A stretch of DNA of 64,000 nucleotides from Cenococcum geophilum (taxonomy: Eukaryota), in assembly GCA_050273025.1 (NCBI GenBank), contig CP158635.1, positions 18,786,001 through 18,850,000 of the forward strand, given 5' to 3'. The notes below the pieces were generated by a model that made no database searches, was not told where the DNA came from, and saw only the letters and a list, made by a program, of their open reading frames with translations. Numbering within the stretch: the stretch's first letter is position 1; every line of letters starts with the position of its first letter. Positions 1 to 64,000 of the stretch are shown here, in pieces. Both the position numbers and the translations under genes were made by a program.

Positions 1-1980
1 AAGCGCCAGACGACCAAGGCAACCAAAGCGATCATATTAGTCGTGATGAATGTGACTAATATGACGCATACACCATATGCATGTCCAAGCCGAGTGGTCT
101 ATACAGTTGTTAGGATCGGTCAAGTATATCTGGACGTGGGGATCTTACATTATTGTATACTGCAGTGACAATGACAGTTCCAATCATCAGAAGCCAATTA
201 GCCATCGGAATGTAGACTTGACCGTGGAAGATGTCGCTCGTATAGACCATCTTGATCTGGGGGAAATAGCTCATATTCATCACCTGGGAGAGAAGCTGGA
301 AAGTGGACGTAATGATAGCCTGAGAGGCGACGATTGCGGCAAGAATAGAGATTACAAGGGATGGGTAAAACATTCCAGGTGGGACTGTGTTAAAGAAGGG
401 GTTACTGTAGGCCGAGGGATCGTGAGAAATATAAGCTGCTTGGCCAATATAACCCAGCAGTAAGCACGGGTACACCAGGCACAGCCAAGAAATCTGAATG
501 GCTCGTTTGGAGAAAGCTCCCAAATCAGCAAATAGGGCCTCGACTCCTGCTGACATGTTAGAATTTCGATTACTGCTGTAGAAAGGAGAAAACCAACCAG
601 TAAAAGCTAGTAGAATCCCACCAAGCTGTATCCAGCCGGTGGTCTTATTCCTAACCAGAAAGTTTCCTGCAAAAAAGGGCGAGAATGCTTTTAGAACGGT
701 ATGATCATATTTTACTAGATTCTTTAAAGCGGTCAGTCAAACAAACCAGTTGCAGGAAGCAGTGTGCTACAGCATAGTACTCACATAGATACCGAACGTA
801 AAGTTAAACATTAGCCAAATAATCACAATCGGTGCAAATGCGCTTCCGATTTTGACTATCCCAAGAGGTTGAATGAGGAAGAGTAAGACTAGGATGGCAC
901 ACGAGACACCAACAATAGTTCCGGTGCTGATATCCGGCTTAACGACCGTCAGACCTATTATACTGTTAACCAAATTGGCTTAATAGCATAGGAAAGTTCA
1001 CACGAACCTTGAATAGCGCCGAGTACAGATTGTGCCGGAGTGAGAATACCGTCCGCAATGATGAGACTGACTCCCAATACAGCCAAGGCCTTCAGCAGAG
1101 CGCGACAAACTATGCTTCGCTCGAGGAAGCCCCTTACGTTCTTATTGCTCGGTTTCATTTCAGTGCTGAGGTAACGCTCCAGTTTGACCATGTTCTTTGT
1201 TTTCGGGTCATGGGAGGATATATGACTCTATAATGCTATTAGTTGCTGATGTTGAATCAGGTATAATTGGGAGCTTACATAGCGCGCTAACAGACTGTAC
1301 ATAGCAAAGGTGCCACCTTCACCTTCGTCATCGGCACAAAGTACGATGAAAACGTACTTGACAGTGACTATAAGTGTGATAGCCCAGATGATCAAGGATA
1401 GAGCACCAAGAAGGTCTTCATAGGAAGGATTCGATGTGAAGGTTGACGAGTATACGTAGAGTGGACTCGTCCCAATATCGCCATAGATAACTCCGGTAGA
1501 TTGGTAGGCTAGCCTGAGGTCCGAAGATCAGTATGCAGTTTGCGGATCGTCAAAACCCTGCAGGCGATCTTGCCAAGGGCTGAGGACTACTGCAATGCCT
1601 TCCATGCATGGAACGTGTGACACGGTCGCTTACCACATAAGAATCCACCCTGAAAAGACCTGCGACTTGTTAGCGTACTGGAATGGAATGGGTTTGGTAG
1701 CTATGAAAAAGACATTTTTGGATAAAACTATAGGTCACTGGAACAAATTTGCAATTGTCCATGATTGTTGGCTCAATTGAGTGGAACTTACTTGCTTTCG
1801 CTCGAAGTCACCTTCTTTGACACCCTGACCTTCATCATAGGCGGACTCAACGTCCCCAGAGCGCGTTTTAGCCATTTTCAGGTCATTGTGCTCTTCATAG
1901 GAGGTGGTGAAGCCTTTTGATCCGGCATGGTGTGGATCGTCGCTCTGTGTCATTGCAAAATGAATTCCATCGTTGGCCAT
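1..1980 (-). CDS. HAK1: KUP/HAK/KT-family high-affinity potassium transporter (multi-exon, 3' end runs off the window)
   Basis: Exon translations include [54 protein letters not shown] and [16 protein letters not shown], which are KUP/HAK signature motifs; ATG at 1980; GT-AG introns. Confidence 0.92.
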
Positions 1981-2820
1981 GCCAGGTGCGCGATGCGTCA
2001 CGAGATAATTGGATCAGAAATGATATATAGGTCAAAATAGCGCGTGGAAGCGCAAAAAAATTGTTGAAAGGAGGAAGGAAAGTTCCGTTTTGAAGGACAC
2101 AAAGGAATGAAGGTTTATAGCAAAAGTGAAAGGCCAAAGCTGTGGCTGGCCACGGTGCCTGTGCAATGTTCCCTTGTCAGGGTTGGCTGGAGGTTCAGCT
2201 GTGAAGGCAAAGGAGTAGCATTGAGGCGGAGCTGGCTACCCTGCTCGACTGCTGTTATCGAATACACCACCCTGGCGCATCTGGTTGAAAGCGCGTGTTG
2301 ATCACGCTGATCAAAATGCGTAGATTATACCTAGAAAAAGGTAAAAATATGTTAAAAAGGTATAAACTCTGCCATTTGATCACCAAGATTAACACGCGCT
2401 TTCAACCGGATGCGCCAAGGTGACGTGCATGGAGTCACATCAGGGCCGCTGCAGGGGTACCGGAGTCCTAGGCGAGTAGGTCTTATCCCGACGTTGGGAT
2501 TGGTGGGAAAATCCCGCAACTACTTGTGATGGTCGAAACCGACACATTTGGGGCAGCGGACGACTTCCAGGCTTCTAAATCAGAGTGAAAGCTACTTGCG
2601 CACAGACCCGCGCACTAGCATACCAAGCTTCTCCACGAGGCCGCTCGATGCACCTTGCAGATGGAACCCTCTTTGGTTGGATCATGTTCAGCAATTGCAT
2701 TGCATGAATGATCGAAGGATGGCTAAAATTGTCCAGAAATCTGGCCCCTTCGTGATCACCTTAGCTGTGGTCGCCCTATTGGCATACTTTTCTCAATTTG
2801 CTCACAAATATCACGCTTAT

Positions 2821-3430
2821 CCAGACTTTTAGTAAGAAAATCTATATATAATAACCATCTTTTATGGTTTGCCCCCCCTAGATTATTGCATATAGACGAT
2901 TTATGGTTATTTTACCCTTTTTCTCCCCTCACTCATTCCCCTCTCTCTCTCCTATATCTCCCCCCCTCTCCACTCTCTCCTATGGGCTCATTCTACAGAC
3001 TCGCTCTAAGGTAATATTTGATGTCATCAAAACTATATACACCCTCACCTCCCCGAACGCCTTCTCTCCCCTCTCCGTCCCTTCCTCTCCCTCCGTCCTT
3101 ACCTCCCTACCTATATCTTTCCCACTCTATATTATATGGCTAAATCTAATATATAAATAGGTAGAATGAGACATACCTAGATGCATAGGATGCGGATATA
3201 GAGAGGGGTAGAAAGGGAGGGACAATTGAGAGGTAGAGGCAGAGGTAGAGGCAAAGGCGATAAGGTAATAAAGGTGGCGACGGAGATGGCGGAGGTAATG
3301 ACGGAGGTGGCGGAGGTGACTAATTGGTCTTTGGTAAATATACGTCATTAGCATATAATAGAGAAGACGTGGTTATAATTTAGGACTAATTTTATATGAA
3401 TATGCTACTAAAGTAGTACTAAAATCTGGT
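2821..3430. repeat. Degenerate RIP-like repeat relic with pyrimidine/purine-skewed halves
   Basis: TpA-rich island with CT-rich then GA-rich tracts; ends loosely inverted (ccagacttttagta / tactaaaatctgg); resembles 13310-13740 in reverse complement. Confidence 0.4.
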
Positions 3431-3747
3431 TGTTTTCCTACAATCGACTGCCAAAATGAGACTCTTTTTGATCAGGGGTATGAGACCGTAGGGGAGGCGT
3501 TATTGACAATAATTATTTGAACGCTTACGACACAACAAGAGCCTTTCCGCATACACTCAAATACCAGATTGGGCATTCCGGAGAACCGCATTCGATACGA
3601 TGGTTTGGATCATCTCACAACTTGTGAAGACCATGTGGAACAATGACTGGTGTATCTATTGCTTGATGGTCTGAACACAGACCTGCTTCAATTCAGCCGT
3701 CCCTCTTTCCCTTTATGTATGACATAAAAATTCCATCTTTGCAACTC

Positions 3748-5536
3748 TCAATGCGTATATTTGAAGACATTTCTTCTATCCATCCGGTCCTCAAACGTCG
3801 TCTTCCCCCTTAACTCCTCACGCTCCACTTCGCCCATTTCCGCTAACGCGCGTTCATTCTTCTTATTCGGATAATCATTGTACAGCTGCATCAAAACAAC
3901 AATCAAACACAGCCGAAAGAGTCGCGATGATGCTGATTTTTCCCGAGATATAGCCTGGTGCTTGCTTCTGCTGGAAAGTCTGCGTGCCGAGGATGTTGCC
4001 GACGGCAAACGAGACGAGCGTAAGAGCATTGGTGGTAACCTCCTTTGAGTGTCCAGCAATGTTCCTGTAATGGATATCAGTGGCAAAGCTTTAGCCGTCG
4101 GGAGATGTTGACAACGTGAATTGACTTACGATGCATTCTAAGCAAGCAGCAACATGAATGCCGCACCGAAAATGCCAGTCAAAAATGAGGCGGCGAGTAG
4201 ACTAGCTTTGTTTTTTGGAGTGCCGTTCGGGTCTAGTCCGATCATGAGCCCAGCTTCCAGAATAGTTGGTATGACGCAGATAAGCATAGCGCTGTAGGAA
4301 AAAGTATTTCATAAACTGACTGTCCGGTGGCAAAAATCTCAAAGTATTTGACTCATATTGATCTGTCACGCTATTTATCAGAGAGCTAGCCAGTAAGAAG
4401 CACAGGGAAAACCCCGATTTCTCCACTAGGTGTGTTCAAAACCAGCGCTTGCGGCGGGGAGTAGCCGAAGGTAGTCAATAGTATGCTTGAGAAGTTCGAG
4501 ATACCGCCGTTTGGAATGGAAGAAAGAAACGTTGCCAGGCAGATCAAGTAGACGCGGAGGCCCTTGAATGTCTCTGAGCTTGCGCCTTCTTTAAGCCGGA
4601 GTTCTGCGTTCCACTGCTGCGTTGTGAGAAGATGCTCGTAATATATCAGAACAGCTAACTAACCTCTGATTCTCCTTCACTCTCATCAAAGCGGTCACTT
4701 TTTCTGCATCTGTGAACCGTTTCGCCTTCACGGGCAAATCGGGCAGGAACACACACACCAGAGCTCCGACAATAATTGTTAATGCCCCAATCGCATGAAA
4801 AAATATTCTCCACCTTGCAAAATTCGTTTTAGCAAAGCCAACTCCGTACGTCAGGAAACCTCCAAAGATCGTAGTGAGAGAGTTGCAGACATAGAACCAG
4901 CTTACCCGTCGGCCTTGTTGTTCCTCCTTGTACCACAGAGCAATGACCAAGACCAAGATAGGAGCTACGTAACTTTCGAATACTCCAGGTAGGGTACGGC
5001 ATATTGTAAGCCCAGCAAATGTCGTACATGCTGCATGACAACCTAAGGCGAATCCCCATATCATAATGTTAACTCCAAGGTTATAGGCCCAGACGTGATA
5101 TAAGCTGGGCGAGATATTGCGTAGGAAATTCCGCTGCGAGAAACCCTATGGAACCTTTAGCGTCGGTGTGTTTTCTTGAGATTTTCATTACGCACAACGA
5201 ATCCGAACGAGTGAACGGCCACGCAACAATGTTGAACAGCATCGAAAGGTCCGAATAATCTTGTCTTTTCAAGTGGGTATCCGTCCGGATCTCCATAACA
5301 GCCGTATAAGACAATGTAGTCTTATCTAGAAATTGCAGGAAATACACAGCAGTAAGAAGCATGGCAGTAGTACGGTCAATTTTCCGCTCTAGCTCCTTCA
5401 ACTGCATAGGGTCTTCGAGGATGGCGTTGCCGGCTTCGGCAATTGCTGCGGCCCGGGGGTGATTCTCGAGATACGCCAGTGCTTCATCTGAACCTCGGAG
5501 ATTCATTACTATAGCTCCTCCCTTTCCAGAGGCCAC
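3748..5536 (-). pseudogene. MFS allantoate permease (DAL5/anion:cation symporter family) pseudogene
   Basis: Motifs YFLQFLDKTTLSY, AEFPTQYLAQ, WYKEEQQGRRVSWFYVCNS and C-terminal FEDRMDRRNVFKYTH; frameshift near 5085, stop/frameshift near 4590, fragmented C-terminal half, no ATG at the expected start. Confidence 0.8.
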
Positions 5537-6815
5537 AGATGTATTCCAAGCGTCTAGAAAGCCAAATGGCTTTCCCCGACAATCTTTTTATTGGACATGA
5601 TATTAGCAGGGTCCTGGCGCTAATAGTATGAGAACTAAGACGACTAAATTCGCCGGTGTTGGAGAAGAAGTGTTGTGCTACACGAAGGAAAGGTTGATTA
5701 TGGGTCTGACGGCATTCATATAAGAGGCATCGCGGCAGGACGACATAAAAGACCGACCTATGACAAGGTAAAAAGTCTATGACAGACATGGCTTATCGGT
5801 AACCATCTCTTATCGCATAACATAACAGACAGACGGCAATAGAATGCGGAGTTGTTTGAAAGTTCATGCGGTGCCATTATCGATATAAGAACATGGTGAT
5901 GATCCTCGTTCAGGATCCTAAATAGGAAGGTTGTTAGACGCGTATTGTGACGAGTGTAGCATTGCCTTATTGATAGCTCCCCGTCATTTTTACGTTAGAA
6001 ATGGGATAACATGCTAATATCTTACCAGAAAGTATAGCATTGGCATAAGAAGAGTTCGAGGAAGAGGGCTGTTGGGGCACCTCGGATAAGTGATGTTGCA
6101 AATTACGGTGTTGCTTCTGCATTTAGAATTCGAGCGTGAAGCACAACATCACGCTAGACCTAAGCAGGTGATTTGGCCTTGAAAGGGTTGATGCTACTAC
6201 CCAAAGTATCTTACCCAAACTCTGTCATGTCTGTCCATACGATGATTTTCTGGGAACGAAAAGTGTTGCAGGATGGAGAGACTGGCCCGCCAATATGTGC
6301 ATACTTAACGCTACACCGCGCACCCGAAACGAGTGGGAAACGAAAAGGAAACAGGTTCCTAATCCCCGCCTCTCATCCTTGACGCCATGGCTTGTTGCCT
6401 TCAACGGTCGTGCACCGCGCAGGACCAGGCCTTCTACACCAGCTTGTCCTGCCGGATGCATACAGCGTTTAGAAGAGCTCTACGCACCCTTCTGCTCCCT
6501 CCAGCTGGATGCCGACTTCTCCTGGGCATCTTTGCTTAGTCATTAACGCTAATTCTCCTTAATTATCCTGGGAGCAATTGATTGGCGCCACTTCGTTGGG
6601 AATTTCAATTTCTCGGCAACTTACGTTCCAGAGCGTCAAATAAATCGAGCACAATTATCTCGAAAGTCCCGAAGCTACCCTACGCGCTAGGGACAAGTGA
6701 CAATCCTCGCTGAAACCCCACGTCCTTGCGACCCACCACCGATCGAACACAAAGCACCTCAAAAGGCACACGACATTCCCGTTACACCTCCGGCATCTGA
6801 ACACCATCCTCCAAG

Positions 6816-7708
6816 ATGCCGTCCCAACGCCGAGTGAAGGTCTTTTGCCTCATGGTCCTCCTCACCGTTCTCGTAACGCTCTATATGACGTCGTCCGCCC
6901 GGCACACACGCTCCTCCGATTTCTACACTAAGACGCAAGACGCCCTACAAGCGAAGGACAGAGCTGAAGCAGCGAAGAAAATAGAGATAGACGATGTTGG
7001 TGCGCGTTTGAAAGCAGCAGAGGATGCCGCGAAGAAGGCAGCCGATGCCAAGGGCCAGAAACTACAGGAGGCTGTCACAGGGGAGGACTCTACAGGTGGA
7101 GAGAAGAGTGTCGCCGGTAGGGTTATGATGAAAGACCAAGACGAGAAGGTTCTTGGAGTAGCGGGCGTAGGCGGAAACCCGGCAGATCGGGCTGCGGCGA
7201 AGCAGGAGCAGGAGCCTGAGACCGAGGAAGACCACGAGGTGGAAGCAGAGTTAAATGCGATTCTAAAAAAAAGTCCAAGTAAGTTCCCACTTTTCGCTCA
7301 GACATCCTTGCTCTCAACACCATGGGAAAGATTACATTCTCATTATGGAGCGTCTTTGCTAACTCGTGGCTTTCAATAGTAATAATTTTCTCCAAAACCT
7401 TCTGTCCTTTCTCCCTTAAAGCCAAAACTATCCTCCTCAAGCAATACAAAATTGTTCCACCGCCTTACGTCGTTGAACTGAATGAACACCCTCTCGGTCC
7501 TGCGCTACAAGCTGCACTGGCAAAGAGCACCGGCCGCCACACCGTCCCGAATGTTCTAATAAACGGCAAGAGTATCGGTGGAGGAGACGACATCGAGGCA
7601 CTGCATCAGAGGGGTAAACTGATTGACACAGTGAAGAGCATGGGGGCAAAGAGGATCGTGGAGGCGAGTCTGATTGAAATCAAATCGAAGCAGGAGGTGA
7701 AGAGGTAA
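6816..7708 (+). CDS. Membrane-anchored monothiol glutaredoxin (Grx6/7-like), 2 exons
   Basis: N-terminal hydrophobic anchor; intron 7279-7379; exon 2 IIFSKTFCPFS active site, TVPNVLINGKSIGGGDD. Confidence 0.88.
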
Positions 7709-8745
7709 TGAGCAACGTATGGTAATGACGTGACATTGATTAGGGTTTGATGCTTCTGTGTATTAATATTGGGCTTCCATTCTTTGGACACTGGCATCGG
7801 GCTAGTTGGGACATGGCGTTATCGAGTTGGACACGGCCTGAAAGAGTTCTATTCTGCTGCTATTACGGAAGGGGATGAGCCTTTGTTATCGCTTTTTAAA
7901 ACCTGTGGAGATACCCTGTATAATGCACAAGGAGTGACTCTGTGTTGTAATTTTGATGAACTCGTTCTTCAAGGATGGCATCCTAAATATTTCGCTAATG
8001 CTAATTTTGAGAAGTACAACACTAAATCTGAAAATACAATGGGCTAATCATATTACACACAGATTGGGCTCCATGAAATCGGCCTCTGCACCTCCACGAG
8101 GTGGAGCCCGGGAACCTAGCGGCTACTATTGGTGTTCCATTAGGATCGTGCCATAGACTGTTAGAGCAAACGCAGAGACGAATGTACGGCAGCGCGTCGC
8201 AGGCGCTGCGACGTGATGATGACGGGAAAAATTTCTTGCTGGGAGGGTGAGCCCCAGTAGAGACTTAAGAACATAGCTACTACGTCTCGACGTACATATT
8301 CAAGCCATTGAACCACGGCAATCTACCTTTTTGCGACCCCCTTCCTCCTATACAATATAACCACATTATACGCGCAATCGAACCATATATACCTCGTAGG
8401 CGGGAGGCCTGCGATAAGCCTCTTAACCACCCGCCTTATATACTACCCTACCCGATAGCCTGGATTTACTAAACGCACGGTATTTCTTTCGTCTTCCTCT
8501 ACGTATCTTTTTGGCTGGGAGATATAGTAGGGGACCTAGGTTAGGGCCCTAGGATAAGATAGCTAATAATTAGAGCTTGAGCGGCGGTCAGCGTTTTGGG
8601 ATTAGTGGCATTCGTGAAAGGCTGACCCGCTTAGTCATGATCGGTACGGAAAATTCCCTCGGTCTCGCCAACACCCACACAGGTTGCGACGCCAATATTC
8701 AAGATCCGACTACGACCTCATTAACGCCCCGACAATCGACTCAAG

Positions 8746-9583
8746 ATGAAGTACATTCATTCGTCCGAGTCGTTAACTATCCCGGAGGGTGGTAAGTTGC
8801 TATTGTTCACAAAATTTGGAGTGGGAAGGGTGACGAGGACTAACATTCGTCATTTTACAGTCAAGGTGCACATCAAGACGAGGACAGTGACAGTTGAGGG
8901 CCCAAGAGGTACGAATGGGTAATCTCAATGCTAAAATCCTACCGTGCTCAGTATTCTATCAGGAAAACTCACCAAAAACCTCGGACATCTCGCCGTCACC
9001 TTCACGCACCCCGCTAAAAACGTCATTAATGTCGAACTCCACCACGGCTCGCGCAAGAGCGTCGCTACCCTCCGAACGGTCCGAACACTCATCAACAACC
9101 TAATCGTCGGCGTTACGAAAGGCTTCAAGTACAAGATGCGATACGTCTACGCCCATTTCCCCATCAATGTCAACATTGAGAAGAACAAGGAGACCGATTT
9201 GTACGAGATTGAGATTCGGTATGTTGGAAGACCTCCAGGCTAGAGATTGTACTAGATATATGAGGCAAGATGGAATTAAGGCTGACGTTTCGTTTTTAGA
9301 AACTTCATTGGTGAGAAGATCGTACGACGAGTCACAATGCACCCTGGTGTCACAGTAGAGACATCAAAGAACGTGAAGGATGAGCTCCAGATCACTGGAA
9401 ACTCTCTTGAGAACGTTTCGCAGAGCGCTGCCGACATCCAGCAGATATGCCGGGTGCGGAACAAGGATATTCGGAAGGTCAGTATATGTGTCTATGGCAA
9501 CGCAGCTCAGCCGCTGACCGTATCTCGTGTAGTTCTTGGACGGTCTGTACGTTTCGGAGAGGGGTAACATCATTGAGGATTAA
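8746..9583 (+). CDS. RPL9: 60S ribosomal protein L9 (uL6), 5 exons
   Basis: [15 protein letters not shown]..., [49 protein letters not shown]; four GT-AG introns. Confidence 0.97.
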
Positions 9584-10425
9584 GCGGGGATGAGGAGTGG
9601 TTGTTTCATTCATGGTCATGGGCACCTCTTTGCATTGCGATACGACCGGGAGTAGCTTGGACGTTACAGCTTGAAAGCAATTTCCAATAAAATCATTTCC
9701 ACCATCAGATACATGTACACCTCGCCTTAGTCCTAGGTCCCATGGCGCCTGCTCAAGAACGCACATTCGAACACAACAGCCATACTAGGCTTCACTGCAA
9801 TAAAGTGCTTTCTGGTACTGTCCCTAAAGGGCCCCGTTCACTTTAAGAGTTTTCAACTCTCATCCTCATAATTCTTCTTACATTAGGTCTACTAATACGA
9901 ATCCTGATATGAGGCGCGAGGGATACTGAATTCGAAATTGCGGCACTTGCCTTCCCTCGGATCTCCTTTAAGATTCCCGAGTATTATATGGAGGCCAAGG
10001 ATTAAGGAAATTCTGAAAGTAGATTCTGGGCCAGGAAGAGTGAAAGATAACGGCTTTATTGTTAATACTCGGAAGATATTTTCTTTTGGCAATAGAACCG
10101 GTTTACTCATAATTTATGATGTAAGCGTCGACTTATTTAACCGTTGGCCAATCGCATGTGTTAGGATTGGCGCGTCTCTCATTAGCCCGACTTTTAACAA
10201 TCATGTTGCAACGCGTTTGCCCTGTAACCTCTCAGATTAGGTATCCCCGCATCACGATTTTAAGAACTAACGCCGCAAAATCCGCAATGGGGCTAGTCTT
10301 CAGACGACATGCGGGACGCCAAATATATATTAAACATCGAGGGACCTCCCTTGCTTGGCCAACATATTCTTCCTCAACTGAATCAATTTGAACCAAAACT
10401 GTGCAGCATCCTCCCATCAACCAAA

Positions 10426-11679
10426 ATGTCCAGCAACGGAGTTGTGTCAGTGGATGATCTCCTCAAAGAGTCCAAGGCTGAGTATAGACAGCTCGGCAAG
10501 AGCGGACTGAGGGTTTCCGTGCCTATTCTGGGTGCTATGAGTTTCGGCGATAAGAAATGGCTACCATGGGTACTAGACGAGGATGAGGCACTGCCGCTCC
10601 TAAAGGCTGCGTACGACAAAGGCATCAATACTTGGGATACAGGTGCATACTCGCTTAGCCGGTCTAAATCAAATATGTAAATTATGAGTGCTAATTCTAC
10701 TCGAGCAGCGAACGTCTACAGCAACGGCGCGAGCGAACGGGTGATCGCTAAGGCGATTAAAAAATACAATCTTCCCCGCGAGAAGCTCGTTATCATGACC
10801 AAATGCTACAGCTACGTTGGCGAGCAGACCGAACTCCGGACAATCCTGTATCGCGAGCAGCTTCCAAAGCTGAAGGACTACGTCAATCAGGGCGGATTGT
10901 CGAGAGCGGCCATATTTAATGCCGTTAGAAAGAGCTTGAAGAGATTAGAACTAGACTATATTGATTTACTACAAATTCACAGATTCGACAAAACTACGCC
11001 TATTGAAGAAACTATGGAAGCTTTGCATGATCTCGTAAAGAGTGGGAAAGTTAGGTATATTGGAGCAAGCTCCATGTGGGCCACTGAAGTAAGCTGCGTC
11101 TAACATAGGCTTCAGATTATAGGCTGATAATTGCGCTTTTAGTTTGCAATGATGCAATTCGTTGCGGAGAAGAACGGGTGGACCAAATTCGTGTCCATGC
11201 AGAATCAATATAATCTGCTCTACCGAGAAGAGGAGCGAGAGATGAATAGGTTCTGTAACTTAACCGGTGTCGGCCTAATTCCGGTAAGTAGAGCTTAAAT
11301 CTTTCCAAGGTCCCTCTAGCTAACGTCGGCGCAGTGGGCACCCCTTTGCAGAGGCTATCTCGCCCGTCCGGTGTCACAACTCGGCACTACCACTCGCTCA
11401 GCCGGGGAGAAGGACAGCCCCTGGTCTACTATCGGCCACCAAGATAATGACAAACAAATTATAGAGCGCGTAGAGGAGTTAGCAAAAAGGCATGGTTGGA
11501 AAATGAGCGTTGTGGCCCTGGCTTGGATCAATAAGAGGATCACCTCTCCGATTATCGGATTCAGTTCTGTTGAGAGGATGGATGAGGCTTTGGAAGCCAC
11601 AGACAAAATTCTGACAGATGAGGAAGAGAAGTATCTCATGGAACTGTACCAGCCACGAGAGATCAATGGTCACGTTTAA
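10426..11679 (+). CDS. Aldo-keto reductase (aryl-alcohol dehydrogenase-like), 4 exons
   Basis: [76 protein letters not shown]. Confidence 0.92.
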
Positions 11680-11943
11680 GAAATGCCAGGTAGAGATTTG
11701 CTGAAATAGTACAAGCAAAAATGCCTGCGCTTGTTCTTCGGAAGGTGTGCTAAAGGCCACTTATGCGTTCCAAATAGTTCAAGATTCAACTTTTTTGCTC
11801 CAAAGTGGTTGTCCGTGCTAATATGCTTGCTGCCGTTATCAAAATGCTGACTCGCTCACATCGCGTACAGTACTACGTCTCACGTATACGCGACCGCGAC
11901 CGCGACCACCAACCCTCTACCTCCTACCCACCACCACACAACG

Positions 11944-13022
11944 ATGAGGCGCTCGTTCGGCCAGGAAATAAGTGGAAATCGCAGGCCAAAGGCCGAATTG
12001 ATGCCTGCAGCGCGCGCAGCCTTGTTGGCGATGCATGAGGCTGGTGTATCGAGCGCAGAGCTTGCGCACGAATTCGACGTTTATCCAAGCTGCGTATACA
12101 AGACTATTAAGAGGTGGAGCAACCACAAAACCCTTATATCTCTACCAAGATCTGGTAGGCCTGAGAAGCTTAACTAAAGGGAGAAGCGTACGGCTATTCG
12201 AGCTGCTCGTAGAGCGCCTAAAATTAAGTATAAACCTCTTATAATCGAGGCGGGGGTAGAGCACGTCAGTAGGGCTACCATCTATTGATTACTTAAGGAG
12301 AAGGGCCTTACGAACTACCGTTGCAAGAAAAGGCCTAAATTTAGTGTAGGCTACACAGCCTTAAGGCTTAGATTCTTACGAGAGTATCGCCATTTTAATT
12401 GGGAGTGCCGAACGGTTAAATTCTCTAATAAGTGCTTGGTGGAACGGGGTTCGGGTTAGAACGTAAAGTAGTACTTTTGCTACCCTAACAAGAAGTAGAA
12501 TAGGGAGATAATTTAAGAGAAGGATACGCTAAAGGGCCTCCGCCAGATGGTATGGGGTGCAATTTAGCTTACCCTAAACGGCAGGGTAGGGAGGAGCCTA
12601 TTAATTATTATAGAGAGAGACCCTAACACCGCGAAGAACGGGTACTCTGCCAGCTTATATATAGAGACTCTTACCTATAGCCTGCTTTCTTAATATCGTC
12701 CAGGCCAAAATTTTATGCAAGATAATGCACCTATATATAACGCCAAATATATAAAGGGCTTCCTTAAGAAGCATGGTATCTAGACTATAGAATGGCCGCC
12801 TTACTTGCCTAATCTTAACCCGATCAAGTACCTCTGGTAGGCTCTTAAAAAGCTAGTTCATAAACTATACCCTAAATTAGCCACTATAGGAGATTCGGAA
12901 GAGGATTTAAAAGCTTTACGGAAGGCGTTAAAAGAGGCGTGGAAGAAGCTACCGAATTGCCTCATTCGGCGCCTCATTAAATATATACTAAGAAGGCAAA
13001 AGGCTGGCAGACGAAGTATTAA
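11944..13022 (+). mobile_element. Tc1/mariner DD34E transposase relic, RIP-inactivated
   Basis: HTH N-terminus with PRSGRP; RIP-damaged FSDE (~12421), FMQDNAP (D at 12721), P(D)LNPI(E) 35 codons later; C-terminus KAKGWQTKY-stop at 13022; many TAA/TAG stops; no clear TIR pair found. Confidence 0.88.
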
Positions 13023-13309
13023 CCTTAGGATGCTAGGAGAATATATAGGTTTATCTATATAAGATATAAATTTGAAGTGGTAGTAGGAACTGCGCATTGA
13101 CCAGGCGACCGAGACTTTTGACGACCGACTGTAAACCTCTCTCCAGCCAGGTGTCGCTCTGACAACTCTACTTCCCTTCGGTACCTAAAAGACTTTTAAA
13201 ACAGAGAGTAGTCATTGCAAGTGTTTTTGCTTAGCTTCATATATCATCTTAAGATACAGAGAGACCACAGGGGGCTGGGATCTTTTGCGGACACATTACA
13301 CTTTTAAAG

Positions 13310-13880
13310 TAGTATTTAGATATTATAGTCCTACTTTAGTAATACCCTTATATACTAATATACACGTACGTCTAGTAAAAGCTTTAAATTATATACTTTA
13401 CTATTTACTACCTTATTTTAAGGCCTTCTATTCTACCACTTACTACCCCTAATATCTCTGATATCTCCGACGCCTCTATTACTACTTTATTACCACTTTT
13501 ATTACCACCTTATTATCTCAGCCTTATATACCTTCACCTCTATTTCTATCTCTACTTTTACCTCTACTTCTCTTATATAGCTTTATTTATATTATAATTG
13601 TATTACTTTATTAATATAGATTCTTAAAAGATAATAAAGAGAAAGAGAAAGAGATAAAGAGGTAGAGGGAAAGAGAAAGGTATAAAGGGAGGAAGAGAGA
13701 AGAAATAGAAGTATAAAGGAGATATAATTAGCTTACTACTACAGCTTAAGAATATTAGTTGACTTTAGATATAAAAAAGAGGTAAATTTTTACTTTTAGA
13801 TAGTAAAGAACTAAGTAAGTACTTTTATTTTAATTAAATATATAGGCCAATTTTAGCTTTAAAGAGGTACTTAAATAATC
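13310..13880. repeat. AT-rich RIP relic, possibly related to 2821-3430
   Basis: Very TpA-rich; CT-rich then GA-rich tracts similar to the reverse complement of 3060-3430. Confidence 0.4.
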
Positions 13881-13884
13881 CTAG

Positions 13885-14850
13885 GGCCGTCGAAATCGGG
13901 GTCTTCGGATTCAGCAGAGCCAACGTAGAGACGTCGCACAGCATGCGGGTGGGAGCTGGTGGCGGTCGAGACGTTATGGGTAGTAGTAAAAAGTTTTACA
14001 TGAGATAGTAAGATCTCGAAAACTACTGCTAACGGTACCCCTTTACAGTAAACAACTACTAGCTCCTATCCCAAGCGCACCGGTGTATAATCCCCATGGA
14101 TACGAGTTAGATTTAACCCCCCTTAATCCCTTAATCGAAGACATCGACGATTCCTTACGATTGATGAACGAACGAGTAAACACACCCCTTCCTAATCTAG
14201 GGCGGTACGCGCCCGCGGAGCATGATAGGTCACTCGCCGTTAATCGCACTATACTGCCTGGCAGCCTGGATAACGACCACACGGTTTTTTGTCTCTTCTT
14301 TACGGACTAGCCCCCCCTAGAGAGGGCCTGGCAACTGGGGCCTAGGCAGAAAAGATACCCAGAGCATACACACCCCGCATCCCGCTCGCCTTTCAGTATT
14401 ACGGTGCCGGTTACGGATGAATCCCCTTTACGCCTTTGATGAGCTCTAGGGGAGGTTAGGGTATATACAATGGCAACAGTTTACAGGGGATGGCTGCAAT
14501 AGGGGACGGTTAAGATATAGGAAACTACTAGCATACGGCAATCACAATAGTAGGGCCTACGTAGTGAACCCCAGCTCTGGCTCTAGGCGAGCTAAGAAAA
14601 GAATAATGCAGTGGTAACTACGGAGATCTAAGATCTAGCGGAGGTCTGGGCATAGCCGCTAGCTGCGTGCGAAGATGGTTAAACCGGGGTTTTTTATCCT
14701 ACTAAGGTGGCTTATAGGGGGTTTCCCCCTAATATGCCAGGGGTTTTTTCCTGTACGATACATAATTTCCCCTTATATACGGAGTAGCCTGCGCGGGCCT
14801 AGATAGGATTCGTTGCAGATGTTAATCAAAGATCAATATATATACAATCA
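13885..14850 (+). repeat. Partial, diverged copy of the LTR-like repeat at 20127-21743 (opposite orientation)
   Basis: ggccgtcgaaatcgg, agagccaacgtagagacgtcgcacagc, gagatagtaagatctcgaaaactac and ctaaggtggcttataggg each match the reverse complement of 20290-21691. Confidence 0.8.
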
Positions 14851-15788
14851 ATCCTATGCCCGTAGGGTTAATTAGCCTACGCCGCTTAGGTGAAGATGTT
14901 CAATTCGCTTATGATACTGCACTGTGGAAGAGCACTAATAGGAATATCACCCTGGCTAATTATTGTAATCCTCCAGGGGGCTGGGGTGCTGAGAATCCGC
15001 CGGTAAGTTAATATTGGCTTAAAAGAAATTTGATGAGAACGGAGCTGACCGATGGCAGCCTCGCAATATTGATTGTTATCTTCTTTGCTGAGATACGAAC
15101 TGACAACGCCCTAGAGGGCTGTGCAACCACTAAGAGAGAGATTCGGATGTGAATACGTATCTGTATTATTTTTTGTGATTATAAATGAAGAAAGGATGAG
15201 TTTTGGTATTGTATTTCTTGAGTGCCCGAGTGGACATTGGGGTATTGGTGTAGTCATCGCATCTGCACGGTTACGCGAGCGGGCGGGCTGATCTCCGCTA
15301 GATGACGCACAAGGACAGCGTGACGTTCCGTTCAACGCTTGTTGACCTCAACTACTTCAAGTGCCGAAACCTCATCCAAAGCTTGAGAGCGCAAGTAGCA
15401 CACCTAATGTATTCTTTGTAATTAGTATTCCAGTCCTCATCTTCTCTCCACTCATCCCCCGCATTTTACTAATGCGAGAGTCGGCGCTAACGACAAAGCT
15501 GCATAGCGAGCTAGACCCGATACAGTAACCAATTTGGCGGACGAGCCCAGGTGTAGTGATCAAGTGACGAAGCTCCTGACCTTCCGTGACCCCTCACTCA
15601 ATCTCCCGCTGTGCCTGCTTCTCTCTCCTTCTTCCACCACACACACCGCTGTGCCTGAATACTCGTACATCACTCAATCCGAACTCAACTCTATCTCAAT
15701 CTAACCCACTAATACACACCTATTATCATTGTCTGTTCCTCATTACCACCTTTACTTCTTTACCTAGCCTTCGATCACGCCACACATC

Positions 15789-16696
15789 ATGTCGGCTGAA
15801 ATACAGAACGCACTCACTAAGGTTGATTCCCTCATCGACGAGCAGCCAGCCCAGGGTAAGGAGCAGAAGAAGGGTCATCGTCGGGGTAGTAGCACCGCGA
15901 TTGATGTCTACAACATCGCTGACCTAGGTAAGTTTGCTTGTTATTAGCTGTCTAACCATTGCCGTGGCGCTAATACTGTTGGCAGAGAAAGAGGGAAAGG
16001 AGATCAAGATTGCTCCGGAAACTCAGAAGCTAAATTGGTATGTTGCTGTCGTCCTGTAGCTTGCATTTTTGCCCCTGTGCACCCACATTGTATCATTCCC
16101 CACTCACTGTTCCATCTCACCTACTCTTCTCTGGAGCCATCTTAGTCATCATCCGTGTTCTCCCGCAAGATACTCACTAATCCAATGGCTGAATGTAATG
16201 CTAATAAAACCCCTTTGCAGGAAGCTCAATACCTCGCCTGCGTCTCTAGATGAGAAAGATCTCCTGAAAAAACCCCTCTGCGTCCCAATGGTCAAGAAGG
16301 TCGACCTGCATTTCCCGCTCGGACTAGAAGTCACCGCACGGAACCTGAAAGGTGTGACAATTAAGGATGCGTTAGACGCAATCTACAAGCAATTCAAGAA
16401 GAAGGTAAATCTCCTTATCGCTGTTCTGATTTCATTCATCACAATGATTCCAAATGGGGCTACATTAACCCGATTATCCATCTTGAACATTTGTTACACC
16501 CATGTGGTATCCCCCATTGTCCAATTGATTGCTGATGTTGTCCGTCTAGGCCGACGATGAACTCGAGAACCCAATTCTCGCGGGCTTCGAGTGGGATAAG
16601 GAGGAGTGCTACACCCGCTTCGTCGTGCATCAGAAGAAGGAAGGCGCGGCACAACCATCGAAGAAGTCCAAGAAGAAGGGCGGTGCTGACGAGTAA
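15789..16696 (+). CDS. Conserved-looking fungal hypothetical protein, 4 exons (~155 aa)
   Basis: Spliced frame MSAEIQNALTKVDS...VYNIADLEKEGKEIKIAPETQKLNWKLNTSP...LHFPLGLEVTARNLKGVTIKDALDAIYKQFKKKADDELENPILAGFEWDKEECYTRFVVHQKKEG...; three canonical introns. Confidence 0.8.
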
Positions 16697-17200
16697 TGAA
16701 TGACTCGCCCACTTCTCTCGGGTCTATAGGGCCTCGATCATATTCGTTACTTGTTGCTCGATGATCGATGGATGATGGATGTGCGCTTGAGTGCTGGAAG
16801 ACTCTGAGGGCGCCTGGGGATGTCTACATTCATGAAGCACAGCTGAGATGCCGGCTAGGTTGACTAGAAGGTAGTGTCGCTGTCGCTGCAATTTCTGGCT
16901 GGTCTATGGTGGGTCTATGGTGAGACGGGCGGTCATATTTGTACTGGTACTTCGATCATTACGGTGGACAGCGTCCGCTTGAATGCGAAGGATGGCTTTC
17001 TGAATCCTATGTCCAGAGAATGGCGTGATGTCTGGTGCTCTTGAAAGTATACGTTGACCAAAATATCTTACTTCAGTGGACCCGCTCTTGCTGCCAAACT
17101 ACTTTCGGCAAGTCAACCCGACAACTCGACTTCGGCCACTGGCCGCCAACAACCACCAACCCAAAATACCAAAGACCCACAAAAATCAAAGACACAAAAA

Positions 17201-17319
17201 ACATACAACAGCAGGGATTCGCTAGTGGTCACCCACCTAACTACTAATCCGCCGGTTACCAGCTTAAATAGGGCGGAGCGAACGGGACGCCTTGCTTTCT
17301 GGTACCTGTGGTCGTATGT
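17201..17319 (-). rRNA. Dispersed 5S rRNA gene (119 nt)
   Basis: Reverse strand ACATACGACC...TTAAGC...TTAGTAGTTAGGTGGGTGACCACTAGCGAATCCC..TGTTGTATGT followed by a T-run Pol III terminator; 5'/3' ends pair. Confidence 0.95.
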
Positions 17320-17675
17320 GAAAGGAATACTAAATGACACAATTCTTATTCCTGAAGTTTTCCTGACCGCTTCTTCCAGAAGAGACCTACTGATGCATCT
17401 CTTAGATTTTCATGATATGTAGTAACTGCTCGCAGCTATGAACCTATGTAGAATGCATGGGTACTGCTTCGAGAGACCGATATATGAGGACCAATTTCCC
17501 GTAGACTTCCTCCTTCTCTTCCGCCAAATCAATTTTGTTTTATCAGAAAGAATGATCATAGAACATGATATAGTTTTTGTGTTATATACAAACAGGAACA
17601 AATTTTCTTTTTAATGCCCGGTTTCGCTAGCAACGTTCTCCCTCCCCTTACCCCCTCCACCACCCACTTCCCCTT

Positions 17676-18364
17676 CTACGTTGACGTGGCGCATTGGCAC
17701 TGACTATAATCGCTAGTCGCCGTGCCGGGACAGGTCACCTCCTCAAAATCGACAACGGGGTTATCACCTAGCACCTGGCTCTGGGCCATGATGTCGAAGT
17801 GGTACGAGTAGCCGTACTGGTTCGTACCGCCGACGGTCGGACACCACTGGGCGTTGCCGTTGTTCGGGCACAGGTTCGTCACCATCACGATGATGGACTT
17901 GCCTGCCGCGCCGCCCGTCCCGCACGAGGAGCAGGGCGCGCTCCCGGTGGAGGTCAGCTTGTAACACTTCCCGCAGCCGGCGCCGCACCAGGAGAGCCCG
18001 GATCTGTCGTAGAGGACTTGCGAGGCCGCGGCTGTGTAGATGCCGGCGGCAATGCCGCTCTGGTGGGCTGGTCAGCTGGTTGTGTGGAGGGCCATAGATG
18101 TGGTGGCGTTGGGGGAGGAAAGAGGAAGGCGCAGGGCGCGCGGAGGTGTCCTGGATACTGACCTGCCACGAGAAGGCTGAGTTGCCGGACGCGGAGCCAC
18201 AGCCGCAAGCACCCTTTAGGCCATCATAGTAGCGCTGTGTGGAGATGTCAGATCATGTCCAGTTCCTTGGGAGGATGCTCGTCACCCACAGTGGTAGTCG
18301 CTTTGAGAGCCAATGCTGGTGAGACAGCACTGGTGATAATAGTTAAGACATAAACAGCCTTCAT
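17676..18364 (-). CDS. Secreted GH45 endoglucanase (Cel45/EGV-like, subfamily B), 3 exons, no CBM
   Basis: Signal peptide MKAVYVLTII..., ATTTRYYDGLKGACGCG, WCGAGCGKCYKLTSTG, VMVTNLCP, NQYGYSYHFDIMA; TATA-like TATATAAAA upstream at ~18471-18479. Confidence 0.9.
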
Positions 18365-18630
18365 CTTGGTCCAATTGTTCGGTATGTCGAGTGCTTTGCC
18401 TAGCTTTTTAGACGTGAACGAATGTCTTGGGGCGTCTTGGAAGCTCCGGAAGGATATGCCCATCCCTCCCTTTTATATAGAAACGGGTCATGCTGGTGGA
18501 GCAGCTTAGATTTCTTCATGAGAAACACTACGGCTAAATGATGGAGACGGTGTGCAGTCGGACGCAAATTTAGATGACGAATAGGGCTTCTTCCTGAAAC
18601 GCGTTGATGAATACGAAAGTTAAAGCACTA

Positions 18631-18941
18631 CGAAAGGTCGCTAACAAAAGCTCCTGCACCTTCCTAATTAAGAAATTAATTCACTAACTCTCTTAGTATA
18701 TTAATAAATTTATATTTTTATATTTTTATGTAAAATTTTATAAGCTTTTATATAAATTCTAAGTTAAAACAATTGCGTAATTAATAGTGTTAAAGTAGTT
18801 ATTATAACTTAAAAATTATTAAAAATTATTAGTGCTGTAATTTACGTAGCAATTCTAAAAATTACGCATTTGTAGTGGGATCGTGTCTAAAGCTTAATTT
18901 CCTAATTAGGAAGATGCAAGAACTTTTGTTAGCGACCACCG
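18631..18941. mobile_element. MITE (311 bp), Tc1/mariner-type TA target duplication
   Basis: ~48-bp imperfect TIRs (cg...ggtcgctaacaaaagctcctgcaccttcctaatta / taattaggaagatgcaagaacttttgttagcgacc...cg) flanked by TA on both sides; AT-rich interior. Confidence 0.85.
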
Positions 18942-19609
18942 TACGTGGCCGAAAAAGAGTTCGTACCCCGACTTACACCACCTCTTTGCATCTCATTGTA
19001 AGTGCGTGTTGATCGTGCCGATCAAACTGAGCGGAATTATACCCTTTCTGTATAGAATTATACCTAAAATAGGCAGAAATACGTTAAAATGGTACTTAAA
19101 AAGGTATGAAATTATCCCGTTTGATCGCCAAGATCAACAGGGGCTTATAACGAGATGTAAAGAGGTGATGTATATTCCTGGCTTGATTCATTTCATATAT
19201 TTCGGGTCAACCGGGTAGCTGCCTTCTGGAATTTTGGGTGCAGGGCGATGGGCTCCGTGGTGTGTGATTTGATGGAATTGCTAGTCAATTTAGCCAGAAC
19301 GTCGGTATCACACTGCATCGGCGATCACATAAATTGAAAATGCGGAGAAGAATGCCACTAGGAAAATAATTTCCTAACTAGTATGCGGAACGCCATGGGG
19401 TACGATTGCTCTGGAGATATCTGGAAAGGTGACCATAACGATGACCGGCGGAGATGTAAGAGAGTGGCATGTAGTTTTTGTGATCAGGCACGCGTATAAT
19501 TATATAAGACTTCTCTCATGCTGCAATAGAACCTTGTATTATCTTCTAAGCAACTTCTTTGCTTCATTTGACCCACCGTTTCAAACATCTGAATCGTTGT
19601 GGAGGACTA

Positions 19610-19820
19610 CTATGGTACCCGGCCGAAGTTTTGTACATTGTCAATGCGCTTACAGGGGGCCTGCCAACGCCACCCGACAAAAATGTACCAATCAATATTG
19701 GCAGTAATCGCTGCGCAACGTAGATTTGCCAGGTTCTAATTAGTAATTGAATAGATTTCAAGCCTCTTTGGCCCCTGTAAGCGCATTGACGATGTACAAA
19801 ACTTCGGCCGGGTACCATAG
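19610..19820. mobile_element. MITE (211 bp), TA target duplication
   Basis: ~50-bp near-perfect TIRs CTATGGTACCCGGCCGAAGTTTTGTACAT.GTCAATGCGCTTACAGGGG flanked by TA. Confidence 0.9.
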
Positions 19821-20126
19821 TAGACGATTGTGGCCCGTGCATGAACATCAAAATACTAACAAATAGCATCCTACCAGAATTATACTACTAAAATGTACTT
19901 TCAACGATATAGATCTTGTGTAACCTAATTAATATATTATTCTAAAGAATAAGCGTGTTAAAATCTCATTCCTAGAGCCTTAGGTACTAATAGATTTTAT
20001 ACTCGTATTATCCCTTCGCACGCTGGCGTCCAACCCTTGGTGCCAAGCATATGAGCACCGGTATCACGTTGCCAAGATCCAGCTCAAACGAGAGTGTCTG
20101 ATTGGCTATATCCTTATCGATACGGT

Positions 20127-21743
20127 TGAAGGGATAATATACTTTACTTAATCCCTGTCGACCTATGGAACTTTAGAAGTCGCATCAGTCCTTAGTCAAA
20201 CAATAAGTGTTTGAAGCTCTAACCGATTAACCAAATACGTCGTAGATTGGACGAAGCTAACGACGACTTCTTGATATATATTATTATTATTTAATCACTG
20301 CTTAACGTCTGATACGGATCCTAGCACGGCCCACGCAGACTTCTCCGTACACACAGGGGAAAGTAATATTGACGGGGAAAAACCCCTGGTATATTAGGGG
20401 GAGAAAAGCCCTATAAGCCACCTTAGCAGGGCAAAAACCCGTTAACCATCTCCGCACGTAGCTGGCGGCCCTAAGGGCCACCTCGTAACTACGTCTAGAC
20501 TTCCATAGATGTTACAGCCTGTACGAGCTCCGGCTTCTCCCCCCCGTGTGCGCGCAGCGGTACACTCGTAATTTCGCTAATAGTGCACCATCCAGCGTAG
20601 ACACTGTGCACTTGCAAGAAAGGTAAAGTCTCTAATTTTTAAGCTTAATCGTAAGAGTTAAACTTGAAGTTCTCTAGTGTGCAAGAAAGCGAAATTGCGT
20701 GTGTGTACCGCTGCGCGCACTCCGGGGAGAAGCCGAAACTCGTACAGGCTGTAGATCTCCTTGGTAACTACTACATCCTTCTTCCAGCTCATCCGCAGCT
20801 AGGGTTCACTACGCCCTAGCTAGGCCTTGCTGTTGATTGATAACTCAGCCACATCCTAGTAGTTTCCTATGTCTTGACCGTCCCCTATACACGCCACCTC
20901 TTGTAGATTGCCGTATGCCCCTTCCCTCCCTAAGGCCTATCGAAGGCGTAAGGGTATTCGTCCGTAACTAGCTCTATAATACCGAAAGGCGAGCGGGATG
21001 TGTATGTGCTCTGGGCGTCTTTTGTGCCTAGGCCCTAGTTGCTAGGCCCTCCCTAGGGTGACCAGTCGTAGGGAGGAGACAGGGTAAACTGTGGGGTTGT
21101 TGTCCAGGCTACCAGGCAGAATACGGTGCAGACGGCGAGTGACCGCATGCTCCGCAGGCGATCGCCCTGGGGGTTAGGCGGGGGTGTATTTGTGTCCGTC
21201 GCTCGTTCGCTCGTCCGTCGATGTGAGGTGTCGTCGATGTCTTCAATTTAGGGTTCAGGGACGTTAAGTATCGAACGGACAATTAGGTCAGGAAAGGAGG
21301 GCTCGTGTATAGATTGATCTACGAAGAAAAGAGACTATATATACATGAGGTAGTACGTAATGAATAGGTAATAGAAACAGGTTTGTAAGACATTAGCGGG
21401 GTAGTGGGACATAGGGTGGTCAGTTCGACATTAAGTCCGACTCGTATCCATGAGGATTACACAGGTGGGCTCGGGTAAGGGCGTAGTAGTCGTCTACTAC
21501 GTCAGTGGTAGTTTTCGAGATCTTACTATCTCGTGTGAAAACTTTTCACTACCTGCAACGTCTCAGCGACCACCAGCTCCCACCCGCACGCTGTGCGACG
21601 TCTCTACGTTGGCTCTACTAAGTCTAAACTTCGAAGACCGCAGGTTCGTAGCCGTCACCACGTACAGGTGCTAAGTCCGATTTCGACGGCCTCTTGATAT
21701 ATATATAGAGGCTCCTGATCGTCCTGTTCGATAATCCCTTACA
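20127..21743 (-). repeat. LTR-like repeat (putative solo LTR) carrying a MITE
   Basis: Minus strand starts TGTAAGGGATTAT and ends ATTATCCCTTCA; homologous partial copy at 13885-14850; no TSD recognised, so the left boundary is uncertain. Confidence 0.5.
20515..20751. mobile_element. MITE (237 bp), TA target duplication, nested in the LTR-like repeat
   Basis: ~63-bp TIRs CAGCCTGTACGAG..CGGCTTCTCCCC..GTGCGCGCAGCGGTACAC.CG.AATTTCGCT; TA on both sides; empty site present in the sister repeat at ~14622-14637. Confidence 0.92.
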
Positions 21744-21899
21744 CCTATAGTCTAGGTATAATTAAATAAGCCTAACTATCTAGCTCTAGTTTAGTTATAA
21801 TTAAGATAAAAGTTAATATATAAGATAATTAATGTTAATAGGCACTTCATGTTATTTTTAATTAACTATAAGGCGCTGTCTTAGTATTTGCAACCATAT

Positions 21900-22059
21900 T
21901 ATCGACCTGTCAGACATTAGTTTCAGCCTAGTTTCGGTCTAGTTTCACCATTCTCCAGGGACCCCCGTAGGGGGTACCACATTGCCTGTATATAAGCCTG
22001 TATCTACGTAGATTTAAATCCTTACACGAGTATTTCTGACCTGATATGTCCGGTCGACA
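21900..22059. repeat. Putative short solo LTR (160 bp)
   Basis: Termini T(A)TCGACC ... GGTCGACA (TG..CA after RIP), internal TATATAAG; flanks catat/cgtag only partly match as a TSD. Confidence 0.4.
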
Positions 22060-23631
22060 CGTAGGTTATACAAACCTAACAAGAGCATTTACGAGCTAGC
22101 ACGGAAGATCTGAAACATATGTGTATCCGATAGATTGTGCATTTGAAGCTTCTAAGAACGATTTCTTAAGATGAAAATGTTATCAGCCGCTTGTGTTAGA
22201 AAAGCTTCCTGTATACTCTTAGTCTTCTGTTTGCAAAAGGTACTGTCCTCAGACTCTACCTCTTATGTAGTAGAGAAGATACACAAAAGATCTTTAAGTC
22301 CGCTATCGCAAAGTTTTCACTCATATATCTGAGACTTCTATACCGCTTCAGAGGCCTCGAGGACGAGGCTGCTGCCTACTTTCGGTCATATATTCAAGTT
22401 AGCCTGGATTTCATTTCCGAAGACGATCCCTAGAAGAAATACCGGGCCTATACTGTCTTATCACCCGTGATTAAAGTGATGGATTCTTGGCTTTGATACA
22501 GGCGATACAGGCGCGAAAAACGATTACCGGTCCCTGCGTGGCCTGCAGGAATATAAAACTTCCGATGATCACTGAAGGTGGCAGTGCATCATTTGTTACG
22601 ATGCAGCTTCCAATAGGCTACTAGAAAACGACAGCGCACGACATCCATAGAGAAGAAATCCTTCCGCACAGTCCGACCATAGTCGAAGAGAGTATTAATG
22701 AGCGTATGAAACCGAAACAAAACAACGTTAAAAGTAAGTTAAATCCCCAAACAAATAACAATTCGCAAAATCACTTGTATACTTTGCTAAAAGGATCTAC
22801 TTTTAGAAGATAGGAAGTTTTCGGGAGATTATATCTCCAAACCATGAAGCGATGAGGAAATTTATATGTATATTTAGATAAAACCGATATTCTTTTTGGA
22901 ATAAGAGATACATTTCTATAAATAAAATAAGGACAAAACAGCGTACTATGCGGTAATTATACTCACAGGATGAGATATCCCCATTTATGATTGGAAAACT
23001 CTTCTATTTGAAGCCATTGAGATTGAAGACTAACCACACTATAACTCTCGAGCGCCTCTCCACTCTTTGATACACCACATAGGACTTTACGGTCTAGCCA
23101 TAAGAGGCAATAGAGGCGTAGCCAGTTAATGGCCATATTCCAAAAATAAGAATTTTACTGCGGCAATATACGTATTAAAGTGGATAAGCTAGTTAATAAT
23201 AGTTTCATTAGTCGCCACTATAGTTGCCTGCTTAGCACTACATCTAGCAGAGCACAGACGGTTTGTCACGACCTGGCATTATTGAGATGTCTCCTTCTAA
23301 TCATAATATGTAAAGGTCTTGGTCGACTATTATATGCCTTAAATATGTCGTGTCTGTAACAGTAGAATAAAGCGATCTTGATAATAGTGAAGTTGGGTGC
23401 AAGCTTTAAGGCTGGTCCAACCCAACGAGTCGTATTTAATTTCGCAGCCCGCAGCCACGTGCTAGCGTCGTCATGCCACATGAAACTCCCCAAGCCACAC
23501 AACTGGATCGTCAACGCCGCGTAAACTGTCGCAAACCAGGCAGCCCTATGCTATACATTTGACTCCTATATGCCTAGCTGATTCCCGCTCCTTTACTTAC
23601 TTCGAAAAGCCTCAATTTTACTTGTTGAAAC

Positions 23632-25196
23632 ATGTCAGAAAAGCTTATGGAGAAGCCTGTGAGCTGAAGCCCCGCCATCTCATTTCACGACGGAGCTACC
23701 GCACTGACAACCCCTCTAGACGGCGAAACCAGGGACCACATCGGGCGCCGAGTCGCCTACCACAGCTCGCGAGCTTGATTTTGATGACGAACCTCAAGAC
23801 CACAACGTCGCATCTCATGAAAACCCATTGTCGCCACCAGCTCCTACAAAATCACCAAGACCCCGAGTGAGCTTCCAGGAAGAAGAAGCCCTGCCACCCA
23901 AACCTCCACGACCAATGAGTCCTCAAGCGCAGGCGGAGGCCACTCTTATCGAGGCCTTTCCAGCCATCGACGCGAAAGTCGTGAAAGCTGTTTTGGTTGC
24001 TAGTAGAGGGAAGGTTGAACCGGCTTTCAATGCTCTACTGAGTATGTCAACTACATAAGCACGGGGGACGAAATAGGAATCCGAGAGCTAATAGCATGCT
24101 AGGCATGTCTGACCCCGACTTTCAAGCCGAAGAAACGCCTCCACCTCAACCTCCTCGCCCTAAACAAGTTCGAACACAGTTGGAAGCTGATGAGCTCTAT
24201 GCCCGACAGCTTGCCCAACACTACCAGAGCTCAGCTCCAGGGTATGGATCGCGCGAAAAGGGAGATCCTCCAGTGCCGCAGCGGCGCAGAGAGACTGGAC
24301 TCAAGCCTAATGAGCTCTACGATGACAAGGAACATAGCTTCTTCGACGGTATATACATGCCACCCTGCAGTTCTATACACCTGCTAATAGGCATTTGACA
24401 TAGATGATCTTCCTGCGATCAAGGAAAATGTTCGCAAAGGATTCTTGGAGACCCAATCTAAAGTAAATAGATGGATTACCGACTTCCGCAAAAAGCTTGA
24501 TGGTGACGATGAAGATGACGACGGCGTTGTCCATCCCGGCGGTTCAAATCAACAGCGCCAGAACTACGGCCCTTCACAATCAGACCAACTATACGGTGTC
24601 CGGAAGAGCACGGAACAGAGTCGACGCAGCGGCGATCGCGAGCGCTACGACGCAGATAACCGCATGCTTGGTGACGACTTCGAGGCGTTGGAATTAAGAG
24701 ATGAGGAAGGTACGTCCATAACGAGCACATAGATTTCTATGAATAGCAGATTGTATCCAAGGCCTTTCGGAAGTTCTGACTTTTCTATACAACAGCTCCA
24801 CATAACCCACGTCCGCACCGGCCCCTCGCGAACCCTGACCTTTTCAAACCCACACCCGTAGCCCCACAAGGTGGTCCTGTCGACGAGATTGAAGCCCTGT
24901 ATCGTAACCCAACGCCTACACATGGCCAGCGACAGCCGTCTCCCGGCACTGGTGGCAAGACCGGGAAATGGCAGCCGCTGACGAGCGTGGTACCACACCC
25001 AGTGACTGACGACAACGATCCATTCAGTCTAGGTGACAGTGATGAGGAAGAGGCAAGAACAAAGGATACCAAGGTAGAAGATACAGAGAGGCTGAAGAAG
25101 ATGGCGAGTGAGAGTGAGACAGCGAAGAAGAATGAGAGAGACGAGACGCTGCGGCCCGCAGAGAGAAGTGGTAGCATGGGTAGACCAGATAGCTGA
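23632..25196 (+). CDS. CUE5: CUE-domain ubiquitin-binding protein (Cue5-like), 5 exons
   Basis: ESPTTARELDFDDE, CUE domain TLIEAFPAIDAKVVKAVLVASRGKVEPAFNALL-GMSDP, QLEADELYARQL, FFDDDLPAIKENVRKGFLETQSKVN, C-terminal DNDPFSLGDSD. Confidence 0.88.
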
Positions 25197-25658
25197 GGAT
25201 ATGCTCAAGGGTGGCAAGTAGGCTAAGGATGCCATGCCGTTCATTTAGTGGGCATGGGAAGCCAGCGAGGAGTTATCACTGTGGAGGTTCTTGTGTTGTA
25301 TGAATGGGCTGAGAGAGGTGCATCGGATATGTGTGGCTTCACTATCCTGGGTGTTGATCGGGTTTTCTTTACTTGAGAGGTAGTCTGAGCTTTCTATGAG
25401 ATATATATCTTTCTATACAATTGATTTTTTTATTTTAACCAGAAGCTCTGCTCTTGTCGGTGATGTTCGGTGCCGCGAGGACTTGCTATTTTGAGTATAG
25501 TGCAAATCTTTGGACTGATGGTTATGACTGCATGCTTCATGTAAGATATCTTCGATATGAATAGGAAACGAGGAAAATAAAACCTCTGTTCCCTCTACAC
25601 CCAACTTTATCTTTTATTTACTCGCTTCTCCCTATCTACTCTATTCCAACTGTTCGCT

Positions 25659-28245
25659 ATGAAACTCACACACCACCTCCTCTTTCCCTTCCTCTTAGAC
25701 TTTGCCTTTGCCAGAGACATTATATTCCCACCGATTGCAGGCTACCAGCAAAATTTCATTCGCGAATTCGGTGGCATTGACATCTCAACTGGTAGCGCTT
25801 TCTCCGGATTGACGACTTTCGCAAATTTGCCTTATGTGCATTGCTTGGCTGAGGGAAAGAAGGTGGAGAAGTTTGATATAGCCATTCTGGGGGCGCCTTT
25901 TGATACCGTGAGTTTAATCTTATAGTGTGTTTCTGAAGTTTGGAAGTGCGGATTTGTTTGTGGGTCTTATAATGGTTGGCTATGGTCTTCCTGATATTGA
26001 GAATGACTCTACGGGATCTAAATGCCTAAGTTAGCTGATGAGGTTGGCAATACATGGAGTTATGCATGGGATGTATGGAGAAACATTCAAGAAGTCAGGT
26101 TAAGGAAGTGAGGCGCAGCGACTAACGTGGTTCATGAGGGGCTCCAAGAGCAATAAAGGGTTCAATCGACGCTGTCTAACCTAAGAAATGAGGAGAAGAC
26201 GTGTAAGGTTTTGGGTCTATGAGAAAGGGTGGAAAGCGGTCGTATGGGTGAAAAGTTCCTATGGACAGCAATGGGCTGACTGCTACCAATCAAATAGGGT
26301 GTCACAGCCAGACCAGGCGCGCGGTTCGGTCCCGGAGGTATCCGTCAAGGTTCGAGAAGAATGGCGCCTGGAGATGCCTGGAGCATATACACAGGTCTGT
26401 CTTATTCGTTCTATTTTGCGTATCATCATCGCACAGCCTCGTATATTTAGCCGTATTCTCCTTCGTGAAGCCGTACTTAAGCAAGTGGGAACGTTGCACA
26501 ATGCACTGGTGCGAGGGAGAGGCTGAGCAACTCACGTTCTACCATATGTCCCACCACAGCCTCGGCGTCAGCAAACTTCAAAGACCGTTGAGAGTATTTC
26601 GCTTTCTAAGAGTAGCATCTTGCATAGGGCCTGCTCGGCCCGGTCACCGTTACGGCGAACTGCGTAATAGCCTTGCTGGAGATGTTGATCCCCTCGCTAT
26701 TTCTAACTCCCTAGATCCGCCATGCAGTGCGGGCGGACGGTAGCAGTGTAGACGGTCTTACCGATGCTGATTTGTCCCTGTCTAGGAGAAAATGTGTTTA
26801 TTGATTGGGCCAAAATTGTTGATTGCGGCGATGCGCCGCTGACGTTTTTGGTAAGTGAAGCACTTTGATGTGAGCAAATTGTAGGGATATTGAAAGCTGA
26901 TACCCAAAATGCGAAGGACAATACAGTTGCTTTGCAGCAACTGGATAAAGTACATAAGGTTCGTAGAAGCAATAAATCCTTTGCAAGGATACACAGTGAT
27001 GAGACCGGATTTGCATTGATGACCTCTAAGTTTTATGGTAGAAAAGTTACAATGAGTGTGTTACGTTCAAGAACATCAAATAATAGGGTGGATGTAGGTC
27101 ATTTCTGGTCGAGAGACGAATTCAAGCGAATATTCCACTCCAAGAATCATTACCCTAGGTGGCGACCATACTACTACGCTGTCGGCACTTAGATCTACGT
27201 ACAAGCGGTGGGGCCAAGTGAGTGTTATACATTTCGATAGCCATATTGGTGAGATGTTTTGAAACGATCGACAGGGTGTGTGGTACGATCAGCTGACGAA
27301 GCTATAACGTAGATACATGGGATCCAACGGTACTAGGTACGTCTAAGTTGGTGCGTAAAGGTGATAAGTTCAGTTTTAACAGTCCGGCCCAGGTGGCGGT
27401 TTATCGCATTATGCGTGAGTTCAACCGAGGCAGCTTATGCTACGAAACGAGGGGTTTGGAATCAAGTTAGTATGGAGGTGCTGACTGGTCGTACTACTAG
27501 TGGAGTAAACCATGGCACGTTCCTGCACATCGCCCACGAGGAAGGTTTGATTCGCAATACATCCATACATGCAGGTATTCGAGCCCCCGTAATACGCCGT
27601 GAAGGAGACGTGAGGAACGACATCCGATGCGGATTCGAAATCGTCAAAGCTAGAGATATTGATCGAATCGGCACGGCCGGAGTTATTGGGAAGCTGAAAG
27701 CGAGAGTAGCCGGATCAAGGGTCTATATCAGTGTTGATATAGACGTCCTGGATCCAGCATTTGCGCCAGGTGAGTGGGGCACGGTTTCTCTTCTCGCACA
27801 ATCTCAAGGTCACAAAGCTCACAAATTTTGAAATCCTGGTACCCTTGGTGGCCCCGGAATCGACTCTTTGATGCAGATTGTCTTGTATCTCTTAATCGAA
27901 GCCCAGTTGTTCCTAAGCCGTGATACTTCAGTGTGAATGGCTAACACGTCTCGTTTCACAAGCAACCGGAACAGCGGAGGTGGGCGGATGGACGACACGA
28001 GAGCTGCTTACGATACTTGATGGGATGAGTGGTATGGATGTCATTGGGGCAGATGTTGGTTAGTTGTCTGCAACTCTGTGCGCTCTCCGTAAAACCCTGC
28101 ACCCCCAGTAAGCTAATCGCAGACTGCGTGCTTAGTGGAAGTTGCACCGATATACGATAACCCGGGTGAGACGACGGTCCTTGCAGCTGCGGAAGTTGTT
28201 CATTCGCTATTGGCTTTGATGGTACAGCAGCCTGTCAAGGTATGA
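25659..28245 (+). CDS. Agmatinase/ureohydrolase-family protein with predicted signal peptide, ~10 exons
   Basis: [73 protein letters not shown]n-binding motifs joined by GT-AG introns. Confidence 0.9.
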
Positions 28246-28831
28246 GTAAACATAGAGTGGCGGCTGCACCGTTGATTAGATCTTGCGAGTGACACGGCCC
28301 CCTTTCTCAAATAGTCTCCTGGCTTTGGCTAGCCACCTGGGTAGGAATTTTGGGGTATCTTCGGGGCATTGCTCTGCAAAAACAGTTGTTATGTGATGGC
28401 GAGAATTGAGTTTTGATATATATCGAAGTTGAAAAATAGAGCGCAACATTCTCACCTCCCAAGATTCACATTGAGGGAAAATGTGACCCGTTTTGCTCAA
28501 CTCCACCACCTTCCTTGAGTTAATGTGGCCTTTTTTACGCTTGGGGTTCGGTAGTGGCAAAATAAAAGTGGGAAAGTTGCTGTACTGTACGTACCTAGAT
28601 TGTGTGGGGGGTGGTTCTCTTCATCAATATTACCAATTCAACTTAGCTTTTGCCCAGCAGAGTAGAAGATGGCTAGCCAATCAGGATCAAGATAGTTTTG
28701 ATGTTGGCCCGAAGCCGAGGTGATGTCAACCCCACCAATTCCGAGCGCCAACCGACATGACCACCGCCAACAAGTCCACTACCTCAGGAACTATTAATTA
28801 CTTATATTATTCATATACTGGCACTCAAACC

Positions 28832-29430
28832 ATGTCTAGTCAAGGAGAGGAACCTAAGAAGTTTGAGCCCAAGAAACCTGTTCAGCTTGACCCTCCCAAG
28901 GACGATCCTATCAGCCTTGAATACCTCTCTAAATGCAATGGTAAGAACATTCATACATCTTACCAATTTGTACAAGGATTGCGCCGACAAGATAGTATGC
29001 AGGCATAAATGAGGATTTTCCCACTCTTGTGGCAATCAAAGTACCGCAAACCCTCTCGAGTTTCCAATTTCAAGCTGACTAGACCTTTCGCCGTGAGACT
29101 AACACATCTGCAAAACTAGGGAACAGTCTTTGATGTGAGCGGCAACCAAGCGTATGGACCAAAAGGCCAGTATCATGGTATGTCTCATCGTCAAATCAAT
29201 GATTTCACACCTAAGGCTGAAGTCTAACTCGGCTATGGCTACTAGTGTTCGCTGGAAAAGAACCCAACCGTGCTCTCGCTCAATCCTCTCTCAAATCTGA
29301 AGACTGCGTTACAGAATGGGAAGACCTTCAGGATAAAGAGAAGAAAGTACTAGATGACTGGTTCACTTTCTTCAGCAAGCGATATAACATCGTTGGACGA
29401 ATACAACGCGAGGGCGCCGCCAACCTATGA
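28832..29430 (+). CDS. Cytochrome b5-like heme/steroid-binding (MAPR/Dap-family) protein, 4 exons
   Basis: ISLEYLSKCNG, LVAIKGTVFDVSGNQAYGPKGQYHVFAGKEPNRALA, DWFTFFSKRYNIVG; an in-frame upstream ATG at 28757 is an alternative start. Confidence 0.88.
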
Positions 29431-30555
29431 CAAGCCTTCCTCCGCATGGCCGAAAGCGCGCTCTGTAAATGGCACGGATCGTGGAAATGCTCACGCGGTT
29501 TTTGTGTGGGAGAACTGCTGAACTCACATATGCCGTGCATGATTAGCTGTTGTGATCCTCATCGTTTGGCTGTTGCACTACAATAACGCTTCGGCTGCAG
29601 TGTAATCATTGAGAAAAGAACCGAAACGAAACGACCTTCGTACCGGGTGTTGGTGATGGGATAGGTTGCGAATTTCTGTGTCCGCGTCAGGTAACGCCAT
29701 CAGTGACCCCGTTGTCTACGTTCCTTCTCCTTCTCGTACCTCAGAATGAAGCAAGATTTTCGACGCGCCTTATTAAATGCCGAACATCTCTGGAATATAT
29801 CTGTCGTGCCACGCCGATGTTGAACTTTAAGAATGCGGAGATCTTGTCATACCAACGGAATATACTCGTGGTTCCCGTCTTCCCCAGGAACGAGCCCTGA
29901 CAATAGACAGATGCGCAATGCACTCGGAAACTCTAGAGAATCCTAGGCGTGAGTGGCATAATTGCTCAAATAGTGATAATACAATTAAGAACCAGGCAAT
30001 TTAACTCGGCGGTTTGAATAAGCACTGTAAACATATAGAAAATGTCGAATGCAAGACTACCGGCGTCTAAACATCAAATTTGAAGCATGGCATTGTTTAT
30101 CTTAGCCAAGTGAAGATTGAGAACAGTCTGCCTGATGCAGTATCTACGTACACATAACATAAGCCCTAAAGAGAAACTGGATATCGCCCAAAGTGCCCTG
30201 TGTTACCATAATAGCAACCTCACTCATCGACCAAATAGCCATCCCTATGCCGCAATCGCTGAAACTGACTCATTCCATGTCATTGCACGAAGTGACACGC
30301 TACCTCCTTACCATCAAGCCAAAAGGGAAATTAACCGAAATTCTACAAGATAGCTATGCCGTATGTGGACCCTTAGCCTTCTTTTATAAATCGAATACTC
30401 TCGGCTTCAATTCCAAATCATGCCCTGCGCAAAAACACACCACCTGCCCCTCATTCTTCTCCAATCCAACTTTTCCCACCCTTGCATCCCTTCTCCTCTG
30501 GTCTATCCAGCCTCTTATCTCCTATTCTTTGTCATTATTTCTTCACCCCCTCAAT

Positions 30556-30831
30556 CTACTTCCCGCCACACTCAAACTTTCCATTTGCCTCCATCCCGCC
30601 TCCCCTAATCTGTCCTACACCACCAGGGTCCACCCCACCCCCAATTACTCGTTGTGGTAAACCACTGCCGACACAAGCAGCGCAGTTTTCACGAGGCTGT
30701 GCCCATTCACGCTTGATACTCCACGCACCAAAGCACTGGTGGTTGGGGTCATTTCGTGCAAAATGGCAGTGCTTGATTAACCGCCGCCCGACATGCCCGC
30801 AGGAGAAGTGGATTGACTCGTAGTGACACAT
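30556..30831 (-). CDS. Small Cys/His-rich hypothetical protein (91 aa), possible Zn-binding
   Basis: MCHYESIHFSCGH...HCHFARNDPNHQCFG...W...CAAC pattern, single exon, Gly-rich tail. Confidence 0.6.
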   Translation of the reverse strand: MCHYESIHFSCGHVGRRLIKHCHFARNDPNHQCFGAWSIKREWAQPRENCAACVGSGLPQRVIGGGVDPGGVGQIRGGGMEANGKFECGGK

Positions 30832-32030
30832 CTCCGGATTTGTGCCTGGCGTCGGGTGATTAGGGGTTAGCAGGGTGCTGAAATCGTCCGTGTGGGTTGG
30901 TGAGGAGGCTGGCAAACTTCCAGTGTCATGAGAACGAAAAGAGTCACAAATGGGAAAGAAATAAGGAGTTTGAACCCTGGATGGCTTCGTAGTCAGTTTT
31001 CAAGAAGTTCTTGAAAGCGAAGTGGCAGAGAAGAGGTCTGAGGGGAAACCAGAGCCGTGTATTTGATATAAGTCTTCGCACTGGTTTAGGAAGCGTGTAA
31101 AGAGACAATCTCGAGAGCAATCTGTGGAGAGCTCTCCAGATAGCACTCTGCTTTATACCCTTTTCTTCCCAATATGGACACGCTCGCACAGTGCAACAAA
31201 CCCCAGTCTGCACTCGCTCGATGCTGTTCTGTTAGCCACTCCAATCACTGCCTTCGATGTTTCTCTACTACCTCAACGAGCTCTGCGCATACCCATGGAA
31301 AACAGCGTCTTTGTATGGTGGTCTAGATTTGACGTCGTATCTTGTTCTTCGTCTTCCCGTCGTCCGTCGCCTCGGCGATTGGCAGTACGCTCAAGCTTTA
31401 CGCAGCTCGCCCGCGGGGAAGCGTGGAAGGGCTCCGTCCATCCTGTGTATCCGTCTCACACCAGTCCAACGTGCTCGCCTTCCACCACACAAACTAGAAA
31501 CCGAATCTCGCCATACTTCCACCGCGCCGTCGTGAGCGTCTGAAATCTGAGCGCTCACTTTCCTATAGTGAAAAGGCTTGATTTGGAGGGTCAGTACTCG
31601 CCAACCTAGTGTCGTACAAATATCTTGAGTAACCCATCTCTGCACATGGGGTATCCCGGGGAAGTTGCAAGGTCTAATCCGCACACAAAGGCGCGTACAC
31701 TGAGAAAAACCTAGGAGCTGAATTGGCAAAGCTCAACATCTCACCCCGAGCCGCAATTTCCGGTAGATATACAGAATCTGCAGATGGGCGGATCAAAGTA
31801 GAGGCCAATCAGTGGTCGCTAGAGAATGGAGCTGCCGCTGAGATGTAATAAATCCTTCGGGCTAAGAACAGGATAAAAAAAAAATAACTTAATAAGGTTT
31901 CTTCGCCGTAGTATGACATGCCCAGTTGGTCCTAGTTTTAAGCCGAACACCTACGCACAGCGAATCAAAGTCAAAATACTAAAATCAATAAATTCTCGAT
32001 GAAGAAAATTATCTTAAATCAAGAAAAGCA

Positions 32031-34316
32031 TCAAGGCCTCGACTCCTTCTTGCGTGTGCGACGTATCATCCTCTTTTTCGCAATGATCTGCTGCCGCCTA
32101 GCTAACTTCCCGTCCTTTGCAGCGGCAGAGCCATCATCATGTTGCCCTTGATCCTTAAGGTCACACTCTTCCATCAGGCCCCTTTTCCGCTTCCGCGTTC
32201 CTTGTTTCTCACGCACCTGGCCCGATTTTCCTACCTGATTTGCGCCCTTCTCTGTCACAGAATTACCACCCTTGTGCGAGGCGGACGGTCGCTCCCGTGC
32301 CTTATTCTCTCTCTCGCTGCGCCTGCTGACAACTTGAGCATTCTCTATGGCAAATTCGACAATCAAACGTTTTTTCTTATCGAGGACTTCTTCTTTCGTC
32401 GTCTTTTTTCCTTTATTCTCTTTCGTGCGATAGCCGATAGCGTGGCCATTCAACCACCGTAGTCCCATCAATGCCGAGCGATGAGTATAGTATTCAATAA
32501 AGCCATAGCCTCGGCTGCGCCCTGCGCCGCTAGATTCACTGACCTTGCCTCCATCGTGGGTTTCGAAGACGACCTTTGCTTGCTTAACAATGCCCTTTGC
32601 TCGAGTTTTTCGGTCCTTTTCGGACTGTTTCATATCTTCACCCCCACGCGCCAATTCCTCTTTGGATAGCCGTTGACGGGTTCCAGCCTTTACATCCTTG
32701 GCAAATCCAACCACAGCTTCGCGCGCAAGAGCTTTGAGGTCCTTGGACGTAACACTTCGGGGAATATTCCGGACTGAGAGACGAGTGAGACTGAGATGGA
32801 GGGATGGGTTACTTTGAATTAAAGTTTTCCGCTGCTTAGCGCTAGCTTCACGCATCGTGATCTCGGAAGGAGAAAGTTTCTGGTACAACGGCGAATCCCT
32901 CGGGATAGTGCCTTCAGATAACAAGTACAATCGTCGTTTGTCCTTGTCACGATTGAATCGCTGAGCAGCTCCCTCCGCTGTCAGCCTAGCAGCTTCGGAA
33001 CGATCGACAGCACGTGAGATTTGCAACACTCGGCCTTCCATAGTATACCGTCCCGTAGGGTCAGCGTCTTCGTTCTGGAGAACAGAGTGCGCAGTTAGGG
33101 CTGTAGAAGATTCCTTCGAAGCTTTCGAATCTTGGGGGGTGCGAATCCTAGGAACGCCTTTCAAACAATCGTCGGCGTCCGACTCTTTTACAAAACAAAC
33201 AAACCCAGTTCCTTTAGGTCTTTCAGTGGCCTGGTCCAAGACAATTCTCGCGTAGCGCACGGAACCGAATTGCGAAAAGCGTTCTTTTAGGCTCTCGTCA
33301 GAGCAGGTAAACGGAAGGTTGCGTACAAACAAGGTATTTGCCTCGGGCTTGGTTTTTAAAGGGCTTGCTAGGTGATCCAACTCAATACTACCAGCATCGT
33401 TGTCAGTCTCATTATCGTAAGAGTATTCCTCATCAGAAAACGAATCACCCTCTTCCTCAACTCCATCAGCATCTTCAGCGTCTTCACCATCTCCTGAGGT
33501 CTCATCTTCTTCCATAATGTTCTTGCCATCTTCAGTACCCTCATACTTATTCTGAGCGCCATTCTGAAGATCTTGCCATGCATCCTTTTCCACCGCCCAA
33601 TCGACAGCGAGTGTCCGACCGTCGACTTCCTTGCCATTGACACCCTCCATAGCTTTTTCTGCGTTTTTCCGTCCTCGCATGACCACAAATCCAAAGCCAG
33701 CCATTAGCCCGACCTTTTTCTTCGGGATTGTAGCATGCTTGACCTTGCCATAGCTCCTAAAGAGAACAGCCAACTGCTCCGGCTCTTTTATACTCCACGG
33801 AAGGTTTCGTATGATAAGCTTTGGCGGTTGCTGCGTCTCTCTCTTCTGCTGCTCCCGCACTGCCTTGGCCTCTACGGCAGCACTTGAAGGTACACTCTTC
33901 TTGTGCCCTGGAATTTCTGTGTCAACCTCTCGATGCCGTGGCTCTGCTATCTCCACCTTAATCTTCCTTCCTTGTAGTATAGATCCATTGAACTCTTCTC
34001 TTGCACGCTGGGCGTCTTCAACGTCGGCGAAGGTGACGAATCCATAGCCCTTGCATTGCTTCGTAGCGGGATCAAGGACGGCCGTTGCATGCTTAATTGG
34101 ATAAGTTTGTGAGAAAAGCTCCGTCAGGTCGTCAGTCGTGACTGTAGCTGTAAGGGAGCGGATGAAGAGGGATCTGCGCTGTTGGAGCTGATTTTTTTGT
34201 TCGTCGTTTGGAGCTTCTTCAACTCCATTGGGTACATCTTGACCAATGTCAGCTTCAGCCGTTACTGCCTCTGCTCCATCTTCAGAAAGCCTTTGCCTCT
34301 TTCGACGAGGCCCCAT
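32031..34316 (-). CDS. NOP4: Nucleolar multi-RRM 60S biogenesis protein Nop4/RBM28
   Basis: Four RRMs (KGYGFVTF, AGFGFVVM, KGTGFVCF, RGYGFIEY), acidic linker, DKRRLYLLSEG, RLIVEFAIEN; intronless; ATG at 34316. Confidence 0.95.
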   Translation of the reverse strand: MGPRRKRQRLSEDGAEAVTAEADIGQDVPNGVEEAPNDEQKNQLQQRRSLFIRSLTATVTTDDLTELFSQTYPIKHATAVLDPATKQCKGYGFVTFADVEDAQRAREEFNGSILQGRKIKVEIAEPRHREVDTEIPGHKKSVPSSAAVEAKAVREQQKRETQQPPKLIIRNLPWSIKEPEQLAVLFRSYGKVKHATIPKKKVGLMAGFGFVVMRGRKNAEKAMEGVNGKEVDGRTLAVDWAVEKDAWQDLQNGAQNKYEGTEDGKNIMEEDETSGDGEDAEDADGVEEEGDSFSDEEYSYDNETDNDAGSIELDHLASPLKTKPEANTLFVRNLPFTCSDESLKERFSQFGSVRYARIVLDQATERPKGTGFVCFVKESDADDCLKGVPRIRTPQDSKASKESSTALTAHSVLQNEDADPTGRYTMEGRVLQISRAVDRSEAARLTAEGAAQRFNRDKDKRRLYLLSEGTIPRDSPLYQKLSPSEITMREASAKQRKTLIQSNPSLHLSLTRLSVRNIPRSVTSKDLKALAREAVVGFAKDVKAGTRQRLSKEELARGGEDMKQSEKDRKTRAKGIVKQAKVVFETHDGGKVSESSGAGRSRGYGFIEYYTHRSALMGLRWLNGHAIGYRTKENKGKKTTKEEVLDKKKRLIVEFAIENAQVVSRRSERENKARERPSASHKGGNSVTEKGANQVGKSGQVREKQGTRKRKRGLMEECDLKDQGQHDDGSAAAKDGKLARRQQIIAKKRMIRRTRKKESRP

Positions 34317-35021
34317 ATTGAGTTGTAGGGTATTTCGGTAGAGTCGAGTTTTCGAATGGCAGTATCTCACAAGAAATTTTAGACCGCCGGAAAATTTCCG
34401 CCCCGAAAGCTTGGCCAAAAAAGCTTGGGCCAAATATCCTTTAGAGCCTCAAGTTCTTCTCATTCAACCCCAGAATTGCCTCACCAAACTTAGCTAAATA
34501 AATTACAAACACAGTTGCTCTACCATTTACTAGTGTCATCATTGAAATGTTGGACTTACGTCATGGAAAAGTTTTGTATAATTTTTCTTGACGCTTTTTA
34601 CTCATCATTTCCATTCCTTAGAGGCAAATTCGTCTATGTAGCGGATGGCCGGACCATATTTAGCAGGGGAATGTTTACAGTCTATCCACATTCAACCTAT
34701 CTAAAATTTGAACATTCGTCAGACGTCATATTCCCTTGCACTAACATCATGATCGCGCTCTCTCCCTCTAGCTCATTTCCCTGTTTAGTATAGCCTGGAA
34801 GCTACACTGAACTTACCATTAATTCTGACGTATTGCATCGAAGTCTATGCCTGTGCAAGCAACACGTTACTCACAAAGATACCAATTTTCCATGAACCAG
34901 GGGCTATTCTTGTCACTAATAATGTTGCTTTAGATAATACATAAACTTTCTCTGCAAACACTCCAAAATCCTCCATGGTCTATCTTCTTCAATCATCTAT
35001 TCTGCCGAGAAAATTTTCATC

Positions 35022-36920
35022 ATGTCAAGCACCAATGGCAAAGACCTTAACCATGGTCCCACCGTCGCTTCAGATGAGCCGGGCCGTTAAGATCGTTGAC
35101 GGACGATCTTAGGGAGGATAGGTTGACTCTGTATCGGAAAAAGTGTATTCTCATCAATTAGGAGACTGATTTTATGGGGATGGGCAAGTATCAATGATAT
35201 ATATGGGGTCTCTGTGGATTTGGTCATACGGTTGATCTACTTTGGGCTCAGGCATTTGGTTTAGTTTTGGATCCTCTTCAGCAAGAGTCTGGATTTGATG
35301 GTAACACCACTCTGAATCTGCTTTCAAAGGCGTGTAATGACAATAATAGATGGTTGGACTGGCAATCTTTCTCCACCTTTCTCCTCAGGACTTACAGCCG
35401 GTAAATTTACATTCTTCATCATATCACAACCACGGGCTTGCTCATTTCTCCTCAGGTGCTTTCGCATGGGGAGTCCTTGTTGACATTGTTGGTTTGTGCT
35501 CCGCTCCCAATATTTCCAATTCAATTATTTATACTTAAATAGGTCGAAAATGGGCGTTTAATATGACTGTCTTGATATCTTCCGTCTTTGGGCTTTGTCT
35601 TGGAGTATCAAATTCGTATACTACGCTTCTTGCTCTTGCGGCGTTTGTGGGTTTTAGTATGGGCGGAAATATCCCTATTGACACAACCATAGCTCTCGAA
35701 TTTACCCCGTAGGTAATGCAACTCGTAATGTATAATTTTAGACCATCAAGGTTGGTATTATCATAGAACAAACGATATCTCCTTCCACTTCTCTCCACAT
35801 TTCAGCCCATCGGTGTGGTCCTTTGTAGTACCTTTGCTTACGGCTTCATCCCTAACTATTCTTATTCTCTAATTTCTCTGAAGGAGACGCCGCGTTACCG
35901 TCTTGCAAAGATGTGCTCTCCGGCCATGCTGTCACAAGTCCGACAACATGAGATGGCGTTGCCTCCTCTATAGTCTCGGCGCCATCACACTTCTTGTGTT
36001 CCTCCTTCGCTTCGTCGCCTTTCGCTTTCAAGAATCCCCAAGTTCCTAAAGCGATCAAAGTTCTCGATCATGTCACTAAATCGAACGGTCGTAATACCCT
36101 AGAGATTATCGAAGCATTGCAAAACGAAGACGCAATGGCCAGCGAGTCGCTCATGCTAGGCAGCGGTTCAAGGCAGCGGCGTATGGCCTAGCCCGAGATA
36201 GTTAAGCTCGAGTTCTGATAGCTTAAGCTGCTTTTTTCGAGCAACCATATGGTGGCTAACTATCCTCACTTAGATGACATACATAATGGACTTCTGGGGC
36301 TTTATTGTCGCTGGTATATCTTGTCCCGACCGCCCATCATTTCACCTTACCCTTCCATGCTACCAGCTCATAGCGCTTAAAAGACTTACAAACGGCTAGG
36401 CTTCTACCTCCCCCAAATCCTCGCCCTCAAAAATGGCTCTATCCACCTCTCCATCCGCTGCGCCTGCAGCTGTGTCTACATCTACCTCCCTGGCACCATA
36501 AAAGTCCTCTTTGGTTCACTTCTGTACCGGACACCTCATATCGGCCGCAAACTCACCATGGTTCTCTCCTCCGCCCTTATGGGCATTTCTATCTTCGTCT
36601 TCAGTGCCGTAGAGAGTGCCGCATCCAACATTGGTCTCAGCGCCATGAAATACTTCTGCTAGAGCATGTTCAACTCTGTGCTGTACGGCTGGACGCCCGA
36701 GGCCTTTCTGGCGCCCGTGCGCGGTATCGCGTGCGGCGTGGCGAGTTTCTGGGGGAGGTTGTTTGGCATTGTCAGTCCGCTTGCTGCGCACCATTTGTAT
36801 GCAGACGGGGAAGGGAATGGTGTCAATGCGGTTTTGTGTCTCGCTGGGGGTGTCACGTTGGGGAGCGTCGTCATTACTATGCTATTGCCTAGGAGGATGT
36901 CAGGGATACAGAATTCATAG
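35022..36920 (+). pseudogene. MFS transporter (SV2-like/sugar-transporter-like) pseudogene
   Basis: Motifs GMGKYQ, GAFAWGVLVDIVG, GGNIPIDTTIALEF, FNSVLYGWTPEAF..RG.ACG.ASFWGR; in-frame stops (e.g. TAG at ~35710, ~36272, ~36660) and frameshifts. Confidence 0.82.
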
Positions 36921-37254
36921 AATGCGTGTTAAATAAAGAGAGCTGGGAGGGCGGGAGAGAGTGGGGATGGACTAGTATAAGCCTTTTCTTTTTTAGCTGA
37001 AATTACAGGTACGTAGGTGCGAGAAGACCTGTGGCATTCCGGGTTATCTATTGTTTCAATCTACTGATCAAAAGTCGGAGGCTTCGCCGTGCTTCTTACT
37101 AGCACTTTTGCAACAACAACTAGGACACTAACACAAAATATCCAGATGCATAGACCGCTGCTCTTTTTAGCAGCTTTCTCATTGCCCATATATTCTTTAA
37201 GAGGCGCAATATGGCAAAGAATGCAGCGGTAGACGGACTCAGAGGCGAGACTGC

Positions 37255-37564
37255 TGTTGAACGGACAATCAAGAATGAGAACTCTGTCTATTAAAGAGGG
37301 CTCTTGTCGACCTGAATCGAAGTTCCTTACTACCATCGTAATACTGTCTGACGACCTAGATCGTCTATACGAACTATGTCTCAGTTGTCTCGTATCTTGA
37401 GCTCGTATGTCTCATCGAACGTCTCATTACCTGTTTCTCTTAACTATGACCTACTACATGACGACGTCGTCGTCACTGTATTTAGACCTACCTAATGTAT
37501 ATAAGAGAGCTTCTAGAGCCCTCTTTAATAAACAGAGTTCTAATTCCTGATTGTCCGTTCAACA
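37255..37564 (+). repeat. 5' LTR of the Copia element (310 bp) with ~50-bp terminal inverted repeats
   Basis: TGTTGAACGGACAATC...GATTGTCCGTTCAACA; TATATAAG inside; followed immediately by gttataagccc, a RIP form of the GGTTATGAGCCC-type motif seen after fungal Copia 5' LTRs. Confidence 0.8.
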
Positions 37565-40430
37565 GTTATAAGCCCGGGCCGTTTACTATATTATCTTTAA
37601 TTCTAAAGCCTTTATTCCTATTAATTCCAATTATTATCTTAATTATAGACAACTACCTACAATAACCTCTTAATAAGAAACCCCTCCCGTTATTATATTA
37701 TCCGTTATTCTTATAAGCCCAAATAATTGGGACAAATGGATTAAGGTTATTAAGTTAAAAGCGAATAACAATTATCTCTAGAAGTATGTTAACCTATTAA
37801 CACCTAAGACCGATCTACTACAGCTTAAAGAACCTATTTGTACTTTACCTAAGGATGCTAATAGCCGGGGGAAGATAAAGCTCGCGGACCTAGATAAGGA
37901 GGAGAAGGAGGAGCTTTATATGCTTAAAGCCGACTATAGGGACAATATAAAGCTATACAGAAAATAGCTGTTAGCTCTTAATACGTTACGCAGCTATATC
38001 CTAAGCTCTATTTTACATATCTACCTTATCTACACGTTTAAATATACCACCACCTATAACGTCTTGGTATCTCTTAAGAAGAGAATTACTCCGACTAACT
38101 ACGCCCGAAAGCTTTAAATAGCCACTTAATATATAAGGCTTAAGAAGGCGCCTCGGAACTAGAACTTTAAGGTCTAGTTATAAGAGTAGGAGAAGGTGTA
38201 CACTAAGTGCAAGGAGTAAGCTTTACTTAAGGTAGATGGTAATCGTTTAGTAAAAGACTTTATGTATATAGTTAAATTAATTACACTAAGCTAGTTAGAA
38301 TATTGGAAGAACGAGCTTAATAAGCGTAAGTAGGAGAAGAAGACGCTTCCTACCTTCTTTAAACTGGTCGAAATATACTAAAACCACCGTTGTATAGACC
38401 TCGCCTAGAAGGGCAAAACCCTACAAGGAGGATTATTTGGAGTTACCTTTAAGGACAAGTCACTAAATTCAAAGCCTAAATTAAAGCCTTAATCGTCAGT
38501 AGATAAGTAGAAGAAGGAAAGGCGACTACTACTAGAGTGCCTATACGGAAAACGTTACTACTTTAACAAGTACTAGTACATTATAGAGTCGATTCCTCGC
38601 CTATTGTGGTTTAAACTAAGTAACAAAATTTAGAAAAAGGTGGATAAGAAGATTGCTAATACAACGCCTAAAATTAAGGCTTGTATTAAGTAAATTAAAA
38701 AGGATAATTAAGCTAATAAGAAGGACGATTAAGCCAATAAAAAGCCAAAGGATGGCAGTAATTAGAGCTTATAAGGGCCTACCGAAGTCTTCGCGGTTTA
38801 TTAAAGAGGAACCTATAATCTAGCTTCTGACTACAAGCTTCACAATAGTATTTTTCTTAACTTAGGAACGAATATATACATCTTTAACAATAGAGCTAGA
38901 TTTATTAGCGATATTAAGCCTACCTCAGACTACCTCTATACTGGATTATATATAAAAGAGATCGTAGGATATAAAATAGCAGTAGTTATAATTAACCACC
39001 CTAAGGGTAAGAGGTAGATACTACTTATAAGAGCAGCCTTAGTACTAAGCTTAATAATAAGGACGTCTACTAGAATAACAAAGAGAACACTCTATTCTAT
39101 AATGATAATAAAATATACGCCCGCTATAAATACCACTTTAGTTAAATTATAATTAAATATAATAAGCTAAAGAGAGACTTACCAGAGGCCTTATTTACGA
39201 CTTAATTAAAGCCAATAAAGTACTTATTAAAGCCTCTGCTAAATTACACAGAAGGCTATATATAGCACTAGCGATTAGGCCATACTAAAAAAGACGTAAT
39301 TAAGTAACTACTTTAGTTAGTAACGGGCGCGATTCTAAAGGGCCCGATAACGGTAGAATGCGAATTATATGGAGTAAGTAAAGCTTATAAGGTGATATTT
39401 AGAAAACCTCTAACTCGGTCGCTAGTTCCTTTCTATAAAATTTACCTTAATTTAATACCCGGAATAGTTGTATTTAATAGCAATAAGTACGCGGTATACT
39501 TCCTTAATAACGCAACGCGAATAAATAAGGTAGAGACGATGGCTAAGAAGTCGTCCCTTACCTAAATTATTATTAAATATTGTAATGTTATTAAACAACA
39601 ATATAGCTTTAAGGTAGCCATTATCTATATAGATAAAGAGACGTCTCTTATAGGCGAATTTAAGGAATAGGTAGCTAAATAAGAAATTAGTATTAAAAGA
39701 TTAGCACCTAATACTTAATTATAGAACAGTCCAGCGGAATAATCTAGGGGGGTAATTATATAGAAGGCTCAGTGTATAAGAATTATAGCTTATTTACTAG
39801 AGAAGCTATATTCTAAAGTTTATAAAGCAGCTACCTATCTACTTAATTAAACGCCTAGTAGAAGACTTGGGTAGTAGATACTTTTTAAAAAAATCTAATT
39901 AGCTATAGGTATATTACCACTAAAACTAAATATAGGCTATCTATAAGTCTACGGCTATAGGGCCTACCCTCTTAAATATAATATTCCACGCCTAAATAAG
40001 CTCGCGCTAAGGGCCTATATAGGATATCTAGTAGGGTATAATTTAATAAATATAATTTAAATCTATATTCCTAGTTAGAAAAAGGTTATTAGAATAAGAA
40101 ACGTAAAGTTTAATAAGCGGTTGCTCTATAATAACTTATAGCCAGATCTAGTAAATATACTCTAAGTTAGAACTAACTAAATATTAGAAATTATTAATGT
40201 TTATTAAATATAGGATCTCCAAGACGAATTAGAATTATTGTTTAATAAAAGTAATAAGACTTAAGACAAGATTTAAGTTAATATTAAAGGGAGATAATAG
40301 GTAGAATCTAGTAGAATCTAGGAAGAACCTAATATTAAGAGTAGTAAGTAATAAGATTTAAGCTCTAAAGACGACTTAGCTCTAGGGCTTCCTACCTTCT
40401 AATATATACTAAGTTTAGGTTAAACCTAAG
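37565..40430 (+). mobile_element. Ty1/Copia retrotransposon internal region (gag-PR-INT), RIP-inactivated, interrupted by a Helitron
   Basis: De-RIPped motifs: gag (D)W(D)EWI, Zn knuckle CLCG..H....C ~38540, protease FL(DS)GT ~38853, integrase (QN)G.AE(R)SGG ~39720, VYG(C)RAY, GYLVGY; INT precedes RT (Copia order). Confidence 0.85.
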
Positions 40431-41814
40431 GTTCCAATTGGTTAAAAATTGGTTCGGGTTACATGATAAGGGGACGTGCTACTTTACGTGCTACCCTATT
40501 AAATTTGCAACCTTATAACCTCTTTCTACCCCTTACTGCTTGAATATCTTCTATATATTACTACCCTACCTATTATACTCTCTACCTACTACCTAAATGC
40601 CTTCCAATTATATATTTTGTAACGCCTATAAACAGGATCGCCCTTCCGCTAACTTTATACTAACCCGCTAAAGAGCTCCGTATAAGACCTATAAATCTTA
40701 TAGAGTTAATTCTTTTTCTCTTTTTTTACTTACTGCCTTTCTAACTCTATATATAGGAGAAAAGAAAGGGACGGTCCCGACGACGACCTTTAGTAGACCC
40801 TCCGCAGCCTATAAACCAAACTACAGCTACTACTGTAGCCGCTACTGCCTCCGCTACTACTTCCGCCGCTGCTTCTCCCTCTACTTCTCGCCTCCTTATA
40901 CCGCCCGTATCGATCTAGCCGCGACTGCCTATATTAATCTAGCCGCGACCTACTACGGTCCGCCCTATCGCGGAGCAGCCAGATTGTAGTCCTATTACTA
41001 CAGTCCGCTATATTACGGAGTAGCTAAATATTAGTCCTATAGATATTACCTACAACTTCTGCGCGGCCCTATATTAGGTTAATAAACGTGTTAGTATATT
41101 ACCGCCTAGCAATCCACGCTTTAAAGCCTGCTATAAATACGGCGGTATAAACCTCCCTCTATTTTAGCCTCCACCAAAATATCTACGCAATCTTTTAGAG
41201 TCCTGTAGTACTTCTACTAGGCAGTTTAGGGAGCGGCTCCGCGCATATAATATAGCATTGGCTTTTACGTCCGTAAACTATACTGTTACCAATTGTGGTG
41301 TAGCCTATGGCGGCCTAAATTGCTCCCAGATATATGGTGAGCTTTACTATCTATAGGGCCCGCTAGAGCCTCCTACTAATACTACTCTACGGTATACCTA
41401 GCTATACTTTTACAACCCTAGTTATACTATAGATGTTTGGCTACGGGCCCGTCCTAATACCTAGCTAGATGTAACTGTTCTATAGTGTCTTACTGCTATA
41501 CTATCTGAGGAACGGAACCCTTTTATCGCCTTTTATTAAACCGCAAGGGAACGGCTTTAGGCTTAGCCTATAACGGCCCCGTTACGGATTATTTTAAACC
41601 TATAAATGCGGCTTATCTTAGAGGCTAGTGCTAATCGGCGCCGTAAGAACCTCCTAACGAGTAATAAGGTGGCCGTTATTATACTAGACGAGTATAGTAA
41701 TGCCAGCTTCCGTGATATCGTGCTTGTAGAGCGTTATGCGCCTAATAAGCAGCCGCGGTACTGCCGTATTAACCCAACATATGCCGCATATATGCCGCTC
41801 CACTACGTACTACT
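40430..41814 (+). mobile_element. Helitron, 5' portion (N-terminal RepHel)
   Basis: C..C.A(LH), (CC)K.G, RQFRERLRAYN.ALAFTS, QLYFY(D)P, ...YMPLHYVLL broken by the LINE; left boundary approximate. Confidence 0.8.
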
Positions 41815-44800
41815 AAAAAACACCAATCTTTGCGAAAAATAAATTTTTGAAATAACTCTACAACTATAACCCCTAGCGTTTTAATTTAAGCTGCATTCTT
41901 CTTGTAAGCCCTCTGGCTATTATCTAATATCTAGAGATGGCCGAAAAGAAGGGTTGGTGGCCTGAAGTAGGACGCGTTAACCTAAACTATAACGCGCACG
42001 GTTAAAATATCATGGTTAAAATTGCTAAGATCCTCAAATTTAGCACTCCGCCGCACAAAAAAGCAGATAGGAAGGCCCTCCCGTATAGGGTATATAAGCC
42101 CTTTTTTAATTTGGTGTTAAAGTATATTAAAACAGCTCTTAAACAGCCTACTGGAAAGAAACTGGAAGAGACCCTTACGCGTCTTAAACGCTAAACAGAA
42201 GCTATTAAGAATACGGTTGAACATATTAAATACAACTAAGAGATAGCTACCCCCCCTGCCGCATAAAACAGAAGCCTATAGTTAGCCGTTTAAAGCTAGG
42301 CGAACGTCGCTGCAGCTGCACCACCGCCCCCGTCCGTATAGTTACGTCTCTCTATAAGCGTTACCCCAACTCTAGCCGCATCGGAGTATAGATATATAGT
42401 TATTAAATTTAGCGAAAAGGCTAATGCGGAGGTCCTTTAAAGCCTTAAAGAGCCGCATAAAGTTATCTAGGAGAAGCTAAATAACGTGCTATTTAAATTA
42501 GGTAACGCTCTAGTAAACAAGGCACGGATTACCGCGTTAAAGATCCTTAGATCCGGAGACGTTCTTATATTTGCTGAGACGCTAGCGTAGGTAGATGACC
42601 TGCGTAGACATGGAGACGAGTGGGAAAAGATACTGGGAAGGAGCTCTTGAGTAATAAAACCTATATACGGAGTAGTAGTATATGGCGTACCAATACGGTC
42701 CGTTATCGATATAGACAAGAAGGCTGTAATTAGAAAGTTTAAGCTAGAGAACTATAGGGCATTTGGCAACTATAGGATCGTTAAGTAGAGGTAGTTAAAG
42801 CCTCTAAAGGAGAAATAGAGAGATGCATCTTTGGTGCTAGAATTTGAGACCGTACTAGGCGCGAACGCCGTAATCTATACGGAGGTCCTCTACTGGGATA
42901 GCACCTATAAGAGAACTAAAAAATATAATCGCGCCTGCTAGGTAAGGCAATATTCTAAATGCTACTAATACGGATATATAGGAACCTAATGTCGCGAAAT
43001 AGAGACATGCGGATAATGTGCCGCTTAAGATTATAATATAAAAGACTACAAGGCCGAATAGGCTAGGTGCTGTTTTTGCTAAGGTAAGTATACCGCCTAG
43101 TCGCCAGCCTGCTCCATCTATAGGAAGGAGACGGTATATATGGAGGAAGTAAAAGCCAGACTCCGCGTAAACCTATACTGGCCTAAGAACCTAGTATATA
43201 TATTACTAGGGCCATTAAAGATAGGGAGTTAAAGTTTAAGCTAACAGAGCTTTCTACCCCTACTACTATAGACAACTAAAAGTACGGTAAATACTATGAA
43301 CAAAACAGACGGGATAGGAACGGAAACAACGGATAGAAGTAATAAAAGAAGGGCCGTATAAAGCCCAATAGGGAGCCTAAACGGGAAACCTAGCTAGGAT
43401 AAAGAGATGGACAATAATAACCTAGAACGGGATATATCACTAATATGGATAAAAAGAAGTGACCGTAATATTGCTAAAGTAAAACCTAGTATAAAGAGTA
43501 GGAAGAATAAACTAAAAGATAATGCTATAATAAGCCGCAGCAAGAGCAGAAAAAAGGAGAAAGAGAAGGAAAGGGAGATGATTAAGATCGTTATAGACGA
43601 ATAAGCGGAAATTGAAGACGAGGGCTCTAACCTTAGTAGTAGCTTATAGTACTCTATACGGAGTTTAGGGAAAGTACCTACACTACCACAGATAGATATA
43701 TCTGGCCGTTTGTAATGACGGAGGACCCGGATATCCGCACTATTAAGGTTCTATAATATAATATAGGAAAGAGCTATATAAGAATATAGGAGCTCCTATA
43801 AGATAAGTAGACTTAGTAGTATAACGTAATCGCCATCTAGGAGGTGTGGCGTAGTGAGAGACTAGAAAGGGACCTCCCTACAACCACAAATCCAATTAGC
43901 GACAGGTTCTACCTGTATTACCCGCCTCACTAGGGAATATAGGTGTATCTTTTTATTAACAGAAGTATTCCAATTAGATACCTCCGCATTATAGATTACA
44001 GTAGTAACCTTGTAGCAGTGTTGATTATAAGCTAAGGGGAAGAATAATAGCATATAATTATAGTATTTAACATCTATAACCTAAACCCCCTCCTACCGTA
44101 TAATCGGTTGGACGGCCTCCCGAGAGGCTGTATGCTCCTAAAGCTAAATAACGCCTTAAGAAGAATGAACGGACTAGACTACAGCACCGTAGTTATAGGA
44201 GACTTTAATCTCTACTACCTTAGATAGGGAGGACCCAAAGCTAGGTATAACTATAGGGTAGCGGCGGAATACCTTATTAAAGTAACAGAAAATAATGGGC
44301 TTAAACTAGGCTTTGAGCTAGGGCTTATTATAAGACCAGCTAAGGGAGTAGGTATTAACCCCTTAATAATTAACCTTAGCTTTATTATCTTAGATATAGC
44401 AGACTACTTAATCTAAATAGGAATTAATAAGGAGCTTGATAAAGGCTTTAACTACCTCCTAGTAAAAACAGTATTCGGATACCGGCTTAAACGAGAAGAG
44501 GAGCTAACTAGGCGACTCTTTAAGAAGATAAATAAAGAAATCTTCTATAATGTACTCTAAGATCTCCCGGAAGTGCCCCTAGTTTTATTATAAAACCAAA
44601 TTAATGTAATAATTATTAGAGTTATAGACACCCTTACTAAAGCCGTGGAACTCTCTACACTAGTAGCTAAGCTTAGCCCGCGATCTAAACTAGGATGGAC
44701 GGATAAATATATATAAGCAATTAAGGCGGAACAACGCGTATATAGGCACTTTAATAGACACCTAATTAAAGAAAACTATATTATACTACAAATAGCAAGG

Positions 44801-45145
44801 CGAAAGAAGGATAAAGCTATTAGGAAAGCAACTAAAATAGAGTATAGAAATAAAGTAAACGAGGTTAAAGATATAAAGGGACTCTGGTCTTTATATACTT
44901 GGGCCTAAAAACGGAACACTATAAGAACTATATTTACGCTAGATATTAGAGACGTAATAGGTACCCTATAACGTACTATAGAAGGAAAGATAACGGCCCT
45001 TAAGGCCTCCTTCTTTTTAATACCACCGCCTGCGGATCTAAAAGACCTATACGACTACCAATATCCGAACCCCCTGTGGGTCCCAGATATCAAAACTTGG
45101 GAGGTAAAAAAAGCTATTAAGATGACTAGCCCTAATAAAGCACTA
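41815..45145 (+). mobile_element. Tad1-like LINE, 5' half (ORF1 with Zn knuckles, endonuclease, start of RT)
   Basis: VVYGVP, CCHC knuckles 42945-43115, endonuclease VL(Q)YN ~43748, IAI(Q)E, VIGDFNL(HH)P.WGG ~44190; ends at ..SPNKA(P) at the TIR insertion; preceded by TSD ACTACGTACTACT (41802-41814). Confidence 0.88.
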
Positions 45146-45384
45146 CATCAGGAAATTTTTTTTTGGGCACGTTGTTGCAAGCGAAAATCGGGGTCTGCAA
45201 AACCTGCGTAAGTCGCAATTTTGGCAATTTGCGGCAATTTACAGCAATTTACTATAAATACGCAAGTAGCCTGTGCAAATTGCTGTAAATACGCAAGTAG
45301 CCTATGCAAGTTACTGTAAATTGCTAAAATTGCTAAAATCGCGACTTAAGCAGACCCTAATTTTTGGCTGTAATAAAAATACTA

Positions 45385-46080
45385 TAAAGCTCTGCATAAA
45401 GCTCTATTAAGGCTCTGCACGAAGCTCTGCATAAAGCTCTATATAAAGCTTTATATAAAGCTCTATACGAAGCTCTATACGAAGCTCTATATAAAGCTCT
45501 ATATAAAGCTCTATATAAAGCTCTATACGAAGCTTTATACGAAGCTCTATACGAAGCTCTATATAAAGCTCTATACGAAGCTCTATATAAAGCTCTATAC
45601 AAAGCTCTACACGAAGCTCTATACGAAGCTCTATACGAAGCTCTATATAAAGCTCTATATAAAGCTTTATATAAGGCTCTATATAAGGCTCTACACAAGG
45701 CTCTATATAAAGGTCTGCGTATAGAGGCTTTGTATAAGACTCTATATAAAGCTCTATATAAAGCTCTGCACGAAGCTCTATATAAAGCTCTATATAAAGC
45801 TTTATATAAAGCTCTATATAAAGCCCTATACGAAGCTCTATATAAAGCTTTGCGCGAGGCTTTATATAAGGCTTTATATAAAGCTCTACGTATAGAGGCT
45901 TTATGCGAGGCTCTGTACGAAGCTCTATATAAAGCTCTATACGAAGCTTTGCATAAGGCTCTATATAAGGCTTTATATAAAGCTCTATATAGGGCTTTAT
46001 ACGAAGCTCTATGTATAGAGGCTCTGCATAAGGCTTTGCGCGAAGCTTTACGTATAAAGGCTCTACACAAAGCTCTGTAT
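45385..46080. repeat. 12-bp tandem array (AAGCTCTATATA / AAGCTCTGCACG variants)
   Basis: Over 50 directly visible units; variants differ mostly by C/T and G/A transitions. Confidence 0.95.
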
Positions 46081-46494
46081 TAGGTCCCCGCTATATTCCT
46101 AATAACCTCTATATATGTCTCTGCTAAGATACCCCTTATATACACCTAGGTAGCCACCTTATTTTCTACCCTTCCTTATATCCTTCCTACCTAGGGAGAT
46201 ACCAGAATAATAGCTAGTAAATAACCGTCGCTAAAACCAGACGACTACCGTTTAAATGACTATCTAGCGAACGCTACGAACGATTTAATTAACTAATCGA
46301 TTGAATTAAACCAGAGCTTTAATATTGGCCCGTCGCCAAATCGAATTAAGGCCTCCTAGGTAGGTACCCTAGACGACTACCGTTTAAATATACAGCCAGC
46401 GAACGGCCGTAGAGAATGATTCGAATTAATATAATTAATCGATTAATCGAATTAGGCGGAGCCTTTAATTGGGCCGACCTTTCCCCCAAATTAC

Positions 46495-46755
46495 AAATAG
46501 GTAGGTATAGATAGTAGTATAGATAGGAGGTACAGACGGTAGGTATAGATAGGTAGGTATAGATAGGTAGTATAGATAGGTAGGTATAGACAGGTAGGTA
46601 TAGATAGTAGGTATAAATAGGTAGGCACAGATAGTAGGTATAAGTAGGTAGGTATAGGTAGGTACAGACAGATAGACAGATAGGTAGGTAGGTAGATAGG
46701 TAGATAGGTAGACAGATAGATAGATAGATAGGTAGGTAGGTAGGTAGGTAGGCAC
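46495..46755. repeat. Degenerate GTAG/ATAG/ACAG microsatellite
   Basis: ggtaggtatagataggtagg... tract; inverted counterpart at ~57770-58050. Confidence 0.9.
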
Positions 46756-47193
46756 TAGGCCTAGTTAGGAAATCGGTATATAGCTAGCAGATCGTTAGGA
46801 ATACCGCCAATTAATAATTTAGAGCCTTTGTAAAGAGTATCCCCCTTATCTTAATTACTTAATAAATAGCTCTATATTTTATATAGTTATATAGAAATAT
46901 AAAATATGCAAAATATAAAATATATAAAATATGTAAAATATATAAAATATATAAAATATATAAAATATACAAAACGTGTAAAATATATAGGCTCTACGCG
47001 TTTGCTGCGAGTTGCTATAAAATACATAGGCTCTATATAGTTTGCTGCAAGTTGCTGCAAAATACGCAGGCTCTGTGTAGTTTGCCGTAAAATGCGTAAA
47101 CCGCATAAGACTATATACAACTGCCGCGACCGTACAGTTTGCCGTAAATTGCCGCAAACTGCAATAATGAGCCCGAAAAAAAAATTCCTAATG

Positions 47194-49321
47194 GGACTAA
47201 AACTAGGCTATACTAGGTGGGATAGTAATACTGCTGGCTAGGGCTATATTATAAGATAAGGCTTATATCTAAGCTGCAAACCGCTAATTTATCTTACCCT
47301 AGCGGACACGTATATTTAACCGTAGGGATAGTATATAGAAGGTAGGCTAAAGGAATAACCACTGCAGGCAGGCACCTATAATGGCTGCATAGTTCCCCCA
47401 TAGGACGACAGGTAGTATTTAAGTAAAGTTACTACCTAAGATAGTAGGGAGTCCGCTAAAGGTAGAGTCGTTAAAACGGACGTCCGTAAGTATATAGTAC
47501 ACGGCTTTAAAGCAGTAGCGGTGCTATATTAGCACCTTATCCTAGATAAGCAGAGAGGTATAGTATAAAAGCTTAGCAAGATTTGACCTTTTAAAGACGT
47601 TATAAGTAGACTCTTTATATAGATTGATAGGTATCCAAAAACAGGAGTAGGTAGTACAGCTGCTAGGTAGTAGGAGGGCCGTAATGCCAAAAGAAGCTAC
47701 GCAAAGAACGATTTTACTGCGTAAGCGGTAGTAGTGGCAAAGGCAGCGATAGAGAAACGTTTTACTAGTACTTATAGGGCCCTAGAGAAAGAAGCGGGCC
47801 GTTTATAGATCCGCATCTATAGCGGCAATAATAGTATTAAAGCAGGCTGCCTAATCCGTATTTAGCTGCTAGCGTAACTTAGTAAACTGGCGTTCTTCCT
47901 CTATATAGTCGTATTGCTATAGCTCCGCTATAAAAAGCAGGTTACTTCCCTCTATAATAACGCCCTACTAGTGCTAAAACTGGGGTAGGCTATAGTCCGT
48001 AAGTGTTTTTTACTAATCCGCAAGTATCTAATAGATAAGGTATAGGCCGTAATTAAAATAGGCGTTATCGTCCTTAATAACTATAGGGGGAGTATTAGGT
48101 TGGCGGGCTAGAAAGTAAGGCAGATTATTATAAATAGACTGTTTAAAGCGGTCCCATAAAGCAACTAGCTCTATAATAGGGCCGTAAAGTAAAGTAGTTA
48201 TAAATAAGGAGCGTAGCTAGGCGCTAACGGTAAAAACAGCGGCCTCTATTAAGTAATTAATCCACTTATAGTTATTCCCTAGTAGCCCTAAGGCTACGTA
48301 GGCGGCCTAGAAGGTTAAATAAACTATACTAGTAACAGTACGGAGGTCCTTAAAGGAGGTAGGGCCGGAAACGGACGTTAGTAGCAGCCGTAAGTAGAAC
48401 CTCTTACCTATAATAGGGATGTAGTAATATATATAGCCTATCGCGGTGCCTTACTGGCGAGGACGCTACTCCCGCTGCTTTGCATAAAAGATATACCACT
48501 TAGGGAAGTCTTAATATAGGTAGTTACGGCTACTATTATGCTCCGCGTTATACTTAAAGAAGGCCGTTAACATAAAGTAGGAGAGCTTAAGGCGCTGCTA
48601 AATCTTCTCTACGGACTAGTCCGGCTAAAAGTATACGGGCTACTTGCCTAAAAGGTATACCGTAAGCTAGATTATAGGGGGGAACTCCTTATAAACGGGA
48701 AACTTAAATAGCCGCTAGATAGCCTTAGAGGGGCTAATATAACGGCCCTATAAATACTAGCTTACTTCGTCACCGTCTATAAGCCGTAAAGTAGTACGGT
48801 CGCTCCCCTTATATATATACTTATAGATATACTTAACAAACCGCACAGAGGCGTAGACTTTAACATTTATATAGGCATAATACTTTATAGTTAGATACGG
48901 GTAGTATAGAATAATCTAGCGGTTATCTATTTTAAATATAGCTCTCCCTAGTAAGCGGACAGACTACAACTATAGATTATTATAACGGCGGTATTCTAAA
49001 TAGCCGTCCTTATATATAACAATAGTAGGGTTAAAAGGCTTAGGGTACCGCTTTAAGTAGGTTAGCGGAAGGCCTAGCCCTAGCGCAACTATATAAGGAG
49101 CTCGCGGATTTTAGGAGCCGTAAGGGCCGTAAACTATTATTAACTTTATAATCTTAGTAAGACAGCTAGTAGAATCGTCCTCTGGCTATAGAAGCTCCGT
49201 AAATATAAAACGGTTAATAATAGCTAGGTTTAACAGCCTATCGTAATTATATAAATGTAGGAAGAGCAGTAGATATAGATAGGGCAGGCCCCGTTTTTGG
49301 TACTTAATGGTTTAGACGGAG
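47194..49321 (-). mobile_element. Helitron Rep (HUH) to PIF1 helicase segment, now inverted
   Basis: Minus strand, de-RIPped: TI(E)YQKRGLP(H)L(H)LLLF ~49260-49310; FFL(Q)GP(AGTGKT)FL, LCVAS(S)GI(A)ALLLP, (DE)V(PMQ)HR.CF, LG(GD)F(AQ)ILPV. Confidence 0.88.
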
Positions 49322-52300
49322 TGTTACGGCTTATACAAATGCCTCTAAACCAAAGCTTGTAGAATGCTGTATTACGAAGATACTAAGCTAAGGAGCAGAA
49401 GAAGGTCGAGGAAAGGATACATCTATATACACAAGCCAAGTCTCCAAGCGAGCCCCTAACTAGGCTGCATGTAGACGTCGCATAGGGCGGTGCCCCAGCG
49501 CCGTTATATCACCCCCCTCTTCCAAAAAAGCCTGCCCTTAGGCTTTAGCCCCTCATAGAGAAGAAAGAGAAAAGAAAAAAAATCTTACATCTAGCGCTTA
49601 ATCGCGATGCTAGTTAATATAGGACTTATAGCAGTCCTGCAGCTCCTACTACTATAAGGTATATTACTATACCTAGTTGACATAGGGCAGGCAGCCGTCC
49701 TATAGCTCCTACTGCAGCGAGGGGTCTATTACTAGGAGCCCTCCGTTAGTCATCATTCCTCCTCCCTCCTCCTAAAACTCCGGTACCTCCTAGCTATACT
49801 CTCCCCCCTTTTATTATAGCGCGCCCTAAGCTATAAAAAAAGCCCCCCTAGTCCCCCTCTTAGAAAAGTAGGCGTAAAGGTTTAATAAGGGTGGGAGGGT
49901 TAGGGAGTTACTCGCATACATATCAGCATAAGTTCTTGTCCATTCGGTAGCAGTACAGTACCAGTAACGGGTCGTTCAGGTAGCAGTATAATGCTAGCAA
50001 TAGGGTCGTATTCTAGGGAGCAAAGCTCTACCTAGTTATATTCGGGTCGCAGGCGTATTAGCGCAACGGGTTATCAGGGTATAGTTCCGCAAGCATATTA
50101 GCACAGTGTCTTATTAGTAGTGGTTTGCAGGCGTATTAGCGCGGTAACTTATCGGGATTATAGCAGTACGGTGCTAGCGATAGGCCGTATTTTAGGGAGC
50201 AAAGCTCTACCTTATATACAGGTGTTACCGCAGGCGGAGTAGCAAAAGTTGGTTAGCTGCAGGCAGAGTAACAAGGGTTGGCTAGCTACTAATAAAGCAA
50301 TAAGGGTTAGTCGGCTGCAGGTAAAGCAGTAAGGGTCTATTATAATAGCAGGCATATTAGCGCTATTATTTAGTTAGGTTTACATTTAAATTACGTTTAG
50401 GTATTATTCAAATCATATTTAGGTTATAGGCGGATCATAGGCATAACGGCACGATTGGTCTATCGATTAGACTATAGGCGTAGCAGCACAGTTGTTATTA
50501 GGTTATAATAGCAGGCGTATTAGCGCTATTATTATCTAGTCAGTTAGCTACAGGTAGAGCAGCAAGGTATTGTCTAGTTGGGTAGTAGTACGGTACTAGC
50601 GTTAGGTAGTAATAGTAGGTCGAGCATAGAGCTCGTCTATTAATAGGTCGTAGTTCTACAGGCGTATTGGCGCGAAGCTTATTAATTTGGGTAGTAGTAT
50701 GGTGCTAGCGGTAGGGTCGTATTCCAAGGGGCAAAGCTCTCCCTTATATACAGTTGTTACTATAGGCGGGGCAGTAAAAGTCGGTTATAGACTACAGGCA
50801 GAGCAGCAATAGTCTATCATAGTGCTGCAAGCAAGGCAGTAGAAGATAATTCGCCGTAGGCGGAGTAGCGGAGGTCAAATTAGTATTAGCTATAGGCAGA
50901 GCAGCTAGAGTTAATCATAGTGCTACAAGTAAGGCAGTAAGGTATTAGTTAGCTACAGGCGGAGCAGTAGGTATTAATAGTAATACTATAAGCAGAGCAG
51001 TAGAAGGTTAATTAGGTTACTATAGGTAGAGCAGTAGGTGGTCTATTATAATAGCAGTACGGTACAAGCGTTAAGTGGTAATAGTTAGTTAAATATTTGG
51101 AGCTCGGTTTATTAGCTGGTCGATAGATTATAGGCGTAGTAGTATAATCGTTAGTTAATAGATTGCAGGCGTAACGGCGCGATCATTATCATAGTAGTAC
51201 GCGATAGCAGTTATATCAGCATAATTATCTCGTTTATAGATCACAGGCGTATTAGCGCAATCGTTTAGTCGTTAGACTATAGGCATAAAGGCATAGTCGT
51301 TATTAGGTTAGCATAGGGCATATAGCCGTCCTACTATTGCGAGAGGTATATATCGCTAGGAGCCCTCTATAGTCATCATTCCTCTTAGAACTCTAGTACC
51401 TCCTTAGCTCTACTACCCCCTCCTTTAATATAGCGCGCCCTAAGCCATAAAAAAAAGAAATATAGCTCGCATGCGTATTAGTATAAGCTCTTATCTATTC
51501 AGTAGCAGTATAGTACTAGCGTCCAATAGTAGATAGCAGGCGTATCGGCGCTATTATTAGTTAATTAATCGCAGGTATAACGGCACAATTAGTTAATCGG
51601 TTTATATTTAAATTACGTTTAAATTACATTTAGATCACAGGCGTAACGGCGCGATTATTATTCAGTTTATCTAAATTGATTTCGTTATTGAAGCTTATAT
51701 AGCTTAGTATTAACCTTATTGTTAGAGTATACAAATACTTAAGGTAAAGCTTATATAACTTAGTATTAACCATAGTCGTTCCTTAGTATACGTAGCTTAG
51801 TGTTAGTTAAAAAGGATCACCGTAGGTGGAGAAGAAGACGATTAAATCGGTTAGGGAGGCAGTTGATCGTTGACGAACTTATACGGTCGTTATTAAAGTC
51901 GTAGTTCGTGTCGCAGGCATATCAGCACGACGGTCGGTTGGGTTCGCATTTAAATCGCGTTTAGGTCGCATTCGAATCGCATTCAGATCGCAGGCGTAAC
52001 GGCACAATCCATCTGTCGGTTTCTTAAGGTCTACTATTAATCGGTAGGTAGTTTAAGACGTTATTAGTTATTTAAAGGTACGCTATAGAGTTAACAGGCG
52101 TATTTAAATACTTAGATTTAATTAAGGATATTACTATAAGTAGCAGATATCTAGGATCGATTAAGAACTTATAGGAATGCTGTTATAACTTAGTATATTA
52201 AATCGTTATCAGAGGTATTAAAAGAGGTATTAAGAGGGTATATATTAATATTTCGATTCTTATTAGAGGGTTAAAGGTATTAAAGAAAGAGTGCGCTTTA

Positions 52301-53775
52301 ATATTTGAGTATAGTTATATAAGGGTAAGCTGTTATATAGCGTTTAATTTAATAAGATGCTATTAAAGAGCAGATTCGCATATTATTATTTAAGGAGGAC
52401 TGCTGTTAAGTAGTAGGTAGTTTAAGGGTAGTTAATAAATAGTATTAAGAGCGTATATACTAAGGCGTACGTATTAATATTTTAATTCTTATTAATAATT
52501 AGTAAGACATGCTTTTATAATAGTAGGCTGTCTTATTTATAAAAGGTTATATAAAAGGCTATTAAGAAAAACGCGTTAATAGTTTATAAGAGGTTATAGA
52601 GATAAATAGGCTCATCTATAGAGCTATTAGAGAGTACCATAAATTAGAATAATTCTCCTAATCTATTCTCCTAATTAAGAGTACTATAAATTACTTAAAT
52701 TCTCCCCTAGGTTTCTAGTACCCCTATACATAGAATATAAATATATTCGGCCGTAAGATTAAGGGACTACCTAGGTTAATAGTAAGGTTCGGGTCAATTA
52801 TATACGGTAGTTATTAATAAGAACTTAATAGGTATCTATAAGGGCGTTTATAGGTAAGTTAGAGAGTTATATTACAGGTATATTAGCGCGATAGGTTATC
52901 AGGTTTAGGGTTTTAAGGTAGTAGTATAGTACTAGCAAGTCCTTCTTAATTAATTTCATCTCTTCTTATACAGCTTAGTATTAATTAGGGTGGTTATTAC
53001 AGCGTAGTTTATACCAGAGGATATAGGTAGGATTTATTCTAGAGGACTTCGCGGATAATATACACCTACTACCTAATAGCACGGCGCGGGTTATAAGTTA
53101 GCTTATCTTAGCTATTAGCCCGAACCTAATATATACTAAAGAACTTTGTGGACAATATACACCTACCGCCTAATAGTACGGCTTAGGTTATATCTCAGCT
53201 TATCTTAGCCAATACTACAGGATTAGTACTAGGCTTAGTGACAGGATTACTATATTATTCTTCGCAGTATTAGGCTAAGTCTCAACTAAGGTCGTCTCTA
53301 TAGCTTATACAACTCCGTATTAGTTAAAAAGGTTAGGGGGATAAGATATTCTTACCTTCCCAGGCAGTTGTCCTTATCTATAGAAGACCTTCTAGCTGCT
53401 TAAATACCGGCTCCTAGTATTAATGATAGCAACTTAACGCGTCGACGACGCGCAGCTAGGGGTATTTAACGCGTGTCCCCTTAGAACACGTGGAATGGGG
53501 GTAGGAGATTATCCAGGCCTTCCCAGGTAAGGTAAAGAGGGAGCTCCAAACAAATAAAGTCCCCCCTAGGTGGGTAAGCTTAGTATAATGTTACGGCTCG
53601 TATAAATGCCTCTAAACCGAAGCTTATAGAATGCTGTATTATAAAGATATTAAGCTAAGGAGCAGAAGAAGGTTAAGGAAAGGATACGTCTATATACACG
53701 AGCCAAGTCTCTAAGCGAGCCCCTAACTAGGCTGCATATAGACGTTGCATAGGGCGGTGCCCCAGCGCCGTTACA
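49322..53775 (-). mobile_element. LTR retroelement, apparently non-autonomous (187-bp LTRs, 5-bp TSD CGGAG)
   Basis: LTRs 49322-49508 and 53589-53775 (TGTTACGG...CCGTTACA); CGGAG at 49317-49321 and 53776-53780; PPT GGAAGAGGGGGGTGA on the minus strand next to 49508; no gag/pol motifs recognised. Confidence 0.88.
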
Positions 53776-54372
53776 CGGAGCCGCGGTACTAGCCGAAGAT
53801 TTACTTCTATTTTAGGTTATAAAAGAGGTAGATAAGCTTTATATAGAAGACGCGTATAACTAAATCGGGCCTATCTATAGTAGTCTAGCTAGGTAGTAGC
53901 TCGCGGGTAATCTTATTCCACTTAGGGTTAGCACTAAATATAAGAAATATACTAGGACGGCTATATTTATAAATAATAGCTATTAAATCCTAATAGCACT
54001 AGCCGATAAAGCGATCTCCGCTAAAAAAACTAGATAGAAGGACTACGCGGCGGCCTAATAATTTAGGGTCCAGATTATAGCGTGTAAGAGTATTTATAAC
54101 GCTATTATATAGGTCTACACGGAGGGTTATTTAGTTAGAGCAGATCTAGGTAAGCTTATTCTAATTATATAGCGCCTATATATCTATAACATACTGCTAA
54201 AATAGCTAGTAGTAGGTAAAAGGGACCAACCTAGAGTTGTTATAGACGTGTAGGTAGAACCAAAAGTATACCTACTAGGTTAAATGGTCTCGCTAGTAGG
54301 CTTAATTAGAGTTGCGTAGCTAGAGACCCTAGTGCCAGCCAGTATCACTACGAGGGAAGAGTAGTACGTAGT
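53776..54372 (-). mobile_element. Helitron middle segment (Helitron_like_N region), now inverted
   Basis: Minus strand YVLLFPR(G)DTGWH(W), LF(Q)QYV.D.W, LR(A)DLYN, ILPSSF.(G)GDRF, ANPKW..I.RELL, RP(D)LV.RVF; continues exactly from 41814 and into 49316. Confidence 0.88.
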
Positions 54373-57300
54373 TATTTTTATTTTATTTAAATTATATACC
54401 GTTTTAGCTGCCCTAAGGGCGCTATACCGGGTCTTCTATTTTATAGAGGTAGATCCTAGGTAATTACCCGTCTTACCTATAGTAGTAATTCTGTAAGGCC
54501 CTTATCTGCCTATCTACTACATACTATAGGTATATAGTGCCTAGGAGAGAAGTAAACGCCTATAATTGCCAAGTCTAAATTAAAAATCGAACGCTAGAGT
54601 AATACAATTATAAGGATATATGTAAGTAGGGTAAGTTCCTATATAAAGGAGATAATCGAAATTAAATAATTAAAAAGTAGTGAGTATACAAATTACCTCC
54701 GTTCTGTACCGTATATTAGAGCTAGGCCTATTTTACGGGCCTAGAGTTCTTACTTTAATACTATCCGTCTTCCGCTAACGTCGCGTATAACCACTAAGAG
54801 AGACTTAATTAGTCACTTTAAGTCTATTCCTAGCCTCCAGAAACTACCCTAGGAGGCCTATTTATACTATATATTATACTACTTTCTTTACTAACTATAC
54901 TAGGTTTAAGATTAATTTATAGCTCTAAGGTTAGCTATTATACGGCTAAACTACTTTCCTTAGATCCTTAAAGTTAGGGCATTCAATTAGGACGTGTCGC
55001 CCTATCTATTTGTCCCTGTATATACACCTTAAGTCAGGCGCGCGTTTAATCCTATAGAGGTAGCTTTTAAGGGCCACCTTGCCTGTACGGATCTATATAA
55101 GGGTAGCAGAGAAAGCCTTTAGTAAACCCCCGTACACCCTTAGTCTCTGCTTTAAGATTTTTAGTGCTAGTCTATACAATTCTCTCCCGGTCTTTCCTGT
55201 CTCCTACTTATTTACCCAATAGTTTCCTAGTCTTGCTTTAGTCGTTCTCTTTACTACAGATAATAGGCTTTAGAGTGACGGGAAGGTAGGGGCTTTTAGT
55301 CTTATCTCTCCTCCTTCTCTCTACCCCGTTACCATCTTCGCTAAGATATCCGCTTGTTTATTCCCCTTAATATCTACATATAACGGGACCTAGTATATTG
55401 CTACCCGTATGCTTAGCATTTATATAGCTCGTAGTCTTTTACGTACCCCGTGGACCAGGTACTGGCCTAAGTAGTTTTATAGTTTAGCTACTGCTTATAT
55501 TACTGCTTAATTGTCCGTAAATATTGTTAATCTTCTAATTATTAGCGGGTGCTTAAGTGCTAGGTTAAGAGCTAGCTATAGCCCTCTTAGCTCTCCCGCG
55601 TATATTATGCTGACTTAGTTCATTCCTATATAGTTAGCTACTTTAGCTCCTAATTCGGGAATATACGCTAAAGCTCCTACCTCTCTGTTAATTTCACTAC
55701 CGTCTATATATGCTAGTACGTATTTTAGGTTGTTCTTAGCTTCCTATATAATTTGGTTATATTTAAGCTTGCCTACTTCTATCCCTTTAGTAATATAGAT
55801 CTTTGGTAGCTTAGTCTATGGGTAGATGATTTTTAGACGGATTACTTTTATAGGAGGTATCTCTTTTCTAAGGCGGAGTAATACCGTATGCTCTAATTTC
55901 TGGAGAGGGCTGTACCATTTAAACTTTAATAGGGCGGATCTCCGTAGTTGTTAAATCTTATAGTATAATAGCGATCCCTTAATTCGGTTTAGAAAGGACT
56001 TAACCGTTTAGTAAAGCGATATTTTAATTAGTGGAATATGCATCTCTACTTCTAGTTTAGCCTTAGTAGTAGTTCTAAAAGCTCCTATTATAAGGCAAAG
56101 TACTTTATACTAAATTCGTAATAGAACTCAGTAAATATTCTTTATTCTATTTATAAAACTACGCCCTTTATCTAGTATATACCAGTAAGAGGCTATATAG
56201 AGTATACGTGGCATAACTATAGCTGTGTAGAGTTGGCGCATGTATTTAGTTATAATACCCTATATAAATCCTGCAATGCCTAAAAGGCATACAAGTTAGC
56301 TTATAGATCTTTCCGCCATATAGTCTAGGTGCGCTTTCCCTATTAGCTTATCGTCTAATATAACGCCAAGGTATCTAGCTTTCGTTATTAGTTATACTAT
56401 TTAAGTTCTTCCGTCCTTTAGTGTGAGCGCTAACGGACATTTACGTTTCTCTTCCGAGGCCTTCTTCCTAGGCCGTACAAAGTGGATAAGTTTATACTTT
56501 TGTGGTGCGAATACTAAGGCGTATCTATATGCCCACTTCTCTGCTCTCTTATGCAGCATTAATAGCGTCTTTATTATCTCTTCCGTGTTTCTCCCGTTTA
56601 CTATTATACTTATATTATTAATATACCCTATAACTAGGCCATACCTTAGTCCGTCTTCGTCTATAGCAATATCTAAGAGATTGGCGTTATAGAAAAGGTA
56701 TAATATTAGCGATATTGGTAAGCCTTAGGGAATTCCTATTAGTATAGGGAATCTTTCTAATATTCCTTCTGGTAGTTTAATACATGTAGACCTTCCTATA
56801 AGGAAGCTTTGGATCTATTTAACCATTAATATAGGGATTCTTCGTTTCCGTAGGCAGTAAATAAGCCTTTAGTATAATACGTTATCAAATGCTCCGCTTA
56901 CGTCGAGCATAAGTAGGCTTACTATGTCCTTATCGCCCGTTTGCCATACAGCGTATATCTTCTCTAGAAGGAGATATATCGCGTATTTATAACCTACTGC
57001 TACTCTTCCACCCGTATAGGTGCGTAGTAGGAGGCCATAGGCGTCCGCTATAAAGAGTATCCGTTTTATAAGCACTTTGTCCATAACCTTACCTACTATA
57101 TTTAGTAAGGCTATTGGCCTATATATCTTGGGGTCCTTAAAGTCTCCTTTCTTTAGTTTTTTCAGTGCTATAGTAATTAATTTTCAAAAGTATATAGGGC
57201 AGTATTCTACTATAAGGTATTAATTAAAAAGTCGGGTTAATAGTTCTTTTAGTTCCTTTATAACCTTATAGAGTACGCGGCTTAGGAGCTAGTCCTTCCC
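54373..57300 (-). mobile_element. Tad1-like LINE, 3' half (RT, RNase H, C-terminal Cys/His domain, A-rich tail), now inverted
   Basis: Minus strand begins GKD(Q)L(P); RPIALLN, LMLDVSGAFDNV, GIP(Q)G(S)PIS, RYLGV.LDDKL, RNase H Y(T)DGS..., (W)VP.(H)...GN(E).AD; A-rich tail aaataaaataaaaata then TSD. Confidence 0.9.
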
Positions 57301-58638
57301 TATATTAGGAAAATTTTTTTCAGGCTCGTTGTTGCAGTTTGCGGCAATTTACGGCAAACTGTACGGTCGCGGCAGTCGTATATGGTCTTGTGCGGTTTAC
57401 GCATTTTGCGGTAAACTGCATAGAGCCTATATATTTTGCAGTAACTTACAGCAAACTACACAGAGCCTGCGTATTTTATAGCAACTCGCAGTAAACGCGT
57501 AGAGCCTATATATTTTATACGTTTTGTATATTTTATATATTTTATATATTTTATATATTTTATATATTTTATATATTTTATATATTTTATATATTTTATA
57601 TATTTTATATTTTGTATATTTTATATTTCTATATAACTATATAAAATGTAAAGCTATTTATTAAGCAATTAAGATAAGGGGGATACTCTTTATAAAGGCT
57701 CTAAATTATTAATTGGCGGTATTCCTAACAATCTGCTGGCTATATACTGATTTCCTAACTAGGCCTAGTGCCTGCCTGCCTGCCTACCTACCTATCTATC
57801 TGTCTGTCTATCTGCCTATCTACCTATTTACTTACCTACCTATTTATCTATTTATCTGTCTATCTATCTATCTATTTATACCTACCTATGCCTACTTGCC
57901 TATGCCTACTATCTATACCTACCTATCTGTGCCTACTATTTGTGCCTACCTATCTATACCTACCTATCTATGCTACCTGTCTATGCCTACCTATCTATAC
58001 CTACCGTCTATGCCTCCTATTTATGCTACCGTTTATACCTACCTATCTGTAATTTAGGGGAAAGGTTAGCCCGATTGAAGGCTCCGCCTAATTTAATTGA
58101 TTGATTAATTGTATTAATTCGAATCGTTCTCTATGGCCGTTCGCTAGCTATATATTCGAACAGTGGTCGTTTAGGGTGCCTACCTAAAAGGCCTTAATTT
58201 GATTCGGCGACGGGCCGATATTAAAGCTCTGGTTTAATTTAATCGATTAGTTAATTGAATTGTTTGTAGCGTTTGCTAAATAGTTATTTAAACGGTGGTC
58301 GTCTGGTTCTAGCGACGGTTATCTACTAGCTATTGTTTTGGTGTTTCCCTAGGTAGGGAGGATATAAGGAAGGGTAGAAAATAAGGTGGCTACCTAGGTA
58401 TATATAAGGGGTATCTTGGCAGAGGTATATGTAGAGGCTATTAGGAATATAGCGGGGACCTAATGCAGAGCTTTGTGTAGAGCCTCCGTATATAGAGCTT
58501 CGCGCAAAGCCTTATGCAGAGCCTTTATACGTAGAGCTTCGTGTAGAGCCCTATGCAGAGCTTTATATAGAGCCTTATATAGAGCCTCGTATAAAGCTTT
58601 ATATAGAGCTTCGTATAAAGCTTCGTATAGAGCCTTGT

Positions 58639-61600
58639 CTATTATTTATACGCTTGTGGAGAAGAGGATTAATTAATCTAATTGGTGGGTACGGGCTTAA
58701 AGGCATTAATTAAGAATGGGTATATTCGCAAGGCCATTTGTAGGGGATTGCCCTGCCTTAACTAAACGTGATGCCTATAGACCTGTGCGCAAGCATATCG
58801 CTGCAGTATCTATTTATAAAGCCTAAAATATACAACTAAAGAAAAAGGTGTAGGTGGGAGGGAAAGCAAGCAAGTAAGGCTTAATTTTGTAAATGTTGAT
58901 GATGTTGGTGTTACTAAGATATAGGGGTGCTGCTGCAGTGCTCGCTTAGCCACATAGATATGTCTATCTATTATTTATACGCTTGCGGAGAAGAGGATTA
59001 ATTAATCTAATTGGTGGGTATAGGCTTAAAGGCATTAATTAAGAATGGGTATATTCGCAAGGCTATTTATAGGGGATTGCCCTGCCTTAACTAAACGTGA
59101 TACCTATGGACCTAGAAGCGCAGCGCCTGTACCATATAAGGTAGAGTAGGGGGAAGAAAAAATAAAAAATAAAAAAGGGGGGGAAAGGAGAGATTTAAGT
59201 TAATATATTAGAGTGCCAAAATAGGCACTCCTGCACGCCGTTATACCTAAATACCTTCGCCCATTATATCTAGGGCGAGTAATAATAAGAACGGTATTGG
59301 CGTTCTACGTTAGAAGTTTATACTTAGCTAAAATAGGTCTTTTAGGGATAATAAACAGTAAAGCTGGAACGCTTATAAGGACCACCAGCCTAGTTACTAT
59401 ATTTAGCCGTCTGTAAAACCGTTGTCTTAAGCGTATTAAGCAGCACCTTTCTAAAATAAGTGTCCGTTATAGAGCTTAGAGTAAAGGCTAAGAGCGGTAA
59501 CTTTATACTTTAGCTTATTCCTAACCGCGTAGCTTATAAAGGCCGATCTCTTAAAGTAAAAGAGAGGGGCGTTTCTGGGTTGGGGGTTATTTTTAAATAG
59601 GTGTTTTATAGCTCAAACTGCGTATTTAGGTTGCCCTAAAGTGGTAATCATAATTAAGACTCCTTAGTAATTAACGTCCGTTTTACTACGCTTTAGACGT
59701 AATATTATATAGTCCTCTGCTAGCGTTATATTATTTCTAGTATATTTTATAGTAGAGAAGGCGTAGCTATCTTTCTAAGCCTTAGTATAGGTGATCTCGC
59801 CTAAACAAAGAAATCCTATAAAGGCCGTGGTAATAGCAGTGTTAAAGTTAAGATCCTTAATAGATTAGGCATTTGGGGTAACTAATTAGGTAAGGATATC
59901 TTTAGTAATTGGCAATCTTTTAGCTATAGTAAAGGGATTTATAGATATTGCACCGTCTAGGATCCTTTTAATAATAGGATTATTAAAGACGGAGGTGTTA
60001 TAATTAGCGTTAATATAGTAGGATTAAATTACGGAGACGTAGGCTCTAACTATAGCAGGCTTAATACAGCTTATTCCTAGACTAGCATTACCAAAGATCT
60101 GTTAGGTAATCCATTTTCCTAGGTAGTAGAGGGGCGCTAGGTACTTCACCGCTCCGTAAAGGTTACAGTAGCCCTCCTAACTTTTAATTACGGGACGGTA
60201 TAAATCTCTTGTTCTATTAGAGAGGCTATGCTATAATAGTTGGCCAAAGCATTCTAAGGGGGCTTTTACCTTAATCTAGAAATTAGGTAGGGGGTCTTTA
60301 AGAGGGACCAGGTCTCCTATTTTAGCGTTAGATTAAATGTAATAAAAAAGCGTATAGTAACGGTAAATTAGAAGTATCCTAATATAGGTATAGTAATAAC
60401 ACCCTATCGCGATTAAAACAAGATAGAGTATTAGCTAGCCCGTTTTCTATAGAGGAAACCCACTCCGTATAGAGCGTAATATCATAGGCTGCGGCCAGTT
60501 AAAGGATCTTATGGAGCGGGTAATTACCCGGTCCTTTTACTACCGTATTTTAAAATTTTAAGAGTGCTACTATATTATCTATATAGATATAGACTAAGCT
60601 ATACTCCTACTACGTTACCCAGAGCTAAAACGAGGTCATAATTACTCAGACCTCCCGCTCATTAATTAGGGCAAGGCGGTGTTCTGTATTAGGGTAGCAG
60701 CTTAAAGAATTATCTTAGGGTAGAGATACTGAATAGGGCGGCCATGTTGTCCCTTAAAAATCCTTAAGGAAGAAGAAGGCCCCATAATTAAGAATCCCGA
60801 ATATGTCTAAAAAGAGATAGAATTATTTTTAATCCATATTATTAAAAAAAAGGATACTATTTAAAAGGGTAAGAGCATCCCTTTACCATAACAAGTCTTG
60901 GCGAAGTTTAGCTGTTAGCTATTAGTAAGGATAACTACCTACCTTTATAAAAGTGGAGATAAACTCCTAGATAGAGCGGTTATATAAATGCCTAAGCCTA
61001 ATTACCTGGGCGCTCTAAGCAAGTTTACTAGCTAGTTTTTAACTCTGAACTAGCGTTAGGAATCTACCACTTAACGCTTTATTAATCTCCTTAATTGTAG
61101 TAGCCTGTTTTAAAGGAGAAAGACGCAGCTTAGACTTTAGAGTATCTATAATATAACCTAGGACTTTAGCCGTAGTGCCTTTAATATTCTTTAATTTATT
61201 TCATGGGATGCCTAATTTATTACTTAATTAGTTATATACACTAAGCAATTAAGGGAAAATAGAAGCGTTAGAGAGTATAAAGATAAAGTTATCTAAATAG
61301 TGCTCTAAGGCGGCGTTTGGGATATATTAGATAAGTATCTAGTGGAATCCCTCCGTAAAAAGATTAAATAAAAAGGGTGTAGTTCGAAGGCCGAATAAGA
61401 GGCAACGTTTAAAATATACCACACCCTTCTAGGAGAACCCTATAAGGCGTTAAGCTTTAATAGAAAGTGGGATATTCTAAAAGGCGTCCTTAATATCCCT
61501 CTTAACAATTATATAACTACGGCCTATATATATAACATATTAGAGAACCTAATTAACTATTAAATATTATAGTGTAGCGAATGCTATAGGGATTAAGTTA

Positions 61601-63377
61601 TTAACAGATCGGCTAGATAGTAAGAATAAGTTATAAATACGGCGCTATCCCCTATCCGCTTTAGGTACTAAACCTAGCGGCAAGGATATAACAAGAGACG
61701 TTACTATTATAATTCTGCCTATATCTAGATCGGCGCTAATCTTCTCTAAGATTAGGACCGTATTTGTGGCTATTAAGGCTTAGTTCTTCTAGGAGAGGAG
61801 CTTAATTTTTAGGTCTGCCCTAATCTGGTATCTAAACTTTAAGATACTAATAATATTACGTTAGAGGTTACTAGGGTATAGGGATAGATAACGCCCCCAC
61901 GCTTAAATAATTAAGGGGGAGGGAGAGTTTTGTAGAGGAGAGGAGGGTAGAAAGACTAAAAATAATAGTATAGTATTTAGCCTACCCGTACTATAAGGGT
62001 AGAGCATAGTTTCGGCGGAGTATAGGTATAGCTTAATAAAATTCTCTTCCTCCTCTTCCTTTTCCTTATTAACACTTTCCTCTAGTAATTACTACTTATA
62101 ATTCCTCGTAGCATATAGGCCACCGCACTTACTATAGGTATACGGGAACTTGCAATCCTTGCCTAGGTTATACTTCCCTCTATTAAAGCTATAATAGGTC
62201 CTTAAGATATTAGTACTTACTTACGCGCGTTTTAAGATAGATGCAAATTTATAAGTACTAGGATTGTAATAGATATCTAGGAAGTTACTAGAGATCTTCT
62301 AGTTAGCTAGCTTTAACTAGTTCTTTTAAATAACTATAGAGTGGTGCTTTAAGGCCATAGTTATTAAGGGAGTAATTTAGTAGGTAGTAGATAGCTAGAT
62401 AACTTAATTATAAAAGGCAAGTATTTAGGGAATAAGATCTACCGAAAGATTCTTATATATAACAATTAAAATCATTATATAGTTAAGGAAGCCCTCTACC
62501 TACACTTTAACGGACGGGTAGTCCTTTATTATCCCTTCTTTTAGTCTTATAAAAAGGACGCTATTAACAATAAGGATATTATTCTAAGGCTTAGACTAAA
62601 GCTGGTGTATCCAGAGGCGAGAGAGGTTATTAGGTAAGAAAGTACCCCGAAATACCTTAAGTATCTCTTTATTTAGGACGCTAGGGAAAAGGGTATTTAG
62701 GATATTAGCTATAAATAGGAGCAACTTACCCGGTTTATTAATTAGGGTTAAGGATAACACTACCGTAGCTAATCTCGCTGTTACTATAGCAAGGCTTAAT
62801 ATATAGAGTTTAGTCGCCCGATCTTCCTATTCTTTTTAAACGCGTAGTATTTTGGTACGGTTCTCCTATTCCTAAAGGAGTCTTATTTTTTAGTTGGTTG
62901 CCTAGTCCTTAACCTTCTTTACCTAAGCTCTTCTAATCCTTAGGTCCTCCTTATATAGTTACTGGAGCCGTTCTTTAGCTTTTTTAGCGGCTAAAGTCTC
63001 GCGTTAAGCCGTGGAGAGAGGCGCCATTATAGAGGATAGAGACTATAACGCCGGCGTATCGCCTAAAAGTGTAGGGGAAGGTGAGGGAGACTAGTAGGTA
63101 ACCTCTAAGGAGTTTAGCTCGTCAAGTGTGTCGTTATTAGTTAAGTTTTTAAGGTTTTTATAGATAATTTACGAAGGTTTAGACGAGCGTATAGGTTATT
63201 AAGTTATCAACAGTAACAATTAATTATTAGAAATTAAGTAAATAAGGCATTAGCTCTTAAATAAGACTAATATAGAAAGCAAGCAAGTAAGGCTCAATTT
63301 TGTAAATGTTGATGATGTTAGTGTTGCTAAGATACAGGGGTGCTGCTGCAGTGCTCGCTTAGCTACATAGACATGTC
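58639..63377 (-). mobile_element. Ngaro-type tyrosine-recombinase (DIRS-order) retrotransposon, structurally complete, RIP-inactivated
   Basis: Split direct repeats A1 (63273-63377), B1 (58968-59113), A2 (58862-58964), B2 (58639-58783); gag Zn finger ~62100-62200; RT (KRDI.DAF, FGLRT.PF.FN, HYL(DD)F); RNase H; YR (GFL.LGEIT, G(HSF)RKGAA, L(G.W)....F.LY). Confidence 0.9.
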
Positions 63378-63407
63378 CATATAGAGCCTTTATACATAGA
63401 GCTTTAT

Positions 63408-63714
63408 CCCTTAACCCGTCAGCGTCCTATATTATTAATAAGACATGGTCCGTACATAGAACAACAAAGCAGAGCGAGGGCGGCAAAGACTCTTTACGGC
63501 TGCAACATTTACAGGATTCCGTTCTGCATAAAAACGATATACTAGCAGCCTTATATTAACTAACTTAATATTGGGAATTAAACCTATATAGGGCTCCTGT
63601 AAAAGGGGGGTCGGGTATTAGGGACTTTAAATATCTCAGCACGACCAAATATCTAAGCTACATGATTGGCCAGTTCTTATCGATAATGTAGGACGAAATT
63701 TGACGGGTTAAGGG
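63408..63714. mobile_element. MITE (307 bp) with CCC...GGG termini and 2-bp TSD
   Basis: TIRs CCCTTAACCCGTCA...CGTCCTA.ATTAT..ATAAGA; comparison with the empty array site in copy 1 shows 2 extra bases (AT). Confidence 0.85.
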
Positions 63715-64000
63715 ATATAGAGCCTTATATAAAGCCTCGCGCAAAGCTTTATATAGAGCTTTGTATAGGGCTTTGTATAGAGCTTCGTATAAAGCTTTAT
63801 GCAGAGCTTTATATAGAGCTTTATGCAGAGCTTTGTATAGAGTTTTATATAGAGCCTCGTATAGAGCCTCTATACGCAGACCTTCGTGTAGAGCCTTGTG
63901 TAGAGCCTTATATAGAGCCTTATATAAAGCTTTATATAGAGCTTTATATAGAGCTTTATATAAAGCTTTATATAGAGCTTTGTATAGAGCTTCGTATAGA

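Follow-up and report, generated by a model that had tools for sequence, protein, structure and literature searches.

A 10.1-kb inversion between inverted copies of a TIR element in a RIP-mutated repeat block

Introduction

Inversions in which transposons occupy the breakpoints are a well-known type of event, described for Galileo in Drosophila, for Ac/Ds in maize and for the TE-rich compartments of fungi. In Drosophila buzzatii, the inversions 2j, 2q7 and 2z3 are ascribed, in the sections of the source drawn on here, to ectopic recombination between inverted Galileo copies (PMC2775673). According to the same sections, ectopic recombination between inverted copies predicts reciprocally chimeric copies and hybrid-element insertion predicts identical ones; both routes yield the same structure, exchanged target-site duplications (TSDs) included, and chimerism is the only feature which separates them (PMC2775673). 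In maize and rice, inversions are reported to arise by alternative transposition of Ac/Ds, either of the reversed-ends or of the sister-chromatid kind (excerpts of PMC8225341, PMC1592236 and PMC3239180). In plant-associated fungi, TE-associated inversions and rearrangements are reported from RIP-affected, TE-rich compartments (excerpts of PMC12778737, PMC4971763 and PMC4210507). Here we describe an inversion of this kind in a 64-kb stretch of DNA, which is called the window throughout.

Results

The last part of the window, from about 38 kb on, is an AT-rich block whose indices point strongly to RIP. DNA mutated by RIP shows a TpA/ApT index above ~0.89 and a (CpA+TpG)/(ApC+GpT) index below ~1.03. 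Over 38001-64000, the first index was 1.5-2.0, against ~0.8 in most of the first 36 kb, and the second was 0.39-0.70, against ~1.2. The block is thus RIP-mutated by both indices, by the excess of transitions between the two TIR element copies and by the stops in the restored ORFs, both of which are given below. Long open frames were nearly absent from it, and frames were therefore translated through stops (X standing for a stop) and searched with Pfam profiles at a cut-off of E<=0.01. A fragment of a Copia-type integrase SH3 domain was found in this way on the + strand near 39923-40120. The features of the block are collected in Table 1.

Table 1. Features of the inverted locus, in window coordinates
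Feature	Position	Strand	Basis
N-terminal part of the Helitron RepHel ORF up to the LINE insertion, homolog aa ~1-254	40976-41814	+	tblastn 8/8
LINE target-site duplication, copy 1, ACTACGTACTACT	41802-41814	+	exact match count
LINE 5' part (5' region and ORF2 aa 1-477, endonuclease half; ORF2 at 43715-45145)	41815-45145	+	tblastn, motif alignment
TIR element copy A, 2,048 bp, ~34-bp TIRs starting CATCAGGAAATTTT	45146-47193	+	termini, self-comparison
Inverted interval, 10,109 bp	47194-57302		tblastn of both elements, in-silico flip
Helitron RepHel aa ~449-1151 with PIF1 helicase, cut at 47194 by the TIR element	47194-49321	-	Pfam, tblastn
LTR-type insert, 187-bp LTRs (49322-49508, 53589-53775), ends TG..CA/TA	49322-53775		self-comparison
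Helitron RepHel aa ~251-450, holding LINE TSD copy 2 (54360-54372)	53776-54372	-	Pfam, tblastn
LINE 3' part (ORF2 aa 478-1314 at 57300-54817, 3' region, A-rich tail ending at 54373)	54373-57302	-	Pfam, tblastn
TIR element copy B, right-end part, matching A 45908-47192 at 86%	57303-58641	-	alignment
Composite insert of ~5.07 kb in the 12-bp array of copy B	58642-63714		alignment, self-comparison
TIR element copy B, 12-bp array resumed, best match A 45594-45879 at 90.6%	63715-64000	-	alignment

The first of the two broken elements is a LINE. Its 13-mer TSD, ACTACGTACTACT, was found at exactly two sites in the window, once on each strand, against a chance expectation of 0 in 100 dinucleotide-preserving shuffles; the copy on the - strand directly follows the A-rich tail, and the copy on the + strand is followed by the LINE 5' end. 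An RVT_1 domain was detected on the - strand at 56362-57144 (Pfam, E 5.5e-19). When the - strand of 54373-57300 was used as the query, 230 relatives were obtained at E<=1e-10, many of them proteins of ~1,300 aa with endonuclease, RT and RNase H domains (PF03372/PF14529, PF00078 and PF00075). Judged by these homologs, by the TSD and by the A-rich 3' tail, the element is a LINE of the endonuclease type (APE) with RNase H, probably akin to the Tad1-like elements of fungi.

To locate the break in its ORF2, tblastn was carried out with seven full-length homologs, which were the top matches and one named protein among the 120 listed. In all seven, the first ~476-566 residues aligned to the + strand at 43715/43742-45142, and in six of the seven the remaining residues, from aa 478 on, aligned to the - strand from 57300 downwards to 54817. 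In the seventh (P0003), the second alignment began 37 codons early, within the TIR copy, and was a spurious extension. The one residue skipped between the halves corresponds to the codon 45143-45145 (CTA). The + frame reads ..SPNKA-L up to 45145 and the - frame resumes with GKD*LL at 57300; the homologs carry KAPG.D at this join (7/7), and the reading KA-L-GKD* of the window fits CpA-to-TpA changes made by RIP. Furthermore, the TA at 45144-45145 is repeated at 57301-57302. An earlier sequence-only reading of this DNA had proposed that the LINE TSD reappears as its reverse complement beside the A-rich tail, and that the RT frame stops on one strand and resumes on the other with the motif rebuilt and 2 bp duplicated; both proposals were borne out.

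The second broken element is a Helitron. Pfam placed Helitron_like_N on the - strand at 53777-54223 (E 2.8e-22) and a PIF1 helicase on the same strand at 47287-47868 (E 1.4e-31). Relatives were sought among longer proteins with - 49320-47194 as the query, and the top 8 of the 84 found were used for tblastn. It is clear from the alignments, which agreed in all eight, that the ORF lies in three pieces: homolog residues up to ~254 fell on + 40976/41225..41815, the next ~200 on - 54370/54373-53774 and the next ~700 on - 49320/49311-47200..47272. The first two pieces overlap by 4-5 residues, which is the 13-bp TSD of the LINE, homolog aa 251-254 being aligned at both of its copies. No match to the last ~236 residues of the eight homologs was found by tblastn anywhere in the window, which stops at 64000. 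Helitrons have 5'-TC and CTRR-3' termini and a 3' hairpin, and insert at AT. The element here is RepHel-encoding: a single ORF holds Rep (Helitron_like_N) and, after it, a PIF1-type helicase. The course of this ORF, on the + strand to 41814 and then on the - strand from 54372 to 47194, had likewise been read correctly before, with no mention of an insert of 4.45 kb in the - strand part.

That insert is LTR-type, with LTRs 92% alike and a 5-bp TSD, CGGAG, at 49317-49321 and 53776-53780. Neither an RT nor any Pfam match at E<=0.01 was detected in it. The composite insert in copy B shows internal repeats (58638-58784 equals 58967-59113, and 58862-58970 equals 63275-63383) and also gave no Pfam match at E<=0.01.

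Both breakpoints of the 10,109-bp interval carry inverted copies of one 2-kb TIR element, as the sequence-only reading had it. The termini of copy A start with CATCAGGAAATTTTTTTTTGGGC.. on one strand and CATTAGGAATTTTTTTTTCGGGC.. on the other, and copy B starts at 57303 with TATTAGGAAAATTTTTTTCAGGC.. and carries the right-end subterminal sequence. Termini of this family occur exactly three times in the window, against 0.05 expected, all of them intact to the last base, and the right ends of both copies face the flipped segment. Copy B is interrupted at 58641/58642 by the composite insert, resumes at 63715 and is cut by the window end; its left end lies beyond 64000, and half of the second insertion site is within the window. 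Copy A consists largely of tandem arrays of 12-bp, 27-bp and 9-bp units; it contained no ORF and no Pfam match at E<=0.01, and no DDE/D transposase was found in it in either the ORF list or the Pfam search. The TIR element is accordingly non-autonomous. The two copies, compared in inverted orientation (57304-58635 of B with 45908-47192 of A), were 86% identical over 1,332 columns. A column-by-column count of A against B gave 148 transitions, 9 transversions and 50 gaps beside 1,154 columns of identity. Since transitions outnumber transversions to such a degree, the copies must have been nearly identical before RIP.

The flanks of the two copies were then compared. The TA pair of the LINE site is split, with one TA beside the left end of A and the other beside the right end of B, which resembles the exchanged-TSD pattern of the Galileo inversions as given in the sections used (PMC2775673). 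The flanks of copy A itself differ, with TA on the left and GG on the right, and there is no TA at 47194. The duplication at the LINE site is 2 bp long; the flank at the Helitron site has its partner past 64000.

Other copies of the element were sought in metagenome contigs. A 24-mer across the junction of the A right end with the Helitron gave 0 matches in the metagenome scan, and a RIP-tolerant 30-mer gave two loci, L001 and L002. The former was spurious (GC 0.26, no blastn match). At 1310-3392 the latter holds a full copy, which matches A at 81% identity over its whole length, and it has a partial second copy as well; these are independent copies of the TIR element and not the inversion locus. 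Its less mutated termini confirmed CATCAGGAAATTTTTTTTCGGGCTCGTTGTTGCA as the terminus of the element. Around the full copy in L002 there is a direct repeat of 6 bp, CTACTA, which conflicts with the 2 bp (TA) at the LINE site. With regard to the TA duplication of Tc1/mariner, the flanks show TA at the LINE site, GG at the right of A and CTACTA around the L002 copy; on inspection, neither an 8-bp hAT-type nor a 3-bp PIF-type TSD fitted. When the 204 fetched proteins were compared with L001 and L002 by tblastn, 0 matches were obtained. The fraction of sampled window words found was 0.59-0.62 in four runs of one sample and 0.12-0.47 in other samples (24 runs listed), figures which say nothing on orientation, strain or habitat.

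The interval 47194-57302 was then reverse-complemented in silico, and copy A and one TA were taken out. The resulting LINE of 6,259 bp aligned to aa 1-1314 of P0001 in a single HSP and a single frame, and a single HSP was likewise obtained with all seven ORF2 homologs. For the Helitron, the LINE with one of its TSDs and the LTR element with one of its own were also removed exactly; the restored ORF gave one HSP covering aa 8-1151 of P0121, a 1,387-aa homolog, and a single HSP with each of the eight homologs. Both restored ORFs are dead: the LINE has 54 stops among 1,305 codons, the Helitron 67 among 1,151. Self-blastn of the window showed each piece of the two elements to be present once, and hence nothing was duplicated or lost at the breakpoints.

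These results support inversion of 47194-57302 as the only operation that restores both broken ORFs. An inversion is required, because simple insertions, in whatever series, leave both halves of an ORF on one strand, and from the continuity of the ORFs after the flip we infer that an un-inverted ancestral arrangement existed. The junctions in view all coincide exactly with termini of the element; the two sites are therefore places of transposon insertion, and the flip happened inside or through the TIR copies. Both ORFs are split to the base, each breakpoint carries one of two inverted copies, and these copies have diverged in the manner of RIP, all of which speaks for an inversion between them. 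We are accordingly highly confident that this inversion is genuine and arose by way of the pair A and B. The central claim of the sequence-only reading, a 10.1-kb inversion between inverted TIR copies resolved to the base, therefore held, as did its expectation that reverse-complementing the interval and removing the TIR copies would give a contiguous LINE and a contiguous Helitron ORF. The inverted DNA is wholly dead TE sequence, and no working gene was touched.

Discussion

As to how the flip came about, we lean towards ectopic recombination over one-step aberrant transposition, while rating its chances a little short of even. In this history, an endonuclease-type LINE would first have inserted into the Helitron, making the 13-bp TSD. 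Two copies of the 2-kb non-autonomous TIR element would later have inserted in opposite orientation, one into LINE ORF2 just before the KAPG.D motif and the other into the Helitron helicase, and homologous recombination between the still nearly identical copies may then have flipped the 10,109 bp. RIP would finally have mutated everything, leaving the copies 86% alike and the arrangement frozen, as copies 14% diverged would suggest. The flip probably predates most of the RIP. The sequence-only reading had named ectopic recombination and alternative transposition as its two candidates, which lead to one and the same structure, and had suggested that both copies may be chimeras. Reciprocal chimerism would be the mark of recombination, and because RIP has overwritten both copies, the markers for chimeric as against identical copies are gone.

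The strongest competitor is an aberrant transposition in one step (hybrid-element or sister-chromatid insertion), in which the left and right ends of a single resident copy, coming from sister chromatids, inserted into a nearby target and produced the inverted copy and the inversion together. We regard it as quite possible, at a probability well below even. According to the sections of PMC2775673 drawn on here, it predicts exactly the structure observed. It requires near-identical copies, with which the near-identity of A and B before RIP (148 versus 9) agrees, although a master copy that had recently given rise to two insertions would also leave them near-identical. The three junctions in view coincide exactly with transposase-type termini, as they should after such an event, but the element is non-autonomous, and Pfam revealed no transposase source in the window. 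This route would need one rare event within the short time before RIP, against an insertion plus a recombination, and the brief identity of linked copies in a RIP-competent fungus would on this ground favour it over recombination. Recombination also has against it the inconsistent TSDs of the family: 2 bp in the LINE, TA lacking at 47194, and a 6-bp repeat flanking the copy in L002. With a one-step origin, these odd TSDs could reflect non-canonical strand transfer or an element family not yet described. Such a fungal inversion was not the title topic of any among the 12 listed of 43,530 loose matches from the literature on aberrant or alternative transposition, which tells weakly against it. 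That the inversion and the second copy arose together by aberrant transposition of a fungal TIR element, with RIP fossilising the product almost at once, is in our view less likely than not. If true, however, it would be evidence from nature that chromosomes are remodelled by fungal cut-and-paste elements themselves, beyond their serving as passive substrates of recombination.

Two further readings were considered. Transposase cuts at the element ends, or other double-strand breaks, might have been rejoined the wrong way round, with neither homologous recombination nor insertion. The 2 bp common at the LINE site and the missing TA at 47194, so different from the 6-bp repeat of L002, would suit such end-joining; it makes no second full copy of the element, however, and none of the three termini lacks a base or shows footprints, deletions or filler, so that we hold it improbable. 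A shade less probable still is an assembly artefact, in which the arms were misjoined across the inverted repeats and the segment truly lies the other way round. Inverted repeats around a segment are a classic cause of such mis-orientation, but these arms are 86% identical over 1.3 kb, and copy B holds a 5-kb insert, by which they are easily told apart; all junctions lie in unique sequence by self-blastn, and confusion of arms 14% diverged is unlikely.

Finally, the reading in which no inversion took place, and two truncated LINEs and two Helitron fragments came to lie in opposite orientation by chance, is effectively refuted: many fragments do occur in TE nests, but these pieces complement each other residue for residue, neither overlapping nor leaving a gap, have an exact 13-mer TSD in common where 0 are expected by chance and fuse into single in-frame alignments. 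Twin-priming inversion of the LINE 5' end was ruled out as well, as the flipped piece also holds 7 kb of Helitron and LTR element.

In this RIP-active, fungal-type genome, the locus is a clean natural case, resolved to the base, of an inversion between a pair of transposons, with an ancestral state that can be read from two broken ORFs. It offers an example of how nested TE events can be dated, in the order Helitron, LINE, TIR copies, inversion and RIP, and is relevant to the question of whether linked repeats can still rearrange a chromosome in the time before they are disabled by RIP. No gene was changed and no new mechanism is involved, and the wider weight of the case is small.

Compared with Galileo, as far as the sections of PMC2775673 used here describe it, the locus has in common that each breakpoint holds a copy of one TIR transposon, the two copies facing opposite ways, that secondary TE insertions are nested in these copies and that the breakpoints show neither deletions nor duplications; an exchange of TSDs between the copies, as in Galileo, is suggested by the split TA pair. 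It differs in its RIP-active, fungal-type host, in an ancestral state read from the broken ORFs of dead TEs rather than from a standard chromosome, and in a segment of 10 kb rather than megabases, with one of the two TSD pairs visible in the window. As in the Ac/Ds inversions, which are made by the transposase itself, the transposon termini lie exactly at the breakpoints (PMC8225341, in excerpt). Reversed-ends events of the maize type, in the same excerpt, start from directly oriented neighbours, and one of their breakpoints falls at a third site, where a new TSD is made (PMC8225341); here two sites account for every junction and the copies are inverted, and an event of that type was rejected. 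The cases from plant-associated fungi, in the excerpts cited above, are alike in the setting of the rearrangement, a block of AT-rich repeats mutated by RIP and adjoining gene-rich DNA, and set beside them, the present locus has its breakpoints resolved to the base and the mediating pair of elements identified.

Elements nested in and around the Helitron

The decayed Helitron was found to carry an LTR-type element, the two LTRs of which were 92% alike with TG..CA/TA ends; the element was bordered by the target site duplication CGGAG. Degenerate internal repeats were located around 49981-51039. Neither RT nor any other Pfam domain was detected in this element by the Pfam search, so that the LTR element must be non-autonomous or else too decayed to be recognised. 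A Copia-type fragment adjoined the Helitron on its upstream side, and the Helitron therefore lies within or beside an older LTR retrotransposon.

Features of the window and of metagenome contig L002
Feature	Sequence	Position	Strand or orientation	Details
RIP-type bin	window	12001-14000		TpA/ApT 1.61, composite index 0.66
RIP-type bin	window	20001-22000		TpA/ApT 1.50, composite index 0.73
Copia-type integrase SH3-like domain fragment	window	39923-40120	+	PF25597, E 1.5e-8
TIR element arrays	window	45383-46012, 58464-58641, 63715-64000
LTR-type element in Helitron	window	49322-53775		187-bp LTRs, 5-bp TSD
Composite insert in copy B array	window	58642-63714		~5.07 kb
TIR element, full copy	L002	1310-3392	direct
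TIR element, partial copy	L002	5528-6221	direct

Two pairs of repeats (58638-58784 with 58967-59113, 95%; 58862-58970 with 63275-63383, 93%) were present in the composite insert that splits copy B, the inverted second copy of the TIR element; these look like tandem or split LTRs. No protein domain matches were obtained for this insert. The 11-bp TATAGAGCCTT was carried on both of its flanks, which may merely reflect the periodicity of the copy B array.

In the otherwise gene-like first 36 kb, the two RIP-type bins of 2 kb each are probably isolated RIP-mutated repeats.

Copies and arrays of the TIR element

The full and partial copies on L002, a metagenome contig with independent copies of this non-autonomous transposon, were spaced by ~2 kb, and their flanks were RIP-like (TpA/ApT 1.8-2.0). 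The full copy was bordered by a 6-bp direct repeat, in conflict with the duplication of only 2 bp seen in the window where the element entered the LINE.

Within the element, a 12-bp array comprised ~52 units of TATAAAGCTCTA, accompanied by further arrays of 27-bp and 9-bp units. This array matched itself on both strands because the unit and its reverse complement are almost identical. Such arrays are reminiscent of foldback-like, internally repetitive transposons.
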